Assembly (NCBI GenBank): GCA_016872675.1 | Contig: VGZG01000003.1 | Span: forward strand, 175-64,174 | Direction: 5' to 3' | Origin: Planctomycetota bacterium | Lineage (GTDB): Bacteria > Planctomycetota > UBA1135 > UBA2386 | Length of the DNA: 64,000 bases | Shown here: positions 1-64,000 of the stretch, piece after piece | How positions within the stretch are numbered: the stretch's first letter is position 1 | Layout of the letters: each line of letters begins with the position of its first letter | Made by a program: the position numbers and the translations under genes | Notes under the pieces: model-generated | Seen by the model: the letters and a program-made list of their open reading frames with translations, nothing else | Told to the model about the DNA's origin: nothing | Databases searched by the model: none

Positions 1-3000
1 GGCAGGCCGTCACCGTCGCGTTCGGTTGCGGGTGCGGCGACGTGCCGGTGAACGGATCGCCACGGAAGGCCAGCGCCCGCCGCGCGGCGTGGATCTGCGG
101 CCACGTGCTCTCGATCTGCGGCGTGTACCCGATGTACCCCGACGTCGCGGTCACCTGCGGCCACGGCGGCGTGGTCGCCGACGGCTGCGAGTTGGGGCCG
201 AGCGGGCCGACGTCGACCTGTGCTGCGCCGATGCGATTGGTGAGCAGGAAGCGCACCTGCTCCCACGCCGATCGATTGGCCCGACAGATGTGGCGGCGCT
301 CGGCGATGACGTCGTAGCGCACCCACTCGGTGTCGACGGCGTTGCCGCCCTGAGGCAGCAACTGGCAGAACTGCGTCAGCTGCAATGTCTGCGGGTCCCA
401 CAACGCCTGCGTGTTGCTGACCGGCAGCGAGATCGGCACGACGAAGACGATCTCGGTCGGCAGGTCGTCGAGGATCTTGCCCGGCTCCTGCGGCAGGCCG
501 TAGTCCTCGTAGTTGACGACGAAGCGGCGCGGCTGGCCGTCGAACTGGTCAGTCGGGATCTGGCCATCCTGGCCGGGCAGCGCCTGCTGCTGCGCGCGCG
601 TCACGCCGGTCAACTGATTGCCCTGGCGGGCGGTGTACTTGACCACCTCGACGCCACCAAACGTCGCCGACGCCGACGTCGTGGCCAGCGACCGGTCCCA
701 GCGCTGCAGACCCTGCACCAGCAGCGCATAGCCGCCGGTCGTCGGGAAGGCGTTCAGGATCTGCTCGTTGGCCGCGCTCGGAGGATACGTTCGGCCCGTC
801 GGCACCGGGTCGGCCAGCAGGATGTTGCCGGTCCAAGTCTCGTCGAGGCCCGTGCCGATCGGGAACGACGGTCCCAGCGGGATGGTGATCGTGATCGGTC
901 GCGGATTGTCGATGTAGCAACGCGCCACCGCGAAGCCGCCGATCGAGCCTTCGAGCGTCGTCTTGCCGACCATCATCGGCGTGTCCTCGCTCAGCGGCAG
1001 CGACCAGCCGGCGAGTTCGACGAGCGAGCCGACCGGGTGCGCCGGGAAGACATCGAGGTTGACGTTCTGGAACTGCGAACTGTTGATGTCGACGGTCGGA
1101 TTGCCCTGCGCGTCGACCGGAATGTCCGGCCGCATCTCGCGGCCGCGCATGCGCGCTGCGCGCCCGCCCATCGAGTCGTTCCACTGGCAGCGGAACGTGC
1201 TGCCGCGCACGCTCGTGTACTCGAACAACTCGGTGCCGATGCGCAGCAGGCCGACTTGCGGGAAGCCGTCCGTGCTCTCGACCTGCAGATCGACGTAGCG
1301 GTCGTTGCTGGCGACGCCCGGCAGCGTCTGGTTGTTGGCCAGCTGCGGGTCGAACACCGGCAGCGCCGCGGTCAGATAGGTCTGGAACCGCGACCTGCCG
1401 CGCGGGAAGCCGTCGACGTGCAGCGCGAGATCGCCGGGACGGCCACCCGCCGCCTGGAACGACACGTGCACGGGCGTGTTCGCCGGCAGGCCGAGTTCGG
1501 CGAGCGGCAGGACCACCTGCGAGGCCGTGCGCGGCACACCGGCCGGCGACGCGCCCGGATTGGGGTCGAGGCCGGCTTCGTCGATCGACTCGAGCAGCAG
1601 GTTGCCGTCGCGCGCCTCCAGCGCGAGCCGGTTGCGCTGGTCGGTGCCATCGCCGTGCTCGAACAGCGTCACCGCGCCGAGCGCCTGCGGCTCGAACCAC
1701 GCGCTGAGCCCCAGCTTGCCGACGAAGCTGTCCTGTGTGCTGAACGGGAAGGCGATCTGGTCGTGGCGACCGGTGCCCTGCTGCGTCATCCGTTGCCGCT
1801 GCGGCTGGTTGCCGGGGCCCGCCGGCCCCTGCGGTTGCGACGGCCCCGTGTTGTTGAGCAGCAGCGCGCCCATCTTGCTGACGTCGTGGCCGCGCACGTC
1901 CGGCGCCGCCCAGAACGTCTCCTGCACGCGCAGGGTCGGCGAGACGCGCCAGTTGCCCGGCATCGCCGTGGCGGGCGCGGCCTGTACGCCCGCCGCGACG
2001 TCGTCGCGGGCTGGAAAGCGCAGTTGGCCGAAGCCGAGGTTGGGGAACGCCGCCGCCAGCAGGTGCGGCGCGGCGCGACTCGCCGGATCGGCCCCGGGCG
2101 CGTTCGTCGGTAGCGCGCCGAGGTTGACCGGGTTGGTCGTCCAGAACGGCGCGCGGCGATCGAGCAGGAACGCCTCCTCGAACTGCTCCTGCGTCGACCA
2201 TCGGCGTTCGACGGCGAAGCCCGGCACGGCGACAGCGACGCCCGAGCGTTCACTGCGCGCCGCCACGCCCGACGCCACGGCGCTGCGCGTGCGGCTGGCG
2301 GCGGCGCGGTAGGCCATCCAGGGCCCCGACTGGAAGCAGATCGGCGCCGTGCCCATCTCCAGCACCGTGTCGCGCCCGGTCTGCAGGTTGCGGTAGATGT
2401 TGATCAACAGCGACGATTCGTCCTGGCTGGTCGCCGCTTCGAGCCGCGGCCGCCAAAGGCGCTCGACGAAGTCCTGCCAACCGGTGAACGGGCCGGTGCC
2501 CGCCGTGTCGGTCGCGGTGCGCAGCAACACGAGGTCGTCGGCGAGCTGGCGCGCCTTGTCGCGCGCAAACACCGGCGGCGTCGTGCGGATCGCGCCCGAG
2601 GGGGACAGCCGCACCTGCGGCGGCTGGCGCAACTGCGCCATCAGCGCCGTCAGCGTCTCGGCGCTCGCCGTGTTGGCATTGACCGGCGGCGGCACCAGCG
2701 GCTCCACCACCGTGTCGACGGCAGGGAAGTCCTGCAGCACGCGGTGCAGCAGGTTGAGCAGGAACGTGCTCGGCAGCGCCACGGCCTGCTGGCCCGTCGC
2801 GCTCGCCGTACCGGCGACCAGGCCGTGCTCGACCACGCCGGTGCGCACGTTGCGCAGCCGCACCGTGCTGCCGGGTCCAAGGTGCAGCGCCGACTTGACG
2901 ATCAGCGTGCGCGACTCGCCGGCAACGAGGTCGCCGAACACGCGCTCGGGCCGGCCCCACTGCGCCGAGGTGACCGCCTGCGTGTCGAGCGCGAAACTGG

Positions 3001-3787
3001 CGCGCAGCAGGTCGAGCTCGGCCGGCGTGAACGCGCCGGCGCCACCGCGCTCGATCTCCAGCAGGTCGCCGACCGCCAGCCACGGCTTGCGCGTGCGACG
3101 GGTCGGGTCGGCCGTGTTCGGCCAGTTGCTCGCCAGCACGCAGCGCCAATCGAGCACCAGCGTCTGGGCCGGGATCGGCTCGCGGCCGTCGCCGAACTCC
3201 GGCGCATCGACGGCGCGCTGCAGTTGGCGCAGCGAGTTGCCGTCCTTGTCGCCGTAGCGGACCAGTTCGCCGCCGACGAAGACCATGCCGCTCGGCGGCA
3301 GGTTGGCGGCGTCGTCCACCGCGAGCACGTCGGCGTCGGGCAGCAGTTCCTCGCGCAGGCGCGTCGTCGAGCCGAGCACGTTGGCGAGCAGGAGCGGCGA
3401 AGCCCCGTCGAGCGCCGGGAAGCGCTGCAGGTCGACGACGCCGCCGCCGAACACGACCTTGCCGTCCTCGGCGAGCGGCGCGAACGCCTTGGGCAGCTCG
3501 ACGCGCGCCGGGAATTCGTCGAGGCCGTCGTAGAGCGGCGTCGGGTCGATCGCCGGATGCGACAGCGCGGCGTCGGCGAGCAGCAACTCGCGCACGCTGG
3601 CGGAACCCTGGGTCACCGCCGCTTCCTCGACGTCGCGCTGCGCCGCGTCCGCGCCGACCGACATCGAGACCGCGAACGGCAGCGCCAGCAGCATCAGCAG
3701 CGTCAAGGCGAACAGCACGGCGAGCAACGCCATGCCAGCGGCGCGATCCACCATGCCCGCGGCGCGACCAATCGACGAGCGCATCAT
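1..3787 (-). CDS. Giant GspK-like minor pseudopilin (T2SS protein-K-like N-terminus plus long C-terminal extension with a LamG-like region); 3' end outside window, at least 1262 codons
   Basis: Absent from the supplied ORF track. The minus frame with codon starts at coordinate mod 3 = 1 has no listed ORF anywhere in 1-3787. My hand translation from ATGATG at 3787 reads through to position 1 without a stop (MMRSSIGRAAGMVDRAAGMALLAVLFALTLLMLLALPF...). It has a hydrophobic pseudopilin-type N-terminal helix without Glu5, as in GspK. It has a helix-hairpin-helix-like 'VNANTASAETLTALMAQL' at about 2640-2683. A LamG-like stretch 'GKLGLSAWFEPQALGAVTLFEHGDG...DLALHVDGFPRG' lies at about 1290-1740. The gene starts 2 nt after the stop of the upstream pseudopilin gene. 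Confidence 0.7.
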   Translation of the reverse strand, partial: MMRSSIGRAAGMVDRAAGMALLAVLFALTLLMLLALPFAVSMSVGADAAQRDVEEAAVTQGSASVRELLLADAALSHPAIDPTPLYDGLDEFPARVELPKAFAPLAEDGKVVFGGGVVDLQRFPALDGASPLLLANVLGSTTRLREELLPDADVLAVDDAANLPPSGMVFVGGELVRYGDKDGNSLRQLQRAVDAPEFGDGREPIPAQTLVLDWRCVLASNWPNTADPTRRTRKPWLAVGDLLEIERGGAGAFTPAELDLLRASFALDTQAVTSAQWGRPERVFGDLVAGESRTLIVKSALHLGPGSTVRLRNVRTGVVEHGLVAGTASATGQQAVALPSTFLLNLLHRVLQDFPAVDTVVEPLVPPPVNANTASAETLTALMAQLRQPPQVRLSPSGAIRTTPPVFARDKARQLADDLVLLRTATDTAGTGPFTGWQDFVERLWRPRLEAATSQDESSLLINIYRNLQTGRDTVLEMGTAPICFQSGPWMAYRAAASRTRSAVASGVAARSERSGVAVAVPGFAVERRWSTQEQFEEAFLLDRRAPFWTTNPVNLGALPTNAPGADPASRAAPHLLAAAFPNLGFGQLRFPARDDVAAGVQAAPATAMPGNWRVSPTLRVQETFWAAPDVRGHDVSKMGALLLNNTGPSQPQGPAGPGNQPQRQRMTQQGTGRHDQIAFPFSTQDSFVGKLGLSAWFEPQALGAVTLFEHGDGTDQRNRLALEARDGNLLLESIDEAGLDPNPGASPAGVPRTASQVVLPLAELGLPANTPVHVSFQAAGGRPGDLALHVDGFPRGRSRFQTYLTAALPVFDPQLANNQTLPGVASNDRYVDLQVESTDGFPQVGLLRIGTELFEYTSVRGSTFRCQWNDSMGGRAARMRGREMRPDIPVDAQGNPTVDINSSQFQNVNLDVFPAHPVGSLVELAGWSLPLSEDTPMMVGKTTLEGSIGGFAVARCYIDNPRPITITIPLGPSFPIGTGLDETWTGNILLADPVPTGRTYPPSAANEQILNAFPTTGGYALLVQGLQRWDRSLATTSASATFGGVEVVKYTARQGNQLTGVTRAQQQALPGQDGQIPTDQFDGQPRRFVVNYEDYGLPQEPGKILDDLPTEIVFVVPISLPVSNTQALWDPQTLQLTQFCQLLPQGGNAVDTEWVRYDVIAERRHICRANRSAWEQVRFLLTNRIGAAQVDVGPLGPNSQPSATTPPWPQVTATSGYIGYTPQIESTWPQIHAARRALAFRGDPFTGTSPHPQPNATVTAC

Positions 3788-3789
3788 GC

Positions 3790-4713
3790 TCACCCCTCCC
3801 GCACGGTGAAGACCGCAGTCGGCGCATCGATCGCCTCGCCGCGCGCATCGAATGAGAAGCGCAGCGGCTTCGCCACCTCGCACTCGATCGGCAGTTGCTG
3901 CGGCGAACCGAACTGGTAGACGAACCAGCGCAACTCGTCGACGACGCCGGCGAAGGCCGCGTCGGCGGGTGCGAACTCGAACGTCGCCTCCGGCTCCTGC
4001 TGCGGCGTGCCCTCGGCGATCGCGTCGCCGACCTCGCGGCCGTCGACCGCGAGCCAGCAGCGGCGCGTGTCGCAACCGAGGTCGATCGTGCACCAGCGGC
4101 CGCGCGGCAGCGGCTGCGCGGCGGCGACGGCGACGAGCCGATTCTCGTTGGTCCCGAGCGACGCCATCCGCAGGCGCGCGCGCAGCTTGCCGTCGGAGTC
4201 GAGGGTCAACTCGATGCCCGGCGGCAGACGCAGCAGCGTCGCCGGACCTTCGGACTCGCGCAGCAGGTCGAAGCGGACGACGAAACCCTCGCGCAGATCG
4301 AGCAGCGCCTGCGGCGCCCTCCACCGGACCGCCGGGTCGCGGCCGCCCGGTGCGATCCGCAGCGCGTGGCCGAAGCGGCCGTCACGCGTCGCCTCGCCGC
4401 CGAGCGTCGGCCGCAGGCTGTCGTCCTCGAATGCCTGGTTGGCCTCGAACCGGAACGACACCACGGGCCGCAGCAACCGCGCCTGCACCGTCGCTGGCGC
4501 TTCTTCGCTGCCCGGGCGGACGAGCACCTCGGTCGGCACGCCTTCCGCGCGCGCCGACAGCTGCGCCGCCCGCAGTTCGCCGCCGAGCGCGGCGTTGGCC
4601 ACCACCCGTGGATCGGTCTTGCCGAGGAAGCCAACGGACAGGCCGGTGAGCACCGACAGGATGGCGATCACCACCAGCAGCTCGAACAGCGTGAATCCGG
4701 TGGCGGCGCGCAT
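3790..4713 (-). CDS. Pseudopilin with prepilin-type N-terminal methylation motif and LamG/concanavalin-like C-terminal domain
   Basis: The N-terminus 'MRAATGFTLFELLVVIAILSVLTGL' matches G-F-T-L-x-E plus a hydrophobic helix. The C-terminal 'GRFGHALRIAPGG...GFVVRFDLL...RWCTIDLGCD..CWLAVDGREVG' resembles Laminin_G_3-type domains. Amino-acid composition is non-shadow. Confidence 0.75.
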   Translation of the reverse strand: MRAATGFTLFELLVVIAILSVLTGLSVGFLGKTDPRVVANAALGGELRAAQLSARAEGVPTEVLVRPGSEEAPATVQARLLRPVVSFRFEANQAFEDDSLRPTLGGEATRDGRFGHALRIAPGGRDPAVRWRAPQALLDLREGFVVRFDLLRESEGPATLLRLPPGIELTLDSDGKLRARLRMASLGTNENRLVAVAAAQPLPRGRWCTIDLGCDTRRCWLAVDGREVGDAIAEGTPQQEPEATFEFAPADAAFAGVVDELRWFVYQFGSPQQLPIECEVAKPLRFSFDARGEAIDAPTAVFTVREG

Positions 4714-4723
4714 CGGGGCAGGC

Positions 4724-5359
4724 TCAGTTCGACGGCCAGACGATGTCGTCGTCGGTGTTGAAGCGCTGGTCCGGGCCAGCGCTCAGCAGTTGGAACTTGC
4801 CAGCGCCGTAGACGACGCCATCGGGGCGGCGGCGGGACTTCACCTGCGCCGTGTCGGTTTCCGCGTCCGGCTTGACCACCTGCGGGCGCTCGAGCCCGAA
4901 TTTGCCGAAGTACGCGATCGGCGTGCTCCAGTGGTCGGTGACCTCGAGCCGGTCGCGGCGCTTGAGCAGCGGCAACTCGACGCCATGGTCGTCGGCGTCG
5001 GTGTTGCTGTAACGATCGGCGAGGCTGGTCAGGTCGAGCCCGTCCTGCTGCGACTGGCTGAGGAAGCAGACCAGCGACTCGATGCCGGTGTTGACGCCGT
5101 TGTCGCCCTTCCACGTCGCCTTGGCAATGCCTTCCGGCGCCTTCAGGTCGTCCGGCGGGTAGATGCCGTGCTTGCGCTGGAAGCGCTGGATGCCGCCTTC
5201 GAGCATCTGCAGGTTGGTCTCGGTGGCGGTAGCGTTGGCGGCCTCGTTGGCGCCGAACACCTGCGGCAGCAGCACGGCGGCGAGCACGCCGAGGATCGAG
5301 ATGACGATCAGGAGTTCGATCAGCGTGAAACCGCGCGCGGCGGCGGATGGACGGGTCAT
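4724..5359 (-). CDS. gspG: Type II secretion major pseudopilin GspG-like
   Basis: 'RGFTLIELLIVISILGVLAAVLLPQ' is a prepilin motif with Glu5. The C-terminus 'DHWSTPIAYFG...FQLLSAGPDQRFNTDDDIVWP' matches the GspG pattern D-x-W-G-x-P-Y...S-x-G-x-D...DDI. I moved the start from 5395 to the ATG at 5359 (MTRPSAAARGFTL), which lies 1 nt after the upstream stop. Confidence 0.75.
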   Translation of the reverse strand: MTRPSAAARGFTLIELLIVISILGVLAAVLLPQVFGANEAANATATETNLQMLEGGIQRFQRKHGIYPPDDLKAPEGIAKATWKGDNGVNTGIESLVCFLSQSQQDGLDLTSLADRYSNTDADDHGVELPLLKRRDRLEVTDHWSTPIAYFGKFGLERPQVVKPDAETDTAQVKSRRRPDGVVYGAGKFQLLSAGPDQRFNTDDDIVWPSN

Positions 5360-5360
5360 G

Positions 5361-8066
5361 TCAGCGCTCCTTGCGGCGTTCGAGCCGCCAATCATCGAAG
5401 GCGATGTCGACGTCGTCGCCCTTGTCGCCGAGCGCGAAGAGCACCGTCTTCAACTCGGAGTTGGTGTTGCCCGTAAGGGCCTTCATGACGCGGCGGTGGA
5501 CCACCGCGCCGTTCCAGCTGACGACGAGCGCGAACTGACGCATCGCCGCATCGCCCTGCGGCACGAGCCGCAGCTCAAGGCTCACTGCGGCCCCCGGCTG
5601 GAAGCCGGGAACCGCTAGGTTGACCTGCTCCACCGCGACCTCGCCGTTCTCGCGGCCGTCCGCGATGCGCAAGAACGGCTTGCCCTCGCGCACGCCGACG
5701 CGCACCAGCACGTCCGTGCCCTGGTTGCCGCGCGGCACCTCGATGCCGATGCCGTAGAAACCGCGCGCCGCCGGCTGGGCGGCGCCGGCCTGCACGGTGG
5801 CCGACACGGCGAGGAAATTGCGGCCCTTCTTGATGGCGCCGACGCGTTCGGCCCAGATCTCGCCCTGGCCCGCGCGGCTGTACTTGCCGCGGAACACGAG
5901 TCGCCCGGCGACGATCTTGCCGCCGAGCGGGCCGTCGTCATCGACGGCCCAGACGCTGCCGACCTCAGGGCGGTCGAACGAGTCGCCAAGCGACTCCTTC
6001 TGCGCGTGGTCATCGATCGCGTCGAGCGTCACCGAAGCCCACTTGGACACTGGATCGTCCTTGCCGAGATCCTGGGTCAGCCGCTGCAGCGCCATGGCGG
6101 CGTCCTCGACCTGGCCGCGGCTGTAGTCGACGACTGCCAGCGCGCCCTTGCCGAACGCCTTGTTGCGCTCGTCGGCGGCGGCGTCACGGCCGGCGGCGAA
6201 GGCCACGGCAGCGGCGCGAGGCTCGGCCGCGGCGAAGGCGATCACGCCCTGCCACTCCAGCAGTTCCTGCGCCGCCACCGGCGCCAATTCGACGGCGCGA
6301 TCGGCATAGCGTTGCGCGGCGACAAGCGCCGCCGCCTGCTCTTCGCCGACGCTTTCGCGGGCGCGCGCGGCCTGCGCCGCAGACATTTCGGCGACGGCGT
6401 GCACGAAGTCGTCGCGCAGGCGCAGCGCGCCGGCGAGCGACTCGACCGCGGCGCCGAGTTGCCCCGACAGCCGCAGCGCGCGGCCACGCAGGTACATCGC
6501 GAATACGTCGGTCGGGTCCGCTTCGAGGGCGCGATCGAGCCAACCCAACGCAGTCTCGTACTGGCCGACGCGCAGGAACGCCCAGGCGAGACCCGTGGCG
6601 GCGCGGTGGCGCAGCAGCGGATCCTGGTCAAACACGCGCAGGAACAGGTCGTGCGCGTCCTGCAACTTGTCGAGCCACGCGAGACACGCCGCCTGCCCGA
6701 ACTGCGCCGACCCTAGGTCGCCGACGTTCGTGACGTTGCGGAACGCGGCCAACGCCGCGTTGGCGTCGCCGGCGGCGTAGGCGATGCAGCCTTCAAGGTA
6801 CTGCGTGCCGCCCTCGGTGCCCTGCGCCAGCGGCAGCGCAGCGCGGGCTCCGGCCACGTCGCCGGTGGCGAGACGGCACTGCACGACGATGCGGCCGACG
6901 CGGGCTTTGGCGACCGGATCCTGGACCGAGCCAATCGCTTGTTCGGCCCGGAGCGCCGCAGCCGCGGCTTCCCTGCTGCGGCCACGTTGCCGCAGGAACT
7001 CAGCGAGCGATGCATGCGGCCGCGCGTCGGTCGGCTGCAATTGCGTCGCCTGCCGCAGATCGGCTTCGGCGTCGCGCCACAGGCCGAGTCGCGCCTTGAC
7101 GGTGCCGAGGCCCTCGAAACGGAATGCGCCCTCGCTGCCGGAGGGCGGCAGCTTGTCGAGCATCGCGAGTTCGGCGGCAAGATCGCCTTGCACGCGCAGC
7201 ACACGCTGCATCAGCCGCAAACCATCGAGGTCGCCCTTCGACAGTTCGCGATACTGCTGGGCGTGGAAGTAGGCCTTCTCGTAGACCCAGCTGTGCTCGC
7301 GCGCGCGCTCGAGCAACCAATCGACGAGCGCACGGCGCTCGGGCAGGTGCGATGGCAAGTCCGGCACCTTGCGCTCACGCCGCGCAATCTCGTTGCGCAG
7401 CGTGTTGGCGAGCACGACGCGATCGATGCGCAACGGCTCGGCGCCGAGCGTGAGGACCTCGGCAAGCCGCTGTCGCGTCAAGTCGTACTTGCGCAGCTTG
7501 AGCGTGACGCCAGTGAAGTCCCTGCGCTCTTCGAGCGCGAACAGGTCGAGGCCGTCGGCTTCGAGGACGCCGAACTGCGGCGCCGCGAGGCCGCCGTAAT
7601 AGACGCGGTCGTAGGTCAGCGCGGCGCGTGCCTCCAACTCGGCGCGCGTCCCTGCCGCTTGGCCTTCGACAACTTCAGCCGCCCCGGACGAAGCCTCGCC
7701 AGCGGTGGCGATGGCGACGTCAACCAGCGCGCCGCCATCAGCGCGCAGCGCATACGACTGCCGCGGATCCGGGCCAGGATCGAGCGGCGGCGCCGCCAGC
7801 GACAATGGCGCGCGCGGCGGGAATTCGAGAGTGCGCGGCGGCAGCGGTTTCGTCTCGCTCGGCTCGGTGCAGAAGTCGCGGCGCGCGACAGCCGGCGCGT
7901 TCGCGCTCGCCAGCGCCGGCATCGCCACGGGCGCTGCCTCGTACTCAGCGGCTTTTGGCGCGAAGCGGCGGAAGACCGGCGGACCGCCGAGATGGCCCCG
8001 GGCGACCAGCGCCGTGACGACGAGAGTCAGACCCGCGAGAACCTGTTCCTTGCGCAACGCCATCAC
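5361..8066 (-). CDS. Membrane-anchored TPR-repeat protein with C-terminal LamG/concanavalin-like domain
   Basis: There is an N-terminal TM segment 'VLAGLTLVVTALVA'. The central region has many TPR-like Ala/Leu repeats. The C-terminus 'GKIVAGRLVFRGKYSRAGQGEIWAER...FLRIADGRENGE...LVVSWNGAVVHRRV...DIAFDDWRLE' looks like a LamG/jelly-roll domain. The start is GTG 8066 or ATG 8063, with GGAGG 7 nt upstream of 8063. It overlaps the stop of the PilO-like gene. Confidence 0.7.
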   Translation of the reverse strand: MMALRKEQVLAGLTLVVTALVARGHLGGPPVFRRFAPKAAEYEAAPVAMPALASANAPAVARRDFCTEPSETKPLPPRTLEFPPRAPLSLAAPPLDPGPDPRQSYALRADGGALVDVAIATAGEASSGAAEVVEGQAAGTRAELEARAALTYDRVYYGGLAAPQFGVLEADGLDLFALEERRDFTGVTLKLRKYDLTRQRLAEVLTLGAEPLRIDRVVLANTLRNEIARRERKVPDLPSHLPERRALVDWLLERAREHSWVYEKAYFHAQQYRELSKGDLDGLRLMQRVLRVQGDLAAELAMLDKLPPSGSEGAFRFEGLGTVKARLGLWRDAEADLRQATQLQPTDARPHASLAEFLRQRGRSREAAAAALRAEQAIGSVQDPVAKARVGRIVVQCRLATGDVAGARAALPLAQGTEGGTQYLEGCIAYAAGDANAALAAFRNVTNVGDLGSAQFGQAACLAWLDKLQDAHDLFLRVFDQDPLLRHRAATGLAWAFLRVGQYETALGWLDRALEADPTDVFAMYLRGRALRLSGQLGAAVESLAGALRLRDDFVHAVAEMSAAQAARARESVGEEQAAALVAAQRYADRAVELAPVAAQELLEWQGVIAFAAAEPRAAAVAFAAGRDAAADERNKAFGKGALAVVDYSRGQVEDAAMALQRLTQDLGKDDPVSKWASVTLDAIDDHAQKESLGDSFDRPEVGSVWAVDDDGPLGGKIVAGRLVFRGKYSRAGQGEIWAERVGAIKKGRNFLAVSATVQAGAAQPAARGFYGIGIEVPRGNQGTDVLVRVGVREGKPFLRIADGRENGEVAVEQVNLAVPGFQPGAAVSLELRLVPQGDAAMRQFALVVSWNGAVVHRRVMKALTGNTNSELKTVLFALGDKGDDVDIAFDDWRLERRKER

Positions 8067-8884
8067 ATCCCCTCCGTCGCGTCAGTCCTCGGTTTGAACG
8101 CGAGCCCGATTGCCGTGCCCTTGATCGCGCATGCCTCGCCTGGCCGCGCTGGCTTCAGCATCTGCCACGATTCCAGGACGATCTGACTATCCGGCTTCGC
8201 GCCACCAAGCGCCTCGAGGAAGGTCAGCGCGGTGCGTTCGTCGGACTGGAATTGGAACGACAACTGCTCCTGCGTGAAGAAGTCGCGCACATCGATTTCA
8301 CCCGGTCGCTGCGCGCGCATCGGTGCGCGCTGGCTGCGGCGCGCGTCGAGCTTGAGTGACACAATCGACCGCAGACCCACGGCCGTCTCGTCGGTCGCGC
8401 GCGTGGCGTCGTGCGCGCCGTAGAGCCGCGCCTGGACCGCGTCGATCAGGTCCAGTCCGAAGAGCGTCGCGCGGATCTCGTCAACGCCGGTCGGGACCTC
8501 CCAGGCGATGGCGCCGTCGGCGACCTGGACGTCGCGCTGGTTTGCGCTGGCGAGGATGCGCTGCTTGAGGTCACGACTCTGCTGGAAGAGGAAGTCGCCT
8601 GGACGAACGCCATCCGGCAATTGAAAGGTCGCGCTGGGCGCGTACTGCAGCGCCTTGACGAGCGCGGCGCGCGCCTTGGCGAGTTCCTCACCCTCGGCGC
8701 GGGCGGCGTCGAGCGCGGCCTGCGTGTAGACCGGGCCAGTCGGCGCGCCGAGGCTGCGCTCGGTCGGCACCTGCACGGCGTGCACCGAGTCGAAGATCGC
8801 GCTGACAAGGAACCAGCTGACAGCGCCGCAGCCGACGCCGAGCAGCCACTTCTTGTTCTCCTGAACGAACGCGCCAACGTCCAT
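8063..8884 (-). CDS. PilO/GspM-like bitopic assembly protein
   Basis: The track ORF 8063-9607 has an Arg-rich N-terminal half that overlaps pilM in another frame. The real start is the ATG at 8884 (MDVGAFVQENKKWLLGVGCGAVSWFLVSAIF), which overlaps the PilMN stop as TGATG. The product has a single N-terminal TM segment and a periplasmic domain. Its position directly after PilM-PilN is the basis for the PilO/GspM-like label. Confidence 0.5.
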   Translation of the reverse strand: MDVGAFVQENKKWLLGVGCGAVSWFLVSAIFDSVHAVQVPTERSLGAPTGPVYTQAALDAARAEGEELAKARAALVKALQYAPSATFQLPDGVRPGDFLFQQSRDLKQRILASANQRDVQVADGAIAWEVPTGVDEIRATLFGLDLIDAVQARLYGAHDATRATDETAVGLRSIVSLKLDARRSQRAPMRAQRPGEIDVRDFFTQEQLSFQFQSDERTALTFLEALGGAKPDSQIVLESWQMLKPARPGEACAIKGTAIGLAFKPRTDATEGM

Positions 8885-10503
8885 CACATAGCCTCCTTGG
8901 CGAGTTCGACCGTGATGCGAAACCGCTCCGACTTGTCCTGACTGGGGATTGGCACCATCAGCGCCTCGAGACCAACCATGTTTGGGTCCGCCTGCATCGC
9001 CTGCTTGAACTTGAGGATCGCGCCGCTGGTCTGCACGCCATCGACCTCCTTGCCCGCGCCCTCGACGACGACGGTCGGCTTCTTGCGCACGCCGCCGCCG
9101 CCGCCCGACGTGACCTCGACCTTCTCGATCCACAACTGCGGCGGCACGTGCGCGGCGATGGCGCGCTGCACCCGCAGCAGGCCATGGTGCGCGAGCGACA
9201 GGCCAGCGAGGTGGTCGACGAGCGCGCGATCGGACTTGTTGGCGTCGATCTGCGCCGCGGCGTCGTTCTGCGCCGTGGTCGCCGCGATGATCTCCCGGCG
9301 CATTTTCTGGCCGGCGACCTCCGCCACGGCCACCGCCTTGCCGCCGTGACTCCACTCCAATGCGAGCGCGCCGACTACGAGCGCGCCGGCGACGATGTTC
9401 CAGACGGTGCGCTGCTGGAAGCGCTGCGCCTTGCGCACGGCCTCCGGCAGGATCTCGAGCGCATACAAGGAGTCGTCGAGCCGCCCGACGGCGAGGCCAA
9501 GCGCGACCACCGCTTCGGCGCGATGGGCCTGCAGCATCTCGGCGTCCGCCGGCGGCAGCGCCGAAAGGTCGACGTTGGCGAACGGATCGAAGACCTCGAC
9601 CGGGCACCGCAGCGCTTCGCGCAGGAAACCGCGGACACCGCGCACGTTGGCGCCGCCGCCGCTGAGCAGCACACGGTCGACCTTGAGGTCGGCGAGCTTA
9701 GCCTGGCTCTTGCAGAACGAGATCGAGGATTGGATCGCCGAACTGATCGCGCCGGCGGCCGACGTCGCCGCGAGCGCCACCTTCTCCGCCGCACCGCCGC
9801 CGTGCCGACCGCGGTTCTGCGGGTCGATGTCGAGCAGCTCCTTCTTGAGCGCCTCCGCCTTGCGTTCCGACACGTTGAAGGCCGACGCGATCGCGTCGTC
9901 GAACACCTTGGCGCCGGCGCTGAGGTTGCGCGCGAACAGCAGGTCGGTGCCCTTGCAGATCGCGAGGTCGATCGTCTGGTGGCCGATGTGAGCGAGGACG
10001 ACGACGCTGTCAGCCTCGACCGGACCGCACTTGAGGTAGGCGTTGTAGAGCGCCGTGCAGTTGGGCACGAACGCGGCGACCGCGCCGCCGGCGTCCTTGA
10101 CCTGCTGCTGGAGCCGGTCGAGCGCCTCGTCCTTGGCGAGCGCCAGCAGGATGGTGTCCACGCCGGACTCGGCGTCCTGAGTCGGCAGCAGGTTGTAGTC
10201 GGCGGACAACGCGCCGCCGGACTGCTGTGCGAGGTCGGCGATCTCGAGTTCCATCAGGTTGCGCAACTGCCAGTCCGGCGTCGGCGGCACCTGGCTGTAG
10301 CGCAGCATCATGTCGCGACCGGAGACGCCGCAGACGACACCCGCGAGCGGCAGCCCAACATCGCGCAGGGGCGCCGGCTCGCCATCCTCGCCGCGAGGCA
10401 GCGCCGCGAACCGCAGGATCTTCACGCCGCGTTTGTCGACCGACGCCGCCAGCGCCTTCGCGCTGTGGCTGCCTAGGTCGCATGCGATCGCTTTCTTCGC
10501 CAT
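8884..10503 (-). CDS. pilM: PilM-PilN fusion (GspL-like): actin-like ATPase-fold PilM domain, TM segment, PilN-like periplasmic domain
   Basis: 'MAKKAIACDLGSHSAKAL' and 'VLLSGGGANVRGVRGFLREAL' are PilM/FtsA-like actin-fold motifs. A TM segment 'VWNIVAGALVVGALALEW' follows at about residue 365, then a coiled/periplasmic region. Confidence 0.75.
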   Translation of the reverse strand: MAKKAIACDLGSHSAKALAASVDKRGVKILRFAALPRGEDGEPAPLRDVGLPLAGVVCGVSGRDMMLRYSQVPPTPDWQLRNLMELEIADLAQQSGGALSADYNLLPTQDAESGVDTILLALAKDEALDRLQQQVKDAGGAVAAFVPNCTALYNAYLKCGPVEADSVVVLAHIGHQTIDLAICKGTDLLFARNLSAGAKVFDDAIASAFNVSERKAEALKKELLDIDPQNRGRHGGGAAEKVALAATSAAGAISSAIQSSISFCKSQAKLADLKVDRVLLSGGGANVRGVRGFLREALRCPVEVFDPFANVDLSALPPADAEMLQAHRAEAVVALGLAVGRLDDSLYALEILPEAVRKAQRFQQRTVWNIVAGALVVGALALEWSHGGKAVAVAEVAGQKMRREIIAATTAQNDAAAQIDANKSDRALVDHLAGLSLAHHGLLRVQRAIAAHVPPQLWIEKVEVTSGGGGGVRKKPTVVVEGAGKEVDGVQTSGAILKFKQAMQADPNMVGLEALMVPIPSQDKSERFRITVELAKEAM

Positions 10504-10525
10504 AGGTGTGGTCTCGCGCTCGCCG

Positions 10526-12472
10526 TCAGTTGCCGAGGTGCTTCTGAATATACTCGCGGACGATCTGGCTCAGGCCGTCCTGCTGGGCGTCAGCGAACGC
10601 CTGCGCCAGCGCTTGCAGCCGTTGCCGCTGTTGCGCGGCAGTCTGCGCGTCGAACTCGGCGAGCTTGGCGCGGGCCGCGTCGCGCAGCGCCGTCGCAGCC
10701 TTGGCGTCGCCGAGGTTGCGCTCGCCATAGAGCGCGACGACGTCGTCGACGCCGAACGCGACGCGCTCGAAGCCGCCGCGCGTCGAGAAGAACGTCGCTT
10801 CGTCGAAATCGCGCTGCAGGTCCCGCAGCGTCGTGGCCTGCGCCGCCATTGTCTCGGCCGCGAGCGCGAGCGCATGGCCGAGGGTCTCGGAGTCCATCGG
10901 CACGCGGCTCGCGACCTCGCGCAGCTTGTCGAGCGTCTCACCCGGCCGGCCCTCGTCGCGCGCGCGGCGCGCCTGCCGAACGAGTTCGGCGGCTTGCTGT
11001 CGCTCGCCCCGGAACAGCACGTCGACCTCGAACTCCGCGAGCCCGATCGCCGAGATCCGGTAGCGGCCACCGCCAAAGCGGCCAACGCAATCGACTTCGC
11101 CGGCAAAACGAACGAGCGCGCGCGTGAGGTCTTCGCCGAATAGCGTCGAAACGCAGCGGAACGACGACGACGAGGCGCGCGACGTGAAAACGCCGTCGCT
11201 CGCGCCGGTGATCAGCGCCCCGGCGGCGGCCGCCGGCATCACGAGCTGCAGGCCGGGGGCATTGGCGGCGACGAAGCGGAAGCCTCGTTCGCCGACGGTC
11301 ACGGATAACGACGCGCCGAGGTCGCTCAGCGTCAGCAGATCGGCGCGATGCAGGCCGGCGAGCTCCGTCGGCGCCGGGTCGGGCAGGATCGCGAGCAGGA
11401 CCGCCGGCGCGTCCTTGTCGACCGTGCGCAGCGCGAGCGCATCACCGGTGCCGAAGACGGTGTGGCTGCCGTCGGCGAGCTTGGCTTCGACCGGCGCCGC
11501 CGAACCCGCTTCGATGACGCTGCAGTCGTCGACGTAAACGACCGCATCGGCGTTCGGCAGCGTCGCGACGACCTCCAGCTGCAGGCGGTCGCAGCCGGCC
11601 GGCGCCGCCAGCACGAGCTCGAGTCGCGTCCAGCCATCGGCCGCCGCCAGCTTGGTGCCAGTGCGGAAAGCGAATGGCGCTTGCTCGTTCGCCGACGCAA
11701 ACACCGCGCGCAGCGCGACGGTCGCGCCGCCCTCGGCGCGGACATGCGCGGCGAGCGTATAGGTGCGCTGCGGGAACACCGTCGTTGCGTCCTGCGCGCG
11801 CATCACGGCGAAGTCAGCCACGTCGGCGTTCTCGCCACGGCGTGCTTCGAACGCGCCGCTGCCGGTGTGCGCCACGCCACACGGGTTGAAGCCCGCGCCT
11901 GCCGGCCGCAGCGACCAACCATCGGCGGCCTCGCAACCGCTGACGCCGGCGGCGAGTTTGTCCCCCGCGACGGCGAGAATCGGCCGCGGTCCGGCGCTAA
12001 CGCCGCCACCGCCACCGACCTGCTGTGTTCGCCCGAGCCATAGGTACCCACCGGCGCCAAGACCGGCGACGAGCGCGAGTCCCAGTATTGCGGTCGAGCG
12101 CGAGCCCTTGCCCAGCCGCGAACGGTCGAGCGTGCGCAGCGCCACGGCGCCGCCCTCGGCGACGCCGACGGCGCTGGCGCCCTCCTCGCGGAAGGCCACG
12201 CGCCAGCGTCCGAAGGTCACCACGTCGCCGGGCGTCAACAAGAGCTCGGTGACGCGCTTGCCGTCCAGCAACGTGCCGTTGGTCGAGCCGAGATCCCGCA
12301 GGATGCAGCGATCGCCTTCGAGGACGATCTCGGCGTGGCTACCGGAAGTTTTCTCGTCGGCGAGGACCAGATCGTTGCCCGGCTTACGGCCGATGCGCAG
12401 CGGACGATCCGGGATCGCAACGACTTCGCCGGCTCGATCCCCGTCGAGGATCTCGAGGACGTACTTGGCCAT
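10526..12472 (-). CDS. FHA-domain protein with TM segment and CBM4/9-like carbohydrate-binding-type domain
   Basis: FHA signature: 'LRIGRKPGNDLVLADEKTSGSHAEI...LRDLGSTNGTLLDGKRV'. TM segment: 'TAILGLALVAGLGAGGYLWL'. The stretch 'GWSLRP...TYTLAAHVRAEGGATVALRAVF...WTRLELVLAAPAGCDRLQLEVV...VYVDDCSVIE' resembles the CBM_4_9 pattern. I moved the start to the ATG at 12472 (MAKYVLEIL). Confidence 0.8.
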   Translation of the reverse strand: MAKYVLEILDGDRAGEVVAIPDRPLRIGRKPGNDLVLADEKTSGSHAEIVLEGDRCILRDLGSTNGTLLDGKRVTELLLTPGDVVTFGRWRVAFREEGASAVGVAEGGAVALRTLDRSRLGKGSRSTAILGLALVAGLGAGGYLWLGRTQQVGGGGGVSAGPRPILAVAGDKLAAGVSGCEAADGWSLRPAGAGFNPCGVAHTGSGAFEARRGENADVADFAVMRAQDATTVFPQRTYTLAAHVRAEGGATVALRAVFASANEQAPFAFRTGTKLAAADGWTRLELVLAAPAGCDRLQLEVVATLPNADAVVYVDDCSVIEAGSAAPVEAKLADGSHTVFGTGDALALRTVDKDAPAVLLAILPDPAPTELAGLHRADLLTLSDLGASLSVTVGERGFRFVAANAPGLQLVMPAAAAGALITGASDGVFTSRASSSSFRCVSTLFGEDLTRALVRFAGEVDCVGRFGGGRYRISAIGLAEFEVDVLFRGERQQAAELVRQARRARDEGRPGETLDKLREVASRVPMDSETLGHALALAAETMAAQATTLRDLQRDFDEATFFSTRGGFERVAFGVDDVVALYGERNLGDAKAATALRDAARAKLAEFDAQTAAQQRQRLQALAQAFADAQQDGLSQIVREYIQKHLGN

Positions 12473-12686
12473 CGGTTGTATGTGGGGTCGGGCGGCAGGC
12501 ATGCCGCAGCAAGCGAAGCGCGCCGGCGGAGCGGCCGACGCACCGGATGGGTCGGGGACGCGAGCCCGCTGCCGGCCTGACACAAACTAGCCCGCCGCCG
12601 ATGCGCCGCAACCAACCGTTGGCAAGACTTCTATGCCGACTCTAGGTCGCCGCGCGGTGCCGTCGGCGTTACAACCTGCCGACGGG
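12473..12686. promoter_or_regulatory. Divergent intergenic region between the FHA/pseudopilin operon and rsmE
   Basis: A 214-bp non-coding gap lies between divergently oriented genes, so the promoters for both must sit here. I could not assign confident -35/-10 boxes. Confidence 0.3.
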
Positions 12687-13367
12687 ATGGCCAACCGCTA
12701 CTTCGTCGAGGCGCTGCCGGCTGTTGGCCGCCACGAACTACCCGAGGACGTCGCCCACCACCTCGCCCGCGTGCTGCGCTGCCGACCGGGGGATCCGGTG
12801 CGGCTTGGCGATGGCGCGGGCGGCACGGCCGATGCCGTCGTGGCCACTGCCGACAAACGCGGCGTCGCGGTCGACGTGCAGGCCTGTCGCCGCGAACCGG
12901 CCCCGCCGGTCGCCCTGACGTTGGCCTTCGCGCTGCCGCGGCTACAGCGCACCGAGTGGCTGCTCGAGCACGGCACGGAACTAGGCGTGGCGGCCTTTCA
13001 ACCGATCTGGACCGCGCGAACGCGCCCGGGGAACGAACGTCCGGAGCGCTGGCAGCGCATCGTCAACGCCGCCGCCGGGCAGTGCGACCGCGCTTGGCTG
13101 CCGCTCGTGCAGCCGGCGTGCGAGCTCGCCGACTTGCTGGCGCGGACCGACAGCGGCACGCGGCTGCTGGCGAGTCCGGCCGGCGCGCCGAGCCGGCCGC
13201 TCGACGCCGGTCGCGCCACCCTGCTCGTCGGCCCCGAGGGCGGCTTCAGCGACGACGAACTCGCGGCCATCGCCGCGGCGGGCTACGCCGGCGTCCGGTT
13301 CGGCGGCCACATCCTGCGCACCGAGACCGCCGCGATGGTCGGCGCCGCGCTGCTGTTGGCGCGCTGA
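12687..13367 (+). CDS. rsmE: 16S rRNA (uracil1498-N3)-methyltransferase RsmE
   Basis: The N-terminus 'MANRYFVE' is typical of RsmE. The C-terminal SPOUT motif is 'LLVGPEGGFSDDE...GGHILRTETAAMVGAALL'. I moved the start from 12633 to 12687. Confidence 0.85.
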   Translation: MANRYFVEALPAVGRHELPEDVAHHLARVLRCRPGDPVRLGDGAGGTADAVVATADKRGVAVDVQACRREPAPPVALTLAFALPRLQRTEWLLEHGTELGVAAFQPIWTARTRPGNERPERWQRIVNAAAGQCDRAWLPLVQPACELADLLARTDSGTRLLASPAGAPSRPLDAGRATLLVGPEGGFSDDELAAIAAAGYAGVRFGGHILRTETAAMVGAALLLAR

Positions 13368-13374
13368 CGGATCC

Positions 13375-13415
13375 CCGCCAAACGAAAACGCCCCGCGGCC
13401 GACGGCCACGGGGCG
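13375..13415 (-). terminator. Rho-independent terminator downstream of the 744-aa secreted-protein gene
   Basis: The minus-strand RNA reads CGCCCCGUGGCC-GUC-GGCCGCGGGGCG, a 12-bp stem including one G-U pair with a 3-nt loop. It is followed by UUUUCGUUUGG. It lies 50 nt after the stop at 13465. Confidence 0.65.
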
Positions 13416-13464
13416 CGTTGCGCTGGACATCGCGCGACCACTCGGACTCCGGATGACCCCGGTC

Positions 13465-15699
13465 TCAGAGGATGCCGAGCAGCAGTTGCAGGGCGTTCGA
13501 CGTGATCGCGCCAAAGGCGTTGACACCCGTCTTCAGCACCGCCGATTGGTTCATGATCACCACGCCCGAAGCGCCAGCGACATTCGGCACCGGGAACGAC
13601 ACTGCCGTCGTGGCGCCGCCGATCACGAACGTGTTGAGCACGTCGAGGCCGGCGTACAACCGGCAGCCGGGCATGCCCAGTGTGCCGAGATCGACGCCGG
13701 GCGCCGGGTACTGGGTCAGCGATAGGATCGAGATGCCGAGCGCCGAACCCGCCGGGATGTTCTGCGTATTGAGGTTGATCGTCGTGCCCATGATCGGGCG
13801 CGCCGACGCCGTCAGCGCGAGGTTCGGCACCGTGCCGCTGCACAGGACAAGGCCGCCAGCAAGGTTCGCCGAGATGTCCCAACTACCCGGGTCGGTTGCG
13901 CCGTTGCCGCGCGTGAAGCCGGTCAGGTACTCGTTGCCCGCCGCCGTCACCGCGCCGTAGACGACGTTGACGTTGCCGTTCGGGAAGAACTGGAACTGGA
14001 ACGTCGCGCTGCCGCCGGTGCCGTAGTTGGGCACCGCAGTGAAGGTGATGCGCACGACGGTAGGGCTGCTGTCGAGCTTGATCTGGCCCGCGCCGGCGTC
14101 GAGGTCATGCCACGCCGCTGCCCACATCGGGGCGCCGGCCAAGAACGACGACGGCGCCGGCGTGTACGACGTGCTGTTGCCGCCCGCCTGGACGAAGCCG
14201 TTGGTGCAGACCCACAGCGTGTTCGTCGCGCCGCCCGGGTACGGCAGCGAGAACGGCAGGGTGACGTTGGCGCCCGCGTCATCGCCTGACACGATGGTGG
14301 GCGCCGAAGCCGCCGGCGCGACGAACGTCGCCGTGCCCTGGCTCACCGCGTAGTTCGAGCCGTTGAACGTCAACGCCCAGCGCCCACCGGCCAAGTCGAA
14401 CGAACTCGCCGTGGTGAAATACTCGTAGAACGACGCCTGGCAGTTGGTGCCGCCGCAACCGGTGCCGGTCGCGGTCACCTGCGCGAAGGTCGAACCGCTC
14501 GGCACCTTGGCGCCGACGCCGACGCTCAGCGCGCCCGGACCCAGCCGCGCCTCGTCGATCGTCACCATGCCCGAGCCCGGCGCGAAGTTGGCGTCGAAGC
14601 CGAAGTTGTAGATCGTGCCCCAGTTGAGCGGGTTGCTCGCCGGGGCGGTAAAGACGATCTCGTTGCCGACGCGGGCCGCAGTCCACTCGTTGAGCGCGTT
14701 GGTGTCGATGTCGCCGAAGCTGAAGTTACTGGCCACTGCGGCGGCGTCGATCGGCACACGCAGCGTCGCGCCGCCGCGGTTGTTGTCGACGTTGTGGATG
14801 GCGTACTCGTAGTGGTGGTTGCCGCCGCCGAGCGGGGTCACCACGCAGCCGACGAAGAAGCGGCCGTCATCGTTGCCGTTCTGGCCGGCATTGACCTCAG
14901 CGCCTGGCCAGCGCGTCAGCACCGAGCCGTGCGTCATCGCGTTGGCGTTGTTCGGGAACGACCAGTTGCCGCCGCCGTACGTCGGCGAGCAACCGCGCGA
15001 GGCGAGGTTGTCGCCGCGGTTGGCGCCCGACTCGCCCTGGTGGATGAGCTGGATCGCGTAGAAGTACTGCGCGCCGGCCGTCGTCAGGTCGATCTCGCGC
15101 ACGGTCATGCGGTTCTTCACCGCGTCGAAAGCGCCGATCTGCGTGCTCGACAGCGAGCGGATGCCGTCGATCGCCGCCGCGCCGGTCACGGTCGGATCGC
15201 CGTAGTCGAAGTAGCTGCCGACCGGGTTCCACGTGCCGAGCCACGGATCGATCTCCGCGGGCGGGCCGAGCCAGAAGCGGTCGGCGTTGTTGCCAGCGCC
15301 GTACGTGTCGGAGCAACCGACGCCCATGACGCTGCCGCCGGGCGTGTTGCAGCTGCCGCAGGCGCCCGAGTAGTTCGTCGAAGTGAAGGCGTGCTTGCAG
15401 AAGCTCCAGTTGTTGACCTGCTCGATCTTGCCGCCGCTGACGCGCACCAGCAGGAAGCCGAACTTCGGGTGGTTGCTCTGCATCGCCGCGGCCCACGGGA
15501 TGCCGACCGAGCCCGGGTTGCACATCTCATTGAGCATCGCCATGCCGATCTCGCCGTTCGGATGGGCCGCGCCGCGGCGCCCGTAGTACGTCAGCGAATC
15601 GATCAGCGACAACCGGCCGTCGAGGCCGGCGACCACGTTCGATTGCGCCGCCAGAGTCGTGACAAGGGCCGCGAACGACAACAACCTGTATTGGTGCAT
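13465..15699 (-). CDS. Secreted protein of unknown function (signal peptide; Gly/Asn/Ser/Thr-rich)
   Basis: 'MHQYRLLSFAALVTTLAAQS' is signal-peptide-like. The frame is long with non-shadow composition and its own terminator. I recognised no catalytic motif. Confidence 0.7.
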   Translation of the reverse strand: MHQYRLLSFAALVTTLAAQSNVVAGLDGRLSLIDSLTYYGRRGAAHPNGEIGMAMLNEMCNPGSVGIPWAAAMQSNHPKFGFLLVRVSGGKIEQVNNWSFCKHAFTSTNYSGACGSCNTPGGSVMGVGCSDTYGAGNNADRFWLGPPAEIDPWLGTWNPVGSYFDYGDPTVTGAAAIDGIRSLSSTQIGAFDAVKNRMTVREIDLTTAGAQYFYAIQLIHQGESGANRGDNLASRGCSPTYGGGNWSFPNNANAMTHGSVLTRWPGAEVNAGQNGNDDGRFFVGCVVTPLGGGNHHYEYAIHNVDNNRGGATLRVPIDAAAVASNFSFGDIDTNALNEWTAARVGNEIVFTAPASNPLNWGTIYNFGFDANFAPGSGMVTIDEARLGPGALSVGVGAKVPSGSTFAQVTATGTGCGGTNCQASFYEYFTTASSFDLAGGRWALTFNGSNYAVSQGTATFVAPAASAPTIVSGDDAGANVTLPFSLPYPGGATNTLWVCTNGFVQAGGNSTSYTPAPSSFLAGAPMWAAAWHDLDAGAGQIKLDSSPTVVRITFTAVPNYGTGGSATFQFQFFPNGNVNVVYGAVTAAGNEYLTGFTRGNGATDPGSWDISANLAGGLVLCSGTVPNLALTASARPIMGTTINLNTQNIPAGSALGISILSLTQYPAPGVDLGTLGMPGCRLYAGLDVLNTFVIGGATTAVSFPVPNVAGASGVVIMNQSAVLKTGVNAFGAITSNALQLLLGIL

Positions 15700-15835
15700 G
15701 GTGGGACGTAGAGATGGTGTTGATCTAGCGCCGACGCCGGCGCCAATGCGCTTGAGTGTAACCCAAACCCCGACGTGCGCCTAGGCCGACGCCGCCCTTG
15801 CATGGGCCGCCTCGAACGCCGACTGTGCACGCGCG

Positions 15836-17005
15836 ATGGCACGGCCCCAAGCCCCACGGCTCCCCGACCTGCGGCTGAAGATCCGCGTCCACGGCCGGCA
15901 TCCGTGGTTCTACCGCAAGATGATAGAGAAGCCGGAGCAGCCGCTGCCGGCGGGCACGCCGGCGGTGGTCAAGGACAAGGCCGGCAACCTGGTCGGCACC
16001 GGCTTCTACAACCCACGCGCCGAACTGGCGCTACGCATGTTCGCCGACGAGCCGGTGGCAGACGTTCGCAGCCACTTCCTCGGCGCCCTGCAGCAGGCCG
16101 TGGCTCTGCGCGAGGACGCGCTCGGGTTGCCGCGCCACACCGACGCCTACCGACTGGTGCACGCCGAGGGTGACGGTTTTCCCGGCCTCGTGCTCGACAA
16201 GCTCGGCGGCGCCATCGTGGCGCAGGTCGCCTCGCTCGGCATGCTGCAGCAGCTCGATGCCCTCGGCGAGTGGCTGCTGCGCAAGTACCCCGGCAGCAGG
16301 CTGGCGCTGCTGCAGGACAAGGACTGGAGCGAGCGCGAAGGCATGGAGAAGTTGCCGCGGCCGGCGGCGATCCACACCACCGTGCGCGAGCACGGCCTGA
16401 CCTACGCCGTGCAGGCCGGCGCTGGCCACAAAACCGGGTTCTTCGCCGACCAGCGCGACAACCGCTGGGCGGTGCGCAACCTCAGCCGCGGCCGTTCGGT
16501 GCTCGACCTGTGCTGCAACAGCGGCGGCTTCGCGCTCAACGCCGTCGTCGGCGGCGCGGCCAAGGTCGTCGCCGCCGACCTCGACGAGGCGATGGTCGCG
16601 CAGACGCAGCACAACGCCGCCGCCAACAAGCAGAAGCTGACCGCCGTGCACGGCGATGCCTTCGATCTATTGCGTGACGCGCAACAAGGCGCGCACGACC
16701 TGCTGATCCTCGACCCGCCGAAGTGGGTCCACCACCGCGACGAGCTCGAGGGCGGCCTCCAGCGTTACTTCGACCTCAACCGTCTCGGCTTCGAGAAGGT
16801 CGCGCGCGGCGGCATCGTGGTGACCTGCTCGTGCTCGGGCAGCGTGAGCGAGGAGCAGTTCCTGCGCATGCTGCGCGACGCCGCCGCGGCGGCCGGCCGC
16901 GACGCGCGCGTGCTGATGCTGCGCGGCGCTGGCGCCGACCACCCGATCGCGCTCGAGTGCATGGAAACGCGCTACCTCAAGGTGGCGTTCCTGCAGGTGC
17001 GCTGA
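15836..17005 (+). CDS. rlmI: Class I SAM-dependent 23S rRNA m5C methyltransferase, RlmI-like (PUA + MTase)
   Basis: The N-terminus 'LKIRVHGRHPWFYRKMI...VVKDKAGNLVGTGFYNP' is PUA-like. 'KTGFFADQRDNR', 'VLDLCCNSGGF' and 'ILDPPKW' match the RlmI/RlmK family blocks. Confidence 0.8.
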   Translation: MARPQAPRLPDLRLKIRVHGRHPWFYRKMIEKPEQPLPAGTPAVVKDKAGNLVGTGFYNPRAELALRMFADEPVADVRSHFLGALQQAVALREDALGLPRHTDAYRLVHAEGDGFPGLVLDKLGGAIVAQVASLGMLQQLDALGEWLLRKYPGSRLALLQDKDWSEREGMEKLPRPAAIHTTVREHGLTYAVQAGAGHKTGFFADQRDNRWAVRNLSRGRSVLDLCCNSGGFALNAVVGGAAKVVAADLDEAMVAQTQHNAAANKQKLTAVHGDAFDLLRDAQQGAHDLLILDPPKWVHHRDELEGGLQRYFDLNRLGFEKVARGGIVVTCSCSGSVSEEQFLRMLRDAAAAAGRDARVLMLRGAGADHPIALECMETRYLKVAFLQVR

Positions 17006-17016
17006 CGCGCGCGGCG

Positions 17017-17571
17017 ATGGCCGACCTCGACGCGCTTCTGCGTGACCGCCTCGCGCCGATCGGCGACTGGCAGGCGACGACGCTGCGGCGCGCGGCCGTG
17101 CTCGTCCCGCTGCTGGCGGTCGACGGCGTCGACGGCTTGCTGCTGGTCGTGCGGCCGGACGCCGCGCGCCAGCACGCCGGCCAGATCGCGTTCCCGGGCG
17201 GCATGCGCGATGCCGACGAGTCGATCGTCGCAACCGCGACGCGCGAATGCCGCGAAGAAACCGGCGTCGACCCCGCGACGCTGCTCGGCGCGCTGACGCC
17301 GCGCGTCAGTTCGAGCAACATCCTGGTGCACGCCGTCGTCGGCCGATTGACTGCCGGCGCAGCGCTGCGCCCCTGCCCACGCGAGGTCGTGCGCACGCTG
17401 TGGTTGCCGCTCGCCGAGGCCTTCGACGAGACGCGCTGGCACGAACTGCCACCGCCCGGCGGCGCCACCGGCGCGCAGCCGGCGACGAGTCCGCATTTCC
17501 GCCACGGTGCCGACCTGGTCTGGGGGCTGACCGGTCGGTTCCTGCGCGACCTGGCGGCGGCTCTGCGCTGA
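17017..17571 (+). CDS. NUDIX hydrolase, CoA pyrophosphatase (NudL-like)
   Basis: The Nudix box 'GGMRDADESIVATATRECREETGV' is preceded by the CoA-type motif 'LLLVVRPDAARQHAGQIAFPGG'. I set the start at ATG 17017; the track ORF 16723 start gives an Arg-rich extension overlapping rlmI. Confidence 0.75.
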   Translation: MADLDALLRDRLAPIGDWQATTLRRAAVLVPLLAVDGVDGLLLVVRPDAARQHAGQIAFPGGMRDADESIVATATRECREETGVDPATLLGALTPRVSSSNILVHAVVGRLTAGAALRPCPREVVRTLWLPLAEAFDETRWHELPPPGGATGAQPATSPHFRHGADLVWGLTGRFLRDLAAALR

Positions 17572-17587
17572 GCGGGCGTCGCCGCGC

Positions 17588-19996
17588 TCAGCCGCGCAGT
17601 TCCGCGCCGATCTGGCCGGCGCCATCGCGCACCTTGGCGAGATACTTGCCTTCGTCGTCGTCGGTCAGCGTGCGATCGTCGGCGCCGAGCGTGACCGTGA
17701 AGTTGAGGCTCTTCTTCCCCGGCGGCAGGCGGTCGCCGCGGTAGGCCTCGAACAGCTGCACGTCCTTGACCAGCCTGCGGCCCGTCGTGCGCAGGAACTC
17801 GGCGACCGTCGCGACCTGCACGCCCTCGTCGACCAGCAACGCGACATCGACCGGCAGCGTCGGGAAGGTCGGCAGCGCCGCGTAGCGCGCGATCTTGCGG
17901 CCGTTGACGAACAGCGCGCGGACGTCGAGGCAGGCGATCGCCGTTGCCGCCGGCAGGTCGAGAGCGCGCGCGACGCCTGGGTGCAGGCACGCGACGTAAC
18001 CGCACGGCGAGCCGTCGCGGTCGATCGCGACCGCGCGCGACGGATGCACCCACGGTTGGTCGCTGCCGTGCCAGACGCGCTGCATCACGCCCGGATAGCC
18101 GACGCGCTCGAGCAGCGAGCCGATCGCCTCCCGCAGCTCAAGGAACGGGTGCGCGCCGTCGCGCCGCGCGAACACGACCGCCAGCTCGCGCACCTCGTGC
18201 GGCAACTTGTGCTCGTCGCGCATCTCGGCGTGGTAGCCCTTGCCGTGTTCGCACAGGCGCGTCTCGGCGGCATGGCGGAGGTTGGCCGCAGCGCTGGCGA
18301 GCAGGCTCGGTAGCACATGGCGCCGGATGCGCGTCACGTCGGGCGCGACTGGGTTTGCGACCTGAACGTAGGCATGGCTGCCAGCGCCAACGGCCTGCAG
18401 CACCGCGTCCGGCGTGAAGCTGTAGTTGTAGACCTCGCTGCAGCCGGCCTCGAGGCAGGCAACCTCGACCAGCCGCCGAGCGAGGAACAGTTCCTCGTTG
18501 CGCGGCGGCGGCGCGCTGGTGCCGTGCAGCGGCCGCTCCGGGATGTTGTCGTAGCGGTACATGCGCCCGACCTCCTCGATGAGGTCGTCTTCGATGGCGA
18601 TGTCCCTGGTGGCGCGGAAGCTCGGCACCGCGCAGTCAAAACCGTCCTTCGTCGTGGTCACGTCGAACTGCAGCGAGCGCAGGATGGCTGCGACCTTGTC
18701 GTCGTCGAGCCGGACGCCGAGCTTGAGCAGCAGGCGCGCGCGCCGCAGCGTCACCGTCTTCGGCGCGTACTGGAAGCCGACTGGATCGACCAGCGGGCCG
18801 GCGGGTCGCGCCGTCGGGCACCAGCGCTGCAGTTCGGTCAGATACACGTGCACGGCGAGTTCGGCGTTGGCCGGGTCCTGGGCCTTCTCGAAGCGGGCGC
18901 TGGCATCGGTGCGCAGGCCAAGCCGCATGCTCGTGCGCCGGATCGTCGAGGCGTGGAAGTTCGCCGACTCCAGGAACAGCATCGTGGTGTCGTCGGCGAC
19001 CATCGTGCCAGCGCCACCCATGACGCCTGCTAGCGCCTCGGGCTTCTTGTCGGCGCAGACCAGCAGGTCCTGGTCGGTGAGCTTGCGCGCGACGCCATCC
19101 AGCGTCGTGATCGCCTCGCCGTTGCGCGCCCGGCGGATGCGCACCGGGCCATTGCCGACGCGGCGAGCGTCGAACGCATGCATCGGCTGGCCCAGGTCGA
19201 GCATGACGAAGTTGCTGACGTCGACCGGCAGCGAGATGGCCCGCTGGCCGACGGCCGCGAGCTGCCAGCGCAGCGCGTGCGGCGACGGGCCGCTGACCAC
19301 GCCGTCGACGACGAGGCCGCAGTAGCGCGGGCAGCCCTGCTTGTCATCGATCACGACGTCGACGTGGCGGCCGGACGCGGGCAGCGGCAGTGGCGCGCAC
19401 GCCGGTTTCAGTTCGCGGCCATAGATCGCCGCCAGTTCGCGCGCAAAGCCGTAGTGCCCCCACAGGTCGGGCCGGTGGTTGACCGACTTGTTGTCGATCT
19501 CGAACACCCAGTCCTGGACGTCGAAGCAATCGATGAAGAGCTCGCCGATCGGCGCGTCGGCCGGCAGGACCAGGATGCCGTCGTTCTCGTTCGACAGGCC
19601 GAGTTCGGCCTCCGAACAGATCATGCCCTGCGACTCGACGCCGCGGATCTTGCCAACCTTGATCTTGAGCGCGCCCTTGCCGCCGCTCGCCGGCAGCGTG
19701 TCGCCCGGCTTGATGACCACGACACGCTGGCCAGCCGCGACGTTGCTGGCGCCGCAGACGATCTGCATGACGCCGCCGCCCTTGCCGAGATCGACCTCGC
19801 AGACCGACAGCTTGTCGGCGTCGGGGTGCTTCTCACGCTTGCGCACGTGGCCGATCACCAGCTGCTCGAGGCCGTCGCCGAAGCGGATCAGCCCGTCGAT
19901 CTCCGCCGTGCTCATCGTCAGGTCGGCGAGGATGCGCTTGGGCTCGATGCCCGAGAGGTCGACGTGGCGCTGCAGCCAGCGCAGGGAGATCTTCAT
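17588..19996 (-). CDS. pheT: Phenylalanine--tRNA ligase beta subunit
   Basis: 802 aa. The N-terminus 'MKISLRWLQRHVDL' and the tRNA-binding, B3/4, B5 and FDX-ACB C-terminal layout are as in PheT. The start overlaps the pheS stop as ATGA, with GGAGGTG upstream. Confidence 0.95.
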   Translation of the reverse strand: MKISLRWLQRHVDLSGIEPKRILADLTMSTAEIDGLIRFGDGLEQLVIGHVRKREKHPDADKLSVCEVDLGKGGGVMQIVCGASNVAAGQRVVVIKPGDTLPASGGKGALKIKVGKIRGVESQGMICSEAELGLSNENDGILVLPADAPIGELFIDCFDVQDWVFEIDNKSVNHRPDLWGHYGFARELAAIYGRELKPACAPLPLPASGRHVDVVIDDKQGCPRYCGLVVDGVVSGPSPHALRWQLAAVGQRAISLPVDVSNFVMLDLGQPMHAFDARRVGNGPVRIRRARNGEAITTLDGVARKLTDQDLLVCADKKPEALAGVMGGAGTMVADDTTMLFLESANFHASTIRRTSMRLGLRTDASARFEKAQDPANAELAVHVYLTELQRWCPTARPAGPLVDPVGFQYAPKTVTLRRARLLLKLGVRLDDDKVAAILRSLQFDVTTTKDGFDCAVPSFRATRDIAIEDDLIEEVGRMYRYDNIPERPLHGTSAPPPRNEELFLARRLVEVACLEAGCSEVYNYSFTPDAVLQAVGAGSHAYVQVANPVAPDVTRIRRHVLPSLLASAAANLRHAAETRLCEHGKGYHAEMRDEHKLPHEVRELAVVFARRDGAHPFLELREAIGSLLERVGYPGVMQRVWHGSDQPWVHPSRAVAIDRDGSPCGYVACLHPGVARALDLPAATAIACLDVRALFVNGRKIARYAALPTFPTLPVDVALLVDEGVQVATVAEFLRTTGRRLVKDVQLFEAYRGDRLPPGKKSLNFTVTLGADDRTLTDDDEGKYLAKVRDGAGQIGAELRG

Positions 19997-21051
19997 CGGC
20001 TCACCTCCGGGAACTGTCCGAGGAAGCGCTGGTCGCCGCCCATGAACTGCCGGATGTCGTCGATGCCGTAGCGCAGCATGACGACCCGCTGTAGGCCCAT
20101 GCCGAAGGCGAAGCCGACGAATTCCTCGGGGTCAAGGCCGCCGGCGCGCAGCACGTTGGGATGCACCATGCCGCACGGCAGGATCTCGATCCAACCGGAC
20201 TGCTTGCACACCGCGCACCCTTGGCCCTTGCAGAACGGGCAGTTGACGTCGAGCTCGAAGCCAGGCTCGACGAACGGAAAGAACCCAGGCCGCAGCCGCA
20301 CCTGCACGTCGCGCTCGAGCACGACCCGCAGGCATGTCTTCATGGTGTGGATCAGGTTGGCGATGCTGATGCCGCTGTCGCCGTGCGCGCGATCCACCAC
20401 CAGTCCTTCCATTTGGTAGAACGTGTGTTCGTGCGTGCGGTCGACGGTCTCGCTGCGGAACACGCGGCCCGGCACGATGACCTTGAGCGGCGGCTGGAAG
20501 CCCTGCTTGACCGCGCGCTGCAGCGTGCGCACCTGCACCGGCGATGTGTGCGTGCGCAGCAGGTTCTTGTCGGTCAGCCAGAACGTGTCCTGGCTCTCGC
20601 GCGCCGGATGGTCGCCAGGGATGTTCAGCGCGTCGAAGTTGAAGAACTCCGACTCCACCTCGGGCCCGTCCTGCCACTGGAAGCCAAGGCTCGTGAACAG
20701 GTCGACCAACTCGTTCTGCACGATCGTGATCGGGTGCATCGTGCCGCGCGCCTTGCGCGCGCCAGGCTCGGTCGGGTCGAAGGCCGCGCCCTCGAACTCG
20801 CGCGCCATCGCGGCGGCCGCGAACTGCTCCTTGCGCGCAGCGACGGCGGCCTCGACCTCCTGCTTCATCGCGTTGGCGAGCTTGCCGAACGCCGGCCGCT
20901 CCTCCTTGGGCAGCGACGTCACCGAGCGCACGAACTCGGCGACCTCGCCCTTGCCGCCGAACAAGCGGCTCTCGGCCTCGGCGAGAGCGGCGAGGTCAGC
21001 GGCTGCGGCGACGGCGGCCAGCCAGCGATCCAGTTGGGCTTGTGGATGCAT
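19993..21051 (-). CDS. pheS: Phenylalanine--tRNA ligase alpha subunit
   Basis: Class II aaRS motifs are present: 'HPARESQDTFW', 'LRTHTSPVQVR', 'GRVFRSE' and 'GFAFGMGLQRVVMLRYGIDDIR'. Confidence 0.95.
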   Translation of the reverse strand: MHPQAQLDRWLAAVAAAADLAALAEAESRLFGGKGEVAEFVRSVTSLPKEERPAFGKLANAMKQEVEAAVAARKEQFAAAAMAREFEGAAFDPTEPGARKARGTMHPITIVQNELVDLFTSLGFQWQDGPEVESEFFNFDALNIPGDHPARESQDTFWLTDKNLLRTHTSPVQVRTLQRAVKQGFQPPLKVIVPGRVFRSETVDRTHEHTFYQMEGLVVDRAHGDSGISIANLIHTMKTCLRVVLERDVQVRLRPGFFPFVEPGFELDVNCPFCKGQGCAVCKQSGWIEILPCGMVHPNVLRAGGLDPEEFVGFAFGMGLQRVVMLRYGIDDIRQFMGGDQRFLGQFPEVSR

Positions 21052-21120
21052 GCGGGTAGGCGGCGCGGCTAGCCCGCCGCCGGGGTCGTGGGGATTGATG
21101 TTGTGGGCGCTGGTAAGCCG

Positions 21121-21157
21121 CCCCGAAAACGAAACGGCGCTGGTCAGTGCCAGCGCC
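21121..21157 (-). terminator. Intrinsic terminator / possible pheST attenuator between rplT and pheS
   Basis: The minus-strand RNA reads GGCGCUGG-CACUGA-CCAGCGCC (perfect 8-bp stem at 21136-21157), followed by GUUUCGUUUUCGGGG. It lies 49 nt after the rplT stop and about 70 nt before the pheS start. Confidence 0.6.
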
Positions 21158-21205
21158 GTGTCGCGAAGCGGAGGTGCCGGACGCCGAAGCGCCCGGGGCG
21201 CTGGC

Positions 21206-21562
21206 TCAGGCGAGGGCCTGCATGGCTTTGCCGCAAATTGCCTCGAATGTCGCCGGATCCTTGATCGCCAGTTCGCTCAGCTCCTTGCGGTTGAGCTTGA
21301 TACCGGCCTTCTGGACGCCGTGGATGAACGCCGAGTAGCGCAACCCGAAGCTCTTGACTGCCGCCGTGAGGCGCGTGATCCAGAGCGAACGGAAGAAGCG
21401 CTTCTTCTGCTGGCGGCCGGTGAAGGCGAACCGCTCAGCGCGGAGCACCGTGACGGTCGCCATCTTGAACAGGTTGCGGCGACCTTGACGGTAGCCCTTG
21501 GCCCGCTTGAGGAGACGATTGCGGCGCTGCCGCGTGGCAGGTCCGTTGGTTGCGCGACTCAT
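21206..21562 (-). CDS. rplT: 50S ribosomal protein L20
   Basis: 'MSRATNGPATRQRRNRLLKRAKGYRQGRRNLFK...' is a canonical L20 sequence. A GGGAGG lies inside the end of rpmI upstream of the ATG. Confidence 0.95.
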   Translation of the reverse strand: MSRATNGPATRQRRNRLLKRAKGYRQGRRNLFKMATVTVLRAERFAFTGRQQKKRFFRSLWITRLTAAVKSFGLRYSAFIHGVQKAGIKLNRKELSELAIKDPATFEAICGKAMQALA

Positions 21563-21568
21563 TGCTGG

Positions 21569-21766
21569 TTACCTCCCGCCCAAGAGTTCCGCCATGTTGA
21601 CGGCGATCTTGCCCTTGCAGAGGCCCTTCTGGCGCAGTTGGCGTTTCCGCTTGGCGGAGCGGCGCACCAACAGGTGCGAGGTGAACGCGTGGCGGAATTT
21701 GACCTTGCCGGTCTTGGTCAGCTTCATGCGCTTGACCACCGCCTTCTTGGTCTTCTGCTTCGTCAT
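21569..21766 (-). CDS. rpmI: 50S ribosomal protein L35
   Basis: 'MTKQKTKKAVVKRMKLTKTGKVKFRHAFTSHLL' is a canonical L35 sequence. I moved the start from 21832 to ATG 21766 (65 aa). Confidence 0.9.
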   Translation of the reverse strand: MTKQKTKKAVVKRMKLTKTGKVKFRHAFTSHLLVRRSAKRKRQLRQKGLCKGKIAVNMAELLGGR

Positions 21767-21951
21767 GGTCGGTCGGTCCGGTCGCCGTGGATTATGCCTC
21801 GGCGCCGGCTCACTCAGTCCTAGGAAGGGCAAGAAAGGTACCGACAGCCGCTACTGGCGCAAGTGCGGCCCGGGGAAAACTCTGGCGCTGGGGTGTGATC
21901 CCCCTGACAACCGCTGCCACCGGGACGATCGCGCCCGCGAAGACCACGCCG

Positions 21952-22755
21952 ATGGACGCCCTGCTGACCTGTCTGCACCTCGCCGCCTATCTCGCTACTG
22001 GGCTGGGGCTCGCTGTGCCGCGCTGGCGGCGCGTCGCGATCGTCGCCCTGGCGGTCGCCGCCACCGCCGGCCTCGCCACCAGCCTGGGCGCTGGCGAGCG
22101 CGTCCTGACCACGGTGCACACCTACGCCGGCTTCGAGGGCATGCAGCAGGAGGTCTCGATGGTGAGTTTCCCGACCGGCACGGTGACCGCTCCGGGCTGG
22201 CAGTGGGCGGTCTGCTTTGGCGTCTTCGCGCTCGCCTGGGCCGCTGCGCTCGGCCTGCTGCGCGATCGGCCGCTGCGGAACCCCTTGCTGGCGCCGCTGC
22301 TGTTCGCGTGGACGGCGACCGCGGCGTGGCTCGGCATGGAGGCCACCGCCGCGCCCGCGGCGGTCGTGCAACCGGTCGGCCTCGATCGCTTCCTGTGGCC
22401 GGCAGGGCTCGCCTGTTCACTGCTCGTCTGCCGCCGCGCCAAGAGCTTCGGCGCGCTGTTCCTGCAGGTGGGACTCGCGGTGTCGCTCGCGCGCCTGCCG
22501 GCGGCCTTGTTCAGCAAGTTCGCCAGCGACGGCAAGCTCGGCACCACGCTCGACGTCAGCAGCGTCCGCGACATCGTCAATCCGATGACGCAGATGCAGT
22601 TCGACCCGCGGCTGCAGCCTGGCTCATCGGAGCAGCAGTTCTGGCTGATCTGGCTCGAGCATGTGCTGTTCTTCCCGGCGGTGCACATGATGAGCCTGTT
22701 CGGCATCGCATTCGGCCTGTGGCTGTACTACCGACACGAAAACGACCCGGCATGA
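21952..22755 (+). CDS. Polytopic membrane protein of unknown function (first gene of putative sulfur-relay operon)
   Basis: There are several hydrophobic segments (LHLAAYLATGLGLAV, VAIVALAVAATAGLA, WAVCFGVFALAWAAALGLL, FWLIWLEHVLFFPAVHMMSLFGIAFGLWLY). I set the start at ATG 21952. The next gene follows after 7 nt. Confidence 0.6.
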   Translation: MDALLTCLHLAAYLATGLGLAVPRWRRVAIVALAVAATAGLATSLGAGERVLTTVHTYAGFEGMQQEVSMVSFPTGTVTAPGWQWAVCFGVFALAWAAALGLLRDRPLRNPLLAPLLFAWTATAAWLGMEATAAPAAVVQPVGLDRFLWPAGLACSLLVCRRAKSFGALFLQVGLAVSLARLPAALFSKFASDGKLGTTLDVSSVRDIVNPMTQMQFDPRLQPGSSEQQFWLIWLEHVLFFPAVHMMSLFGIAFGLWLYYRHENDPA

Positions 22756-22762
22756 GGCGCGC

Positions 22763-23392
22763 GTGACCGGCTTCGACGACATCGATGACGATGACCTGTC
22801 GCCGGCCGAACTGGCGAGCCGCACCGAGGCGCTGCGCGTGACGGTGGCCGCCATCGCCGCCTCGCCGTGCCGTCGCTGTGGCGGACCGCTGTGCGGCCAC
22901 GCCGCGCTGCTGGCGGTCCTGTTCGGTTGCAAGGACGCGCCGCGCTGCCCCGACTGCCTTGCCAGCGAACACCGCGAACCGAAGTCCGCGATGGTCGCGC
23001 GCGCCGGCGAGTGGATCCGGCGCAAGGACTGCTTCCGCCACGTCTGGCACGAGGCCAGCCTGCGCGAGCACGGCAACGCGGCCGCAGCGCCCTCGTGCCT
23101 CGGCGCACCGACGTTGGCGAGCCGACCATCCCCGACGCTGGCCGCGCCCACGGATGCGCCGCCGTTACCGCCCGCGCCGGTCGCCACCTACGACGCCGGC
23201 GACCTCGGCTGTGGCGACCTCGTGTTCGAACTGCGTGGCAAGCTGCGCGAGATCGGCGCGGGCGAAGTGCTGCGCGTGCTCGCGCGCGACCCGGCGGCGC
23301 CGGTCGACCTGCCGGCTTGGTGTGGACTCACCGGCCACACGCTGGTGCGCGCGGCCCATCCCGAGTACCACGTGCAGCGCAAGTCCACCTAG
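22763..23392 (+). CDS. Cys-rich N-terminal domain fused to TusA/SirA-like sulfur-carrier domain (C-G variant of the CPxP motif)
   Basis: The C-terminus 'YDAGDLGCGDLVFELRGKLREIGAGEVLRVLARDPAAPVDLPAWCGLTGHTLV' follows the TusA pattern D-x-x-G-L-x-C-x-x-P...G-E-x-L-x-V...D...G-H. The N-terminus carries CxxC (36/39), C44, C56 and CxxC (62/65). Confidence 0.7.
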   Translation: MTGFDDIDDDDLSPAELASRTEALRVTVAAIAASPCRRCGGPLCGHAALLAVLFGCKDAPRCPDCLASEHREPKSAMVARAGEWIRRKDCFRHVWHEASLREHGNAAAAPSCLGAPTLASRPSPTLAAPTDAPPLPPAPVATYDAGDLGCGDLVFELRGKLREIGAGEVLRVLARDPAAPVDLPAWCGLTGHTLVRAAHPEYHVQRKST

Positions 23393-23401
23393 AGCCCACC
23401 C

Positions 23402-23761
23402 ATGAAGAAGTTCTGCGTCACCCTCACGTCCGCCAAGAACGACCCCGACAAGGCCACCGTCGCCTTCGTCGTCGCCAACGCCGCCGCGGCGAGCGAGCAG
23501 GAGACGGTGATGTTCCTCAGCGTCGAGGCCGTGCGCCTGTGCCAGCAGGGCTACGCCGACGACGTCGCCGAGGAAGGCTTCGCGCCGCTGAAGGACCTGA
23601 TCGCCAACTTCGTCAAGGCCGGCGGCAAGGTCTGGGTCTGCTCGCCGTGCTTCAAGCGCCGCAAGCTCGACGAAGCGAAGCTGATCCCCGGCGCCACGAT
23701 CGTCGGCGGCGCCAAGCTGGTCGAGTTCCTGTCGCAGGGCGCGCCCTGCGTCAGCTACTGA
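23402..23761 (+). CDS. DsrE/DsrF-like family protein
   Basis: 119 aa. 'KATVAFVVANAAAASEQETVMFLSVEAV' and 'GGKVWVCSPCFKRRKL...GATIVGGAKLVEFL' match the DsrE-like fold pattern, including the conserved Cys region. Confidence 0.75.
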   Translation: MKKFCVTLTSAKNDPDKATVAFVVANAAAASEQETVMFLSVEAVRLCQQGYADDVAEEGFAPLKDLIANFVKAGGKVWVCSPCFKRRKLDEAKLIPGATIVGGAKLVEFLSQGAPCVSY

Positions 23762-23786
23762 GTCCCGTTGGCGACGCGGCGCGGCG

Positions 23787-24515
23787 ATGAACGACCCCAG
23801 CGTGTTCGACCGTGCCGACGCGACCTGCGACGGCGGTGACCTCGACTGCGGCAGCGGGCTGCTGCTGATCATCCGCAGCGCCTTCCAGCCGGTCCCCGCC
23901 GGCGGCACGCTGTTGGTCAAGAGCCGCGAGACGTCGGTGCGCGAGGACCTGCCGGCGTGGTGCCGACTCGTCGGCCACACCATCGAGGCGGAGCGCGACG
24001 CCGACAACGGCTACCGCCACTTCCTGCTGCGCAAGAAGGCCGACGACCAGGCGCTCGCCGCCGACCTGCAGAAGGCCCGCGCGCACGTCTGGCAGACGCG
24101 CGCGCGCTGGACCGGCGGCATGCAGGCCAAGGCGACGATGCGCAACCACGCCGTCGCCATCGGCCAGCCGGCCAGCTTCGACACCGAGGACGCCGCGCCG
24201 TCCGCCATCGAGCTGCTGCTCGCCGCGGTCGCTGGCGCGCTGACCACCGGCTACCAGTGGCGGCTGTCGCAGAAGGGCGTCGACGTGCACGACCTCGAAG
24301 TCGTCGCCAAGGCCCGCTCCGACGACCCGCTGGTCTTCCTCGGCGTCGCCGCCGACGGCCATCCCGGCCTCGCCGAAGTCGAGGTCGTCGCCTACGTCAG
24401 CGCCAGTGGCGACGCCGACCTTGCCGCCGAATGGCAGCAGACGGTCCGTCGCTGCCCCGTGACCCAATCCCTGCTCCGCTCCGCCCCGGTGCGCACGACG
24501 CTGCGCGCCCTCTGA
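23787..24515 (+). CDS. TusA-like domain fused to OsmC/Ohr-family domain
   Basis: The N-terminus 'CDGGDLDCGSGLLLIIRSAFQPVPAGGTLLVKSRETSVREDLPAWCRLVGHTI' is TusA-like. The C-terminal half 'PSAIELLLAAVAGALTTGY...EVVAYVSASGDADL...RCPVTQSL' is OsmC-like. Confidence 0.75.
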   Translation: MNDPSVFDRADATCDGGDLDCGSGLLLIIRSAFQPVPAGGTLLVKSRETSVREDLPAWCRLVGHTIEAERDADNGYRHFLLRKKADDQALAADLQKARAHVWQTRARWTGGMQAKATMRNHAVAIGQPASFDTEDAAPSAIELLLAAVAGALTTGYQWRLSQKGVDVHDLEVVAKARSDDPLVFLGVAADGHPGLAEVEVVAYVSASGDADLAAEWQQTVRRCPVTQSLLRSAPVRTTLRAL

Positions 24516-24519
24516 TCCG

Positions 24520-25665
24520 ATGCGCCACCGCCCGATCCCCCGCTTCCCCGTCAGCGTCGTCGGCAGTTGGCCGCGGCCGCGCTGGTTGCTCGAGGCCATG
24601 CGCAAGAAGGCCGCCGACCTGCCGGAGCTGCGCGACCAGGCGACGCTGCTGGCGATCAAGCAGCAGGAGGACGCCGGCGTCGACGTGCTGACCGACGGCG
24701 AGCAGCGCCGCGACAACTTCTACTCGTTCCTGACCGAGAAGCTCGACGGTGTTGCGCTGATGACGATGGCCGACCTGCTCGACTACGTCGAGGACAAGGC
24801 GGCGTTCGAGGGCCTGCTGCAGGCGCTCGACGTGCCCGCCTTCGCAATCAAGAACCCCACCATCACGGGCCGCCTCGTCCGCCGCGAGCCGCTCGCCGTG
24901 CGCGAGGCCGAGTTCCTCCGCCGGCACACCACCCGCGCCACCAAGGTGGCGCTGCCGGGCCCGTACCTGCTGTCGCGCTCGATGTGGGTGCAGAAGCTGT
25001 CGTCGCAGGCCTACCCGACGCGCGATCTCCTGTGCGACGACATCGTCGCCATCCTGCGGGCCGAGCTGCAGGAAGTCGCCGACCTCGGCGTCGAGATCGT
25101 GCAGTTCGACGAACCCGTGCTGACCGAACTGGTGTTCGCCGGCAAGGCGGCGACGCGCACGTTCATGTGCGCTGCGCTCGCCGCCGCCGCCGACCCGGCC
25201 GCCGAACTGGAACTCGCGGTCCAGCTGATGAACCGCGTCACCGACGGCATCAAGGGCGTGCGCACCGCGGTGCACGTCTGCCGCGGCAACTGGAGCCGCA
25301 ACGAGGACGTGCTGCTGGCCGGCGACTACGCGCCGCTGCTGCCGCACCTCGCGCGCATGCAGGTCGACCAGTTCGTGCTCGAGTACGCGACGCCGCGCGC
25401 CGGGCCCGAAGCTCTGCTGACGCAATTGCCAGCGCGCGCCAGCGTCGGCTTCGGCGCGGTCAACCCGCGCACCGAGCCCGTCGAGGATCCGGCGGCGATC
25501 GCCGCCCGCGTCGGCAAGCTGGCGGAGTTGCTCGGCCCGGAGCGCATCTGGCTCAACCCGGACTGCGGCTTCGGCACCTTCGCCGAGCGACCGGTGGCCA
25601 CCGGCGAGGTGGCCGAACGTAAGTGCGCGATCCTGGCCGCGGCGGCGCGAGCGCTGCGCCGCTGA
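24520..25665 (+). CDS. Cobalamin-independent methionine-synthase-like (MetE C-terminal domain family) Zn methyltransferase
   Basis: 'SVVGSWPRP', 'VLTDGEQRRDNFYSF', the Zn-ligand-like 'AVHVCRGNW' (H-x-C) and 'IWLNPDCGFGT' (Cys) are present. The length of 381 aa is typical of single-domain MetE-like proteins. The gene starts 4 nt after the TusA-OsmC gene. Confidence 0.8.
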   Translation: MRHRPIPRFPVSVVGSWPRPRWLLEAMRKKAADLPELRDQATLLAIKQQEDAGVDVLTDGEQRRDNFYSFLTEKLDGVALMTMADLLDYVEDKAAFEGLLQALDVPAFAIKNPTITGRLVRREPLAVREAEFLRRHTTRATKVALPGPYLLSRSMWVQKLSSQAYPTRDLLCDDIVAILRAELQEVADLGVEIVQFDEPVLTELVFAGKAATRTFMCAALAAAADPAAELELAVQLMNRVTDGIKGVRTAVHVCRGNWSRNEDVLLAGDYAPLLPHLARMQVDQFVLEYATPRAGPEALLTQLPARASVGFGAVNPRTEPVEDPAAIAARVGKLAELLGPERIWLNPDCGFGTFAERPVATGEVAERKCAILAAAARALRR

Positions 25666-25715
25666 CCGCGCCGGCAGCGACCGAATTAGCGCCACTGCCG
25701 ACGATCAGTCGACGA

Positions 25716-27542
25716 TCAGCCGGCCTTCTTGAGCACGGCGTCGGCAGGCTTGGCGGTGGCCTTCTTCGCCGCCGCGCCCTGCTCGAGTTCGTCGGCGAGC
25801 TTGCCAGCGCCGTACACCTTGCGCAGCGCCTCAACGATGATCGCCGGGTGCACGCTGACCGAGCGGGCGACCTCGTCGTCGAAGACGAAGTTGTTGCCCA
25901 GCGACTCGATGTTGCCGTCGAAGATCAGGCCGACCACGTTGAGGTCGCGGTCGATGACCGGCGAGCCGGAGTTGCCACCGATGATGTCGCACGTGGAAAC
26001 GAAGTTGAACGGCGTGCGCAGGTCCATGCGCGCCTCGGCGTCGAGCCACGGCTGCGGCAGGTTGAACGGATAGCGGCCGCCGAACTCGTGGTGGCGCGCA
26101 AACAGGCCGTACAGCGACGTCTGATGCGGCGCGACCGTGCCGTTCATCTCGTACCCCTTCACCACGCCGTCGCTGATGCGCAGCGACATCGTCGCATCCG
26201 GCGGGATCGACGCGCCATGGATCGCGAAGCACGCCTCGCCGATGCGCTTGTTCTGCGCCGCCTCGGCCTTGGCCAGCTCCTGCAGCGTCTTCATGTCCGG
26301 CTTCGCCTGCTGCATCGCCGCGACCTTCTCCGCCTGCAGCGCCGCGACCTTGTCCCAGGCGTCGCCGTACTTGGCGAGCAGGTCGGCGTTCTTGGCGACG
26401 AGGCCGCGCAGTTGCGCCTCGGCCTTCTGCTTGATCGCGATGATCCGCGGGTCGAGCAGGCCGTCACGGTAGCCCTCGACCGCCTTGCGCGTGTTCTCCA
26501 GCGAGAGGATCTGGGCCCGCAGTTCCTTTTCCTTCACGGGGCTGGCCTTGGCCTGCGCGTACAGGTCCTGCAGCTGCGCCTTGGTCTGCGCCAGGCGCGC
26601 CGGGAAGCTGTGGTCGCGCAGGAACTCGCACTGTGCCACCGTCTGCAGGCGGCCGGTGCGGCCCGGGTTGCCGGTCACGAACACGAGGTCGCCCTCGGGC
26701 GCGCCGGCGGTCTTCCAGGCAAAGTGGTTGGCGCCGCAGGCGACCGGTTTGTCGCCCTGCCACGCGCGCACGAACGTGAAGTCGAGACCCCAGCGCGGAA
26801 AGCAGAAGTTGTCCGGATCGCCGCCGAAGTGCGCGATCTGGCCGTGCGGCGCGCAGACGAGCCGCAGGTCGTCATAGACCCGGAAGCTGTAGAGCTGGTA
26901 GTTGCCGCCCTGGTAGAGCGCGATGACCTCGTGCTCGTGGCCTGGGTCCTGGTCCGCGGCCGACTTCTTGACCGCGTCGACACCCTGGGCGTTGACCGCA
27001 GCGGTGACGTCCTGCTGGCGCACCAGTTGGGTCATGCGGAAGCCGGGCAGCTTGACCTCGTTCTCCCACGCGCCGGCGTAGAAGCCGTCCTTCAACCAGT
27101 CAGCGGCGCCCTGCACCGCGGCGATGGCGTCGCGGGAGCAGTGGTGATTGGTCATCACCAAGCCGTGCGGGCTGACGAACGACGCCGAGCAGAAGTTGCG
27201 GATCGTGCCGTCTTCCATCTTGCGGCCAAAGCGCAGCGAGCTGAGGCGCGCCTGCTCGAGCCACGCCTCGGTCGGCTGCCAGTCGTAGGCTTGCTGGAAC
27301 CAACCGGCCGGAGCGGCTTCGAACGTCCACATACGTCCGAGGTCCTTGTTCGGCTGCTCGACCTTCGGCAGCGCTGGCCCCGCTGGCGGCGGCGGCTCGA
27401 AAGAAGCGCTCGCGGCGCGGTCAGGGGCGCCGCTGCAGGCGGCGAGGACAAGGGCGAGCCAGGGCGCGGCGGCGACGCGGCGCGCGACCCCGGAGACGGC
27501 GAGGTGGAGGCGATCGGGCTTCATGGTTCTGGGGCGAGGCAT
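25716..27542 (-). CDS. S46-family dipeptidyl-peptidase-like serine protease (lipoprotein)
   Basis: 'CSASFVSPHGLVMTNHHC' (catalytic His region) and 'GGNSGSPVIDRDLNVVGLIFDGN' (catalytic Ser) match S46 DPP7/DPP11-type peptidases. There is an N-terminal lipobox 'LVLAAC'. Confidence 0.8.
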   Translation of the reverse strand: MPRPRTMKPDRLHLAVSGVARRVAAAPWLALVLAACSGAPDRAASASFEPPPPAGPALPKVEQPNKDLGRMWTFEAAPAGWFQQAYDWQPTEAWLEQARLSSLRFGRKMEDGTIRNFCSASFVSPHGLVMTNHHCSRDAIAAVQGAADWLKDGFYAGAWENEVKLPGFRMTQLVRQQDVTAAVNAQGVDAVKKSAADQDPGHEHEVIALYQGGNYQLYSFRVYDDLRLVCAPHGQIAHFGGDPDNFCFPRWGLDFTFVRAWQGDKPVACGANHFAWKTAGAPEGDLVFVTGNPGRTGRLQTVAQCEFLRDHSFPARLAQTKAQLQDLYAQAKASPVKEKELRAQILSLENTRKAVEGYRDGLLDPRIIAIKQKAEAQLRGLVAKNADLLAKYGDAWDKVAALQAEKVAAMQQAKPDMKTLQELAKAEAAQNKRIGEACFAIHGASIPPDATMSLRISDGVVKGYEMNGTVAPHQTSLYGLFARHHEFGGRYPFNLPQPWLDAEARMDLRTPFNFVSTCDIIGGNSGSPVIDRDLNVVGLIFDGNIESLGNNFVFDDEVARSVSVHPAIIVEALRKVYGAGKLADELEQGAAAKKATAKPADAVLKKAG

Positions 27543-27739
27543 GCTACGTCGAAGAGCGCCAAGGCGCGCCCTCCATACCGGAGATCCTGCCCGCGCGGAT
27601 CCCCCGGCGCTCTTGCGCCCTGGCCCAGGGACGACTGCGCGAAGGCCGCTAGCGTGTGCCGCCGCCGCGCGCTACTGCAACCCCGCGCGCACGCACATCC
27701 GCAAGGAGAACCAGATCGTGTTCCCGCCGGCGCGCCGGA

Positions 27740-30700
27740 TCAGGCGCGCGCAGATCGCCGCCGCAGCGCGAGCCACTGCACGACCGGCGTCAGCAGCAGG
27801 CTGAGCACGAGGCACAGCGACTGGCCGCCGATGACGACGACGGCGATCGCCTTGCGCTCCTCGGCGCCCGGACCGGCGCCGACCGCCAACGGCAGCATGC
27901 CGGCGACGAACGCCAGCGTGGTCATCAGGATCGGCCGCAGCCGATCGCGGCTGCCCTGCACGACCGCGTCGTGCGCCGGCACGCCGGCGCGTAGCAGTTG
28001 GTTGGTGTGGTCGACCTGCAGGATGGCGTTCTTCTTGACCATCCCAAACAGCACGAGGATGCCGAGCGCCGAGTAGAGATTGAGCGTCTCGCCGGTCGCC
28101 CATAGCGACAGCAACGCAAATGGCGCGGCGACGGGGATCGCCAGCAGGATGATCAGCGGTTGCGTCAGACTCTCGAACTGCGCCGCCAGAATCATGTACA
28201 TGAAGACGAGCGCCAACAGGAACGCGCCGAGGAACTCGCCGCCGGCTTGCTCCAGTTCGCGCGCGCTGCCGGCGACGGCCGTCGAGTACTCGGCCGGCAG
28301 CCGCAGGTCGCCCGCCAGTCGGCGGAGGTCGGCGACGGCGTCGGCAAGCGCCGCGCCCGGCGCCGGGCTGCCGCGCAGGCTAGCCTGCCGCTGGCGGTCC
28401 ATGCGATCGATGCGGGACGACGTCGTCGCCGACTCGATGCGCACGAGGTTGTCGACACGCACGGTGCCGCCGTCGCCGCGGCCAACCAGCAGCTCGCCGA
28501 TGCGGTCGACGCGCTGCCGGTCCGCCTCGCGCAGGCGCAGGCGGACGTCGTACTCCTCGTCGAGCTTGGGGTCGCGGAAGCGCGACACCTCAGTCACGCC
28601 ACCGACCATCAACCGCAGCGCCGTGGCGATGTCCTGGGTCGAAACGCCGAGTTCGGCGGCGCGCGGTCGGTCGATCTGCACGCGCAACTCCGGTCGCCGC
28701 AGCCGCAGGGTCGTGTCGAGGTCGATCATCGAGCCGGACTTGTTGGCGGTCACGCGCAGGTCCTCGACCGCTGTCGCCAGCGTCGCCAGGTCGGGGCCGC
28801 GGATGGCGAAGTCGAGCGGGAACGGTCCGCCGCCAAGGTTGAAGCTGCGCTGGTTGCGCACCGAGACGCGCACATCGGTCAGCTTGCGCAGCCGCTGGCG
28901 GATCTCCGCCATGACCTCGCGCTGCGTGTAGTTGCCGCGGAACGCCGCCGCCGGATCGCCGACGAACGTGGCGCGAACCAGCCGATCGAGCGAGAAACGC
29001 CGGCGCTCGTGCGGCACGATGCGCACGAAGACGCTGCCGTTTGACAACCCGCCGAGGAAGCCGCCACCGACCTGGGTCAGTGCCGCTTCGACGGCCGGGA
29101 CCTGGGCCAGCTCAACCTCGACAGCGCGCATGACGCCGTCCATCGCCGCGAGGCTGGCATCGTCCGGGCCGTTGACGGCGATCTCGAACTCGCCTTCGTC
29201 GACGTCGCTCGGGATGAAGTCCTGCCGCACCGTGCCGGCGAGCAGCACAGTGCTGGCGACGACGAGCGCCGAGCCGAGCACGACGAGCCACGGCCGGCGC
29301 AGGCAGCCGCACAGCGCCGCGGCGTAGGCGCGCTCGGACCAGCCGCCGCCGTGGCTGGGTTTCGCGTCGGCCGGTCGCACCAGCCGCGCGCACATCGCCG
29401 GCGTCAGCGTGAACGACACCACCAGCGACAGCAGCACGGCGACCGCGGCGGTGATGCCAAACTGGAAGAGGAACCTGCCGGTGATGCTCGACAAGAACGA
29501 CACCGGCACGAAGATCACGACGAGGCTCAGCGTCGTCGCCAGCACCGCTAGCGCGATCTCGCCGACCGCCTCGCGCGCCGCCTGGAACGGCGGCAGGCCC
29601 TGCTCGTCGGCCCAGCGCTGCACGTTCTCCAGCACGACGATGGCGTCGTCGATGACGACGCCGACCATCAGCACCAGCGCCAGCATGGTCACGCCGTTGA
29701 GCGTGAACCCCAACGTCCACATGACGCCGAAGGTGGCCACGACCGACACTGGGATCGCGACGCCGGCGATCAGCGTGGCGCGCCAGCTGCGCAGGAACCA
29801 CAGCACCACCAGCGCCGCCAGCAGCGAGCCGACCACGAGATGGAATTCGATCTCGTGCAGGGCGGCGCGGATGTAGCGCGACTGGTCGCGGACGATCTCC
29901 AGACGCAGGTCCGGCGGCAGCTGCGCGCGCAGGGCTTCGATTGGACCGAGCAAGCCGTCGATGACGGCGACGGTGTTGGCGCCCGATTGCCGGCGCACCT
30001 CCATCACCACCGTCGGCACGCCGTCTAGGCGCGCCAGTGAGCGCGCCTCGGCGGTGCCGTCCTCGATGCGCGCGACGTCGCCGAGCTCGACCGGCACGCC
30101 GTTGCGACGGGCGATGGTCAGCGTGCGGAAGGCCGCCGGGTCGAGCACTCGGCCGAGCGTGCGCAGGGTGCGTTCGCGCTGGTCGTCGGTGACGTTGCCG
30201 CCGGGCACGTCGCTGTTCTGACGGCGGATCGCGTCGCTGACGGCATCGACCGGCAAGTCGTAGGCGGCGAGCCGATCGGCGTCGACCCAGACGTTGATCG
30301 TGCGCTCGATGTCGCCGACGAGCCGAACCTCGCCGACGCCGCGGCCGCGCTCGAGCACACGCTTGATGCGCTTGTCGGCGATCTCGGACAGTTCGCGCAT
30401 CGGCCGATCGCCGGCCAGCGCGAGGGTGAGCACCGGCGAGCTGTCGCTGTCGAACTTGCTGACCACCGGCGGTTCGCAGTCCTCCGGCAGGCGACGCATC
30501 GCCTGCGACACGCGGTCGCGCACGTCCTGCGCGGCGGCGTCGATGTCGCGGCCAAGGTCGAACGTCACCAGCACCAGCGACGTGCCGGCGCCCGATATCG
30601 AGCGCAGTTCGCGAATGCCCTCGACGGTGTTGACGATCTCCTCGATCGGGTACGTGACCGAGACCTCGACCTCCTCGGGCGCGCCGCCGGGCAGCTCGGT

Positions 30701-30847
30701 GCGCACGGTGACGGTCGGCAGGTCGTAGGCGGGGTAGCGGTCGACGGCGAGGAAACGGAAGCCGACGGCGCCGGCGACCACCATCGCCAGGATCAACATG
30801 GTCGCGAAAACCGGCCGGTGGATGCAGACGTCGGCGAGCTTGCGCAC
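27740..30847 (-). CDS. RND efflux transporter permease (AcrB/HAE-type), 1035 aa
   Basis: The gene starts at GTG 30847 ('(M)RKLADVCIHRPVFATMLILAMVVAGAVGF'), a typical RND N-terminus. It has the 12-TM two-large-loop layout. The track ORF to 31411 adds an Arg-rich 188-aa extension that overlaps the MFP gene. The start lies 2 nt after the MFP stop. Confidence 0.9.
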   Translation of the reverse strand: MRKLADVCIHRPVFATMLILAMVVAGAVGFRFLAVDRYPAYDLPTVTVRTELPGGAPEEVEVSVTYPIEEIVNTVEGIRELRSISGAGTSLVLVTFDLGRDIDAAAQDVRDRVSQAMRRLPEDCEPPVVSKFDSDSSPVLTLALAGDRPMRELSEIADKRIKRVLERGRGVGEVRLVGDIERTINVWVDADRLAAYDLPVDAVSDAIRRQNSDVPGGNVTDDQRERTLRTLGRVLDPAAFRTLTIARRNGVPVELGDVARIEDGTAEARSLARLDGVPTVVMEVRRQSGANTVAVIDGLLGPIEALRAQLPPDLRLEIVRDQSRYIRAALHEIEFHLVVGSLLAALVVLWFLRSWRATLIAGVAIPVSVVATFGVMWTLGFTLNGVTMLALVLMVGVVIDDAIVVLENVQRWADEQGLPPFQAAREAVGEIALAVLATTLSLVVIFVPVSFLSSITGRFLFQFGITAAVAVLLSLVVSFTLTPAMCARLVRPADAKPSHGGGWSERAYAAALCGCLRRPWLVVLGSALVVASTVLLAGTVRQDFIPSDVDEGEFEIAVNGPDDASLAAMDGVMRAVEVELAQVPAVEAALTQVGGGFLGGLSNGSVFVRIVPHERRRFSLDRLVRATFVGDPAAAFRGNYTQREVMAEIRQRLRKLTDVRVSVRNQRSFNLGGGPFPLDFAIRGPDLATLATAVEDLRVTANKSGSMIDLDTTLRLRRPELRVQIDRPRAAELGVSTQDIATALRLMVGGVTEVSRFRDPKLDEEYDVRLRLREADRQRVDRIGELLVGRGDGGTVRVDNLVRIESATTSSRIDRMDRQRQASLRGSPAPGAALADAVADLRRLAGDLRLPAEYSTAVAGSARELEQAGGEFLGAFLLALVFMYMILAAQFESLTQPLIILLAIPVAAPFALLSLWATGETLNLYSALGILVLFGMVKKNAILQVDHTNQLLRAGVPAHDAVVQGSRDRLRPILMTTLAFVAGMLPLAVGAGPGAEERKAIAVVVIGGQSLCLVLSLLLTPVVQWLALRRRSARA

Positions 30848-30849
30848 GG

Positions 30850-32055
30850 CTACTCCACGACCTGCACCGGCGTCTCGGGCGCGAGCCCGACCGCCACGGC
30901 GACGACTAGTTCGCCGACGGCGACACCGCGCACGATTTCGACCGCGTCGCCAACCGGCCGGCCGAGTTCGACCAGCACGCCCTTGGCGCGCGGCGTGCCA
31001 TCCGCAGCGCTGGCGACAGTGAACACGCGGTCGACGCCGGCAAAGGTCACCACCGCCGCGCGCGGCACGGTGACGACCGGCGCGGCCGCCGCGACGACGA
31101 TGCGCGCCCGGCAGAACGCGCCCGGCAGCAGCGCGCCGTCGGCGTTCTGCACCTCGGCCTCGACGAGGCGCGTGCGATCGCCCCGGTCGATCGCCGGACC
31201 GGTGCGCACCACCTTGCCGACGCGCTCGGCGACATCGGCGCCGTCGACCGTGAACTCGACGGCCTGGCCGGCGGCGACGCCGAAGGCGAGGCGATCGGGC
31301 ACGCGCAACCGCAGCCGCAGCGGCTCGATGCGCAGCAGCGTCACCACTGGCGCGCCGCCCTGCACCACCTGGCCGACGGCGACGTGACGCATGGCGACGC
31401 GGCCCTGCCACGGCGCCGTGATGATGGCGTCGCGCCGGCGCTTGTGCGCCTGTGCCAGTTCGATGCGGCGCAGCCTGGCGTCGGCGATCCAGGTGCGAAC
31501 GTCGTCGCGGGCGCGGCGCAGCCGGTTCTCGGCCACGGCCAGCGCCGCGGTCGCGACCTCTAGCTGCGCGGTCGCCTGCAGCGAGCCCTCGACCAACTTG
31601 ACCACGCGCTCACGGTTGAGCCGGGCCTCGACCAGCACGGCCTCGGCTTCGCGCACACTCGGCGCCTGCTCGACGTCGAACGCCGCCGGATCGGCGGCGG
31701 CGGCGAGTCCGAGCCGCGCGTCGGACGCGCCCACCGCCGCTTCGGCGCGCTCGATCGCGAGGTCGAACTCGCGCGGATCGAGCGTCGCGACCACATCGCC
31801 GGCGGCGACCACATCGCCGACGTCAACGCCGAGTGAGGCGATGCGGCCGCCGACCTCGAGGCCGAGCACCAATTCTTCCTGGGCGGCGAGCACGCCGCTG
31901 ACGGCGACCTTGATCGGCAACGCCGCGGCCGCGGCGGCGACGAGCCGCACCGCCTTGGGCGCGCGCGGCGCCGCGCCGACGCCAGAGGCCGCGGGCTTGG
32001 CGCACGCGGCGAGCGCGGCGACCAGCACGATGTGCGCGAGTCGACGAGACCTCAC
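30850..32055 (-). CDS. RND efflux periplasmic adaptor (MFP/HlyD family), lipoprotein
   Basis: The gene starts at GTG 32055 ('(M)RSRRLAHIVLVAALAACAKP', lipobox LAAC). It has a barrel-sandwich/coiled-coil pattern ('ITAPWQGRVAMRHVAVGQVV', 'RLRLRVPD'). The start overlaps the stop of ATP-grasp A as GTGA. Confidence 0.85.
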   Translation of the reverse strand: MRSRRLAHIVLVAALAACAKPAASGVGAAPRAPKAVRLVAAAAAALPIKVAVSGVLAAQEELVLGLEVGGRIASLGVDVGDVVAAGDVVATLDPREFDLAIERAEAAVGASDARLGLAAAADPAAFDVEQAPSVREAEAVLVEARLNRERVVKLVEGSLQATAQLEVATAALAVAENRLRRARDDVRTWIADARLRRIELAQAHKRRRDAIITAPWQGRVAMRHVAVGQVVQGGAPVVTLLRIEPLRLRLRVPDRLAFGVAAGQAVEFTVDGADVAERVGKVVRTGPAIDRGDRTRLVEAEVQNADGALLPGAFCRARIVVAAAAPVVTVPRAAVVTFAGVDRVFTVASAADGTPRAKGVLVELGRPVGDAVEIVRGVAVGELVVAVAVGLAPETPVQVVE

Positions 32056-33269
32056 CCGACCACCACCGTCAGGTCGTTGACGAAGCGCTCGGACATCTCC
32101 AGCGTCGGCGCGAAGTCCGGATGACGGACGATGACCCAGCCGTCGCCGACGACGACCTTGCGCCAGTCGCGCTTCGGCTCGCCGACCGGCGTCAACTCGA
32201 TGTTGGCGACGTGCGGGCCGTAGCGGCGCATCAGTTCGGCGAGGCCGCGGTGCTCCTTGACCGTGCCCTCGCCCTGCCCACGCTTGAAGATCATCGAGCA
32301 GTTGTACTTCTTGGTGACGTCCTGGCTCAACCGGCCAAAACACGCCGCCTCGGCCCAGCCGGCGAACAGGTCGACGTCGCACGAGTAGTTCATCGCGTGC
32401 ACGAGCCTTGCGCCGGCTGGCCGGCCGCCGATTTCGCCGAACACCGCCTCGCCCTTCGGCGTGCGGAACCACTCCATGTGCGTGAAACCGGTGCCAAAGC
32501 CGAGCGCCTGGATCACCGCGCGGCCGAGTTCGACGCCCGGCCGCGGCAGCTCCTGCGTCAGGTCGCGCAGCACGATGTTCTGCATCGAGACCCACGGACT
32601 CTGCGCCAGCACCATCGGCTTGGGTCGGTACCACGCGACGCTCTCGAACAGGATGCGGCCATCGACGCAGATCGTGTCGTAGGTCAGTTCCTCGCCTTCG
32701 ATGAACTCCTCCACCGACAGCACGTCGATGTGGCGCACTTTGTCCAGCGCCAACGCGAACTCGGCCTTGTCGTTGCAGCGGTATGTGTCCTTGCTGCCAG
32801 CGCCGTCGATCGGCTTGACGATGGCGGGGTAGCCGATGCGTTCGACGTGGGCCCACGCTTCCTTGGCGCTGTGCGCCTTGCCGTGTCGCGGCACGCGCAG
32901 ACCGGCCTTCTCGACCGCCTGCTTCATCGTCTCCTTGTCGCGGAAGACCTCGGTCTGGGCCTTGCTCATGCCGGGCAGGCCAAAGCGCTCGCGCAGCGAC
33001 GCCGCGAGATACATCAGCCGCTCCCACAGGCACTCGACGCGGTCGACCGAGCGGCCGCGCAGCCAGGCGTGGATCTCCTCGGCCGCCTTCACCTCGTCGC
33101 CAAACGTCGACACCTGCAGGTAGTCGGTCAGCGCCTCGCGCGCCTCGCGCGGCAGCGCGGCGGCGGGCTGATCGCCGACGCCGAGGACCTTGGCGCCGAC
33201 CTTGGCGAGGCCGCGGACGAACAGCGGCATCTCGGCGGGGAACCCGGGACTGAGGAAGACGACGTGCAT
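32052..33269 (-). CDS. ATP-grasp ligase paralog A (about 405 aa)
   Basis: 'MHVVFLSPGFP...', 'FRDKETMKQAV', 'GYPAIVKPIDGAGSKDT', 'VEEFIEGEELTYD', 'FTHMEWF' and 'GEIGGRPAG' form an ATP-grasp fold signature. The start is ATG 33269; the track start at 33374 is an over-extension. Confidence 0.8.
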   Translation of the reverse strand: MHVVFLSPGFPAEMPLFVRGLAKVGAKVLGVGDQPAAALPREAREALTDYLQVSTFGDEVKAAEEIHAWLRGRSVDRVECLWERLMYLAASLRERFGLPGMSKAQTEVFRDKETMKQAVEKAGLRVPRHGKAHSAKEAWAHVERIGYPAIVKPIDGAGSKDTYRCNDKAEFALALDKVRHIDVLSVEEFIEGEELTYDTICVDGRILFESVAWYRPKPMVLAQSPWVSMQNIVLRDLTQELPRPGVELGRAVIQALGFGTGFTHMEWFRTPKGEAVFGEIGGRPAGARLVHAMNYSCDVDLFAGWAEAACFGRLSQDVTKKYNCSMIFKRGQGEGTVKEHRGLAELMRRYGPHVANIELTPVGEPKRDWRKVVVGDGWVIVRHPDFAPTLEMSERFVNDLTVVVG

Positions 33270-33288
33270 GGCGTGGGTCGGTCTCTGT

Positions 33289-34515
33289 TCAGGCGGTCTC
33301 GACGCGGACGGTGCGAACGATGTGCTGGACCGCGCGTTCGACGACGGCGGTGTCCGGGTGGCGGCACAGCACATAGCCGTCGCCCTCGTAGGTGGCGGCC
33401 TTCGGCTTGCCGACCTGCGGCGCCTTGACCTCGACGACGATGTCGCCGAGGTCGGCCCGCACGGCGTCCAGGCCGTGCACGGCGCGGATCGCGGCGTCAG
33501 CGCCGCCGCCCTGCCCGCGCAGGTACGCGGCGCCGGCGGCGAACCGCCGCGGCGGCGGCGTGAAGGTCTCGAACACCATCAGTTCGGCGAAGGCGCGGTA
33601 CATGTCGACGTCGGTGACAAGGCTCATCAGCGACATGAACTGCGCGCCCGGCGGCCGCGCGGCGACCTCGCCGATGGCGATGCTGCCGTCGGCGCGGCGG
33701 AACCACTCCATGTGCGACATGCCGTTCCACATGCCGAGCATGCTGAGCGCACGCGGGCCGACGCGATGGATGTCGGCGAACTCCGGCCCCGACAGGTCCC
33801 GCGGCAACACGACGGTCCACTGGATCCACGGGTTCTCCATCACCTGCAGCGGCGTCGGGTGATAGCAACAGACGTTGTGGAAGATGTGCAGGCCGTGCAG
33901 CGTCACCGAGTCGAATGAGAACTCGCGGCCGGTGACGAACTCCTCGAGCAGCACGCCGCGGCCCGGCGCCGGCCGCATGGCGCCGACGAACTCGGCGAGC
34001 GCCGCGTGGTCGGCGAGCCGGGACGTCGCCTTGGCCCCGGCCCCCGCCGGCGGCTTGCCGACCACCGGGAAGCCAACCTCGCGCACGAAGCCCTCCGCCT
34101 CGCCCAGCGACGCGCATAGACGGTGGCGCGCGCACGGCACGTTGTCGGCGGCGAACAGGTCCTTCATGCGGCCCTTGTCGCGGAAGTTGCGCGCCGTCTG
34201 CGCGTCCATGCCGCGGATGCGCAAGCGTTCGCGCACCGCCGCCAGCGACTCCTGCAGCGGCTCCAGGATGCCGACAAGCCGCGCGACCGGGCCCAGGCGC
34301 GCGCCGAGGCGCTCGACCACAGCCGCCAGCAGTTCAGGCTTGAGCGCGTCGACAACCCGCTCGTAGCCGATCGCCACTTCCCGCAGATCGGCCGGGAAGC
34401 GCTCGATCGGATCCTGCGACACGAGGCTCAGCCGCACCCCCGGCAGCGCCGCCGCGGCGCGCGCGAAGCGCAGCGAGTTCTCCATGGCGAACGGGATCAC
34501 GAAGCAGACGTGCAT
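33289..34515 (-). CDS. ATP-grasp ligase paralog B (about 408 aa)
   Basis: 'MHVCFVIPFA...', 'FRDKGRMKDLF', 'GFPVVGKPPAGAGAKAT', 'LEEFVTGREFSFD', 'MSHMEWF' and 'GEVAARPPG' are present. The start is ATG 34515; the track start at 34743 is Arg-rich. Confidence 0.8.
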   Translation of the reverse strand: MHVCFVIPFAMENSLRFARAAAALPGVRLSLVSQDPIERFPADLREVAIGYERVVDALKPELLAAVVERLGARLGPVARLVGILEPLQESLAAVRERLRIRGMDAQTARNFRDKGRMKDLFAADNVPCARHRLCASLGEAEGFVREVGFPVVGKPPAGAGAKATSRLADHAALAEFVGAMRPAPGRGVLLEEFVTGREFSFDSVTLHGLHIFHNVCCYHPTPLQVMENPWIQWTVVLPRDLSGPEFADIHRVGPRALSMLGMWNGMSHMEWFRRADGSIAIGEVAARPPGAQFMSLMSLVTDVDMYRAFAELMVFETFTPPPRRFAAGAAYLRGQGGGADAAIRAVHGLDAVRADLGDIVVEVKAPQVGKPKAATYEGDGYVLCRHPDTAVVERAVQHIVRTVRVETA

Positions 34516-34636
34516 GCGGCATGTCACGGTAGCCAGCAACTGCTGCGCCTGCCACGCCGAGCCGTCGCCCTGGGCCACAGGCCACCGGCGCGTGTTTGCC
34601 GTGGCACCTGGCGACGGAGCGTGCCAACATCCGCGC
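34516..34636. promoter_or_regulatory. Divergent control region between the ATP-grasp B/A-MFP-RND operon and the glgA/ATP-grasp C operon
   Basis: A 121-bp gap lies between the two divergent start codons. It contains an imperfect inverted repeat AGGCCACCGGC...GCCGTGGCACCT. The promoters are inferred from gene geometry only. Confidence 0.3.
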
Positions 34637-36112
34637 ATGCGTCCGCTGCGCCTCGCCCTCTGCGCATCCGAAGTCGCGCCGTTCGCCAAGACCGGCGGCC
34701 TCGCTGACGTGCTGCTCGGCCTCGGCCGCTGGCTCGGCCGCAAGGCCCCAGCCGGCCCCGGCCACGACGTCCGGATCTTCCTGCCTTACTACAAGAAGAT
34801 CGCCGCGTCGGGCCTGGCGACCACGCCGCTCGCCGGCGCGCAGGACATCGAGGTGCGCTTCCCGGCGCGCACGATCCGCTTCTCGATCCGCACCGCGCCG
34901 CTGCCCCAGAGCGACGTGCTGGCGCACTTCGTCGACTGCAAGGAGCTTTACGACCGCGACGCCATCTACACCGAGGACGGCGACGAGCCGCTGCGCTTTG
35001 GCCTGCTGTCGCGCGCCGTGCTGGAGACCTGCCAGCGGCTGGAATGGGCGCCGGACGTCGTGCACTGCAACGACTGGCACACCGGCCTGCTGCCGCTGTA
35101 TCTGCGCACGGTCTACGCCTGGGACCGGCTGTTCGCCGCGACCAAGACGGCGCTCACTATCCACAACATCGGCTACCAGGGGCGATTCGACGCCGCCCAA
35201 CTCGACGTGCTCGGGCTCGGCGACCAGCGCGCGCACGTGCACCACGGCGACCTGCGCGACGGCAAGGTCTCGTTCCTCAAGACTGGCGTGCTGCACGCCG
35301 GTCGGCTGACGACGGTGTCGAAGACGTACGCCCGCGAGATCCAGACCGCCGAGTTCGGCATGGGCCTGGAAGAACTAATGCGGCAGCGCGCCAACGACCT
35401 CGTCGGCATCGTCAACGGCGTCGACTACGGCGAGTGGAATCCGGCCGACGACCCGCGCATCCCGCACCACTTCCACGCCGGCGACCTCGCCGGCAAGGCC
35501 AAGATGAAGGCCGCGATGCTGCAGCGCTTCCAGCTGCCGCACGACCCGCGCGCGCCGGTGTTCGGCGTCGTCTCGCGCCTGACCGCGCAGAAGGGCTTCG
35601 AGCTGTTCGCCGACTCGATCCCGGTGTTCCTGCAGCGCGAGGACATGCGCCTGTGCGTGCTCGGCTCGGGCGACGACAAGCACGAGAGCTACTTCCAGTG
35701 GCTGCGCGACACCTGGCCGCGCAAGGTCTCGGTCTATCGCGGCTTCCAGGAAGACCTCGCGCATTGGATCGAGGCCGGCAGCGACGTCTTCTTGATGCCG
35801 AGCCGCTTCGAGCCGTGCGGCCTCAACCAGATGTACAGCCTGCGCTACGGCACACCGCCGATCGTCCGTCGCACCGGCGGTCTCGCCGACACCGTTGCGC
35901 CGTGGAACCCCGACACCCGGACGGGCACGGGCTTCCTGTTCGACGAGTACAGCAGCCAGGCGCTGGCAGGGACCATCGACTGGGCGCTGCGCAACTGGCG
36001 CGACCAGAAGGGCTGGCAGCAGCTGATGAAGAACGGCATGCAGCAGGACTTCTCGTGGGACAAGCAAGGCCCCGAGTACGTCGCCCTCTACCGCGCCCTG
36101 ACGGGCCTTTGA
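34637..36112 (+). CDS. glgA: Glycogen (starch) synthase, GT5
   Basis: 'EVAPFAKTGGLADV', 'NDWHTGLLPLY', 'GIVNGVDYGEWNPADD', 'SRLTAQKGFEL' and 'PSRFEPCGLNQMYSLRYGTPPIVRRTGGLADTV' are canonical GlgA blocks. The start is ATG 34637. Confidence 0.9.
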   Translation: MRPLRLALCASEVAPFAKTGGLADVLLGLGRWLGRKAPAGPGHDVRIFLPYYKKIAASGLATTPLAGAQDIEVRFPARTIRFSIRTAPLPQSDVLAHFVDCKELYDRDAIYTEDGDEPLRFGLLSRAVLETCQRLEWAPDVVHCNDWHTGLLPLYLRTVYAWDRLFAATKTALTIHNIGYQGRFDAAQLDVLGLGDQRAHVHHGDLRDGKVSFLKTGVLHAGRLTTVSKTYAREIQTAEFGMGLEELMRQRANDLVGIVNGVDYGEWNPADDPRIPHHFHAGDLAGKAKMKAAMLQRFQLPHDPRAPVFGVVSRLTAQKGFELFADSIPVFLQREDMRLCVLGSGDDKHESYFQWLRDTWPRKVSVYRGFQEDLAHWIEAGSDVFLMPSRFEPCGLNQMYSLRYGTPPIVRRTGGLADTVAPWNPDTRTGTGFLFDEYSSQALAGTIDWALRNWRDQKGWQQLMKNGMQQDFSWDKQGPEYVALYRALTGL

Positions 36113-36146
36113 CCCTGATCGGCCTCCGCCACCACGACGCCTCGCC

Positions 36147-37367
36147 ATGCATGTCGCCTTCATCGAGCCCTGCTTCCCGAAGAACCAACGTGAGTTCCTG
36201 CGCGGCCTGCTGAGCACCGGCGCGCGCGTCTCCGCGATCAGCGAACGCCCGCCGGAGGCGCTGCCGTCGGAGCTGCGCGACGACCTGTTCCAGTACGAGC
36301 GGGTGAGGTCGGTCGTCGACGAGCACGCGCTCGCCGAGGCGTGCAAGCGCCTGAGCCAGCGCGCCCGCGTCGATCGGCTCGAGGCGACCGTCGAGGCGCA
36401 CGTGATGGCCGCCGCGAACGTGCGCGAGAAGCTCTCGATCCACGGCACCACGTCGAAGACGGCGTGGCTGTGCCGCGACAAGCCGGCGATGAAGGAAGCG
36501 GTGCGCGCCGCGGGGCTCGGCTGCGCCGCCAGCGCCCGCGTTGCCTCGGTCGCCGACGCCGAGGCCTTCGCCAAGGCCAACGGCTACCCGCTGATTCTCA
36601 AGCCGATCGACGGCGCCGGCGCTTCAGGCGCGACCAAGTGCGTCGCCGACGCCGAACTGAGGTCGGCGTGCGAGGCGCTGCGCGTCGGCAGCGGCCGCGA
36701 GGTCGCGATCGAGGAATTCCTCGAGGGCCACGAGGGCTTCTACGACACGCTGTCGGTGAACGGCACGGTCGTGCTCGACTTCGTCAGCCACTACTACCCC
36801 AACGTGCTCGAGGCGATGCGGACGCGCTGGATCAGCCCGCAGATCGTCGTCAGCAACCGCATCGATCAGGACAGCTACAAGGAGCTGCGCGCCTTCGGCC
36901 AGAAGGTCGTCTCGGCGCTCGGCATCTGGACCTCGCCGACCCACATGGAGTGGTTCTTCGGCCAGAAGGGCCTGAAGTTCTCCGAGATCGGCTGCCGGCC
37001 GCCGGGCGTCGGCGTCTGGGACCTCTATTGCGCCGCCAACGAGTTCGACCTCTACGCCGCGTGGGCGCACGCGATCGTGCACGAGCAGGTGCCGTTCCGG
37101 CCGAGCCGCAAGTACGCCGCCGGCATGATCGCGCTGCGCCCGGACCAGGACGGCACGATCGCCGGGTACGAGGGCTGGGAGCGTTTCCAGCAGCAGCACG
37201 GCCAGTGGATCCTCGACAGCCATCTGCCGCCCGCCGGCACGCCGACCCAGGGCGTCGAGGCCGGCTACATGGCCAACGCCTACGTGCGTATGCGCCACCC
37301 CGACTTCGACCAGCTGCGCGCGATGCTGAACGCCTGCGGCGAGCAGGTGAAGGTGAAGGCCCGATGA
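36147..37367 (+). CDS. ATP-grasp ligase paralog C (406 aa)
   Basis: 'MHVAFIEPCFP...', 'CRDKPAMKEAV', 'GYPLILKPIDGAGASGA', 'IEEFLEGHEGFYD', 'PTHMEWFF' and 'SEIGCRPPG' are present. The gene starts 34 nt after the glgA stop. Confidence 0.8.
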   Translation: MHVAFIEPCFPKNQREFLRGLLSTGARVSAISERPPEALPSELRDDLFQYERVRSVVDEHALAEACKRLSQRARVDRLEATVEAHVMAAANVREKLSIHGTTSKTAWLCRDKPAMKEAVRAAGLGCAASARVASVADAEAFAKANGYPLILKPIDGAGASGATKCVADAELRSACEALRVGSGREVAIEEFLEGHEGFYDTLSVNGTVVLDFVSHYYPNVLEAMRTRWISPQIVVSNRIDQDSYKELRAFGQKVVSALGIWTSPTHMEWFFGQKGLKFSEIGCRPPGVGVWDLYCAANEFDLYAAWAHAIVHEQVPFRPSRKYAAGMIALRPDQDGTIAGYEGWERFQQQHGQWILDSHLPPAGTPTQGVEAGYMANAYVRMRHPDFDQLRAMLNACGEQVKVKAR

Positions 37368-37468
37368 TCCCCCGCTGCGCCCGCTCGTTCCTCAGCACAG
37401 CTTGCCTCGTCGCGCTCGGCGGCGACGCCGACGGCTACTGATCGCCGCGGCCGGCGCGCCGCAGGCTC

Positions 37469-38200
37469 CTACGCGTCGGCCAGCCGGTAGCGCTGCACGC
37501 GCACGCCGAGCGCGCGCATGGCCGCCGCGCCGACGAACTCGGGCCCAGGCGAGACGTCGAGCATCGACCACTTCGCGGCGTCTTCCTTGCCGTCGCGGAT
37601 GGCGACCAAGCGCGGCTCATCGCACAAACTGACGTCGAACACATCGAGCGGCATCGACAGACCTTCGCCGAGCGCCTTGATGTAAGCCTCCTTGCGGGTC
37701 CAGCAGCGGTAGAACGCCAACTCGCGCGCTTCGCCCTGCAGCGCGTCGAGGGCCGCGAACTCAGACGGCGAGAAGTGCTTGCGGGCGATCTCCGTCAGGC
37801 TGTCGAGGCGACGCACCTTCTCGACGTCGAGGCCGACTTCGGTCTTCGACACGCCAATCAGCGCAAGCTTGCCGCTGTGCGAGAGGTTGAAGTGCGGGCC
37901 GGGCGCGGCGAGGAACGGCTTGCCGCGCGGGCCAGCGGCGAACTCGACGTCAGCCGGGCCACAACCGAGGTAACCGGCGAGGATCAGGCGCAGCGCGCCG
38001 TGGCCAATCTGGAAACGGCGGCGATGGTCGGCGAAGTGAAAGCGGCTGAGCCGCTGGTTCTCTGCCTTCGAGAGGTTCGCGCCGAGCCGCTCCGCATCAC
38101 CGGTCAACGGCACCGCCCAGACGTGCAACTCGCCGTCGACGAGCGTCGGACTGCCAGCGCGGGTGACCGCGAAGGTGTCGTGCAGCGCAAGCTCTTCCAT
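37469..38200 (-). CDS. Sfp-type 4'-phosphopantetheinyl transferase
   Basis: 'GPRGKPFL...HFNLSHSGKLALIGVS..EVGLDVEKV' and 'FYRCWTRKEAYIKALGEGL' are the PPTase motifs (G-x-P, F-N-x-S-H-S, G-x-D, W-x-x-K-E-A-x-x-K). Confidence 0.8.
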   Translation of the reverse strand: MEELALHDTFAVTRAGSPTLVDGELHVWAVPLTGDAERLGANLSKAENQRLSRFHFADHRRRFQIGHGALRLILAGYLGCGPADVEFAAGPRGKPFLAAPGPHFNLSHSGKLALIGVSKTEVGLDVEKVRRLDSLTEIARKHFSPSEFAALDALQGEARELAFYRCWTRKEAYIKALGEGLSMPLDVFDVSLCDEPRLVAIRDGKEDAAKWSMLDVSPGPEFVGAAAMRALGVRVQRYRLADA

Positions 38201-38248
38201 GGGGCCAGCGCAGATTACCGACTCGCGGCCGTTCGGGAAGTCGGCCGA

Positions 38249-41104
38249 TCAGCGAATGTCGCGGCGGAACGGCGCCGCCGGCAGGCCGTGCGACGACGAC
38301 AGCGACCACGCCGGCACGGCCGCCCAGGCGTAGCGGACCTTGCGCGGCTCTGGCACGCCAGCAGCGACCAGTTCGACCGCGCCATCGACCAGACGCGCGC
38401 CTGCTGACCGGAACTCGCCGTCGGCGCCGGCGAGTTCGAAACCAACACCGGCGCCGGCGAGCGCCAGTTTCTCCGCGCCTTTGAAATGCAGCGTCACGCG
38501 TTCGCCGGCGCGCACGGCATCGACGCACACCGGGCCTTCGCACGGCACGTCCTCGCCATACGTGCGCGCCCGCGCCAGCAGCGCCAGCCGCTCCCCGACC
38601 GGGCGCTTGGCGCGCGGATGGATGTCCTTTGGATCGCCGACGTCGAGGGTCGTGACCATGCCGGTGCCCGGCAGCGCCAGCGCCGCGGCCTGCGCCTCGC
38701 GCAGCTCCGCCGTCTGGCCGGAGTCGCGCTCGTAGCCATACGGCGCGATCTGCACGAAGTGGAAGGCCAGCGACTCGCCGAAGCCATCGCGCCAGTCGCG
38801 CACCAGGGCGGGGAACAGGCGGGCGTATTGCGCGGCGCGCCCGCGGTTGCTCTCGCCCTGGTACCAGATCGCGCCGGCGAACGGGAACGGCTGCAGCGGC
38901 GCGATCATGCCGTTCCACAGCACGCTGGCGCGATTCGGGCCGCCGTCGCGCGGCCACGGCGGCAGCTGTCCAAGCGCCGCGAGCGTGCGCCGTTGCCAGC
39001 CGTCGACGAGCGGGGCCGACGCGTCGGGCGCGTCGCGGCGACGCAGACACAACGCCGCCGGCGCGCCGCCAAATCCGCCTTCGCCGCTGGTGTCGACGAC
39101 GCGGATGCGCAACTCGTGCGGTCCGACGGTCGCGAGCCGCGCCGGCACGATGTAGTCGCGCGGCGTATTCCACGCACCGTCGCGGTCCATGCCGCCGATG
39201 CGCTCGCCGTCCCACGTGGCGACGTCCATATCGTCGATCGGGCCGAGTTCGAGCGCGAGCTCCGTGCCCGACCACGCCGCCGGCACGTTGACCGTGACGC
39301 GATACTCGGCAGCGCCGTCGAAGTCGCCGAGTCCGCTCCGCGACCAGACGTCCGGCATCGCGCACGCGACGAACACGCCGGACTCGGCCGACCCGACCGC
39401 GCGCCAGAATGCGCGCCGCTGCGCCGCCGGATCGGCACCGGTGTCGCGCAGTTGCGCCAGTTGGCCGGCGAACTCCGGGAAACCACTCAGGCCAGCGGCG
39501 CTGGTCCACGCCTCGGCGACGGTGCCACCCCACGCACTGACGACGAGACCGAACGGACGCCCGCGCGCCTGCTGCAGCGCGCGCGCGAAGTGGAAGCCGA
39601 CTGCCGAGAAGTCCTTGGCCACCGCCGGCGCACAGACCTGCCAGCTGCCGTCGCAGTCGGCCTGCGGCGTGTTGCTCGCGCGGCGCGCCACCGTGAACAC
39701 ACGCAAGGTCGGCAGGTCGGCGGCAGCGATCGCTGCCTCGTGGCCATCGATGCCTTCGCTCCAGCCTGCCTTGCCGAGCTGCATCTCCATGTTGCTCTGG
39801 CCGGACGCCAACCAGACGTCGCCGGCGAGCACGTCGCGCACGTCGATGCGCTGGCCGGCGCAAGCGACGGCGAAGTCATGCGCCCCGCCCGGCGCGGTCG
39901 GCGTCGCCAGATCGACCGCGAAGCGTCCGTCGGCGCCGCACAGGCCACGGCCGGAAGCGCCCCACGACGCGGTGACGTCGACGATGGCGTAGGCCGTCGC
40001 CGTGCCGCGCACCGCCACGACGCCGCCGACCGGCATGACCATGTGGTCGCTGAACAAGCGCGCGAGCGCGAGCGGCTGGCGCGGCCAACCAGTGCGGCGC
40101 GCGACGCGGCCGGCGTCGCCCGCTGCCCACACGCTGCCGTCGCGGCCGACCGCGCAGGCATGGAATCCGATCGGCGTCACCGACGCGCCTTCGCCGCGCC
40201 ACTGCGTCGTGCCGTGCGAGCCCACCGCGAGCGCCGTCCCGTCGTCGAGCCACGCGACCGCCGACCGGAAGCCGCTGAACCCTTCGACCGCCGTCCACGT
40301 GCGGCCGCCGTCCGTCGTCTGCGCCGCGCCGCCGACCGTCGGATCGGCGTAGTCCCCGCCGACGACGAGGCCCCGTTCGCCGCGGAACGCAAGGCCGAAG
40401 GCGCCGCGCGACGCAGAGCCCGCCGGCAGCGGCAGATCCTGCGTCGTCCAACCGGCCGCGTCGCCGCGCAGCAGCCGCGCGCGCGCGCCGCCGCCGGTAG
40501 CGATCCAGAAGATCTCGCGCCCCACCTCGCCAGTCACGGCGACGCAGGCGCCGCTCGCGGCGAATGCGGCTTCGCCCGGCAGCGGTGCGGGCAGCTGGTT
40601 CGCCGGCGCCGCGTGCCACGTCGCCCCGCCGTCGCGCGACGTCCAGACGCCGAAGGCGCCGTCGATCGGATCGCCAAACAGCACGCCGACGTCGCCCTGG
40701 AACGCCATCGCGTCGAAGAACGCGCCCGGTCGATCGTCGGCGAGCACGGTCCGCCACGAGACCCCGCCGTCGTCGGTGCGCAGCACGCGCGCCGGCGTGC
40801 CGGCGACCATCGCCAGCGCCCGCTGCGCGTCCCAGGCTTCGACATCGCGGAAGTCCCACGCCGAAGCGTCAGCGGGCGCGACGTTGCTCCAGTCCGAGCC
40901 GCCGTCGGTCGTGCGCCAGATCGCGCCCTTGCTGCCGCTCACCCATGCCACCGATGCATCGACGACCGCGAGACCGCGCAAGCTGGACGTCCCGGTCGAT
41001 GTCACGCGCCACGAGACGGCGCCTTCGCCTTCGCCGCTCGGCGCGACGCAGGAAGTGAGCACGAAGAGAGCGAGACAAAAGCGCGACAAGACGAGGCAGG
41101 GCAT
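38249..41104 (-). CDS. Lipoprotein: BNR/Asp-box beta-propeller fused to sialate O-acetylesterase (SASA/SGNH-like) domain
   Basis: Lipobox 'FVLTSC'. Four Asp-box-like motifs are present (TTDGGSDWS, TDDGGVSWR, SRDGGATWH, TTDGGRTWT). The C-terminal part has 'GDVWLASGQSNME', 'SAWGGTVAEAW' and 'GAIWYQGESN', typical of sialate O-acetylesterases. Confidence 0.75.
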   Translation of the reverse strand: MPCLVLSRFCLALFVLTSCVAPSGEGEGAVSWRVTSTGTSSLRGLAVVDASVAWVSGSKGAIWRTTDGGSDWSNVAPADASAWDFRDVEAWDAQRALAMVAGTPARVLRTDDGGVSWRTVLADDRPGAFFDAMAFQGDVGVLFGDPIDGAFGVWTSRDGGATWHAAPANQLPAPLPGEAAFAASGACVAVTGEVGREIFWIATGGGARARLLRGDAAGWTTQDLPLPAGSASRGAFGLAFRGERGLVVGGDYADPTVGGAAQTTDGGRTWTAVEGFSGFRSAVAWLDDGTALAVGSHGTTQWRGEGASVTPIGFHACAVGRDGSVWAAGDAGRVARRTGWPRQPLALARLFSDHMVMPVGGVVAVRGTATAYAIVDVTASWGASGRGLCGADGRFAVDLATPTAPGGAHDFAVACAGQRIDVRDVLAGDVWLASGQSNMEMQLGKAGWSEGIDGHEAAIAAADLPTLRVFTVARRASNTPQADCDGSWQVCAPAVAKDFSAVGFHFARALQQARGRPFGLVVSAWGGTVAEAWTSAAGLSGFPEFAGQLAQLRDTGADPAAQRRAFWRAVGSAESGVFVACAMPDVWSRSGLGDFDGAAEYRVTVNVPAAWSGTELALELGPIDDMDVATWDGERIGGMDRDGAWNTPRDYIVPARLATVGPHELRIRVVDTSGEGGFGGAPAALCLRRRDAPDASAPLVDGWQRRTLAALGQLPPWPRDGGPNRASVLWNGMIAPLQPFPFAGAIWYQGESNRGRAAQYARLFPALVRDWRDGFGESLAFHFVQIAPYGYERDSGQTAELREAQAAALALPGTGMVTTLDVGDPKDIHPRAKRPVGERLALLARARTYGEDVPCEGPVCVDAVRAGERVTLHFKGAEKLALAGAGVGFELAGADGEFRSAGARLVDGAVELVAAGVPEPRKVRYAWAAVPAWSLSSSHGLPAAPFRRDIR

Positions 41105-41163
41105 GGCAGCGGCAGTCAGTATGGTGACACTGCGGCCGCACAGCCACGGTCGCGCACGCGCGC

Positions 41164-44013
41164 ATGCGTCCCAACCTCGTCGCCGCTGCCCTCCTCGCCA
41201 CCACGCCGCTGTGCGCGCAGGGCGAGCGCGATCCCGATTGGGCCTTCCGGCCCTGGCGAACCGCGACCCCGCCGACGGTGGCCGACGCCGCCTGGAACGC
41301 GCACCCTATCGACCGCTTCGTGCGCGCCCGTCTCGCCGCTGCCGGCCTGGCGCCAGTCGCCGTCGCCGACAAGCACACGCTCATCCGCCGCGCCACCTTC
41401 GCCTTGACCGGACTGCCGCCGACGCCGGCCGAGGTTGACGCCTTCCTCGCCGACGACACGGCCGACTCGTTCGTGCGCGTCGTCGACCGCCTGCTCGCAT
41501 CGCCGCACTACGGCGAACACCAGGCGCGCGCGTGGCTCGACCTCGCGCGCTACAGCGACAGCAACGGGCTTGACGAGAACCTCGCGTTCGCCAACGCGTG
41601 GCGTTACCGCGATTGGGTCGTGCAGGCGCACAACCAGGACCTGCCGTACGACCGCTTCGTCGCCATGCAGATCGCCGGCGACCTGCTCGCCGACGACCCG
41701 GCCGTGGGCGTCGACGGCTATGTGGCCACCGGGTTCCTGGCGCTCGGGCCGCGCATGCTCGCCGAGCAGGACAAGGAGAAGCTCGTGCTCGACACCGTCG
41801 ACGAGCAGGTCGACCTCGTCGGCCGCACGGTGCTCGGCTTGACCATCGGCTGCGCCCGCTGCCACGACCACAAGTTCGATCCGATCCCGACCGCCGACTA
41901 CTACGCGCTCGCCGGCGTGTTCCGCAGCAGCAAGAGCTTCCACAACCTCGACCACGTCTCGCGCTGGTTCGACCGCGAAGCCGCCAGCGACGCCGCCGTC
42001 GCCGCTCGCAAACAGGCCGAAGGCCGGCGCGACGACGCCGAGAAGGCGTACGCAACCGCCGCCGCGGCCGCCGCGGCCGAACTGCGGGCGCGCATCGTCG
42101 GCGACGCCGGCCGCTACCTGCTCGCGGGCCATGAACTGCTGCGCCGTTCGCTGTTCGTGCAGGCCGAGGACGCGACCGCAACCAGCCTCGGCGCCGACGA
42201 CCGCCTCTACGGTGACGCCACCACGAAGATTCTGCACACGCAGCAAGGCGGCGACCAGTTCGCCGCGTGGCAAGTGACCGCGACGACCGCCGGCCGCTTC
42301 CAACTCGCGGTGCGCTACGCGGCACAGGAGTCGCGACCGATGCGCGCGCGGCTCGACGACGTCGTGGTCGCCGAGTCGGCGCTGGCGGCGACGACTGGCG
42401 GCTGGCGCGCCGAGCACCAGCAGTGGCACGCGGTGGCCACGGTCGATCTAGCGGCGGGCGCACACACGCTGCGGTTGGAGGCGTTGGGCGCGAACGTGCC
42501 CCACCTCGACGCTGTGCTCCTGACCCCCGTCGACCAAGCGCACGCGTCCGACCTGATGGCGCCGGTCGTGCGGCAAGCGGCCACGGCGTTCGCCACCGCC
42601 ACGGACAACGCCGTGCTGCGCTTCTGGCGCGAACTGTGCAACGGCGACGACGCCGGCTTCGCCGCGCGCGCCGGCGCGGCGCAGGGCAAGGGCGGACTCG
42701 CCGCGATCCTGCTCGGCGGGGAGCCGCCGGCGACGCCGCGCGAGTTGGCCACGCGCGCGCAGGTCTTCTTCGCCGCCGCCGACGCGGCCGCAACGGCGGC
42801 CCAGCGCGCGAAGAAGAAGGACGACAAGAGCCCGCTCCGCCTCGACGAACCGCTGCTCGAAGACGCCCACCGTCTCCTGCGCGATGCCGGCGGCCTGCTG
42901 GCCGTGCCCGAGCCCGAACTGCGGCCGTTCCACGCGCCAGCGACGGCGCTGCGGCTACAGGAACTCGCCGACATCCGCGACGGCGCCGTGCAAGCCGTGC
43001 CCGCGCGCGCGCCAACGGTGATCTGCGTCGTCGACGACAAGCCGGTCGACCTGCCGGTGCACCTGCGCGGCAGCCACCTGACGCTCGCCGCCGAGAAGAC
43101 GCCGCGCGGCGTGCTGTCCGCGCTCGCCGCCTTCGTGCCGCCGCCAACGATGCCCGCCGAGCGCAGCGGTCGGGCCGAGTTCGCGGCGTGGCTGTTCCGA
43201 TCCGAGCAGGCGCTGACTGCTCGCGTGCTCGCCAACCGCGTCTGGCAGCGCGCCTTCGGCCAGGGCCTCAGCCGTTCGCCGTCGAACTTCGGGCGCCGCG
43301 GCGACCAACCGCACGATCTCGACCTGCTCGACTGGCTGGCCGCCGACCTGCGCGCGTCCGGCTGGTCGCAGAAGGCGCTGTGGCGGCGCATCCTGCTGTC
43401 GCGCACATGGCAACTGGGCAGCAACGCGCCGATCGCGCTGCGTGACCAGGATCCCGACAACCGGCTGCTGGGACGCCAGAACCGCGTGCGGCTCTCGGCC
43501 GAAGGCGTGCGCGACGCGCTGTTCGCCGTCGCCGGCACCCTCGACCGCACGTTCGGCGGCTCACTGCTCGGCGCAGGCGATCGCGACTACGTCACCAACG
43601 ACCAGAGCAACGACCGCGCTCGCTACGATGCGCCGCGCCGCGCGCTCTACCTGCCGATCGTCCGCAACGCGATGTATGACCTGTTCACCGCATTCGACTA
43701 CGCCGACCCGAGCGTTCACATCGAACAGCGCCCGCAAACCGCGGTGGCGACGCAGGCGCTGATCCTGCTCAACGCGCCGCTGGTGGCGCAGCAGGCCAAG
43801 GCCTTGGTGGCGCGCCGTCCGACGAGCGTCGCCGACAACGCCGCGATCGCGTGGCTGTGGCGCGAAGCCCTCTGCCGCTCGCCGTCGCCCGCCGAATCGG
43901 CCGCTGCCCGTGCATGGCTGGCCGACGTCCGCAAGGACGGCGACGAAGCCGCGGCGTGGGCCGGCCTCGCGCAGGCGTTGTTCGCCAGCAACGAGTTCGT
44001 CTACGTGGACTGA
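41164..44013 (+). CDS. DUF1549/DUF1553 (PSCyt2/PSD1-type) protein with central CBM-like insert
   Basis: There is a signal peptide. 'HPIDRFV...LIRRATFALTGLPPTPAEVDAFL...SPHYGE..ARAWLDLARYSDSNG' is DUF1549-like. 'CARCHDHKFDPIPTADYYALAGVF' is present, and the C-terminus is DUF1553-like. The middle 'FVQAEDATA...RFQLAVRYAA...AHTLRLEALG' looks like a CBM6/35-type module. Confidence 0.85.
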   Translation: MRPNLVAAALLATTPLCAQGERDPDWAFRPWRTATPPTVADAAWNAHPIDRFVRARLAAAGLAPVAVADKHTLIRRATFALTGLPPTPAEVDAFLADDTADSFVRVVDRLLASPHYGEHQARAWLDLARYSDSNGLDENLAFANAWRYRDWVVQAHNQDLPYDRFVAMQIAGDLLADDPAVGVDGYVATGFLALGPRMLAEQDKEKLVLDTVDEQVDLVGRTVLGLTIGCARCHDHKFDPIPTADYYALAGVFRSSKSFHNLDHVSRWFDREAASDAAVAARKQAEGRRDDAEKAYATAAAAAAAELRARIVGDAGRYLLAGHELLRRSLFVQAEDATATSLGADDRLYGDATTKILHTQQGGDQFAAWQVTATTAGRFQLAVRYAAQESRPMRARLDDVVVAESALAATTGGWRAEHQQWHAVATVDLAAGAHTLRLEALGANVPHLDAVLLTPVDQAHASDLMAPVVRQAATAFATATDNAVLRFWRELCNGDDAGFAARAGAAQGKGGLAAILLGGEPPATPRELATRAQVFFAAADAAATAAQRAKKKDDKSPLRLDEPLLEDAHRLLRDAGGLLAVPEPELRPFHAPATALRLQELADIRDGAVQAVPARAPTVICVVDDKPVDLPVHLRGSHLTLAAEKTPRGVLSALAAFVPPPTMPAERSGRAEFAAWLFRSEQALTARVLANRVWQRAFGQGLSRSPSNFGRRGDQPHDLDLLDWLAADLRASGWSQKALWRRILLSRTWQLGSNAPIALRDQDPDNRLLGRQNRVRLSAEGVRDALFAVAGTLDRTFGGSLLGAGDRDYVTNDQSNDRARYDAPRRALYLPIVRNAMYDLFTAFDYADPSVHIEQRPQTAVATQALILLNAPLVAQQAKALVARRPTSVADNAAIAWLWREALCRSPSPAESAAARAWLADVRKDGDEAAAWAGLAQALFASNEFVYVD

Positions 44014-44016
44014 GCC

Positions 44017-45432
44017 ATGACCGACCACCGCGAACCTGCGCCCGTCGATCCGTCGCGCCGCCGCCTGCTGCAGCAGTCGGCCTGCGGCTTCGGCAGCCTC
44101 GCGCTCGGCAACCTGCTGGCGGGCGGGCGCCCCGCTCCGCTCGCCGGCGACGACCTCAAGCCGCGGTTGCCGCACTTCGCGCCGCGCGCCAAGCGCGTCG
44201 TATTCCTGTTCATGCACGGCGGCCCGTCGCAGGTCGACACCTTCGACTACAAGCCGATGCTGCAGCGCGACCACGGCAAGCCGTTGCCGTTCCCCAAGCC
44301 GCGGGTGACCTTCGCCGAGACCGGCAACTTGATGCGCTCGCCGTACGGCTTCCGCCAGTACGGCGAGAGTGGCCAATGGGTCAGCGAGATCTTCCCGCAC
44401 GTCGCGCGCGTCGTCGACAAGCTGTGCTTCTTGAAGGGTCTGCACGGCAGCAACGACGCCCACGGCGGCGCGCTGCTCAAGATCCACACCGGCAGCGACA
44501 CGTTCGTGCGGCCGTCGATCGGCAGCTGGGCGCTGTACGGGCTCGGCAGCGAGAACCAGAACCTGCCCGGCTTCGTGACCATTTGTCCGACGCTCGGCCA
44601 CGGCGGCGTCAACAATTGGAGCAGCGCCTTCCTGCCAGCGGTCTACCAAGGCACGCCGCTCGGCAACGCCAGCGTGCCGAGTACGCAGGCGGCGGTCCGC
44701 CATCTGCACGGCGAGATGCCTGCCCCCCGCCAGCAGCGCATGCTCGAGCTGCTGCGCGATCTCAACGAGGACCACGCGGCAGCGCGCGCCGGCGACTCCC
44801 TGCTCGACGCGCGCATCCAGAGCTTCGAACTCGCCTTCCGCATGCAGATGGAGGCGCCGGGCGTGCTCGACGTCACCAGCGAGACTGCGGCCACCAAGCG
44901 CCAGTACGGCCTCGACGACCAGCGCACTGAGAACTTCGGCCGCCAGTGCCTCATGGCGCGCCGCCTGCTGGAGGCCGGCGTGCGCTTCGTCCAGGTCACC
45001 CACAGCTACAAGTGGGACCAGCACGGCAACCTCGAGCCTGACCACCGGCGCAACGCCGCCGAGGTCGACCAGCCGATCGCGGCGCTGATCACCGACCTGG
45101 AGCAGCGCGGCATGCTCGAGGACACGCTGGTCTGGTGGGGCGGCGAATTCGGCCGCACGCCGACCAGCGAAGGCGGCACCGGCCGCGACCACAACCCGCA
45201 CGCGTTCACGCACTTCCTCGCCGGCGGCGGCGTGCGCCAGGGCTACAGCTACGGCTCAACCGACGACTACGGCTACTACGCGCAAACCGACCGCATGCAC
45301 GTGCACGACCTGCACGCCACGCTGCTGCATCTGTTGGGCCTCGACCACGAACGGCTGACCTTCCGTCACGCCGGACGCGACTTCCGTCTGACCGACGTCG
45401 AAGGCAAGGTCGCGCGCGCGATCCTCGCCTGA
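44017..45432 (+). CDS. DUF1501 sulfatase-fold protein with Tat signal
   Basis: Tat motif 'PSRRRLLQQSACGFGSLALG'. 'FLFMHGGPSQVDTFDYKP' and 'WGGEFGRTP...GRDHNPH' are typical DUF1501 blocks. The gene starts 3 nt after the DUF1553 gene. Confidence 0.85.
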   Translation: MTDHREPAPVDPSRRRLLQQSACGFGSLALGNLLAGGRPAPLAGDDLKPRLPHFAPRAKRVVFLFMHGGPSQVDTFDYKPMLQRDHGKPLPFPKPRVTFAETGNLMRSPYGFRQYGESGQWVSEIFPHVARVVDKLCFLKGLHGSNDAHGGALLKIHTGSDTFVRPSIGSWALYGLGSENQNLPGFVTICPTLGHGGVNNWSSAFLPAVYQGTPLGNASVPSTQAAVRHLHGEMPAPRQQRMLELLRDLNEDHAAARAGDSLLDARIQSFELAFRMQMEAPGVLDVTSETAATKRQYGLDDQRTENFGRQCLMARRLLEAGVRFVQVTHSYKWDQHGNLEPDHRRNAAEVDQPIAALITDLEQRGMLEDTLVWWGGEFGRTPTSEGGTGRDHNPHAFTHFLAGGGVRQGYSYGSTDDYGYYAQTDRMHVHDLHATLLHLLGLDHERLTFRHAGRDFRLTDVEGKVARAILA

Positions 45433-45456
45433 AGCCCCTGGGGCGCGGCGCGGAAC

Positions 45457-48243
45457 TCAGCGGCCCCGACGGCCTTCGGGCGGCAAGACTTCGCCGCGCT
45501 CGGGCACGCGAGCCAGCATGGCGCGCAGACGTTCCACGAACACCGGGTCGCCGGTGCGCTCAACCATCGCGCGCAGTTGGTCGCGCAGAGTGCCATCGGT
45601 GGAGCCGGCGCGCATGGCCAGCAGTTCGCTCAGGCGTGGCAGGTTGGATCGGTCGGCGACGAACTGCTGCATGCGATCGAGCGCTGCTGCGACTTCGGCG
45701 TTGGCCTCGTCGCGCTGGCCCTGCGCCTCCAGCGCCGCCACGAGCGCGCGGCGGGACTGCAGCGAATGCTGCACCAGCATCCGGTCGAGCGGCGCGCCGG
45801 CGACGGTCAACACGCCCTCTATGCGCACTGCCTCCCGCAGCGCCGCCTCAGCCTCCTGCAGCCGCGCGACGCGCGCCGCCGCCAACTCGCTGGTCCGGTC
45901 GGCGGCGAGCAGCGCCCGCCCCAGCACCAAGCTCGACTGCGCCTGCAGGCGTTGGTACTCGCGAAACGACGGCTGCGAGGAGACCAATCGCGCGGCGTGG
46001 TCCGCGGCTTCCTTGCACGCAGCGGCGTCGAGTTGCGCCGGTTCGCGCGGACCGCGTGGCCCATCCTCTGGCCGCATCGGCTCGAGCAGCGCGCGGCACA
46101 ATTCGAAGCGATCGTCGTCGCGCTCCGGTTGACGGGCGACGACGTCGCGCAGGATGGCGATCGCCGCTTGCTGGGTCTTCTCGCGTTCGCCTTCGCCGCG
46201 GCCGGGATCCGGCCGCCGGAGCGATCGGTTCGCCAGCAGCAGGCAGCGGGCCTTGAGCGACTTCGCGTCGTCGGACGCCGGATCCTCGGCCAGCACGCTC
46301 TCGACCAGGGCCATGGCCTTGCCGGCATGCTCGCGCAGCGACGCCGCCCGTTCGCGTTCGCGATCACGCTCGAACTCGCCGACGCGGTCGGGACGACCTC
46401 CAGGTCCGGCTGGCGGTCGGCGACCGAACGGCAGCTCGTTGGCGAGCAGGTAGTGCACCTCGGCTTGCGCGAGGCGGATCGCGCGGCTGCCGTCCGACGC
46501 CAGGGCTGCGAGCAGCGCCAGGGACTCGACCAGCGCCGCGCGGCCGGCGTCCGGCTGGCCGCGGCGGCGGGCTAGTTGCGCCGCCTCGACCAACACCGCG
46601 GCGCGCTCGCGGCGCACGTCGCGGTCGGCAATCGACGCCAGGTGGTCGAGCGCCTGCTGGTATGCCTTGCCGGCGGCCTCGAGGTTGGCCGGCGCGCCAA
46701 TGCGGGCGTGGATCGCGCCGACGCGCCAGCACGCCCGCGCGGTCTCAAAGCGCAGCGCCGCGTTGCCTGTGTTCTGCGCGGCGAACCGGTCGTAGAAGGC
46801 CAGCATCTCCTGCAGCAGAGCGAGGTCCTTGGGATCGACGACAGCCCGCACGACGACGGTCGCCTCGCCGGTCTCCTCGTCTTCGTCGACGGCGACCAGC
46901 GGCGCTGGGCCGACCAGCGCATCGAACACGCGGCCGAAGGCGTCCAGCGTGATGTCGAGGTTCTGCTCGGCGCGGCGCGATTCCTGCGCCGCCAACAGCG
47001 CCGACTTCTCGGCCCGGCCGAGCGCCTCGCTGGCGACGCCGTACGAGACCCAGCCCATCGCGCCGGCGCTGACCACCGCGAGCATGGTCGCAACCGCGAG
47101 CGCCGCCAGCGCGCGGTTGCGGCGCCCCCAACGCCACAGCAGCGCCACCGAAGAAAGCCGACGCGCGGCCACCGGCTGGTCATCGAGGAAGGCGCGCAGG
47201 TCGCGCGCCAGCGCGCTGCAGTCGGCGTAGCGATCCTGCGGGTCGAGGGCGCAGGCCTTCTCGATCACGACCACCAAGTCCGCGGGTAGCTCGGGACACG
47301 CCTTGCGCAGCGGCTCGCGCCGATGTTGGCGAATACGCTCCATCAGTTCGCTGCGCGAGCCCGCCGCGAACGCTGGCTTCAGCGTCAGCAGCTCGTACAG
47401 CGTCACGCCGAGCGCATAAACCTCGCTGTGCACGTCGTATTGGCCGTGGAACTGCTCGGGCGCCATGTACTGCAGCGTTCCAAGGATGTCGCCGGAGTGG
47501 GTCAGGCCCTCGGCCTCGAGCGCCTTGGCGAGCCCGAAGTCGGTGACCCACAGATGGTCGCCGCCCTGCAGCAACAGGTTGCCGGGCTTGATGTCGCGGT
47601 GCAGCGTGCCGAAGCCGTGCGCGTGGTGCAGCGCACTAGCCGCCTGTGCGCCGAGGCGCGCGACAAAGCGCGCGCGCGTTCGCCACGCGCCGGGGCCCTG
47701 CGGCTGCTCCGCGCACTGCGCTTCGCGCCAGCAATCCAGGCCCTCGCCCTCGATAAACTGCATCGCGTACCAGTGGTACCCGTCGCTCTCGCCGCTGCCG
47801 AAGACCGGCACGATGTTGCTGTGGTGCAACTGGGCGGCGATCTGCGCCTCGCGGCGGAAGCGCTCGAGCTGGTTGCCCGACAGCAGCGACGCCTGCGGCA
47901 GCACCTTCAGCGCCACCTTGCGGCCAAGCGACTCCTGCACGGCCTCGAACACGACGCCCATGCCACCGCGGCCGACCTCGCGAACGATTCGGAATTCGCC
48001 GAGGCGGTCGAGCTTGGGCAGCGCCGCGCGGCGGCCGCCACTGCCGCTGGCAACGCGCTCGCGCTTGTGGCCTTCGAGCGCCAGGATCGCCGGCAACAGT
48101 TCGAGCAGCGCCGCCGCATGCTGCGGGTGCTCGCCGGCGAACTGCTCCGGCGACAGACGCGGCTCGTTACGCCGACGCGCCAGGAAGCGCTCGACCAGCA
48201 GGTCGATCGGCTCGCGCGCCTGCGTGTCGCCCTCGCCAGTCAT
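45457..48243 (-). CDS. Ser/Thr protein kinase with TM segment and long helical-repeat (TPR-like) C-terminal domain
   Basis: 'VGRGGMGVVFEA...KVALKVL', 'HRDIKPGNLLL', 'DFGLAKA' and 'GTLQYMAPE' are Hanks kinase motifs. TM segment 'ALAALAVATMLAVVSAGAMGWV'. The start overlaps the sigma-factor stop as ATGA. Confidence 0.85.
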   Translation of the reverse strand: MTGEGDTQAREPIDLLVERFLARRRNEPRLSPEQFAGEHPQHAAALLELLPAILALEGHKRERVASGSGGRRAALPKLDRLGEFRIVREVGRGGMGVVFEAVQESLGRKVALKVLPQASLLSGNQLERFRREAQIAAQLHHSNIVPVFGSGESDGYHWYAMQFIEGEGLDCWREAQCAEQPQGPGAWRTRARFVARLGAQAASALHHAHGFGTLHRDIKPGNLLLQGGDHLWVTDFGLAKALEAEGLTHSGDILGTLQYMAPEQFHGQYDVHSEVYALGVTLYELLTLKPAFAAGSRSELMERIRQHRREPLRKACPELPADLVVVIEKACALDPQDRYADCSALARDLRAFLDDQPVAARRLSSVALLWRWGRRNRALAALAVATMLAVVSAGAMGWVSYGVASEALGRAEKSALLAAQESRRAEQNLDITLDAFGRVFDALVGPAPLVAVDEDEETGEATVVVRAVVDPKDLALLQEMLAFYDRFAAQNTGNAALRFETARACWRVGAIHARIGAPANLEAAGKAYQQALDHLASIADRDVRRERAAVLVEAAQLARRRGQPDAGRAALVESLALLAALASDGSRAIRLAQAEVHYLLANELPFGRRPPAGPGGRPDRVGEFERDRERERAASLREHAGKAMALVESVLAEDPASDDAKSLKARCLLLANRSLRRPDPGRGEGEREKTQQAAIAILRDVVARQPERDDDRFELCRALLEPMRPEDGPRGPREPAQLDAAACKEAADHAARLVSSQPSFREYQRLQAQSSLVLGRALLAADRTSELAAARVARLQEAEAALREAVRIEGVLTVAGAPLDRMLVQHSLQSRRALVAALEAQGQRDEANAEVAAALDRMQQFVADRSNLPRLSELLAMRAGSTDGTLRDQLRAMVERTGDPVFVERLRAMLARVPERGEVLPPEGRRGR

Positions 48244-48836
48244 TGCGGGCCGAGGTCGGCTAGAAAACCCTTGAGGCGGGTCAGCGCGCGGACGTAGCGG
48301 TTGCTCGCCGCGTTCTCCTGGATACCCAGCACGTCGGCGGCCTCCTTGTTGGACAGCTCCTCGAAGTGGCGAAGCAACAGCACTTCGCGGTCGATCTCAT
48401 CCATGCTCGCCAGGGCCGACTCGACCTTGGCGCGCAACTCCTCGCGCATCACCGCGCCGCTCGGCGAGGTGATCTGCGCGACGAAGAAGCTCGAGATCGC
48501 ATTGCTCGCGGGCGCCGAAACCTCGCGGCCAGCGCTTCGCATCTTGGCGCCGAGGTGCTTGCGGTGCAGGTCGATCATCGTCTGGTGCGTCATCAGGCGA
48601 ACCCAGACCAAGAACGGCTTCTGGTCGTCGCGGAACGCCAGCACGCGCTTCTTGGCCTCGAGGAACGTCTCCTGCACGACGTCATCAGCGTCGATACGGC
48701 CGACAAGGCGTGGGTCGAGGCGGAACTGAACCATGCGGAACAACCGCTCCCGATGGCGCTCGAATAGTTGCGCCATCGCCGCGTCGTCGCCAGCACGCAA
48801 CGCGGCCTCAAGCTGCTCGTCGGTCCGTTCCATCAT
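48240..48836 (-). CDS. ECF-type RNA polymerase sigma-70 factor
   Basis: The start is ATGATG at 48836 (MMERTDEQLEAAL). Region 2 is 'DADDVVQETFLEA'. Region 4 is 'LLLRHFEELSNKEAADVLGIQENAASNRYVRALTRLK'. The track start at 49109 adds an Arg-rich extension overlapping aroDE. Confidence 0.85.
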   Translation of the reverse strand: MMERTDEQLEAALRAGDDAAMAQLFERHRERLFRMVQFRLDPRLVGRIDADDVVQETFLEAKKRVLAFRDDQKPFLVWVRLMTHQTMIDLHRKHLGAKMRSAGREVSAPASNAISSFFVAQITSPSGAVMREELRAKVESALASMDEIDREVLLLRHFEELSNKEAADVLGIQENAASNRYVRALTRLKGFLADLGPQ

Positions 48837-48886
48837 GCGGAGGATAACCGATCGTCGCGCCGATCCGGCGCCAGCACACCGCGATG

Positions 48887-50386
48887 TTAGCCGCCCGCGA
48901 GCGCTGGCGCGCCAGCGAGGAAGCCGGCGAGGCGCTCGGGCGGCAGGCCCTTGCCGGTCAACAGCCGCGCCTGCGCGGCCGCCTGCGCCAGAAACATCGC
49001 CAGACCTTCGACGGTCCCGGCGCCGCAGGCGGCGGCGTCGCGCAGGAAGCGCGTGCGCCGTGGCTGGTAGACCATGTCGAACACCACGCAGCCGGCCGGC
49101 GGCTTCCAACCCGGCACGAGACGTTCGTCGCCGTCGTGACCAAGGCTGCCGACCGGCGTCGCCTGGACCACCACGGCCGGCTGTAGATCGTCGAGCACCG
49201 ACTCGGACAGGCTGCCGACCTGGATGCCGCGCGGCGTCGCGAACGCGCGCGCCGCCTCCAGCGTGCGCGCCAGCATGGTGACGCGGAAGCCAAGACGGCG
49301 CAGCGCGACCGCGCCGGCGCGGGCGGCGCCGCCGGATCCGAGCACCACGGCCGGTCGCTGGTCGCCGGCGGTCACGCCGACGGACGCGAGCGCGCCGAGC
49401 ACGCCGGCGACATCGGTGTTGCCGCCGGTCAACTGCCCCTTGGCGTCGAAGAGGACGGTGTTGACCGCTTCGGCCTCGCGCGCGTCGACGTCGAGTTGCT
49501 TGCAGCGCGCCGCGACATGGCCCTTGTGCGGCGCCGTGACCGACAAGCCGCGCAGACCGCAGCGCTGCAGCATGGACATGACCGCGTCAGGCTGCGAAGT
49601 CTCGAATGGCAAATAGACGGCGTCGGCGCCGCACTGGCGGAACACGCGGTTGTGCAGCCAGGGTCCGAGCGAAGCCAGCGCCGGATTGCCGAGCAACCCG
49701 AAGACGTGCGTGTCCGGGTTGAGCTCGTGCACGCGATAGAGGCCGTGCAGCAACGCAACCGGCAATTGGCCTGGCGCCGTGCCGTCCTCGGATTCGTCGA
49801 GGCGTCCGTACACGAGCGGGGCGCCCTGCACAGCCGACAGGATGCGCGTCGGCCACGCCGTGCGTCCCATCGCGAACGCGACCGTCGGCTGCGCCTGCTG
49901 GTCGGTCTGCTGCAGCAGTTCGATGATCGGCGCGGCATCGGCGAGGTCATGCGCCGTGACCACGATCTTGGCGATCTGACCCGGATGCGCGTGCAGCTTG
50001 TCGCGGATCTCGGCCAGTTCCTTCGGCACGCCGGTGAAGCTGTGGAATGAGCGGATGCGCAGCCGCAAGCGCGTCTTGCCGGCCGGCGGGCTCCACGCCT
50101 CCCAAGCCTCCAGGTCGAGGCCATGCGCGCCGGCCTCGAGGGCGGCGGCGAGCAGTTCCCGCCGCTCCGCCAGCGTGCCGCGAAACTGGCCGCCGTCCTC
50201 CGGCGTCCGGCACGCCACGATCGCCGGGAGGCGCAACGACGAGAACAGCGGCGCGAGGTCCTGACCACGGTGCCAGCGATCGAGCCGCAGCTCGATCCAA
50301 TCGGCGCCGGCCATCGCTGCCTTGGCCCCGGCGCGCGCGACCTGCTCGCGTGATTCGGCGAAGACGCTGGCAACGATCTGGGCCAT
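48887..50386 (-). CDS. aroDE: Bifunctional 3-dehydroquinate dehydratase (type I) / shikimate dehydrogenase
   Basis: The N-terminal half 'ADWIELRLD...IVACRTPEDGGQF...KIVVTAHD' is AroD-like. The C-terminal half 'FGLLGNPALASLGPWLHN', 'LSVTAPHK', 'NTVLF..GQLTGGNTD', 'VVLGSGGAARA' and 'DMVYQP' is AroE-like. The start is ATG 50386. Confidence 0.85.
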   Translation of the reverse strand: MAQIVASVFAESREQVARAGAKAAMAGADWIELRLDRWHRGQDLAPLFSSLRLPAIVACRTPEDGGQFRGTLAERRELLAAALEAGAHGLDLEAWEAWSPPAGKTRLRLRIRSFHSFTGVPKELAEIRDKLHAHPGQIAKIVVTAHDLADAAPIIELLQQTDQQAQPTVAFAMGRTAWPTRILSAVQGAPLVYGRLDESEDGTAPGQLPVALLHGLYRVHELNPDTHVFGLLGNPALASLGPWLHNRVFRQCGADAVYLPFETSQPDAVMSMLQRCGLRGLSVTAPHKGHVAARCKQLDVDAREAEAVNTVLFDAKGQLTGGNTDVAGVLGALASVGVTAGDQRPAVVLGSGGAARAGAVALRRLGFRVTMLARTLEAARAFATPRGIQVGSLSESVLDDLQPAVVVQATPVGSLGHDGDERLVPGWKPPAGCVVFDMVYQPRRTRFLRDAAACGAGTVEGLAMFLAQAAAQARLLTGKGLPPERLAGFLAGAPALAGG

Positions 50387-50424
50387 GAGCGTGGTAGCGT
50401 CGCCGCCGGACGACGTCGTGGCAA

Positions 50425-51294
50425 CTACGCGTCGAGCGCGGCCGCCACTGCGTCGGCGCGCATCGGCGACAGGCCAGCGGCGCGCGCGAGCCGTAGCGCG
50501 GCGTGCGCCGTGGCGAGGTAGGCCGGCACGGCCGCTGGCGCGTGTGCGCGCAGTTCGCACAGATGCGCCGCCACCGTCGCCGTGTCGCCCCGGCGCACGG
50601 CCCCGGTAAGGCCGTCGACGGACCCGCGGTCGCCACACGCCTGCAACGCGCCGCGCATCAGCGCTTCGACCAATCGCGCAGCGTCAGCGCCGCGGACGAC
50701 GCCGGACGCCGCACACGCCGCCGCCGCCTCGGCGAACAGGCCGGTCAGGCCATTGGCCGCCAGCGCGCAGGCCGCGTGATAGAGCGCGCGGTTGCCGCCA
50801 TGGCCGTCGAACGGCACGAGTCCAAGCCGGCGACACAGCGCGCGCAGCAGCCGCTGCGCCCGCGGGTCGCCGACGAGCACGCCGGGCGCGCCGCGCAGCG
50901 GTTCGACGCCAGGGCTATGAGCCGGCACCGGCGTCGTCGGGTGCACGATGCCGCGGCGGATGCCGGCGAGGCCGTCGAAGACCTCGAGCCCGTGCCGGCC
51001 GCTGGTGTGCAGCCACAGGCTGCACGGCCGCGGTGGCGCGGCGGCGGCCGCGGCGGCGATCGCGCCGGCAAGGTCGTCGTCGCCGACTGCGAACACCACC
51101 GCCTGCGCATGGACGTGGTCTGCGGCAGCCAACACGCGACCGCAGCCGGCGGCTGCCACGGCCGCAGCCGCGCGCGCCGGGTCGCGTCCGACGAAGCCGA
51201 GAACGTCGCAGCGGGCCCTCGCCAGCGCGCGGGCGAAGGCGACGCCAATGCGGCCCGGGCCGAAGATCACGATGCGCAGCGCCACGCGACGCAT
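50425..51294 (-). CDS. Rossmann-fold protein, DUF2520-type putative oxidoreductase
   Basis: 'RIVIFGPGRIGVAFARAL' is a dinucleotide-binding motif. The Ala-rich C-terminal domain ends 'GAVRRGDTATVAAHL', as in DUF2520 proteins. The start is ATG 51294. Confidence 0.55.
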   Translation of the reverse strand: MRRVALRIVIFGPGRIGVAFARALARARCDVLGFVGRDPARAAAAVAAAGCGRVLAAADHVHAQAVVFAVGDDDLAGAIAAAAAAAPPRPCSLWLHTSGRHGLEVFDGLAGIRRGIVHPTTPVPAHSPGVEPLRGAPGVLVGDPRAQRLLRALCRRLGLVPFDGHGGNRALYHAACALAANGLTGLFAEAAAACAASGVVRGADAARLVEALMRGALQACGDRGSVDGLTGAVRRGDTATVAAHLCELRAHAPAAVPAYLATAHAALRLARAAGLSPMRADAVAAALDA

Positions 51295-51319
51295 CCTAGC
51301 CAGACCCGGCCCGCCGCGG

Positions 51320-51892
51320 CTACGCCTCGGTGCCGGCTTCGCCCTGGCCAACCTGCTCGCGTCGGCGCCGTTCGCGCTCCTCCTGGCGGTGCGCTAACTC
51401 GTCGAGGTACTCGGCATCGACGGACTCGGACAGCACGTCGAGGTCGTCGAAGTCCTTGGGCCGGTAGTCAGCGCCGGTCGATTGCTGCGTTTCAATCTCA
51501 TCGAAGTACGCCCGTACGACCGCCTTGTGCAGCTCGATGCGCGTCGTGCTGTTGATCGGATGCGCGAGGTCGGCGTGCAGCCGCGAGCGACCGCGCCCGT
51601 CGCGCGGCGCGCGGTCGGGATCGAGCTTGCTGCCGCACTGGTTGCAGAAGTGCGCGCGCACATGGTTCTTGTGCTGGCAGCGCTGACAGTGGTCCGACAG
51701 CTTGCGGCTCGGCATCGCCACGAACGGGCCCTTGGTGCCGTCGATGATCTTGAGGTCGCGCACCACGAAGGCGTCAGCGATGGTCACGCTCGCGTAGGCG
51801 CGCAGCTTGTTGCGCGGGTCGCTGGTGAGCTTGATGCGCACCTCGGTGATCGCAAACCGCAAGGGACTGCCGTCACTGCGTTCGGAATGCAT
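51320..51892 (-). CDS. spoVG: SpoVG-family protein with internal C4 zinc-ribbon insertion and charged C-terminal tail
   Basis: 'ITEVRIKL...KLRAYASVTIADAFVVRDLKIIDGTKGPFVAMPSRK' ... 'DLAHPINSTTRIELHKAVVRAY' is collinear with SpoVG. The insertion 'SDHCQRCQHKNHVRAHFCNQCGSKLDPDRAPRDGRGRSRLH' lies between these blocks. There is a strong SD: GGAGGTGGC-ATG at 51892. Confidence 0.8.
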   Translation of the reverse strand: MHSERSDGSPLRFAITEVRIKLTSDPRNKLRAYASVTIADAFVVRDLKIIDGTKGPFVAMPSRKLSDHCQRCQHKNHVRAHFCNQCGSKLDPDRAPRDGRGRSRLHADLAHPINSTTRIELHKAVVRAYFDEIETQQSTGADYRPKDFDDLDVLSESVDAEYLDELAHRQEERERRRREQVGQGEAGTEA

Positions 51893-51938
51893 GCCACCTC
51901 CCAGATTGACCGTCCGCCGCTCGCCCGCGCGCCGAACG

Positions 51939-52877
51939 TCAGATCGCCGTCGGCGCGTCGACTCCGGCCGCCGCGCTGCGCGTGACCAGGATGCGCACGC
52001 CGTCGGCGGCGAGCGGCTCCAGGTCCTGCGCGCATCGCTGCGCGTCCGACGCGACGGCAAACGGCACGAACAAGGTTGAGCCGCTGCCCGTCATCGACAC
52101 CTCCTGCCCCGCCAGCTCCGCCACGCGCTGCCGCAGCGGTGCGAGCGCGGGTTGCACCCGCTCCGCCGCCGCCCGCAGATCGTTGCGGAAGCCCCGCTGC
52201 AGGAGAGCCTCCGGCTCGTCGACCGCCGGATTCTGCTCGACCGTATCATCCGGCGCGCGCTCCTGCCACAGTGCGGCGAACGTTTTGTAGACGGCGACGG
52301 TCGGGCAACCGAACGGCGGACACACGAGCACGAAGTGCCGTGCCGCGACCTGCGCCGGCGACAACTCGTCGCCGACGCCGCGCCCCCATTGGCTGCCGCC
52401 GCGCAGAAAGAACGCGCAATCGGCGCCGAGCGACGCGGCAAGCGCCTGCAACTCGGCAGCAGCCAGCGGCGCGCCGAGCAACGCGTTGCCCAGCCGCAGC
52501 GCCGCGGCGGCGTCGCTGCTGCCGCCGCCAAGACCGCCACCGTGCGGGATGCGCTTGTGCAACTGCGCCCGGAAGCCGCCGCGATAGCCGACCCGCTCGG
52601 CCAGCGCGTGCAGCGCCTGTTCGACCAGGTTGCCGGGGCCCGGCGGCACCGCCAACACCGGCGCATCGGCGGTGATCGCCATGGCGATGCCTTGGTCGGC
52701 GAGCGCAACCGCGACGTCGTCGTGCAGTTCGAGCGCGTGGAACAGCGTCGTCAGCAGGTGGTAACCGTCGGCGCGTCGGCCGACGACGCGCAGCCACAGG
52801 TTGAGTTTCGCCCGCGCCGGCAGGCGCAACGCCGCGCCGCCGCTCACGCCTCGTCCGCGCATGCCACTGCCGCTCAT
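51939..52877 (-). CDS. ispE: 4-diphosphocytidyl-2-C-methyl-D-erythritol kinase
   Basis: 'PARAKLNLWLRVVGRRADGYHLLTTLF' and the GHMP motif 'KRIPHGGGLGGGSSDAAAAL' are present. The ATG at 52877 overlaps the folK-panC stop as ATGA. An alternative GTG at 52847 lies in a duplicated junction. Confidence 0.85.
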   Translation of the reverse strand: MSGSGMRGRGVSGGAALRLPARAKLNLWLRVVGRRADGYHLLTTLFHALELHDDVAVALADQGIAMAITADAPVLAVPPGPGNLVEQALHALAERVGYRGGFRAQLHKRIPHGGGLGGGSSDAAAALRLGNALLGAPLAAAELQALAASLGADCAFFLRGGSQWGRGVGDELSPAQVAARHFVLVCPPFGCPTVAVYKTFAALWQERAPDDTVEQNPAVDEPEALLQRGFRNDLRAAAERVQPALAPLRQRVAELAGQEVSMTGSGSTLFVPFAVASDAQRCAQDLEPLAADGVRILVTRSAAAGVDAPTAI

Positions 52878-52890
52878 GCCTCGTCCGCGC
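52839..52890. repeat. 22-nt imperfect direct repeat with 30-nt period at the panC-stop / ispE-start junction
   Basis: On the plus strand, gccgctcaCgcctcgtccgcgc (52839-52860) and gccgctcaTgcctcgtccgcgc (52869-52890) match at 21 of 22 positions. On the coding strand the units read GCGCGGACGAGGC[A/G]TGAGCGGC. Confidence 0.8.
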
Positions 52891-54196
52891 CGTCGAGCGA
52901 GAGATTGTCGAGCAGGCGCACGGGCCGGACACCGTCGATGAAGCGAGCAGCGACGAGCATGCGGCCGCTGGCGATCGGCCCCGGCGGCAGTTCCGCCAGG
53001 TCTTCCTCGCTGCGGAGCTCGAGGTAGTCGAGCCCCGCGCGCGGCTCGTTGGCGATGATCGTGCGCGCGCGCTGCAGCAAGCGATCGCGGTCGCGCTCGC
53101 CGCGGCGGAACGCCTCGCGGGCGCTGCGCAGCGCCCGCGCCAGCACCGTGCTGGCTGCGCGGTCGGCGGCGCCGAGGTAGGCGTTGCGGCTCGACATCGC
53201 AAGACCATCAGGCTCGCGCACGGTCGCGCACGGCACGATGCGGATCGGGAAGCCGAGATCGCGCGTCATGCGGCGGATGACGGCGAGTTGCTGTGCGTCC
53301 TTCTCGCCGAAGTAGCCGCGCGTCGGCTGCGCGATGGCGAACAGCCGCGCCACAACCGTCGCCACGCCAGCGAAGTGGCCGGGGCGCACGGCGCCTTCCA
53401 GGCCCTCCGCCGCGGCGCCGACGGCTACGTGGCTGCAGAAGGCCGGCTCGTACATCTGTGCGACCGACGGCGCGAAGACCGCGTCGACCCCGGCTTGCCG
53501 GCAGACAGCGAGGTCACCGGCGAGGTCGCGCGGATAGGCGGTGAAGTCCTCCTTCGGCCCGAACTGCAACGGGTTGACGAAGATCGTCGCGATCACGCGG
53601 TCGCACTCGGCGCGGGCGATCTCCATCAGCCGGCGATGGCCGGCGTGAAGGCTGCCCATCGTCGGCACGATGCCGATCACGCAGCCGCCGGTTCGCCACT
53701 GTAGTGAGCGCGCCGACATCGCCTCGGGCGCCTCGATGACCTCGGGACCGGACCAGCGGCGCTTGGCGGCGACGTCGACGCCGAGCTCCACCAGCGGTTG
53801 GCGCACGAAGTCGCGCTCGTGCCAGCGCAGGTGCGGGATGACGAGATCGCGCGTGTCGACGACGTCGTCGCCGAAGAAGACGATGTCGATGTCGAGCGGA
53901 CGCGGATGGTTGCGAGGCGCCGGCAGCTGGCGGCCGGCCTCGGCCTCGATCTGCTTGCAGCACGCAAACAGTGCGTGCGGCGGCAGCGAACAGGCGAGCT
54001 CGACGACGGCGTTGCGATACGGACCCTGGGCCGGACCGTCGCCGACGAACGCCGTCTCGCGCACCGACGACACCCGCCGGACCTGGACGCCAGGCACCTG
54101 CGCCAAGCGGTCGACCGCGCGCTGGAGATGGGCGTCGCGGTCGCCTTCGTTGCTGCCGAGCGCGACGTGGACGATCTGCGGGCGTTGGTGGTTCAC
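52874..54196 (-). CDS. folK-panC: Fusion of HPPK (FolK) and pantoate--beta-alanine ligase (PanC)
   Basis: The N-terminus 'VALGSNEGDR...SSVRETAFVG...RNAVVEL...PRPLDIDIVFFG...IPHLRWHERDFV' is HPPK. The C-terminus 'IVPTMGSLHAGHRRLM...IFVNPLQFGPKEDFTAYPR...GVDAVFAP' is PanC. Confidence 0.85.
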   Translation of the reverse strand: MNHQRPQIVHVALGSNEGDRDAHLQRAVDRLAQVPGVQVRRVSSVRETAFVGDGPAQGPYRNAVVELACSLPPHALFACCKQIEAEAGRQLPAPRNHPRPLDIDIVFFGDDVVDTRDLVIPHLRWHERDFVRQPLVELGVDVAAKRRWSGPEVIEAPEAMSARSLQWRTGGCVIGIVPTMGSLHAGHRRLMEIARAECDRVIATIFVNPLQFGPKEDFTAYPRDLAGDLAVCRQAGVDAVFAPSVAQMYEPAFCSHVAVGAAAEGLEGAVRPGHFAGVATVVARLFAIAQPTRGYFGEKDAQQLAVIRRMTRDLGFPIRIVPCATVREPDGLAMSSRNAYLGAADRAASTVLARALRSAREAFRRGERDRDRLLQRARTIIANEPRAGLDYLELRSEEDLAELPPGPIASGRMLVAARFIDGVRPVRLLDNLSLDGADEA

Positions 54197-54215
54197 AGGC
54201 GGAGCTTCGGGACGT

Positions 54216-55154
54216 TCAGTTGCGCGGCGGATCGGAGCGCAGCGGGTCGGCGTCGATATCGTCCTCGTCGTCGTCGCGGCGGCGCGCGATCACGCGGAAC
54301 AGCCACACCAGGGGGCCCGTCGCCAGGTAGGCGATCGTCGTCACCGCCAGCGCCAACTGCCATTCAATGGCCGCGACGATCACGACGGCGACGGCGACGG
54401 CGACGACCGGCAGGCTGTTGCGGCCCTTCACCAACCAGTGCATCGCGTGCGGATATGGCAGGCGGCTCACCATCAATAGGCCGAGCAGCATCAGCACGCC
54501 GGGCATCGCGACGACGATGAGGTCGAAGTGGCGCGGGCCGAGCAGCCAGTGCGCCAGCTTTGCCTCGGCATCGTTGCGGGTGCAGAACAGGCCGACCAGC
54601 GCGACGGCGACCGCCGCGGCGGCCGGCGACGGCAGCCCCTTGAACTGCGTGTGGTCGCCATCGTTGGCGCCGGTCTCGACGTTGAAGCGCGCGAGGCGCA
54701 GCGCCGCGCCGACAACGTAGAACGCGGCGGCGGCGAAGAACAGCCGCGGATGCAGCGGCAGCAGGCTGTTGGCATCGGTCTGGGCGTGCCAGTCGACCAA
54801 CACCTTGCAGAGGAACGCCGGCGCGAGGCCGAACGTCACCATGTCGGCCATGCTGTCGAGTTGCGCGCCGAACGGCGTCGTCTGCCCGGTCATGCGCGCG
54901 ACCCGGCCGTCGAGCGCGTCGAAGACCATCGCCACGAACACGAGCGCGACCGCGGCGGTGAAGAAGTCCACAACCGACGCGAACTGGGCGCCGGGTTGAG
55001 CCTGCCGCAGCGCGTCGGCGACCTTGGCGATGGCCAGGAAGCCGCAGACGAGGTTGCCGAGCGTGATCATGCTCGGCAGCACCGGCACCTCCTTGAGGCG
55101 GCGCAGACGGCTGCGACGGCGCGTTGACAGGTCCTCGATTCGTGGGGCAGTCAT
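54216..55154 (-). CDS. pssA: CDP-diacylglycerol--serine O-phosphatidyltransferase (CDP-alcohol phosphatidyltransferase family)
   Basis: 'DALDGRVARMTGQTTPFGAQLDSMADMV' is the D-G-x2-A-R-x8-G-x3-D-x3-D motif. The protein has multiple TM segments. The start is ATG 55154; the track start at 55532 is Arg-rich. Confidence 0.85.
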   Translation of the reverse strand: MTAPRIEDLSTRRRSRLRRLKEVPVLPSMITLGNLVCGFLAIAKVADALRQAQPGAQFASVVDFFTAAVALVFVAMVFDALDGRVARMTGQTTPFGAQLDSMADMVTFGLAPAFLCKVLVDWHAQTDANSLLPLHPRLFFAAAAFYVVGAALRLARFNVETGANDGDHTQFKGLPSPAAAAVAVALVGLFCTRNDAEAKLAHWLLGPRHFDLIVVAMPGVLMLLGLLMVSRLPYPHAMHWLVKGRNSLPVVAVAVAVVIVAAIEWQLALAVTTIAYLATGPLVWLFRVIARRRDDDEDDIDADPLRSDPPRN

Positions 55155-55204
55155 GCGGCACGGGATGGTAGAGCCCCCCGCCGCGCCCCTGCTAGCATCG
55201 CGGC

Positions 55205-55939
55205 GTGAACTTCCTGCTGCTCGAGACGCACGAACTGGACGCCGCTGGCCGCTGCCGCCTCGTCGGCCGCCGCGCCGAGCACGTGCGCACGGTGCTGCGT
55301 GCGCAGCAGGGCGACACGCTCCGTGCCGCCGTGGTCGACGGCGGCGTGGGCGTCGCGCGGGTCGAGCGCATCGACGCCGAAGCCGTCGACGTGCGCTGCG
55401 AACTCGCCGCTGACGGCGAGCCGGTGCCCGCCGACACGTTGCTGCTGGCCGTGCCGAGGCCGAAGGTGCTGCTGCGCATACTGGCGCACGCCGCCGCGCT
55501 GGGCTTCGGGCGCGTCGTGCTCTTCCGTTCATGGCGAGTCGAAAAGAGCCACCTTGGGAGCGAGGCCATGCGACCGTCGCAGCAGCGCGCGGCGCTGCTC
55601 GCCGGCATGGAGCAGACCGGTCGCACGCGCCTGCCGTCCGTCGTGTTCCAGCCGTTGTTCAAGCCGATGGCCGAAGACTGGCTGCCGGCCGCCGATCTGC
55701 CGGCCGCGCGCTTCGTCGCGCACCCGCCGGCGACGACGCCCACGTCTGCGCTCGACCTCGCTGGCGTCGGCGGCATGGCGCTCGCGCTCGGCCCCGACGG
55801 CGGCTTCCTGCCCTACGAGGTCGACAAGCTGGCGGCTGCCGGGTTCCTTCCCGTCACATGCGGCGCGCGGCCGCTCCGCACCGAAACCGCGCTCGCCGTG
55901 CTCAAGGGCCAGCTCGACGTGTTGCGCGCGCGAGGTTGA
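55205..55939 (+). CDS. Second RsmE-family (SPOUT) RNA methyltransferase paralog
   Basis: 'LLLAVPRPKVLLRIL...GFGRVVLF' and the C-terminal 'LALGPDGGFLPYEV...GARPLRTETALAVLKGQL' are collinear with RsmE. The protein is clearly diverged from the copy at 12687-13367. Confidence 0.75.
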   Translation: MNFLLLETHELDAAGRCRLVGRRAEHVRTVLRAQQGDTLRAAVVDGGVGVARVERIDAEAVDVRCELAADGEPVPADTLLLAVPRPKVLLRILAHAAALGFGRVVLFRSWRVEKSHLGSEAMRPSQQRAALLAGMEQTGRTRLPSVVFQPLFKPMAEDWLPAADLPAARFVAHPPATTPTSALDLAGVGGMALALGPDGGFLPYEVDKLAAAGFLPVTCGARPLRTETALAVLKGQLDVLRARG

Positions 55940-55978
55940 CGGTTCGCGCGCATTCGGAGTCGCGCCCGCTGGCGGCCA

Positions 55979-57487
55979 TCAGATGCGCTTTTCGTAGATC
56001 GGGCCCTTCTCGAAGTACTCGTTCTCCGAGCCGACCGTGTCCATGTCGTACTTGCGGCCCTCGAGGATCATCCGGCTGGCGATGATGCCCATCTCCAGGC
56101 TGTGATCCTGGTTGGTGTAGCGGAAGCGACCGGGCCGGCCGACGTAGACGAGGTTCTCGAGCCGCTCGAGCCAGCCTTGGATCGTGGCGAGGCGCGCCTT
56201 GTACTCGTTGTCGTAAACAGGGTAGACGTGCGGCCGCTTCCACAGGTAGGCCTGCCGGACCTCCTTGCGGCTGAAGAACCCCCACTTCTCGAAGTACGGC
56301 ATGACGAGATCGAGCACCTGCTCCTTCGTCATCGCCCAGATCGCGTCGCCTTCGAAGGCGAAGAACTCGATGAAGAACGATGTCTTGCCCGGCGGGCACA
56401 TGTCCGGGCTGAAGTTCTTCATCTCGCTCGTGCGGCCGAACGGGATGTCCTTGCTCGGGAAGTAGATCCAGTTGTCGTCGGTGACCTTGTCCTTGTCGAG
56501 CGTGAGGAACAGGTACACCTGCGCGCGCCACTTCAGCTGGCTCGCGGCCGACGTCACTTCGGGCGGTGGCGGCGGATCGAGCAACGTGAGGAAGTGCGTC
56601 AGTGGCACCGACTCGACGACGTGCTCGGGCTGCACGGTGACGACGCCCTCGGGCGACTTCAGGTCGACGGACGTGATGCGCTTGCCATCGTGCCGAACCT
56701 TGACCGGCTCGGTGCGCACGCGGATCTCGGTGCCCTTCTTCTGCAGGTGACGGCCGATCTCCTCGTAGATCGTGCCGGTGCCGAACTGCGGGTAGTAGAA
56801 CTCGTCGACCAACGACTTCGGGCCCTTCTTGCCGCGCAGACCAAGCGCGTTCTTGAAGACGCTCCAGAGGTTGAGCCCGTGGATGCGCTGCTTCGCCCAG
56901 TCCGGGTGGATGTCGCGCACCGGGATGCCCCAGATCTTCTCGGTGTAGTTGATCATCGAGAACTCGGCGAGCGCGCGGCCGAAGTTCGCGACGACGTAGT
57001 CCTCGAAGGTGCGCAGCGGCTTCTGCAACAACCCGTAGCGCAGGCGCGCCAACACGTAGTCGACGCCGATGCGGCAGCTGCGCCAGAAACCGAGGTTGCG
57101 GACGACCTGCTGGAAGTTGACGGGGTAGTTGTAGTACTTGCCCTCGATGAACTGCCGGGTGAGACGCGGCACCTTGCGCCACTCCTCGTGCAGCAGGTCC
57201 TCGATGAAATCGTAGAGGTACTTGTTCTTCGAGAAGAAGCGGTGCGGGCCGATGTCGGTCAGGAACTCCAGCTCGCCTTCGCGGACTGTTAGCGTCTTGG
57301 CGAGGCCGCCGACCTGCTCGTCACGCTCGATGACGAGCGCCTTGCGACCTTTCTTCGACAGCTCCATCGCGCAGGCGAGGCCTGCCGGGCCGGCGCCGAG
57401 CACGAGCACGCCAGGCGTCGACACCGCGGAACCGGCGGAACCGGTGGGCTGCGCAGCGGCCTTGGGGTCTTCAGCGGGCGACGGCAT
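55979..57487 (-). CDS. FAD-dependent oxidoreductase (amine-oxidase / UDP-galactopyranose-mutase-like fold)
   Basis: 'VLVLGAGPAGLACAMELSKKGRKALVIERDEQVGG' is a GxGxxG-E dinucleotide motif. The conserved C-terminus is 'VGRPGRFRYTNQDHS'. The protein is Lys/Tyr/Phe-rich, and the gene has visibly lower G+C than its neighbours. Confidence 0.75.
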   Translation of the reverse strand: MPSPAEDPKAAAQPTGSAGSAVSTPGVLVLGAGPAGLACAMELSKKGRKALVIERDEQVGGLAKTLTVREGELEFLTDIGPHRFFSKNKYLYDFIEDLLHEEWRKVPRLTRQFIEGKYYNYPVNFQQVVRNLGFWRSCRIGVDYVLARLRYGLLQKPLRTFEDYVVANFGRALAEFSMINYTEKIWGIPVRDIHPDWAKQRIHGLNLWSVFKNALGLRGKKGPKSLVDEFYYPQFGTGTIYEEIGRHLQKKGTEIRVRTEPVKVRHDGKRITSVDLKSPEGVVTVQPEHVVESVPLTHFLTLLDPPPPPEVTSAASQLKWRAQVYLFLTLDKDKVTDDNWIYFPSKDIPFGRTSEMKNFSPDMCPPGKTSFFIEFFAFEGDAIWAMTKEQVLDLVMPYFEKWGFFSRKEVRQAYLWKRPHVYPVYDNEYKARLATIQGWLERLENLVYVGRPGRFRYTNQDHSLEMGIIASRMILEGRKYDMDTVGSENEYFEKGPIYEKRI

Positions 57488-57584
57488 GTGGCGTGGCGGA
57501 CCGTAAGCAGCCTAGCTCATCGTCCGCCAGTGTGCGGAGTTGGAGACCGTGACGAGGTTCCGCGCCGATCCGATGGCACCGGCG

Positions 57585-59435
57585 TCACGCGGACGGCTTG
57601 TGGGCCCATTCTTCGAGGCTGTAGCGGACGTTCTGCGGGATCGGCGCCTTCGCGCGGTCGGCGATCTCCTGCAGGATCTGGGCGCCCGTCAGCCCGTCGG
57701 CCAACCCAGCGCGCACGGAGGCCTCGTCGATGCGGAACTGGTGCACGTGGTCGCTCTTGGTGCGGTGCGCGAATCGATCGAACAAGTGCACGACATCGTG
57801 CACGTCGTCGCCTGGGAAAACCAGCACCTCGAAGTCCGGCAACACGATCACCATGCTGCGCGCGCCGCCGGCCTTGGCCGCCGGATCGGCGTCGAGCAGC
57901 TCGGCGCCAAGGCGCGAGAGCCGCACCGCCGTGACGCGGCCCTGGTGCATGCCGAGGTCGACGACGCCGAGCGGGAACAGGCGCTTCTTGACCCACACGA
58001 GCAGGTTCCACGCCATCTGCTGCAACGACTCGCCAGGCGTGTAGCCACCGCCCTGGAAGCGGGCGGCGAAGAACTCTTCGGTTGGCGCCGCCTCGAGTTG
58101 CGCGAGATAGGCGTTGCGGGCCAGGAAGGGCAGGATCGAGACGTCTTGCCACTGCATGGGCTCGGCGCGGCGCAGCAGGCGCAGGAAAACGCGTCGCAGC
58201 CGGGCATGGTGGTACGCCTCGCCCGGCAGCGTGCGATCCTCGACGAAGTGCGCGACCAGCGTCTTCAGTTGCTCGCCCAACGGCGCGCGCTCGAACTCGC
58301 CTCCGGCCGGCGTCGGCCGCAGCGCCCGCTCGCCGCGACGGTCGACGAGACGCCGCTGCAGGCAGAAACGGAAGATCGTCTCCAGCAACGGTTCGGCGCC
58401 GAGGAAGCCCCCGGGCACTGGCAGCAGCGTTCCGGCGATGCGCTTCTGCGAGGCTTTGAACAAGTCGCCCTCGGCAGTGAACAGCACCTTGCTCTGCTGC
58501 AGTTCACGCAGGAAGCGGCCGACGTTGGTGACGAAGTCGCCGCGACAGGACAAATCCTCGGTGACCACGGGCACATGCTCTTCGCCGCGCTTCTTCAGCG
58601 CGTGCAACGCGACCTCGTGGAACACGACCACCGCGTGTTCGACCGGTTGGATGCCGATGCGGGCGAGGTCGAGGTCGGCGACCGCGCCGAGCATCGCCTC
58701 GGAGAGGCACTTGCCGACCAGCGCGCGATCGGGCGGCTGCTCGAACTCGACCTCGCGCAAGACCTCGTCCCAGCCGGCGATGCCGCCGTGCTTGAAGAGC
58801 ACATCGTCGACGATCGCAGCGACCGGACGCGGCAGCTTTGCCAGTCGCTGCGCGATCGAGCTCTCCATCGCGTAGAGCTTGTAGATCTTGCGCGCGTGGT
58901 CGGCGGCCTTGTCGTCGTCCTTGCCGACCGGCTTGCCGGTGGCCGCCCGCTCGCGAAAGTAGCGCGCGTCGAGGAAGCCCTGCAGCGTGAGCGCGTCCTG
59001 CAGCAGCCGCTGCCGGCGCTCTCGCGCCCGCAGCACGCACTCGACCAGCTCGCTCGGCACCGCCCAGCTCGGCGAGTCGAACGTCGCCCAGCGCTTGTCC
59101 TTGACGTGCCAGACGAACGCCTCGCGATGCAGAGTCGCAAGGGCCGCCTCCAACTCGAAGCGGCTCTTGAAGTGCTTGCCGCACTCACTCACCAGCGCCT
59201 GCACCGGCCGCACCGCGCCGCCGGGCGCGAAGAACGGCTCGAGCAGGTCCTGCAGTTTCTTAGGCAGCGCGGAAATGCGCGCTTGCGCCCTGGCCTCGTC
59301 CTCCATCGCCTGGGCGGCCGCCACCAGCGACGGCTTGGCGTCGCCGGCCAGCAAGCCACACCAGCGGAACACACACTCGCGCAGCGCCGAGTCGCCAGCC
59401 CCTTGCAGCAGCATGCGCAGGCTGAGGCGGGTCAT
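57585..59435 (-). CDS. XPB-associated protein (helicase-associated, Helicase_C_3-like C-terminal module)
   Basis: 616 aa with non-shadow composition. The ATG at 59435 overlaps the XPB stop as ATGA. The C-terminal approx. 90 aa 'VIVLPDFEVLVFPG...FDRFAHRTKSDHVHQFRI...GLTGAQILQEIADRAKAPIPQNVRYSLEEW' is collinear with the XPB N-terminal domain. Confidence 0.65.
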   Translation of the reverse strand: MTRLSLRMLLQGAGDSALRECVFRWCGLLAGDAKPSLVAAAQAMEDEARAQARISALPKKLQDLLEPFFAPGGAVRPVQALVSECGKHFKSRFELEAALATLHREAFVWHVKDKRWATFDSPSWAVPSELVECVLRARERRQRLLQDALTLQGFLDARYFRERAATGKPVGKDDDKAADHARKIYKLYAMESSIAQRLAKLPRPVAAIVDDVLFKHGGIAGWDEVLREVEFEQPPDRALVGKCLSEAMLGAVADLDLARIGIQPVEHAVVVFHEVALHALKKRGEEHVPVVTEDLSCRGDFVTNVGRFLRELQQSKVLFTAEGDLFKASQKRIAGTLLPVPGGFLGAEPLLETIFRFCLQRRLVDRRGERALRPTPAGGEFERAPLGEQLKTLVAHFVEDRTLPGEAYHHARLRRVFLRLLRRAEPMQWQDVSILPFLARNAYLAQLEAAPTEEFFAARFQGGGYTPGESLQQMAWNLLVWVKKRLFPLGVVDLGMHQGRVTAVRLSRLGAELLDADPAAKAGGARSMVIVLPDFEVLVFPGDDVHDVVHLFDRFAHRTKSDHVHQFRIDEASVRAGLADGLTGAQILQEIADRAKAPIPQNVRYSLEEWAHKPSA

Positions 59436-61141
59436 GCGCGACTCTCCGCGCCGGCCGCGGCGGCGTCGGCGGCGAGCAGGTCATCGGCCTGCACGATCTC
59501 GTAGGCGTAGCCCTGTTCGGTCAGGAACAGCTGGCGCTTCCGCGCGAACTCCTGCTCGCGCGTGTCGGCGCTCACAACCGTGTAGAAGCTCGCCGGCCCG
59601 CCGTCAGCCTTCGGCCGCAGCACGCGGCCGAGGCGCTGCGCCTCCTCCTGGCGGCTGCCAAACGTGCCGCTGACTTCGATCGCGACGTTGGCGTCGGGAA
59701 GGTCGATCGCAAAGTTGCCGACCTTGCTGACCATCAGTCGCTTGATCTGGCCGGCGCGGAAGTCCGCGTAGAGCCGGTCACGCTCGGCGTTGGGCGTCTG
59801 GCCGGTGATCAGCGGCAGCGCGAAGACAGTGGCCAGCCGCTGCAACTGCTCGAGGTACTGGCCGATCACCAGGACGCGGTCGGCGGCGTGCCGGCGCAGC
59901 AGCGCGCCGAGGACGTCCTCCTTGCGTTCGTTGTCGGCGGCGATACGGATCTGGCTGCGCGCGCCCGCGGCGTTGTAGCGCGCCGCACGGGCCGCGCCGA
60001 GCGGGGTGCGCACCTCTTGGCAGAGCGCGACGGCGAGGAATCCCTGCCGCTCGAGCAGCTTCCATGGCAACTCGTAACGCTTGGGACCGATCAGCGAGAA
60101 CACCTCGTCGGCGCGGCCGTCCTCGCGCACCAACGTCGCCGTCAGGCCCAGGCGCCGGCGCGCCTGGATGCCTGCCGTCGCCCGGAAGACCGGCGCCGGC
60201 AGCAGGTGGACCTCGTCGTATACGATCAGCCCGAAGCCGCCCTGATCGAACAGGTCGAGGTGCGTAAAGGCGTCGAGCTTGGCCTTGCGATGCGTCAGGA
60301 TCTGGTAGGTCGCGACGGTCACCGGCCGCACCTGCTTGTGTTCGCCGGTGTACTCGCCGACCTGGTCGGGCGTGAGCGTGGTCTTCTCGAGGAGCTCGCG
60401 CACCCATTGGCGCACCGCGACCGTGTTGGTCGTCAGCACCAGCGTATTGGTCTGCAGCAAACCCATCGCCGCGATGCCGACGACCGTCTTGCCGGCGCCG
60501 CACGGCAACACGACCACGCCGCAACCGCCGCGGTCGCTGCCGCCGGCGTGGAAGGCCGACGCCGCCGCCTGCTGGTACTCGCGCAGCCGGAAGCCCGGTC
60601 CTCCGGCCGGCGCCTCACGCAGCGCGAACGGCAGCGTCTCGCCCTGCCGGTAGCCGGCGCGGTCGTCGACCGGATAACCGAGCTTGACGAGCGCCTGCTT
60701 GACCTCGCCACGCGCCTCGGCGGCGAGCGACACGCCGCCATCATCGTCGACCTCGACGAGCTTCTCCACGGTCGGCTGCTCGACGAGCTCTTGCAACGTC
60801 GCCGGCTCGTCGCAGCGCAGCGCCAGCCGGCCGTTGGAGCCAGGCGCCAGGCGCAACAGCCCGTAGCGGCGGAACCACTCGCGCACCTGCGACAGCACCG
60901 TCGGCACGATCGGAAAGCGCGACGCGCGCACGAGCCAATCGCAAATGTCGTCAGCGCGTTCGCCAAGCGCAGCGGCGTTCCAGCAGCTGACTGGCGTGAT
61001 CTTGTAGAAGTGCACGTACTCCGGCGACTTCTCCAGCTCGGCGAAACGCGCCAACCGATCGCGCGCCGCTTCGTACTCGGGATGCGTCGTCTCGAGCAAC
61101 ACGGTGCGGTCCGTCTGCACGATCAAAGGCGGTTCGTTCAT
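59432..61141 (-). CDS. xpb: XPB/ERCC3-type SF2 DNA helicase
   Basis: The start is ATG 61141 (MNEPPLIVQTDRTVLLE). Motifs present: Walker A 'LPCGAGKTVVG', 'VYDEVHLL', the XPB-specific RED motif in 'GLTATLVREDG', and motif VI 'GSRQEEAQRLGRVLR'. The start overlaps the uvrA stop as ATGA. Confidence 0.85.
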   Translation of the reverse strand: MNEPPLIVQTDRTVLLETTHPEYEAARDRLARFAELEKSPEYVHFYKITPVSCWNAAALGERADDICDWLVRASRFPIVPTVLSQVREWFRRYGLLRLAPGSNGRLALRCDEPATLQELVEQPTVEKLVEVDDDGGVSLAAEARGEVKQALVKLGYPVDDRAGYRQGETLPFALREAPAGGPGFRLREYQQAAASAFHAGGSDRGGCGVVVLPCGAGKTVVGIAAMGLLQTNTLVLTTNTVAVRQWVRELLEKTTLTPDQVGEYTGEHKQVRPVTVATYQILTHRKAKLDAFTHLDLFDQGGFGLIVYDEVHLLPAPVFRATAGIQARRRLGLTATLVREDGRADEVFSLIGPKRYELPWKLLERQGFLAVALCQEVRTPLGAARAARYNAAGARSQIRIAADNERKEDVLGALLRRHAADRVLVIGQYLEQLQRLATVFALPLITGQTPNAERDRLYADFRAGQIKRLMVSKVGNFAIDLPDANVAIEVSGTFGSRQEEAQRLGRVLRPKADGGPASFYTVVSADTREQEFARKRQLFLTEQGYAYEIVQADDLLAADAAAAGAESRA

Positions 61142-64000
61142 GCTACGCCCTCGTCCTTGGCCGTCGCCTTGCCGGCGGCCTTCGGGCGCCCCCTGCTCCT
61201 GACGCGCCGACGGGTCGTCGCCGCCGCGGCGGCCGAAGCGCGCGAGCCGAGCCGCTCGCGCAGGAACCGGCCGGTGTGGCTCGCGGCGCACGCCGCGGCA
61301 GCCTCTGGCGTGCCTACGACGACGATACGCCCGCCGCCCGCCCCGGCTTCCGGTCCCATCTCGATGACGTGGTCGGCGGCGGCGATGACGTCGAGGTGGT
61401 GCTCGATCACCACCACCGAATCGCCACGCGCGAGCAGGCGGTCGAGCACCGCCAGCAACTTGCGCACGTCGTCGGCGTGCAGGCCCGTGGTCGGTTCGTC
61501 GAGCACGTAAACCGTGTGCTCGCGCGGCCGGCGCGCCAGCTCGGCGACCAGCTTGATGCGCTGCGCCTCGCCGCCCGAGAACGTGTTGGCTGGCTGACCG
61601 AGCGTCAGGTAGCCGAGGCCGACATCGGCCAGCAGCTGCAGCGGTCGCACGATGTGCTTGTGGTTGCCGAAGAACGCCAGCGCCTCATCGACGTCCATGC
61701 CGAGGACCTGGCTGATGTCCTTGCCGCGGTACTGCGCCGACAGGGTCTCGGCGTTGTAGCGGCGGCCGCGACACTGTTCGCACGTCACCCATACGTCGGC
61801 GAGGAAGTGCATCTCGACCAGGATCTGGCCCTTGCCCTCGCACTGGCCACAGCGGCCGTCGCTGACGTGGAACGAGAAGCGACCGGGCCCGAAGCCCTTC
61901 TGCTTGGCGAGCGGTGTCGCCGCGAAAAGCTCGCGGATCGCAGTGAACGCGCCGGTGTACGTCGCCGGGTTGCTCGACGGCGAGCTGCCGATCGGGCTCT
62001 GGTCGACGACAACGAGCGCGTGCGGCCTCGCCTCGCCGTCGGCCCAGTCGATCGTGACGCGGCCGTCGCGCAGGCCAGGCACCAGCGCGTCCATCACCAG
62101 CGACGATTTGCCGGAGCCGGATACGCCGGTGACCGCGGTGAAGCAGCCGAGCGGCACGTCGACGTCGACGCCGCGCAGGTTGTGCACGGTGACGCCGCGC
62201 AGCGCCGCGTTGCCCTTCGGCACGCGCCGCTGCTCGCGGATCGTCGGCGCCAGCTCGCCGCGCAGCCAACGTCCGGTCACGGTGTCGGTGGCGGCGACCG
62301 CTGCCGGCGCGCCGTGCGCGACGACGCGGCCGCCGCGCACGCCCGCGCCGGGCCCCATGTCGACGACGCAGTCGGCGGCGCGCACCATGACCTCGTCGTG
62401 CTCGACCGCGAGCACGGTGTTGCCGAGGTCGCGCAGATCGAGCAACGTGCGCAACAAGCGCTCGGTGTCGCGTGGATGCAGGCCCACCGTCGGCTCGTCG
62501 AGCACGTACAGCACGCCGACCAGCCGGTTGCCGAGCTGGGTGGCGAGGCGGATGCGCTGCGCTTCGCCGCCCGACAGCGTCGACGCCGAGCGGTCGAGCG
62601 TCAGGTAGCCGAGTCCCGTGTCGCGCAGGAACGTCAGGCGGTTGTGCAGCTCCTTGAGCACGTCCTGGGCGATGCGCTTCTCGTTCGCGTTCAGCTTCCA
62701 CGCCGCGAGCCGCGCCAGCGCCATGTCGACGGTGTCAGCGAGGACCTCCGGCAGGCGCGCGCCGCCGACGCGCACCGCGCGCGGGCCCGGCAGCAACCTT
62801 TCGCCGGCGCATTCGGGGCACGGCTGGCTCCGCATCACCGCGCCAAAGCGCGGATCGCCGGCATCGTCGCCTTCCTTGCCGAGGAACCACTCCTCGACCT
62901 GGCGCGCGAGCCCCTTCCACGCCACCTGCATGCGCCACTCGCGGCGGCTGCCGCCGCCGTCCTTCTTGAACACCACCTCGAAGCGCTCGTCGCCGGCGCC
63001 GCGCAGCAGCAGCTTGCGCACGTCGGGGGACAGCTTGCGCCACGGCTTGCTCAGGTCGAAGCCGCGCCGCGCGGCCAATGCCTGCGCCACCTCGGCGAAG
63101 TACCCGTCGCGCCCGACCAGGAAGCTGAACGCCGCGCCAGGGTGCTGGATGGCGCCACCGAAGGCCGGCTTGTCCGGATGGTTGACGAGCAGTTCCTCAG
63201 CGCACACCACGACGTTGCCAAGGCCAAGGCAACTCGGGCAGGCGCCGCTGTGGTGGTTGAACGAGAACCAGCGCGGATGCACCTCGCGCGGGGCCTCGTA
63301 GCCGCACAGGTGGCAGCCAGCCTCGGCGCGGAACCAATGCCGCGCCCCCTTGTCGTCGCCGTCGGCGAGTTGCACCACCGCGGCGGCAGCGCCGCCGTGC
63401 GCCCCGGCGGCCGCCTGCGCCTGCTCGATCGCGTCGGCGAGGCGCGCGCGATCGCCGACCGTCGCACGATCGAGCACGAGAAAGAGTTCGCTCGGCGCGA
63501 CCTTGCCCCACGGCTCGTCGATGCGGCGCTCGACGCCGTCGATTAGCGCGCGCACGTGGCCGGCCGCCTGCCACTCACGGCGCAGCGCCTCGAGCCAGCC
63601 CGCCGCGGCGTCCGGCGGGACCGCGATCGGCGCCAGCACGAACACGCGCCGGCCCGGCCAGTCGCCGACGCAACGCGCCGCGGCCTTGCTCGGCGACCAC
63701 GCCGCGAGTTCCTGGCCGTGCGTCGGACAGTGCGCGCGGCCGATGCGCGCGTACAGCAGGCGCAGGTAGTCGTGGATCTCGGTCGTAGTCGCCACCGTCG
63801 ACCGCGGGCTGCGCGCGGTGCGCTTCTGATCGATCGCGATCGCCGGGCCGAGGCCGTCGATGCGGTCGCACGGCGCCCGGTCCATGCGGCCGAGGAAGCG
63901 GCGCGCGTACGTCGACATGCTCTCGAGGAAGCGGCGCTGCCCTTCCTGGAAGATCGTGTCAAAGGCGAGGCTCGACTTGCCGGATCCCGACGGGCCGGTG
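61138..64000 (-). CDS. uvrA: Excinuclease ABC subunit A (UvrA), 5' end outside window; basic C-terminal tail
   Basis: The reading frame continues upstream of the track's Met to the window edge (...TGPSGSGKSSLAFDTIFQEGQRRFLESMSTYARRFL). Motifs present: 'AIAIDQK', two 'LSGGEAQRI' signatures, the second Walker A 'GVSGSGKSSL', and zinc modules 'CPECAGERL' and 'CGQCEGKG...CEQCRGRRY'. Confidence 0.9.
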   Translation of the reverse strand, partial: TGPSGSGKSSLAFDTIFQEGQRRFLESMSTYARRFLGRMDRAPCDRIDGLGPAIAIDQKRTARSPRSTVATTTEIHDYLRLLYARIGRAHCPTHGQELAAWSPSKAAARCVGDWPGRRVFVLAPIAVPPDAAAGWLEALRREWQAAGHVRALIDGVERRIDEPWGKVAPSELFLVLDRATVGDRARLADAIEQAQAAAGAHGGAAAAVVQLADGDDKGARHWFRAEAGCHLCGYEAPREVHPRWFSFNHHSGACPSCLGLGNVVVCAEELLVNHPDKPAFGGAIQHPGAAFSFLVGRDGYFAEVAQALAARRGFDLSKPWRKLSPDVRKLLLRGAGDERFEVVFKKDGGGSRREWRMQVAWKGLARQVEEWFLGKEGDDAGDPRFGAVMRSQPCPECAGERLLPGPRAVRVGGARLPEVLADTVDMALARLAAWKLNANEKRIAQDVLKELHNRLTFLRDTGLGYLTLDRSASTLSGGEAQRIRLATQLGNRLVGVLYVLDEPTVGLHPRDTERLLRTLLDLRDLGNTVLAVEHDEVMVRAADCVVDMGPGAGVRGGRVVAHGAPAAVAATDTVTGRWLRGELAPTIREQRRVPKGNAALRGVTVHNLRGVDVDVPLGCFTAVTGVSGSGKSSLVMDALVPGLRDGRVTIDWADGEARPHALVVVDQSPIGSSPSSNPATYTGAFTAIRELFAATPLAKQKGFGPGRFSFHVSDGRCGQCEGKGQILVEMHFLADVWVTCEQCRGRRYNAETLSAQYRGKDISQVLGMDVDEALAFFGNHKHIVRPLQLLADVGLGYLTLGQPANTFSGGEAQRIKLVAELARRPREHTVYVLDEPTTGLHADDVRKLLAVLDRLLARGDSVVVIEHHLDVIAAADHVIEMGPEAGAGGGRIVVVGTPEAAAACAASHTGRFLRERLGSRASAAAAATTRRRVRSRGRPKAAGKATAKDEGVA

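Follow-up and report, generated by a model that had tools for sequence, protein, structure and literature searches.

An atypical type IV pilus/type II secretion-like operon of uncultured Planctomycetota encoding a PilM-PilN fusion and a GspK-like giant

Organization and conservation of the operon

The window analyzed here, a 64-kb stretch of DNA from a Planctomycetota bacterium, begins with seven genes on the minus strand (G1-G7, Table 1). In order of transcription they encode an FHA-TM protein, a PilM-PilN fusion, a PilO/Amuc_1100-like protein, a TPR protein, the major pilin, a LamG-type minor pilin and a GspK-like protein, the gene for the last of which runs past the left end of the window. 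An earlier note, made from the sequence alone, had described these as co-directional genes with tight junctions, and this holds: 22 nt separate G1 from G2, G2 and G3 overlap by 1 nt in a TGATG at 8884, G3 and G4 overlap by 1 nt with the ATG at 8063 (4 nt if G4 starts with the GTG at 8066), and gaps of 1, 10 and 2 nt follow at the G4/G5, G5/G6 and G6/G7 junctions. Terminator-like hairpins are in no excess within the operon (6 found as against 5.9 expected from shuffled sequence). The gene run does not end at the seven genes that the note describes. Identical and related contigs show an operon of 11 genes that opens with those seven; after G7 come a 404-aa minor pilin (G8), a 156-aa GspI/ComGE-like minor pilin (G9), a 500-aa exported protein and, as the last member, a parvulin PPIase. 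The TPR gene, which had been placed amid the pseudopilin genes, actually separates the platform genes from the pilin genes. On the other side, G1 is divergent from a gene for an RsmE-type methyltransferase (12633-13367, plus strand), and the region between them is presumed to be the operon's promoter region; it shows no sigma-70-like consensus, an absence that carries no weight for this phylum.

Table 1. Features of the operon and its upstream flank in the window
Feature	Coordinates	Strand	Basis
G1, 648 aa, first gene of the operon	10526..12472	-	Pfam FHA and Yop-YscD_cpl; TM by hydropathy
G2, 539 aa, PilM-PilN fusion	8884..10503	-	Pfam PilM_2; PDB profile search
G3, 273 aa, PilO/Amuc_1100-like	8063..8884	-	AlphaFold2 model and Foldseek
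G4, 900 aa (901 aa if GTG 8066 is the start), TPR protein	5361..8063	-	TPR families over cutoff
G5, 211 aa, probable major pilin or pseudopilin	4724..5359	-	Pfam N_methyl over cutoff
G6, 307 aa, minor pilin in GspH position	3790..4713	-	N_methyl and TIGR02532 over cutoffs
G7, GspK-like minor pilin, first 1,262 of 1,733 aa	1..3787	-	Translation; T2SSK matches
Divergent intergenic region, 160 bp	12473..12632		Gene layout, between G1 and RsmE-type methyltransferase gene

The operon is real and widely conserved in uncultured Planctomycetota. Its seven-gene core keeps its order in all loci of sufficient length from 60 GTDB species, with all 11 genes called in three loci (L001, L076 and L077), and about 35 distant metagenome loci carry most or all of the 11 genes, again in the same order, with 25-35% identity in G7 and 35-40% in G2. 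All named sources of operon copies are uncultured Planctomycetota MAGs. The absence of GspE, GspF, a secretin and a prepilin peptidase from the 12.5 kb, which had been noted before, extends to the ORFs scanned across the 64-kb window, and none of the examined copies of the operon has a gene for an ATPase, a platform protein, a secretin or a prepilin peptidase next to it; relatives of GspC, GspD and GspN are likewise unlinked in about 100 loci. According to the note, canonical gspH/I/J and gspD/E/F directly downstream would mark an ordinary type II secretion system; G7 is in fact followed at once by a gene in the GspJ position and a GspI-like one, both in non-canonical form, and not by gspD, gspE or gspF.

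Domain architectures of the encoded proteins

G2 combines a PilM-type actin-like ATPase domain, a hydrophobic segment (~365-385) and a PilN-like periplasmic part, an architecture resembling that of GspL with its cytoplasmic actin-like domain, TM segment and periplasmic domain. The proposed fusion of a PilM actin fold to a PilN-like domain is borne out by a Pfam PilM_2 score of 66.6 bits (cutoff 27) and by PDB profile searches, in which residues 48-346 match Myxococcus xanthus PilM (1.7e-15) and residues 349-491 give a colinear, marginal match to M. xanthus PilN (E = 0.0077). The motifs D9-x-G11 and G282-G283-G284 are invariant across 20 homologues. The top NCBIfam family of G2 is Amuc_1101_fam (5.8e-40), with a score of 138 bits that is far under the cutoff of 650, and hence G2 is not an equivalog of Akkermansia muciniphila Amuc_1101. 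G3, in which an N-terminal TM segment (13-31) and coiled-coil helices precede a C-terminal alpha/beta domain, is matched by sequence to nothing in Pfam, NCBIfam or the PDB. Its AlphaFold2 model (mean pLDDT 86) supports the earlier PilO-like assignment, the top Foldseek match in the PDB being Amuc_1100 (6kny, 6lad, 6laf; E = 4e-8, target TM-score 0.72), with further matches to PilO of Pseudomonas aeruginosa (2rjz, E = 1e-4) and of M. xanthus (3jc8_Oa, E = 2e-3). As a platform pair, G2 and G3 resemble the Amuc_1101/Amuc_1100 (MUL2) pair of Akkermansia.

The product of the operon's first gene has an FHA domain on the cytoplasmic side (residues ~7-97), a single TM segment in a hydropathy scan (128-146) and a periplasmic part of about 500 aa with a helical end. 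Pfam FHA (63 bits, cutoff 20.7, 2.6e-17) and Yop-YscD_cpl (60.9 bits, cutoff 33.2, 1.4e-16) both score over their cutoffs, and Gly28 together with the phosphothreonine-contact residues Arg29, Ser43, His46 and Asn65 is invariant in 28 orthologues. The FHA and TM parts of the "FHA-TM-CBM-like" protein first envisaged are retained; its CBM-like part finds no support, with no CBM or lectin signal in Pfam (28/28 orthologues), in profile-profile comparison or in the PDB profile search, where the matches are FHA domains alone. In layout G1 is like the type III secretion protein SctD (YscD/PrgH), where a single TM segment likewise links an FHA-type domain in the cytoplasm to a large periplasmic part, and 2 of the 28 orthologues show a weak PrgH match. 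However, the residues that bind phosphothreonine are retained in G1, ring-building motifs are not detectable in its periplasmic part, and its gene is embedded in a pilus-type operon rather than a type III system. Phosphothreonine control through this domain, judged from its sequence, is plausible; the conserved operon has no kinase gene among its members, and the sole Ser/Thr kinase of the window is encoded 33 kb away, adjoining an ECF sigma factor.

G4 has a hydrophobic N-terminal anchor (8-26), a region with no assigned fold, TPR repeats (~320-680) and a beta-rich C-terminus of about 200 aa. TPR families in Pfam score over their cutoffs and the PDB profile matches are to TPR proteins alone, including a generic TPR match to the pilus-biogenesis protein PilW (2vq2, 4.7e-7). 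The LamG half of the TPR-LamG protein proposed earlier finds no support, as neither a Pfam scan of 28 orthologues nor the PDB profile search gave a LamG or lectin signal, and hhalign against the LamG region of G6 returned a probability of 0.2.

Prepilin-type N-termini are encoded by five operon genes, with Glu5 present in the four pilins G5, G6, G8 and G9 and absent from the K-like G7 only; the two motifs with Glu5 that had been reported are those of G5 and G6. G5, probably the major pilin or pseudopilin, has a class III signal (G/FTLIELL). Its top NCBIfam match is TIGR01710 (GspG; 1.1e-13), which is under cutoff and covers the N-terminal 62 residues only; in the PDB profile search its alpha-1 helix matches type IV pilins and GspG (5wda, 8.9e-12) alike, and its globular part matches nothing. 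In G6 the prepilin motif (G/FTLFE) is joined to a C-terminal LamG/concanavalin-like domain. Pfam Laminin_G_3 is under cutoff here (0.0029), and a profile of 30 orthologues matches the laminin alpha-1 LG domain (1.6e-5) and, more weakly, the LG domains of SHBG and neurexin, in agreement with the LamG-bearing pseudopilin of the earlier note. The detectable LamG-type domain is restricted to G6. A LamG fold by itself is not the same as sugar binding, and the glycan binding that the note proposed for the tip and accessory proteins is at most a possibility. The globular part of G8 has no match to known proteins, and G9 weakly matches ComGE (2.2e-5) and GspI (0.002).

The full-length G7 starts with a hydrophobic N-terminus with Ala in place of Glu at +5, followed by a T2SSK-type helical domain with a P-V-N-x-N-T-A-S motif (366-374) and some 1,200 further residues of mainly beta domains. 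Its sole PDB profile match is XcpX/GspK (5vtm_X, E = 0.28) at the NVNTAS motif, Pfam T2SSK is matched by 19 of 27 orthologues (best E = 2.7e-4), and several of these 27 match HhH families; this agrees with the earlier account of a GspK-like giant lacking Glu5. For residues 1-1200, AlphaFold2 gave a model (mean pLDDT 72.7) with an N-terminal helix at 19-74; Foldseek matched it to no PDB entry under E = 1e-3, and a Pfam scan of the orthologues detected no lectin or CBM family. Small beta-barrels of the model are weakly like phage polysaccharide-depolymerase tailspike domains (E = 0.03-0.2 over ~100 residues). In three loci (L132, L148, L152) a paralogue of G7 adjoins an ECF sigma factor, away from any pilus genes.

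A predicted filament machine and its alternatives

The operon belongs among the type IV filament machines and would supply a filament of the type IV pilus/type II secretion kind with its membrane platform and five pilin-like subunits; the probability of the reading that we favor, set out last, we estimate at roughly 60%. As the earlier note had recognized, the operon is atypical: a PilM-PilN fusion and a PilO-like protein occur together with a LamG pseudopilin and a GspK-like giant, and genes for a motor, a platform protein, a secretin or a peptidase are missing in cis. With the type IVa pilus of Myxococcus, Pseudomonas and Neisseria it shares the PilM-PilN-PilO alignment set (PilM domain, colinear PilN match, PilO fold), one major and four minor pilins with a K-type subunit lacking Glu5, and, by inference, a very large tip-associated protein as in the minor-pilin/PilY1 tip complex. 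It differs in that PilM and PilN are fused, PilP and PilQ are absent from the operon, PilB, PilC, PilT and PilD are unlinked to it, FHA-TM and 900-aa TPR proteins are added, and there is no separate PilY1, the K-type pilin itself having 1,733 aa and a T2SSK-type domain.

The functional set also recalls the GspG-H-I-J-K and GspL/GspM set of type II secretion, gathered in one operon. The locus could thus be the gspG-M half of an ordinary system with gspC/D/E/F/O at other loci, in which a short endopilus in the periplasm acts as the piston that drives folded exoproteins through a secretin, the odd proteins being lineage-typical substitutes. Split loci are common in type II secretion, e.g. in Legionella or Pseudomonas, and the operon does parallel gspG, H, K, J and I in composition, with a fusion that is L-like and a protein that is M-like; moreover, the alpha domain found in most G7 orthologues is typical of GspK and not of the type IV pilus protein PilX, GspG heads the NCBIfam matches of G5, and G9 weakly matches GspI/ComGE. 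However, the platform proteins match PilM, PilN and PilO in sequence and fold instead of GspL or GspM, the G5 match lies in the shared N-terminal helix, where pilins score equally, and genes for GspC, D, E, F, N and O are all absent from the operon's vicinity. Its pilin-like genes are ordered G-H-K-J-I, the H protein has a LamG domain, and the K protein, roughly five times as large as GspK, would be a cap hard to fit with a piston inside a secretin vestibule. We consider this reading unlikely. Distinctly unlikely is that the operon corresponds in planctomycetes to the pilus-like MUL2 system of Akkermansia (Amuc_1098-1102), as an apparatus for substrate capture and uptake, binding polysaccharide or glycoprotein at the cell surface for 'selfish' import into an enlarged periplasm. 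The top matches of G2 (family) and G3 (structure) do point there, both loci have a long PilM-like protein adjoining an Amuc_1100-fold protein, and both organisms are members of the PVC superphylum; the LamG-type domain of G6 and the tailspike likeness of G7 would fit as well. In Akkermansia the corresponding adjacent genes are those of MUL2B and its neighbour, and the mul genes are required for mucin accumulation in internal compartments (PMC13174399, PMC12418764). The filament might even equal the pili-like, dextran-binding fibres that emerge from crateriform structures of Planctomycetes, the molecular identity of which is not given in their description (PMC5394234); those fibres, however, were seen in cultured species, whereas all named sources of the operon are uncultured MAGs. 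Against this reading stand also the sub-cutoff Amuc_1101 score of G2, the E-values of 0.03-0.2 and short extent of the tailspike matches and the lack of detectable lectin or CBM families in G1, G4 and G7. MUL2 itself comprises four genes and a secretin, its locus adjoining the gene for a secretion-system channel protein, uses the archaeal-type pilin-like Amuc_1102 and is without FHA, TPR or giant GspK-like components and I/J/H-type minor pilins.

Planctomycetota have very large families of prepilin-signal proteins whose status as pilins is not obvious. The products could also form a trans-envelope or membrane complex with no filament polymerization, in which the pilin-like proteins are membrane-anchored periplasmic or surface proteins merely processed by prepilin peptidase; the unlinked motor genes in all loci and the G7 paralogue beside an ECF sigma factor would agree with this. 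But a full H-I-J-K and major pilin set strictly co-conserved with PilM, PilN and PilO equivalents is a signature of filament assembly, and the distribution of Glu5 over the five subunits is expected only if they stack in a helix, making this reading highly improbable.

In the filament machine that we favor, G2 and G3 would form the inner-membrane assembly and alignment platform together with the bitopic G1, whose FHA domain may mediate regulation from the cytoplasmic side. G4 would be a membrane-anchored periplasmic TPR scaffold, with G1 and G4 probably taking the connector roles of the canonical GspC/PilP and TPR pilotins. G5 is predicted to polymerize into the filament body, with G6 (H-position), G9 (I-like), G8 (J-position) and G7 (K-like) as the priming and tip complex, whereas the 500-aa exported protein and the PPIase are probably periplasmic assembly or folding factors. 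Assuming an operating machine in these genomes, the hexameric ATPase, polytopic platform protein, prepilin peptidase and any outer-membrane channel would be encoded at other loci. The filament would be surface-exposed rather than periplasmic, though the gene data fit a surface pilus and a periplasmic endopilus alike. Since G7 lacks Glu5, as do all PilK/GspK homologues, which are apical, it would be the apical subunit, placing at least ~1,200 residues of extra domains at the filament tip. A parallel is offered by CpaL of the Caulobacter Tad pilus, a minor-pilin-like protein of ~600 aa into which an adhesin domain is inserted (PMC13533445): both proteins occupy the GspK position and combine a pilin-like N-terminal module with a large extra region that would be tip-displayed, although CpaL belongs to a Tad (T4c) system and G7 has 1,733 residues and a T2SSK-type domain. 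As an extreme version of CpaL, G7 may thus be a built-in tip adhesin or ligand-capture module that replaces the separate PilY1/PilC adhesins.

Organization and extent of the operon

The junctions between the seven minus-strand genes G1-G7 measure +22, -1 (TGATG), -1 (-4 if a GTG start is used), +1, +10 and +2 nt, bearing out the tight spacing described in the earlier note. Terminator-like hairpins show no excess in this stretch (6 observed versus 5.9 expected from shuffled sequence), and a scan for sigma-70 promoters upstream of the operon, which is uninformative for Planctomycetota, came out empty. The G+C content of the window is 70-71%. Exact-sequence look-ups of G5 and of G2 each recovered the locus on 22 contigs from lake metagenomes, including a 123-kb ENA contig (L001); the same look-up with G6 returned no match. 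On L001 G7 attains its full length of 1,733 aa and is followed by G8-G11. The occurrence there of G7, G8 and G9 alongside G5 and G6 indicates that the operon encodes five pilin-type proteins, which fill the G, H, K, J and I positions. The tenth gene, G10, lies just outside the window on its left side; the cysteine motif of its product is conserved and resembles DnaJ-type zinc fingers, and searches with the protein, profile searches included, returned neither a family nor a PDB match. In a marine relative (L076) the first strong terminator-like hairpin past the operon is found only behind scpB, so that scpB may be co-transcribed with the pilus-like genes in that locus.

Features of the operon and its surroundings (window coordinates unless a related contig is named)
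Feature	Location	Strand	Length	Remarks
G1	10526-12472	-	648 aa	FHA-TM protein
G2	8884-10503	-	539 aa	PilM-PilN fusion
G3	8063-8884	-	273 aa	PilO/Amuc_1100-like
G4	5361-8063	-	900 aa	TPR protein
G5	4724-5359	-	211 aa	probable major pilin
G6	3790-4713	-	307 aa	LamG minor pilin
G7	3787 to beyond position 1	-	1,262 aa inside window	GspK-like
G8	L001, after G7		404 aa	G/FTLIE; above N_methyl and TIGR02532 cutoffs
G9	L001, after G8		156 aa	G/FTLAE; weak ComGE (2.2e-5) and GspI (0.002) matches
G10	L001 18448-19950	+	500 aa	signal peptide, long helical middle, C-terminal CxxCxGxG…CxxC
G11	L001, overlapping G10 end			parvulin-type PPIase
G7/G8 repeat motif	1-3787; L001 11573-17985	- (window)		
rsmE-type gene	12633-13367	+		Methyltrans_RNA/PUA_4
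Terminator-like hairpin	13416-13388			strong
Exported protein	13465-15699	-	744 aa	rich in Cys, Asn, Gly
ATP-grasp/GT5 cluster	32052-37367			
Ser/Thr protein kinase	45457-49109	-	928 aa	
rsmE-type gene	55196-55939	+		Methyltrans_RNA/PUA_4
scpB stretch	L076 19444-20650			strong hairpin at 20623-20650
G7 paralogue	L132 9527-15604			outside operon
G7 paralogue	L152 9221-15616			outside operon

Affinities of the encoded proteins

G1 begins with an unambiguous FHA domain (63.4 bits versus a cutoff of 20.7), in which the phosphothreonine contacts R29, S43, H46 and N65, forming the pattern Arg, Ser-x-x-His, Asn, are invariant in 28 orthologues. After the FHA domain come a single TM segment and a periplasmic part of about 500 residues, for which no family was found, the PDB profile search recovering only the FHA domain. 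This layout is that of SctD, the inner-ring protein of the T3SS. G2 matches PilM_2 of Pfam (66.6 bits versus a cutoff of 27) and, below the cutoff of 133, TIGR01175 (80 bits). Its profile retrieves Myxococcus xanthus PilM over residues 48-346 (1.7e-15), with the phosphate and adenosine motifs of the actin fold invariant, and the region fused to the PilM domain (residues 349-491) gives a marginal, colinear match to M. xanthus PilN (E = 0.0077). The best NCBIfam match of G2 is the Amuc_1101 family (NF045709; 137.7 bits, E = 5.8e-40), and the distance of this score from the equivalog cutoff of 650 bits makes it a distant relative only and rules out an Amuc_1101 equivalog. G3 gave no sequence match in family or PDB profile searches. 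Its AlphaFold2 model (pLDDT 86) has as its best structural match Amuc_1100 (6kny, 6lad, 6laf; E = 4e-8, TM-score 0.72 on the target, 14-15% identity), followed by PilO of Pseudomonas aeruginosa (E = 1e-4) and of M. xanthus. As in MUL2, the pilus-like Amuc_1098-1102 locus of Akkermansia, a neighboring protein with the Amuc_1100 fold is thus present, and the PilM and PilN matches of G2 taken together with the Amuc_1100/PilO fold of G3 suggest that the two are a PilMN-plus-PilO pair of the MUL2 kind. G4 is a membrane-anchored TPR protein; PDB profile searches with it retrieved nothing beyond TPRs, and its N- and C-terminal regions matched nothing.

Among the pilin-type proteins, G5, G6 and G8 show a class III signal (G/F-x-x-x-E) with a hydrophobic alpha-1 helix, G5 and G6 scoring above the N_methyl cutoff and G6 above that of TIGR02532; G9 is borderline in L076 (16.4 bits versus a cutoff of 16.3). 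The G5 profile retrieves the pilin/GspG alpha-1 helix from PDB (E = 1e-14 to 1e-12), and its globular part gave no match; it falls short of the GspG equivalog TIGR01710, scoring 51.4 bits against a cutoff of 88.85 and aligning over residues 9-70 only. Past the pilin N-terminus the G8 profile retrieved nothing from PDB, and in G6 the N-terminus is followed by a LamG-type domain (laminin LG, 1.6e-5). We rejected membership in the "Verru_Chthon cassette", to which only the N-terminal pilin helices match, with scores far under the cutoff. The earlier note had proposed that tip and accessory proteins bind glycans: the LamG-type domain of G6 is consistent with this, but the lectin-like labels placed on G4 and G1 found no sequence support. 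A LamG module common to G6, G4, G7 and G1 was rejected at the sequence level, with hhalign probabilities of the G6 region below 1% in each case.

G7 starts with a hydrophobic helix in which position +5 is Ala, Glu5 being absent. Its sole PDB profile match is XcpX, the GspK of P. aeruginosa (E = 0.28), at the motif P-x-N-V-N-T-A-S. The Pfam T2SSK domain is detectable in 19 of the 27 orthologues (best E = 2.7e-4), the G7 of the window itself being without such a match, and several orthologues match HhH families. A structural model of residues 1-1200 has an N-terminal helix (19-74), is confident over 50-520 and continues as beta-rich domains; Foldseek with this model against PDB returned nothing below E = 1e-3 and did not retrieve GspK, and weak similarities, each spanning about 100 residues, to small beta-barrels in tailspikes and depolymerases of phages were seen. 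The conserved C-terminal strand reads …HGWKTTARVEDVRVEYEGQGR…. A motif of the form G-x-h-x-h-x-x-E-h-h-x-Y … R-G … G-T … H is present in about six copies in G7 and as a single C-terminal copy in G8, with marginal hhalign support (E = 0.003-0.12), and Rcc01698_C, a Pfam family of gene-transfer-agent tail proteins, matches G8 and two G7 orthologues weakly. Paralogues of G7 (2,025-2,131 aa, 23-24% identity) are also encoded outside the operon at three loci (L132, L148 and L152), where their immediate neighbors are an ECF sigma factor and an uncharacterized 450-aa protein and where HEAT/TPR proteins and a TPR-kinase are encoded close by; given these contents, we rejected the three as T2SS loci with E/F genes.

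Conservation, gene neighborhood and class membership

The Pfam content of the window, including a PSCyt2/PSD1 and DUF1501 gene pair, a pairing typical of Planctomycetota, the complete identity (100%) of G3 to a protein named at NCBI as from a "Planctomycetes bacterium" MAG, and the labels of the homologues together indicate that the window is planctomycetal: G2 and G7 homologues with a named source come almost entirely from Planctomycetota/Planctomycetes MAGs. When one genome per GTDB species was scanned with an alignment of G2 homologues, 60 loci were obtained, all from uncultured MAGs and nearly all from Planctomycetota or a planctomycetal subgroup, one bearing the freshwater label CL500-15; the seven-gene order is identical in every sufficiently long locus, down to 49% (G2) and 29% (G3) identity. 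Look-ups of G7 homologues recovered all 11 genes on an 893-kb marine TARA contig and in a divergent relative with a 40% identical G7, in both of which housekeeping genes lie downstream. An exhaustive phmmer search with G7 gave 312 cluster representatives at E ≤ 1e-3, many of 1,600-1,870 aa with 28-33% identity; where the source of these distant relatives is named, it is always a "Planctomycetota bacterium" MAG, sometimes with the JGI label "pseudopilin PulG". A single distant G7 homologue used as query retrieved no loci from metagenomes, and an alignment of such relatives retrieved 76, about 35 of which keep the G1-to-G11 order mostly or fully by BLAST mapping, at G+C contents from 52% to 70%. 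These roughly 35 loci contain no further conserved gene within the operon. The same order in close and distant relatives shows that the operon is ancient and its gene content fixed.

In almost all related loci the divergent neighbor of the operon is an rsmE gene, one of two RsmE-type methyltransferase genes in the window. Across it, an exported 744-aa protein with no Pfam or NCBIfam match is kept upstream of the operon in 21 related loci, in some of which (L012, L014) it takes the form of two or three tandem ORFs of about 680-740 aa. A strong terminator-like hairpin ends its gene as a separate unit, and the protein may serve the machine as a substrate or as a partner at the surface, or may have nothing to do with it. 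Elsewhere in the window three ATP-grasp proteins surround a starch/glycogen-synthase-type glycosyltransferase (GT5), followed by a phosphopantetheinyl transferase.

The operon encodes the parts of a type IV filament machine other than its motor. In every gene-called locus it is devoid of a hexameric ATPase of the PilB/GspE family and of a platform protein of the PilC/GspF family, and neither these nor a secretin or prepilin peptidase were found in ORFs scanned across the 64-kb window or beside any copy examined; for the peptidase (PilD/GspO) this covers the window and its flanks. It departs from a canonical T2SS in the GspG score under cutoff, in the absence of GspC, GspD, GspE and GspF in cis and in the window, and in the Pil-type platform. 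It departs from a canonical T4aP in the lack of PilP and PilQ (neither the Secretin nor the PilP family turned up in the operon copies or across the window), the fusion of PilM to PilN and the lack of PilY1. The system would work like T4P and T2SS, yet is a canonical member of neither.

Proposed working and significance

We propose that G2 and G3, with G1 and G4, would build an inner-membrane and periplasmic platform, that G5 would form the filament body, and that G6, G8 and G9 with G7 would constitute a priming and tip complex. Minor pilins of the K type invariably lack Glu5 and are apical, and CpaL of Caulobacter is a K-position subunit able to carry an inserted adhesin (PMC13533445); on these grounds we assign G7 to the filament tip, which would then expose well over 1,000 additional residues. 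The ATPase, the platform protein, the peptidase and any outer-membrane channel would necessarily come from other loci. The earlier note had favored a pseudopilus or endopilus; given how large the cap is and that the platform is of the PilMNO type, we lean toward a surface or envelope-spanning filament rather than a periplasmic endopilus. The control by phospho-threonine that it had also put forward is plausible, judging from the conserved FHA residues. The conserved operon includes no kinase. A single kinase gene is present in the window: it codes for a Ser/Thr protein kinase of 928 aa, follows immediately downstream on a gene for an ECF-type sigma factor and lies outside the operon, 33 kb from the FHA gene.

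In its most far-reaching form, the proposal is that the operon defines a branch of type IV filament machines in its own right, not classified before and found only in uncultured Planctomycetota, in which a tip organelle of 190 kDa has evolved by enlargement of the priming pilin and an SctD-like FHA protein couples assembly to Ser/Thr-kinase signaling, the filament being the basis of the macromolecule-capturing fibers of Planctomycetes and evolutionarily continuous with Amuc_1100/1101-dependent mucin uptake in Akkermansia. Taken as a whole we consider this unlikely, at roughly one chance in eight. A link to the dextran-binding fibers of Planctomycetes (PMC5394234) or to mul-dependent uptake in Akkermansia is an attractive hypothesis.

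No publication on this operon came up in full-text literature searches. None of the systems compared unites the same parts: a PilMN fusion of T4P type and its PilO-like partner occur here together with a GspK domain of T2SS type, which sits in a subunit of 1,733 residues, with an FHA protein resembling SctD and with a TPR protein of 900 residues. According to a recent model, filament initiation is licensed by K-type minor pilins and tip adhesins (PMC13533445), and the giant K-type G7 represents an extreme natural test case for it. The modeled structure of G3 shows that the fold of the intensively studied Amuc_1100 is paired with a PilM-like partner also outside Verrucomicrobiota, and its match to Amuc_1100 supports the latter as a PilO-like machine part. 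The fixed set of 11 genes persists over deep divergence in abundant, uncultured aquatic and soil Planctomycetota. The paper describing the dextran-binding fibers of Planctomycetes does not give their molecular identity (PMC5394234); if the filament reaches the surface, the genes of this operon would be concrete candidates for them.

Follow-up and report, generated by a model that had tools for sequence, protein, structure and literature searches.

The left edge of the 64,000-nucleotide stretch of DNA analysed here (the window) carries most of a gene for a giant protein that we consider likely to be a capping, initiating minor pilin of the GspK/PilK/PilX class, modular and enlarged about 5-fold, in a type IV filament of one Planctomycetota lineage. 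In other words, the protein is probably the sticky tip of a pilus-like fibre, and "tip pseudopilin" may serve as its putative functional label.

A conserved gene truncated by the window edge

2-3787, minus strand: gene of the giant GspK-like protein, a probable modular pilin, 5' 73% (1262 codons)

A previous reading made from the sequence alone (the sequence-only reading) had proposed that an open minus-strand frame leaves the window from position 3787. Translation of window positions 1-3787 in this frame gave 1262 codons with zero stops. The frame starts at ATGATG at 3787 (3787 mod 3 = 1), preceded by the Shine-Dalgarno-like run GGGAGGGG and by the TGA of the upstream gene (3792-3790), and its stop codon lies past the left window edge. 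The frame is missing from the list of open reading frames because that list excludes those running off a window end. The three long listed frames, 26-2113 (+), 549-2201 (-) and 2250-3848 (-), are shadow frames of the giant gene, as the same reading had held. The codon-periodicity scoring that it had suggested gives GC1/2/3 of 0.71/0.51/0.93 for the giant frame, with GC3 even along the length (0.88-0.95 per 300-nt block), whereas in the frames of the listed ORFs the GC of 0.93 falls at codon position 1 or 2 and their own GC3 is 0.51-0.71. Composition agrees: the listed ORFs have 22-25% Arg and 48-69% R+A+G+P, compared with 7% and 37% in the giant protein.

The giant gene is thus real, conserved and edge-truncated. 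The frame is beyond chance, since 108 database proteins, with identities of 40-91%, align to 97-100% of its length. The closest named relative, P0001 (1734 aa), is 91% identical to the window copy. As full-length relatives have about 1715-1775 residues (~1730 aa), the window copy covers ~73% of the full-length protein. Consequently, of the earlier estimate of a roughly 4-fold enlarged GspK, the enlargement stands and the factor becomes roughly 5. Conservation is strong at the very C-terminal end of the family. Members are unannotated and found in Planctomycetota MAGs only, with none from a cultured organism among the homologues. The window copy has zero Pfam or NCBIfam matches.

The GspK-like N-terminal module

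The evidence supports the assignment of residues 1 to ~520 to a GspK/PilK-class minor-pilin module homologous to GspK. Its parts are as follows.

3662-3787, minus strand: prepilin-like N-terminus with hydrophobic segment
3395-3748, minus strand: GspK-homologous N-terminal region, residues 14-131 (alpha1 and first pilin strand)
3173-3370, minus strand: inserted small beta-barrel 1, about residues 140-205
2993-3160, minus strand: first helical (HhH/SAM-like) part of the GspK-type alpha-domain, about residues 210-265
2693-2959, minus strand: inserted beta-barrel 2, about residues 277-365
2231-2692, minus strand: second HhH motif PPPVNANTASAETLTAL (residues 366-384), helices 409-470 and beta-hairpin 490-519 (profile matches, hhalign, AF2)

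The leader is basic, has 18 residues ending in Gly18 and is followed by the hydrophobic alpha1N segment MALLAVLFALTLLMLLALPFAVSM. Gly18 (position -1) is present in 95 of the 99 family members and Ala23 (position +5, not Glu) likewise in 95/99; the lack of Glu5 is described as the hallmark of capping pilins of the PilK family (PMC13533445; bioRxiv 10.64898/2026.02.12.705559). The family motif after Gly-1 is [VILM]ALLAVL, with RG[VILM]ALL.VL conserved, and hhalign aligns this N-terminus with QRGVALL.VL of GspK. When the alignments of the two families were compared with hhalign, residues 14-131 matched GspK 3-111 with a probability of 96% and an E-value of 4e-9, a score to which the hydrophobic helix contributes a part. 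With looser settings, the collinear match extends to residues 13-498 versus GspK 2-314 of 327. Residues 330-545 alone, without the TM helix, match GspK 181-314 at the expected position (E 1.6e-4), and the D-x-Q-R..LD motif of the giant protein is aligned with D-x-Q..FNLN of GspK. The GspK-like N-terminus that had been proposed is therefore supported.

The AF2 models are confident (pLDDT 90.5 for the N-terminal part and 88.1 for P0001 540-1734). In the N-terminal model a 62-residue helix (13-74) and the strand 111-119 have pLDDT >90, and strands 111-119 and 490-519, the latter a hairpin going back into the pilin sheet, flank helical and barrel inserts. Barrel 1 (strands 142-187) is the first copy of a repeated "G.V.V..E.IRY...GN.L..L.RG" domain; it is matched by the internal-repeat HMM and, at 145-194, by PHROG phrog_22827, and positions 134-199 of the N-terminal profile match 11-18 times in two other giant proteins, P0312 and P0349. 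The first part of the alpha-domain (helices 214-225, 239-248 and 255-264) is aligned with the "vsELr.v.Gmt" region of GspK. In hhalign, no part of GspK aligns with barrel 2 (strands 281-364).

The second helix-rich part contains the HhH-like VNANTAS motif reported earlier, which is supported by the database matches of the family that fall there. VNANTASAETLTAL lies at residue 369, and 880 residues come after it. At the HhH motif, GspK 5vtm_X is the sole PDB sequence match of the family profile (E 0.48), T2SS_GspK the sole NCBIfam match (E 0.59), and Pfam T2SSK, the only recurrent Pfam family among the giant members, matches weakly in 20/22 and 21/28 members (best E 4.4e-5). The T2SSK matches cover chiefly a 17-60 residue HhH motif that is also present in ComEA-type proteins.

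HhH motifs might be taken to mean that the protein caps a DNA-uptake (competence) pilus and that these motifs bind DNA as in ComEA, with the distal region accessory as in ComZ, a bulky tip pilin and proposed DNA binder (PMC8179133). Pfam HHH_3, a ComEA-type motif, is found in 2-4 members (best E 1.3e-4), and the 156-aa prepilin encoded nearby scores best against ComGE (1.7e-6). However, HhH motifs are normal in every GspK alpha-domain and are not known to bind DNA there, ComEC, ComEA and DprA genes are absent from the cassette, and the distal domains resemble those of lectins and phage fibres. We therefore regard this explanation as highly improbable.

It also seems quite improbable that the protein is a large non-filament periplasmic or surface protein, either a lone adhesin or a scaffold for the TPR/FHA/PilM complex of the cassette, held in the membrane by an uncleaved N-terminal anchor that derives from a GspK helix or only resembles one. 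Such an interpretation would agree with the absence of any curated model passing its cut-off on the family, with N_methyl being matched in just 1-3 members, and weakly, and with the lack of a significant 3D match of the giant model to GspK. Against it stand the retained Gly-1 and GspK-like RG[VILM]ALL.VL, the collinear homology that reaches past the helix into the HhH domain, and the four canonical prepilins that always flank the giant gene.

The linker and the distal region

Past the GspK-like module come ~1200 mostly beta residues. Among them are a LamG-like jelly roll and repeated small barrels, five or six in number, which resemble a type known from phage tail and baseplate proteins.

1748-2152, minus strand: linker, about residues 546-680
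1373-1756, minus strand: LamG/ConA-like jelly roll, about residues 678-805, approximate boundaries
2-1288, minus strand: beta-rich distal region, about residues 834-1262 in the window

The linker contains a Q/G/P-rich stretch and is partly of low confidence (in the P0001 540-1734 model, pLDDT is <50 for residues 19-56 and 115-135). Strands of the jelly roll are at model residues 140-267; its placement follows the strand pattern and the sequence, as Foldseek gives no matched query residues. Foldseek local matches of the AlphaFold model include neurexin LNS, agrin LG, CBM40 and pentraxin, with 105-125 columns, an rmsd of 3.3-4 A, a probability of 0.96-1.0 and an E-value of about 1e-2. The LamG-like region of the sequence-only reading is thus upheld by structure only; it has no Pfam match. 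The distal region, with pLDDT of about 90, runs on ~470 aa past the window edge. Further copies of the small barrel repeat lie at about residues 834-880, 1013-1068 and 1150-1160, the repeat HMM matches P0001 at 835-865, 1048-1069 and 1152, and 46 BFVD matches (E <= 1e-3) are large structural or tail-fibre proteins of phages.

Gene neighbourhood

The giant gene belongs to a 10-gene cassette. Wherever a related locus extends far enough around the gene, the order of the cassette is kept; this holds for about 50 loci, in which the giant protein shares 30-91% identity with that of the window. The cassette encodes four canonical G/FTLxE prepilins, located on both sides of the giant gene, together with PilM-like, bitopic, TPR and FHA proteins.

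3790-4713, minus strand: upstream prepilin, 307 aa, G/FTLFEL, GspH-like N-terminus
4724-5395, minus strand: candidate major (pseudo)pilin, 223 aa as listed, G/FTLIEL
5361-8066, minus strand: 901-aa TPR protein (Pfam TPR, synteny), N-terminal hydrophobic segment 9-27 (TM anchor or signal peptide)
8063-8887, minus strand: 274-aa bitopic membrane protein, TM 14-32 (hydrophobic segment, synteny)
8884-10503, minus strand: PilM-like actin-fold protein, 539 aa (Pfam PilM_2 2.4e-18)
10526-12583, minus strand: FHA-domain membrane protein, 685 aa, TM 165-183 (Pfam FHA 2.8e-17, Yop-YscD_cpl 1.6e-16, synteny), first in the conserved cassette

The 307-aa prepilin matches N_methyl (8e-6) and NCBIfam GspH (6.5e-5) and gives a weak LamG-type signal (Laminin_G_3 0.0029). 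The candidate major subunit, which also has an N_methyl match and is probably about 211 aa long in reality, matches NCBIfam GspG (1.3e-13) and has a GspG-like C-terminal GPD...DDDIVW; in the PDB it matches only the alpha1 helix of geopilin, GspG and PilA. The PilM-like protein matches the NCBIfam Amuc_1101 family (5.8e-40, under its cut-off) and has a C-terminal extension holding a weakly hydrophobic segment. The bitopic protein, with zero family matches, may have a PilO/GspM-like role, judging from its position only. Downstream of the giant gene are prepilins of 156 aa (GspI-like) and 401 aa (in the GspJ position), which by N-terminal motifs, size and position only are putatively GspI and GspJ.

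This pseudopilin set (G, H, K, J-like, I-like) resembles a gsp operon. Taken together with the homology to GspK, itself a type II secretion protein, and with a candidate major subunit that is best against GspG and bears a GspG-type C-terminal motif, it would fit the tip of a true type II secretion pseudopilus, on a filament confined to the enlarged planctomycetal periplasm, the head being a piston face or substrate-recruiting platform and not a surface adhesin. However, GspD, E, F and C are absent from the cassette, and a scan of the first 48 kb of the 64-kb window revealed neither them nor any assembly ATPase, platform protein, prepilin peptidase or secretin. In the one related locus with gene calls (L001), none of these last four is annotated within 10 kb of the giant gene. 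That these four were not seen also counts against the tip-pilin reading. A PilM-type protein stands in place of a recognisable GspL, and a ~130 kDa lectin-like and phage-fibre-like distal region fits poorly with a piston in a secretin vestibule. Therefore, we consider a secretion pseudopilus unlikely.

Proposed mechanism

If the giant protein is indeed a capping tip pilin, a prepilin peptidase encoded elsewhere would cleave it, and alpha1N would then hold it in the inner membrane. There, together with the downstream prepilins of 156 and 401 aa and with the GspH-like adaptor of 307 aa, it might nucleate a tip complex, beneath which the 223-aa GspG-like subunit would polymerise. The ~130 kDa distal region would thus end up at the tip of the filament, where it would act as a head that binds a ligand, most likely a glycan or a surface, and might take the place of a separate PilY1-type adhesin.

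Comparison with known systems

The closest reference is GspK (XcpX; PDB 3CI0, 5VTM; Pfam PF21687 and PF03934; NCBIfam NF037980), whose type IV pilus counterparts are PilK/PilX. The giant protein shares with it Gly-1 followed by [V/I]ALL.VL, the missing Glu at +5, a collinear profile-profile match across nearly all of GspK, an alpha-domain with HhH motifs set into the pilin fold and a gene set among four other prepilin genes. In contrast to GspK (about 330 aa), it has about 1730 aa, with two beta-barrels added to the alpha-domain and about 1200 further aa at the C-terminus, and the family is under all curated cut-offs. The locus order is G-H-K-(J)-(I) rather than gsp G-H-I-J-K, and neither GspC-F nor a secretin is adjacent.

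Large structural proteins of phage tail fibres and baseplates likewise have ConA/LamG jelly rolls and small FCCH-like beta-barrels that carry the "...E.I.Y...GN.L..L.RG" motif. However, global TM-scores are only 0.06-0.12, and a scan of the window revealed no phage genes near the giant gene; the two groups have a common domain vocabulary and are not orthologous proteins. PilY1 differs in that it contains a beta-propeller and does not belong to the pilins; for the giant protein, neither a PilC/PilY1 Pfam match nor a propeller in the AF2 model was found.

Bulky tip pilins have precedents. Modular pilins (S. sanguinis PilB/PilC, ComZ, CofB) were surveyed through the N_methyl signature, the largest named having 860 aa (PMC8179133). 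Like them, the giant protein has an N-terminal pilin module with grafted modules, including a ConA/LamG-type lectin as in S. sanguinis PilC, but it is twice as long as 860 aa and has no pilin signature or extra domain recognised by Pfam or NCBIfam, so that searches needing either would miss the family. CpaL of the Caulobacter Tad pilus (T4c; about 600 aa) is another precedent (PMC13533445), in which a large adhesin region is borne by a pilin-like N-terminal domain at the tip of the filament; its size and its membership of the T4c (Tad) system set CpaL apart from the giant protein. By comparison with CpaL, the conserved extreme C-terminus of the giant family would be expected if it folded back as the licensing beta-strand. 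A third is cyanobacterial PilX-EPS/HpsA (IPR049774), a PilX/GspK-class protein of >1280 aa whose gene adjoins those of pseudopilins and which is suggested to stand in for PilY1 as tip plug or adhesin (bioRxiv 10.64898/2026.02.12.705559). The NCBIfam search with the giant family gave no match to the HpsA family, T2SS_GspK being the only one at E <= 1. HpsA and, on the reading proposed here, the giant protein are enlarged PilX/GspK-class capping pilins beside pseudopilins. However, the bulk of HpsA is a beta-solenoid between the last two pilin strands (bioRxiv 10.64898/2026.02.12.705559), whereas in the giant protein, which is from a different phylum, the bulk lies at the C-terminal side, where a jelly roll and small barrels follow one another.

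A giant gene at the window edge

On the minus strand, the reading frame from position 3787 stays open for 1262 codons, as far as the window edge. The frame opens with ATGATG at 3787, two bases past the TGA of the upstream gene, and a GGGAGGGG run lies 6-13 nt ahead of this start. It shares its space with three long ORFs of the original track:

2-3787, minus, edge-truncated giant gene, GspK-like
26-2113, plus, listed ORF
549-2201, minus, listed ORF
2250-3848, minus, listed ORF

The sequence-only reading had proposed just such a minus frame leaving the window from 3787, with the listed ORFs as its shadows, and our analysis confirmed it. There is no in-frame stop between 1 and 3787 in the minus frame with starts at coordinate mod 3 = 1. 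In DNA of ~72% G+C, GC1/2/3 of the giant frame is 0.71/0.51/0.93, and GC3 stays within 0.88-0.95 across all 300-nt blocks, whereas in the frames of the listed ORFs the 0.93 falls on codon position 1 or 2. Arg makes up 22-25% of the proteins read from these ORFs, compared with 7% of the giant protein, and the combined share of Arg, Ala, Gly and Pro is 48-69% versus 37%. Moreover, 108 database proteins align across 97-100% of the giant fragment at 40-91% identity. GC3, composition and homologues together rule out any of the listed long ORFs as the true gene; the giant frame is a real gene and not a chance open frame. Its absence from the ORF list is explained by the lister, which by design skips ORFs running off an end. 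The practical lesson is that edge-dropping ORF tracks may conceal the largest gene of a window while high-GC shadow ORFs occupy its space.

All full-length homologues are 1712-1775 aa long; therefore, the window carries ~73% of a gene of ~1730 codons. The earlier interpretation, an enlarged tip pseudopilin, was supported overall, but it had set the size too low at roughly four times that of a typical GspK. The family is conserved end to end (mean column identity 55%), and dozens of Gly, Pro, Arg and Trp positions are invariant, up to the last residues. Every named homologue is a 'hypothetical protein' from a Planctomycetota MAG, and precomputed Pfam domains are absent from all the homologues. 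With a profile of the N-terminal 545 residues, an exhaustive HMM search found 975 clusters (clustered at 50% identity) at E <= 1e-3, of which 215 reached E <= 1e-30; the proteins are mostly 1.3-2.0 kaa long. A scan of one genome per GTDB species gave 107 relatives. Among the best 80, the label is nearly always Planctomycetota, a planctomycetal taxon or 'bacterium', one is a bin with a gammaproteobacterial name, and every one of the 80 is an uncultured MAG. Three of the relatives are chromosome-scale records (two complete chromosomes, one contig of 6.6 Mb), and another, contig JBEITC010000001.1 (L005), is 91% identical to the window. The latter predicts the content of what lies beyond the window edge, about 470 codons of the giant gene and the three genes that follow it. 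Literature searches returned no description of the family.

N-terminal module

The giant protein begins with a prepilin-type N-terminus, in which a polar leader of 18 aa ending in ...DRAAG/MALLAVLFALTLLMLLALPF (the slash marks the cleavage-type site, with Gly18 at -1; sequence around the site, ...DRAAG/MALLAVLFALTLLMLLALPFAVSM) is followed by a hydrophobic alpha1N. Gly-1 is kept in 95 of 99 family members; position +5 is Ala in 95 of the 99 and Glu in none. Glu+5 is found in all four neighbouring prepilins. The lack of Glu+5 is a recognised hallmark of the capping PilK/PilX/GspK class (PMC13533445; bioRxiv 10.64898/2026.02.12.705559); the N-terminus of E. coli GspK reads QRG/VALLIVLMLLAL.

Homology to GspK extends beyond this motif. 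When an alignment of 22 N-terminal sequences of the giant family was compared by hhalign with one of 43 sequences built from E. coli gspK, residues 14-131 matched GspK 3-111 with a probability of 96% and E of 4e-9, a region comprising the helix, the loop behind it and the first strand, where the D-x-Q...(F)NLN / LD motif lies. At a lower MAC threshold, the alignment grew collinearly to 13-498 versus GspK 2-314 of 327. Residues 330-545 alone, that is, with the TM helix left out, matched GspK 181-314 at E 1.6e-4. The only PDB match of the full-family profile at E <= 10 was GspK/XcpX (5vtm_X), at a PxPVNvNTAs motif, and the only NCBIfam match at E <= 1 of P0001, a full-length relative of 1734 aa that is 91% identical to the window copy, was T2SS_GspK at the same place. 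In Pfam scans of single members, T2SSK (PF03934) matched 20 of 22 N-terminal fragments (best E 4.4e-5) and 21 of 28 full-length proteins (best E 8.7e-5), and it was the only Pfam family recurring in the majority of members. No family match reached the curated cut-offs (Pfam PF21687 or PF03934, NCBIfam NF037980): P0001 scored 15.2 bits for T2SSK against a cut-off of 24.2, and 9.6 bits for NF037980 against 130. Direct scans of the window fragment gave no Pfam or NCBIfam match. In a PDB profile search with the 22-sequence alignment, the GspK match disappeared, and the one remaining match, to glucosidase II beta, was coiled-coil-like and due to chance; thus, the sequence-only signal is marginal without profile-profile methods.

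For residues 1-545, AlphaFold2 produced a model with a mean pLDDT of 90.5 and pTM of 0.86.

Elements of the N-terminal module predicted by AlphaFold2 (residues of the giant protein)
13-74, N-terminal helix (62 residues)
111-119, strand
142-187, small barrel 1
214-264, three helices
281-364, barrel 2
376-383, HhH helix, then helices 409-470
490-519, hairpin

In the model, alpha1, the first strand, the helical domain and the closing strands follow one another as in GspK, with the two barrels as insertions. Foldseek found no match for this model in PDB at E <= 1e-3, and the top matches were to small beta-barrels of a generic kind, those of EF-Tu domain 2, riboflavin synthase and V-ATPase, which is due to the inserted barrels. 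The earlier proposal of a GspK-like N-terminus was borne out by the Gly-1/Ala+5 motif and the hhalign match. We consider the N-terminal module very probably a GspK homologue, a relationship well supported at the level of sequence profiles.

Distal region

The AlphaFold2 model of P0001 residues 540-1734 (pLDDT 88.1, pTM 0.84) consists of a partly disordered Q/G/P-rich linker, beyond which it is almost all beta. Although Foldseek gave no PDB match at E <= 1e-3 for this model, there were local matches over 105-125 columns, at rmsd 3.3-4 A and probability 0.96-1.0 but E about 1e-2, to jelly rolls of neurexin LNS, agrin and laminin LG, sialidase CBM40 and pentraxin. The LamG-like region noticed at first sight, which would lie at ~aa 678-805, has support from these structural matches but not from Pfam, which gave no match for it in 28 full-length members.

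A motif of ~50 residues, G.[VL].[VI]..E.I.Y....GN.L..[LV].RG, first noted in barrel 1, recurs in P0001 at 835-865, 1048-1069, about 1152, 1448-1469 and 1515-1541. It is also found C-terminally (residues 306-380) in the 401-aa prepilin downstream of the giant gene (15178-16383 in L001, a related Phycisphaerales MAG locus, 80% identical). Two other giant proteins, P0312 (5123 aa) and P0349 (4895 aa), are matched by the N-terminal profile in 11-18 stretches, among which the one at this motif (profile positions 134-199) scores best. Pfam matches of its copies in the giant protein are limited to a weak Rcc01698_C in 4 of 28 members; among PHROG tail families, the motif matches a baseplate wedge subunit (4e-6) and a tail protein (2e-4). 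Searches of predicted viral structures yielded 46 matches at E <= 1e-3, comprising large cyanophage structural proteins, tail fibres, 'ConA-like lectin' and 'E1 FCCH domain' proteins, with global TM-scores of just 0.06-0.12. In other words, the giant and the phage proteins share a domain vocabulary and differ in architecture. That the gene belongs to a prophage tail is ruled out by its pilin and housekeeping neighbours and by the low global TM-scores.

The extreme C-terminus is strongly conserved in the family (...YEGQ.RI.DE.VTAR) and was modelled at pLDDT < 50 when the N-terminal module was not present.

A conserved ten-gene cassette

The giant gene is the seventh of ten genes that extend over 3790-12583 (minus) upstream of it in the window and over 1319-18354 in L001.

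Genes of the cassette
10526-12583, minus, 685-aa FHA membrane protein
8884-10503, minus, 539-aa PilM-like protein (Amuc_1101-family score 5.8e-40, below cut-off)
8063-8887, minus, 274-aa bitopic protein
5361-8066, minus, 901-aa TPR protein
4724-5395, minus, 223-aa GspG-like prepilin, G/FTLIEL, ...GPD..DDDIVW
3790-4713, minus, 307-aa prepilin, nearest upstream of the giant gene, G/FTLFEL, GspH-like N-terminus, weak LamG signal
2-3787, minus, giant gene
directly downstream of the giant gene in L001, 401-aa prepilin, G/FTLIEL
downstream of the giant gene in L001, 156-aa prepilin, G/FTLAEM, best matches ComGE (1.7e-6) and GspI (1.2e-4)
L001 16852-18354, plus, last cassette gene, 500-aa secreted protein, weak TPR signal

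We surveyed 80 related loci by tblastn for these ten proteins only. Order and spacing were the same wherever the flank sufficed (about 50 loci); in these loci, identity of the giant protein to that of the window ranges from 30% to 91%. Chromosome records with the cassette include OZ245838.1, OZ245006.1 and JBKAGP010000001. The 156-aa and 401-aa prepilins are putative GspI-like and GspJ-like partners, an assignment made only on their N-terminal motifs, sizes and positions; PDB sequence searches with the two gave nothing informative. The 223-aa candidate major pilin matched generic pilin alpha1 only, so that T2SS and T4P are indistinguishable from the PDB search. In L001, neither the cassette nor the 10 kb around the giant gene has an annotated ATPase, platform protein, prepilin peptidase or secretin. 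The window ORFs scanned, up to 48 kb, likewise include no prepilin peptidase, GspD secretin, GspE ATPase, GspF platform or GspC/L/M; only the PilM-like protein and the bitopic protein are present. The missing machinery genes (secretin, ATPase, platform) may be located elsewhere in the genome.

Several details of individual cassette proteins are worth recording. From its listed ATG (5395), the GspG-like prepilin gene would share 35 nt with the end of the TPR gene (5361) and encode a leader of 22 residues, and the L001 homologue (80% identical) has 212 aa, 11 residues fewer; for these reasons, a later start at Met13 (MTRPSAAARG/FTL) seems more likely. Residues 251-362 of the FHA protein, past its TM segment, weakly match NCBIfam GTA_spike_fiber, a phage head spike fibre domain (E 0.0019), and may represent another phage-fibre-like module in the cassette. 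The N-terminus of the 500-aa protein resembles a signal peptide; the protein also gives a weak TPR/ANAPC3 signal and ends in a Cys-rich ...CISCSGEG...CFLCHGTKW with weak likeness to the DnaJ CXXCXGXG zinc finger (E 0.17).

Other genes of the window

The other window ORFs scanned (up to 48 kb) are housekeeping and typical planctomycetal genes, including PheST, methyltransferases, AcrB, PSCyt2/PSD1/DUF1501 and a Ser/Thr kinase. The following deserve mention:

13465-15699, minus, 744-aa ORF with high GC3 and no Pfam match, between RsmE-type and SAM-methyltransferase genes
32052-33374, minus, ATP-grasp gene
33289-34743, minus, ATP-grasp gene
34484-36112, plus, glycogen/starch-synthase-type glycosyltransferase
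36147-37367, plus, ATP-grasp gene
41164-45432, plus, PSCyt2/PSD1 (DUF1549/DUF1553) gene, then DUF1501 gene
45457-48243, minus, 928-aa Ser/Thr protein kinase

The 744-aa ORF lies upstream of the cassette in only seven related loci, among them L001 and L003-L006, the closest relatives, and L016. The ATP-grasp gene at 33289-34743 and the glycosyltransferase gene overlap by about 260 nt on opposite strands; consequently, at least one of the listed starts is probably wrong. The pair of PSCyt2/PSD1 and DUF1501 genes is typical of Planctomycetota, in line with the taxonomic assignment of the window. The 928-aa kinase is encoded in the same window as the FHA protein of the cassette; a phospho-dependent link between the two is conceivable.

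Possible role of the giant protein

The cassette encodes five pilin-like proteins, one of which is without Glu5 and homologous to GspK. Taken together, they match what makes up a type IV filament priming complex (H, I, J, K) and its major subunit. The giant protein is probably a filament-tip subunit with an adhesin-like head. In the most economical scheme, it would be cleaved after Gly18 and would cap the priming complex, recruiting the 156-aa and 401-aa prepilins and the 307-aa adaptor; polymerisation of the 223-aa subunit would then push it outward, so that the lectin-like, phage-fibre-like head would be shown at the tip. The conserved C-terminus, together with its low pLDDT without the N-terminal module, is compatible with a C-terminal fold-back of the CpaL kind. 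Recognition of the family as enlarged capping pilins of the GspK/PilX class would assign functions to one of the largest genes that these genomes have and to the nine others of the cassette, and the giant protein would be a concrete candidate for the fibres with which uncultured planctomycetes adhere or capture ligands.

One might go further and imagine, as a speculation that we consider unlikely to hold, that the ten genes encode a type IV filament specific to Planctomycetota and not described before. The capping pilin, of ~190 kDa, would bear a lectin-containing, phage-tail-fibre-like head catching polysaccharide or particle ligands, a 'fishing' fibre as postulated for planctomycetal macromolecule uptake, and the conserved C-terminal strand would fold back on the GspK-like module, licensing tip assembly as in CpaL.

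Comparison with known systems

With the GspK/PilK/PilX class, the giant protein shares the prepilin-type N-terminus, the absence of Glu+5, homology beyond the TM helix and co-encoded prepilins, but this homology stays below the cut-offs of the curated models. Its cassette differs from a type II secretion system, as secretin, GspE, GspF and GspC/L/M are not alongside it (window to 48 kb; L001 10 kb). The protein fits the description of a modular type IV pilin (PMC8179133), with a pilin-like module at residues 1 to about 520 followed by about 1200 aa of confidently folded domains; the largest example given in that survey is about half as large.

Membership in the Verru_Chthon cassette protein A family (TIGR02600) was considered as well and rejected: neither P0001 at E <= 1 nor the window fragment at E <= 0.1 gave a match, and what the neighbouring prepilins share with Verru_Chthon cassette proteins B, C and D is confined to the N-terminal motif, which is generic. 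A PilY1-like fusion was likewise rejected. No Pfam match to Neisseria_PilC / IPR008707 was found in 28 full-length members at E <= 10, and there is no propeller among the Foldseek PDB matches. Nor is a PilY1-type protein encoded in the cassette. Filaments without PilY1 have either an extra C-terminal strand on the K subunit or an adhesin fused to a pilin-like domain with a fold-back C-terminus (CpaL; PMC13533445).

The nearest functional analogue of the giant protein is the cyanobacterial PilX-EPS/HpsA group (IPR049774), whose members exceed 1280 aa and owe their bulk to an inserted beta-solenoid (bioRxiv 10.64898/2026.02.12.705559). Membership in this group (NCBIfam EPS_HpsA) was rejected: the P0001 scan at E <= 1 matched T2SS_GspK alone, and no beta-solenoid occurs among the Foldseek matches of the models. 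The giant family and its cassette are previously undescribed, while the principle of a giant capping pilin in place of a tip adhesin has precedents. The bulk of the giant protein is a C-terminal lectin-like and phage-fibre-like chain, in contrast to the inserted solenoid of HpsA, and the phylum differs. The family would add a third, architecturally different tip solution for PilY1-less filaments, in which such a chain stands against the inserted solenoid of HpsA and ComZ.

Follow-up and report, generated by a model that had tools for sequence, protein, structure and literature searches.

Organization of the locus

The window, i.e., the whole stretch of 64,000 nucleotides of a Planctomycetota bacterium that was analysed, carries at 21952-25665 five ORFs, all on the plus strand and separated by gaps of 7, 9, 25, and 4 nt. 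The ORF map places g1, which encodes a polytopic membrane protein of 267 aa, at 21952..22755; g2, which encodes a Cys-rich N-terminal domain followed by a TusA-like domain, at 22763-23392; g3, which encodes a DsrE-like protein of 119 aa, at 23402..23761; g4, which encodes a TusA-like and OsmC-like fusion, at 23787..24515; and g5, which encodes a single-barrel MetE-like Zn enzyme of 381 aa, at 24520..25665. These are the same ORFs and gaps that an earlier note had reported, and its domain calls (TusA, DsrE, TusA plus OsmC, and Meth_synt_2), for which it had advised HMM assignment, are all borne out by profile matches in Pfam and NCBIfam.

A divergent intergenic region (21833..21951) separates the rpmI-rplT-pheST genes on the minus strand from g1. 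A sigma-70-like site, an internal terminator, and an Rfam element were searched for and none was found; therefore, this region is presumed to be the operon promoter from its position only.

The g1 product has about 6–7 hydrophobic segments and no family match in Pfam or NCBIfam. Considering the 7-nt gap, g1 is probably co-transcribed with g2. Its homologues adjoin the cassette described below at only three loci (L006-L008), lie 3.5 kb upstream at two others (L010 and L014), and are absent at the remaining ~75, so that g1 accompanies the cassette in the closest relatives only. The five-gene operon of the earlier note thus has to be narrowed: g2 to g5 recur as a unit, while the membrane protein is, judged from its distribution, a lineage-specific accessory outside the conserved part.

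A conserved four-gene cassette

In the 80 loci that were fetched via g4, the order short TusA, DsrE with an invariant CxxC, TusA-OsmC, and MetE-like enzyme is kept on one strand in essentially all, and the cassette is also recovered when the search starts from g5. The hosts are Planctomycetota, Acidobacteriota, Methylomirabilota, Verrucomicrobiota, Dormibacterota, Actinomycetota, Bacillota (including Bacillaceae), Desulfobacterota, and Pseudomonadota, a spread of at least 8 bacterial phyla that includes strict anaerobes as well as aerobes. The TusA-OsmC protein itself is encoded at no fewer than 532 loci. Such a recurrence of order and strand in ~80 independent loci whose flanks are unrelated goes far beyond what chance would give, and the co-occurrence across genomes on which the earlier note had made its proposal depend is strong. 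The note had known of no characterised operon with this combination; likewise, the literature that could be searched contains no paper describing the cassette or a MetE-like selenoprotein.

Among the neighbours, genes for NifS/IscS-type cysteine desulfurases, the canonical sulfur donors to TusA, lie within 3 kb of the cassette in 3 unrelated loci of ~80. An exported transglutaminase-like gene adjoins the cassette in 39/83 loci, and porin genes occur near it in some. No SAM or T-box riboswitch was found in 10 Bacillaceae cassette loci. Since the methionine genes of Bacillaceae are normally under such riboswitches, this argues against a routine role in methionine or homocysteine biosynthesis there.

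The putative carrier proteins

The Cys-rich domain of g2 (residues 1-135; 22763..23167, plus strand) was delimited in an alignment of the 35 orthologues that have this extension, in which C36-x2-C39, C62-x2-C65, and C90 are kept. It is probably a metal-binding module (Zn or Fe-S). The extension is carried by Planctomycetota, NC10, and some Acidobacteriota, and is absent in Bacillaceae and many other loci, so that the short TusA occurs both with and without it. The TusA-like domain that follows (residues 142-197; 23186..23353, plus strand) scores 35.5 bits with Pfam TusA, above the cut-off of 28.6. Its carrier cysteine, Cys150 (23210-23212), stands in G-C-G-[DE]-L, which takes the place of the C-P-x-P of canonical TusA, and is conserved in 76/76 orthologues; a second cysteine, Cys187 (23321-23323), lies within LPAWC.

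Of the cassette proteins, the DsrE-like g3 (60.2 bits in Pfam) shows the highest conservation, with 50-98% identity across phyla. Its motif C80-S-P-C83 (23639-23650) is invariant in that C80 is present in 81/81 loci and C83 in 80/81, the exception (L045) having TGA at this position, which gives C-S-P-U. Among solved structures 3MC3 comes closest, and its Cys aligns with C80. Selenoproteins of DsrE-like, OsmC-like, and rhodanese-like type have been predicted (PMC1088965, PMC13188914), and they too have Sec in place of the conserved Cys of a sulfur-carrier fold; the catalogued DsrE-like selenoprotein, however, is of the form UxxC.

In g4, a TusA-like domain (about residues 12-85) precedes an OsmC-like domain (residues 134-237; 44.3 bits in Pfam). 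The TusA match of the window copy is 22.4 bits, below the Pfam cut-off, but the NCBIfam TusA profile aligns with residues 6-85 and PF01206 is assigned in most orthologues. The motifs DGGDLDC21GSGLLL and LPAWC59 are invariant, C21 and C59 being present in 82/82 loci. The replacement of C-P-x-P by C-G, pointed out earlier for both TusA-like domains, is thus seen as GDLGCGDL in g2 and GDLDCGSG in g4.

The OsmC-like domain shares with the OsmC/Ohr thiol peroxidases the fold, the P-S-A-x-E-x-L-L-x-A motif, and a recognisable C-P-V region, but it differs from them in being fused to TusA and in its cysteines. The window copy has Ala151 and Cys223, i.e., one of the two; over 82 loci the pattern is (C,S) in 45, (A,C) in 18, and none in 19, and in no orthologue do the peroxidatic and resolving cysteines occur together. 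Moreover, five proteins (P0246, P0253, P0303, P0314, and P0251) lack OsmC and have a g4-type TusA joined directly to the MetE-like domain, the upstream short TusA and DsrE genes being retained. A 2-Cys peroxidase is therefore ruled out, and peroxidase activity does not belong to the core function. The natural fusions, in contrast, show at the level of gene structure a direct coupling between carrier and enzyme.

The MetE-like enzyme and residue 217

The g5 product matches Meth_synt_2 with 89.7 bits in Pfam. It shares with full-length MetE (TIGR01371) the Zn ligands, the residues that bind homocysteine, and the catalytic (beta-alpha)8 barrel, but the N-terminal Meth_synt_1 barrel, and with it the folate site, is missing, and an extra catalytic Cys/Sec is present; its 64.7 bits fall far short of the 929.95 required, and its assignment to that family is rejected. 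The Zn ligands are H252 (25273), C254 (25279), E288 (25381), and C349 (25564), and the homocysteine-binding residues are S16, E61, and D197. All of these are invariant in ~81 orthologues, as is Cys217 (TGC, 25168-25170) of the T-F-M-C lid loop, counted as Cys or TGA. The earlier note had recognised the zinc motifs H-x-C and C correctly, but had missed Cys217.

The codon for residue 217 is TGA, and never TAA or TAG, in 7/80 loci (L035, L061, L069, L070, L077, L080, and L082) and additionally in L088. These loci represent at least 3 clades, diverged to 61-83% identity; downstream of the TGA the reading frame stays conserved, and a conserved hairpin begins ~15 nt after it. The in-frame TGA is thus a probable selenocysteine codon. 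No PF01717/MetE-like selenoprotein is listed in the 2026 selenoprotein catalogue (PMC13188914).

The presence of Cys217 coincides with that of the relay genes: in two relatives that lack it (P0244, 47% identity; P0262, 38%), neither TusA nor DsrE is encoded nearby. Structural comparison of the AF2 model (pLDDT 86, pTM 0.89) places Cys217 in a family-specific loop right after the D197 strand, on the catalytic face of the barrel, within a lid loop (205-225) of low confidence (pLDDT only 53-61 for the Cys217 loop). Cys217 is likely the end-point of the relay.

Functional interpretation

It is hardly credible that an ordinary methionine-synthase paralogue merely lies beside stress and sulfur genes with which it has nothing to do. 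The individual domain families are common and generically annotated, but such a reading is already contradicted by the synteny and the TusA::MetE-like fusions, and by the joint occurrence of Cys217 and the relay genes. Quite improbable, too, is a selenium-handling module, in which the carriers would bind Se as perselenide or selenotrisulfide and the enzyme would act on selenohomocysteine or selenomethionine for salvage or detoxification. All six cassette-adjacent LysR regulators, five from Bacillaceae and the sixth from a Pseudomonadota MAG, exceed the cut-off of NF040786, 'selenium metabolism-associated LysR' (251-303 bits against 250), but this label may itself derive from adjacency to selenoprotein genes such as those of the cassette and is therefore not independent evidence. 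The top NCBIfam match of the OsmC domain, 'OsmC-related (seleno)protein', is under the cut-off. DsrE-like and OsmC-like selenoproteins are known (PMC1088965); however, none of selD, selA, selB, yedE, and yedF is recurrent in the cassette flanks, most cassette carriers use Cys, and the Sec of the enzyme marks a catalytic residue rather than a selenium substrate. We also consider doubtful a thiol-disulfide reductase whose target would be methionine or homocysteine in some oxidised form (e.g., free methionine sulfoxide, S-sulfo-homocysteine, and homocystine or a mixed disulfide), in which Cys/Sec217 would attack, TusA C21 (with the OsmC Cys where present) would resolve, the DsrE CxxC would recycle the disulfide, and Zn would serve as Lewis acid or leaving-group stabiliser. 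Sec/Cys pairs do typify redox catalytic residues (MsrA, Prx, and Trx-like families; PMC13188914). The DsrE motifs C-S-P-C and C-S-P-U are of redox type, g4 includes an OsmC fold, 7 Bacillaceae loci have a further OsmC gene downstream, and methionine riboswitch control is absent from the 10 Bacillaceae cassettes. Yet the OsmC cysteines are dispensable, and no thioredoxin or thioredoxin reductase is conserved in the flanks. To our knowledge, no sulfoxide or disulfide reductase requires a Zn-thiolate site, and TusA and DsrE have no known role as electron carriers.

A fifth kind of 'core' methionine synthase is similarly unlikely. Here Zn-bound homocysteine would be methylated with Cys/Sec217 in place of cob(I)alamin, either carrying the methyl group transiently or assisting as a nucleophile, and TusA, DsrE, and OsmC, as the counterpart of MesX, would provide the methyl donor (by delivery, generation, or regeneration) or maintain a reduced active site. 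The nearest relative of g5 in both sequence and fold is MesD (3RPD; PMC7857596), likewise a single MetE-like barrel without the folate-binding N-terminal barrel, with the same H-C-E-C Zn site and S/E/D homocysteine triad as defined in that work, and dependent on a dedicated partner protein, as g5 seems to be on its neighbours; in addition, Sec occupies methyl-acceptor positions in methyltransferase-type selenoproteins (PMC13188914). However, the identity is just 24-25%, the 89.7 bits compare with the ≥ 390 bits that define MesD, and no DUF1852/MesX lies beside g5, so that g5 is not MesD itself; its family is set apart by insertions (residues 83-110 and the lid), MesD has no Cys/Sec217, and MesD needs O2, whereas the cassette is also present in strict anaerobes. 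Furthermore, Pfam and NCBIfam reveal no corrinoid, folate-binding, or SAM domain in any component, and TusA and DsrE carry sulfur, not methyl. Thioethers and selenoethers are poor methyl donors. With no methyl donor evident and no SAM or T-box riboswitch at the Bacillaceae copies, the earlier statement that the enzyme methylates a thiol is unproven.

The conserved neighbourhood, the invariant carrier cysteines, and the TusA::MetE-like fusion make a Cys-based relay serving the MetE-like enzyme the best reading, and transfer of persulfide or disulfide to Cys/Sec217 beside a Zn-bound homocysteine-type substrate its best, if tentative, explanation. TusA-TusBCD-TusE and Rhd-TusA-DsrEFH-DsrC are persulfide relays that hand sulfur to a terminal enzyme. 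The cassette resembles them in co-encoding proteins of the TusA and DsrE folds that have single conserved cysteines and in the occasional adjacency of a cysteine desulfurase, but it has one DsrE-like protein with CxxC instead of a DsrEFH/TusBCD heterotrimer, lacks TusE and DsrC, and ends in a MetE-like enzyme rather than MnmA or DsrAB. Several points speak against the relay: neither TusA-like domain has the canonical C-P-x-P, adjacency of a desulfurase is rare, and the transglutaminase-like neighbour and the porins are not accounted for. Zn-thiolate sites, moreover, classically alkylate homocysteine rather than make it. The CxxC of DsrE and its CxxU variant resemble a dithiol/disulfide redox motif, which an electron relay would fit equally well, and the cargo may, instead of sulfur, be reducing equivalents, selenium, or a methyl group. 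The protein-persulfide relay put forward in the earlier note is thus supported in part: the synteny, the invariant cysteines, the Sec/Cys pair at 217, the TusA::MetE-like fusion, and the kept Zn and homocysteine-binding residues are observed, while we infer that the cargo is sulfane sulfur, as well as which way it moves, what the substrate is, and which net reaction results.

In the relay as we would draw it, the short TusA-like protein, the DsrE-like C-S-P-C protein, and the TusA-like domain of g4 would hand sulfane sulfur (persulfide) on from one Cys to the next, or equivalently propagate an S-S/S-Se exchange, terminating on Cys217 (selenocysteine in several lineages) of the mobile lid loop over the catalytic face. 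There it would meet a homocysteine- or methionine-type amino acid held by the Zn site together with S16, E61, and D197. The preferred net reaction would be a Zn-assisted sulfur transfer to or from this substrate, the possible products being a homocysteine thiol made sulfide-free, or its persulfide or mixed disulfide, and the DsrE CxxC would resolve the resulting disulfide between Cys217 and the carrier. Outside this scheme, the membrane protein g1, the Cys-rich part of g2, and the OsmC domain would be lineage-specific accessories. The genes g2 to g5 of this Planctomycetota bacterium represent a single instance of a four-component module that is widespread but uncharacterised.

The operon and its surroundings

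The ORF map confirms the five plus-strand genes (21952-25665, with gaps of 7, 9, 25 and 4 nt) that an earlier note had proposed as a persulfide relay ending in a MetE-like enzyme. The first, g1 (21952-22755), is an ORF with no family match and 6-7 hydrophobic segments. The short TusA protein g2 (22763-23392) passes the gathering cut-off of Pfam TusA (PF01206; 35.5 vs 28.6 bits), and g3 (23402-23761) matches Pfam DsrE (PF02635) at 60.2 bits, with a cut-off of 22.7. The fusion protein g4 (23787-24515) matches OsmC at 44.3 bits and TusA at a sub-threshold 22.4 bits, and the MetE-like g5 (24520-25665; 381 aa) matches Meth_synt_2 (PF01717) at 89.7 bits. Pfam thus agrees with the domain calls made before from the sequence (TusA, DsrE, TusA plus OsmC, Meth_synt_2). 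The TusA domain of g4, sub-threshold in the window copy, is clear in orthologues, most of which carry PF01206, and in NCBIfam.

The operon, in a window of about 71% G+C, is flanked by rpmI-rplT-pheS-pheT, which diverge from it, and by a gene for an S46 peptidase that converges on it. The nearest relatives of its genes are in Planctomycetota/Phycisphaerales MAGs (97% identity for g5 and 91-93% for g4). Scans of the window found the operon uninterrupted by any terminator, promoter-like site or Rfam element, which is compatible with co-transcription. Neither SAM, T-box or other relevant Rfam elements upstream of the genes nor any tRNA or tRNA-Sec gene were found in the window. Pfam searches of ten large ORFs in two parts of the window (1-17 kb and 27.7-33.4 kb) returned only unrelated or unassigned genes. 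The window also encodes a PilM-like protein (8884-10503) and an FHA-domain protein (10526-12583). An AcrB-type RND transporter ORF (27740-31411, minus strand) has about 190 Arg/Gly/Ala-rich residues ahead of its ACR_tran domain, a long N-terminus that probably results from a start called too far upstream in high-G+C DNA.

A conserved four-gene cassette

With g5 as the starting point, three large contigs of other Planctomycetota were found to carry the TusA, DsrE, TusA-OsmC and MetE-like genes in wholly different flanks. An alignment of g4, run against one genome for each species, yielded at least 532 loci, and the best 80 of these were analysed at the locus level. The 80 loci belong to Planctomycetota, Acidobacteriota, Methylomirabilota/NC10, Verrucomicrobiia, Dormibacterota, Actinomycetota, Bacillaceae (Bacillus, Neobacillus, Niallia and Schinkia), Desulfobacterota (Desulfopila aestuarii DSM 18488) and one Pseudomonadota MAG.

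According to tblastn with the window proteins, gene order and strand are identical in essentially all 80 loci, so that the conservation of the neighbourhood, which the earlier note had named as a check on its proposal, holds for the order TusA, DsrE, TusA-OsmC, MetE-like. The g4 gene is followed by g5 in 79 of the 80, with an insertion of 1-3 kb between them in three; the inserted genes (loci L050, L053 and L069) are uninformative. DsrE is missing only at cut contig ends, and the short TusA is found upstream in 76 loci. The conserved unit is therefore the four genes g2-g5. A homologue of g1 adjoins the cassette in no more than three loci, those of the nearest relatives, and in two others it is found 3.5 kb upstream; g1 is a lineage-specific accessory, and the membrane protein was rejected as a core component. 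On one contig from Acidobacteriota, the gene after g4 encodes a Tat-signal DsrE-like protein with C-P-P-C (L022:7727-8311) in place of the MetE-like enzyme. No plasmid-borne copies of the cassette, which might have pointed to a resistance-type context, were found.

The class of the MetE-like enzyme

The g5 protein is a single (beta-alpha)8 barrel (AF2 model with pLDDT 86 and pTM 0.89). Its best match in both sequence and fold is Shewanella MesD (3RPD; 89.7 bits, 24-25% identity, TM-score 0.72-0.81), followed by the C-terminal barrels of MetE. The MetE-type barrel is characterised, in E. coli numbering, by the Zn ligands H641, C643, E665 and C726 and the homocysteine residues S433, E484 and D599 (PMC7857596). 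The g5 protein has these residues as H252, C254, E288, C349, S16, E61 and D197, all invariant in about 81 orthologues, which bears out the H-x-C (H252, C254) and C (C349) zinc-ligand motifs read previously.

Assignment of g5 to MetE was rejected, because the folate-binding N-terminal barrel is lacking (Meth_synt_1, 17.6 bits vs a cut-off of 27) and the TIGR01371 score is far below the cut-off (64.7 vs 929.95 bits). MesD is defined by at least 390 bits to an ACIAD3523-type MesD together with an adjacent MesX (DUF1852) (PMC7857596). It was also rejected, since the score of g5 is well under this threshold, the comparison sequence being Shewanella MesD, and since no MesX gene was found among the recurrent neighbours in the clustered flanking ORFs, where TusA, DsrE, OsmC, the transglutaminase-like protein, LysR and porins came up. 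For MesA, MesB and MesC, the criterion is a link to methanogenesis or Wood-Ljungdahl corrinoid proteins, and no corrinoid protein genes were found in the cassette flanks. Conserved insertions peculiar to the g5 family are found at residues 83-110 and in the loop 205-225. The family is compact, with 149 representatives at E <= 1e-30 among 1.84 billion cluster representatives.

Cysteine or probable selenocysteine at residue 217

Cys217 of g5, on which the earlier note was silent, lies in the motif T-F-M-C of a flexible loop. Because this loop directly follows the D197-bearing strand, Cys217 is placed on the catalytic face, in a loop of low pLDDT in the AF2 model. The codon in the window is TGC (25168-25170). 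Among the 80 loci, the position is Cys in 73 and an in-frame stop in seven (L035, L061, L069, L070, L077, L080 and L082), and every stop is TGA; a further TGA is found at L088 (L088:513-1700). The protein alignment is continuous past the TGA (377-455 bits overall). The TGA forms in the 80-locus set belong to two clades, diverged to 61-83% identity, and a third clade, of low G+C, also has TGA, for which the gene caller wrote Trp. Database clusters ending at '...RTFM' or '...SFY' are truncated calls of TGA-bearing genes. A pseudogene as the cause of the TGA was rejected, because the same codon is affected in at least three clades, is always TGA, and the downstream frame is kept.

In five loci of proteobacterial type, a shared hairpin (6-bp stem; 6-nt loop, CGKGAY) begins 15 nt past the TGA. 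It is SECIS-like by position, and its sequence is invariant, so that covariation lends it no support. The orthologues, and not the window copy, thus show the features by which bacterial selenoproteins are recognised, namely an aligned TGA, an ORF kept downstream and a SECIS-like hairpin. Judged from these sequence features, the MetE-like orthologues with TGA217 look like an uncatalogued selenoprotein family; no PF01717 selenoprotein is found in the 2026 catalogue of prokaryotic selenoproteins (PMC13188914) or in the literature searched. Sec/Cys pairs of this kind are the mark of a residue with a catalytic role, as nucleophile or in redox chemistry.

Carrier domains and their fusions to the enzyme

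The canonical C-P-x-P motif of TusA is found in neither TusA domain. At the predicted carrier Cys, g2 has G-C-G-[DE]-L (76/76) and g4 has D-C-G-S-G (82/82), and the replacement of C-P-x-P by C-G, noticed earlier in the window copy, is thus a property of the whole set. The N-terminal domain of g2 (22763-23167), present in about 35 loci only, has a CxxC...CxxC...C pattern and no Pfam match, and by this pattern is probably a metal-binding module. In g3, which belongs to the DsrE/TusD family, C80 is retained in all 81 loci and lines up with the Cys of 3MC3; we take C80 to be equivalent to TusD/DsrE Cys78. In one Acidobacteriota locus, the DsrE-like orthologue has TGA (L045:2385-2387) at the second Cys of CxxC, giving C-S-P-U. 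The catalogued DsrE-like selenoprotein has UxxC (PMC1088965, PMC13188914).

The OsmC domain of g4 is sub-cut-off in all NCBIfam OsmC models. Peroxiredoxins of the OsmC/Ohr type have a peroxidatic and a resolving Cys. Among 82 loci, 45 have only the first of these, 18 only the second (the window copy, with Ala151 and Cys223, among them) and 19 neither. The two never occur together, and OsmC as a 2-Cys peroxidase was therefore rejected. Judged from this Cys pattern, the domain is no classical peroxidase, and the module does not depend on it.

In five proteins (P0246, P0253, P0303, P0314 and P0251, cluster representatives), a g4-type TusA with the signature 'DGG[DE]LDCG[SN]GLLL ... LPAWC' is fused straight to the MetE-like domain, and OsmC is missing. 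The gene order of the fusion loci (L086:4340-5914, L087:494-1996 and L091) is short TusA, DsrE and TusA::MetE-like. Where relatives of g5 lack Cys217 (P0244, 47% identity; P0262, 38%), neither TusA nor DsrE is encoded next to them. A metagenomic TusA::MetE-like fusion of 503 aa (P0279) has lost the Zn ligands and Cys217 altogether, and is apparently an inactivated or re-purposed paralogue.

Recurrent neighbours and regulation

All ORFs flanking the cassette loci were clustered to identify neighbours. In 39 of 83 loci, an exported transglutaminase-like protein, which starts with a signal peptide or lipobox and in which a Cys-His-Asp triad is conserved, is encoded directly upstream on the same strand (e.g. 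L003:5172-6248, L047:5236-6342 and L023:4716-5954). The loci that have it are from Planctomycetota, Acidobacteriota, NC10 and Verrucomicrobiia; no homologue was found elsewhere in the window. Putative anion porins of the outer-membrane type also recur beside the cassette, both Alginate_exp-like and Porin_O_P-like (L001:4306-5526(-) and six other loci; L049:8921-10531(-) and four other Acidobacteriota loci). The proposed cytoplasmic relay does not account for this exported protein or for the porins. Three unrelated lineages have a gene for a NifS/IscS-type cysteine desulfurase less than 3 kb from the cassette (L030:8729-10075(+), L061:1995-3284(-) and L065:3854-5017(-)).

Seven Bacillaceae loci (L068, L071, L072 (8903-9367), L073, L076, L079 and L081) have another OsmC-like gene, this one stand-alone, immediately after the MetE-like gene. 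In four of the seven (L072, L076, L081 and possibly others), the fused OsmC is without cysteines. LysR regulators, divergent or upstream, are found at L066 (5321-6208(-)), L068, L070, L071, L073 and L079. No SAM, T-box or other relevant Rfam riboswitch was found upstream of the cassette in ten Bacillaceae loci. Taken together with the scattered distribution and with LysR regulators dedicated to the cassette, this lack of methionine riboswitches suggests that its role is accessory and not housekeeping.

Proposed mechanism and its alternatives

The layout of the conserved cysteines speaks for a chain from C150 of the short TusA to C80/C83 of DsrE, to C21 of g4, and finally to Cys/Sec217, which is predicted to lie next to a homocysteine/methionine-type amino acid bound to Zn. 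All characterised TusA/DsrE systems are known to carry sulfane sulfur. On these grounds, and in view of the occasional adjacent desulfurase, the cargo would be sulfane sulfur. The last step would be a Zn-assisted sulfur transfer to or from a homocysteine-type substrate, and the CxxC of DsrE would resolve the resulting disulfide. By analogy, such a relay is the reading favoured here, with somewhat less than even confidence. The claim of the earlier note that a relay serves the MetE-like enzyme is partly supported, by the Cys chain, the synteny and the fusions, and is sharpened to a likely end-point at Cys/Sec217.

The same synteny and fusions make it hardly credible that the genes are mere neighbours. 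Selenium handling is improbable. All six LysR neighbours pass the model NF040786, 'selenium metabolism-associated LysR' (251-303 bits vs a cut-off of 250), and this match was downgraded as independent evidence of a selenium function, because the label may derive from the same neighbourhood. There are two other alternatives. One is a relay-dependent methionine synthase, which is unlikely; the other, a thiol-disulfide reductase for an oxidised methionine or homocysteine derivative, is given an equally low chance.

Going one step further, g5 might, with slightly lower confidence, represent a new class of enzyme as well as a new family of selenoproteins, cofactor-free and Zn-dependent, in which a covalent Cys/Sec in the lid loop, fed by a dedicated TusA/DsrE persulfide relay, makes or breaks a C-S (or S-S) bond of homocysteine. 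The system is assembled from known parts, and no characterised counterpart was found. Neither the cassette nor a MetE-like selenoprotein was described in the full-text literature searched; earlier mentions may exist elsewhere.

Significance

Core MetE-like enzymes are an open problem, in that the substitute for methyl-folate is not known even for MesD/MesX. The g5 type forms a separate family of wide distribution, to which at least 532 loci from nine phyla belong, and the cultivable Neobacillus, Niallia, Schinkia and Desulfopila are among its hosts. The fusions, the synteny and the Sec/Cys pair name the partners of the enzyme and point to an unnoticed catalytic residue, and its function is thereby open to direct testing. 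The current labels 'methionine synthase' and 'OsmC family protein' are probably misleading for metabolic reconstruction in Planctomycetota, Acidobacteriota and NC10. The family would bring a MetE-fold member into the bacterial selenoprotein catalogue, and TusA/DsrE relays would gain a new kind of terminal enzyme. If the proposal for g5 is true, these bacteria would have a sulfide-independent and PLP-independent entry into the homocysteine/methionine sulfur branch, or else a fifth, relay-dependent methionine route.
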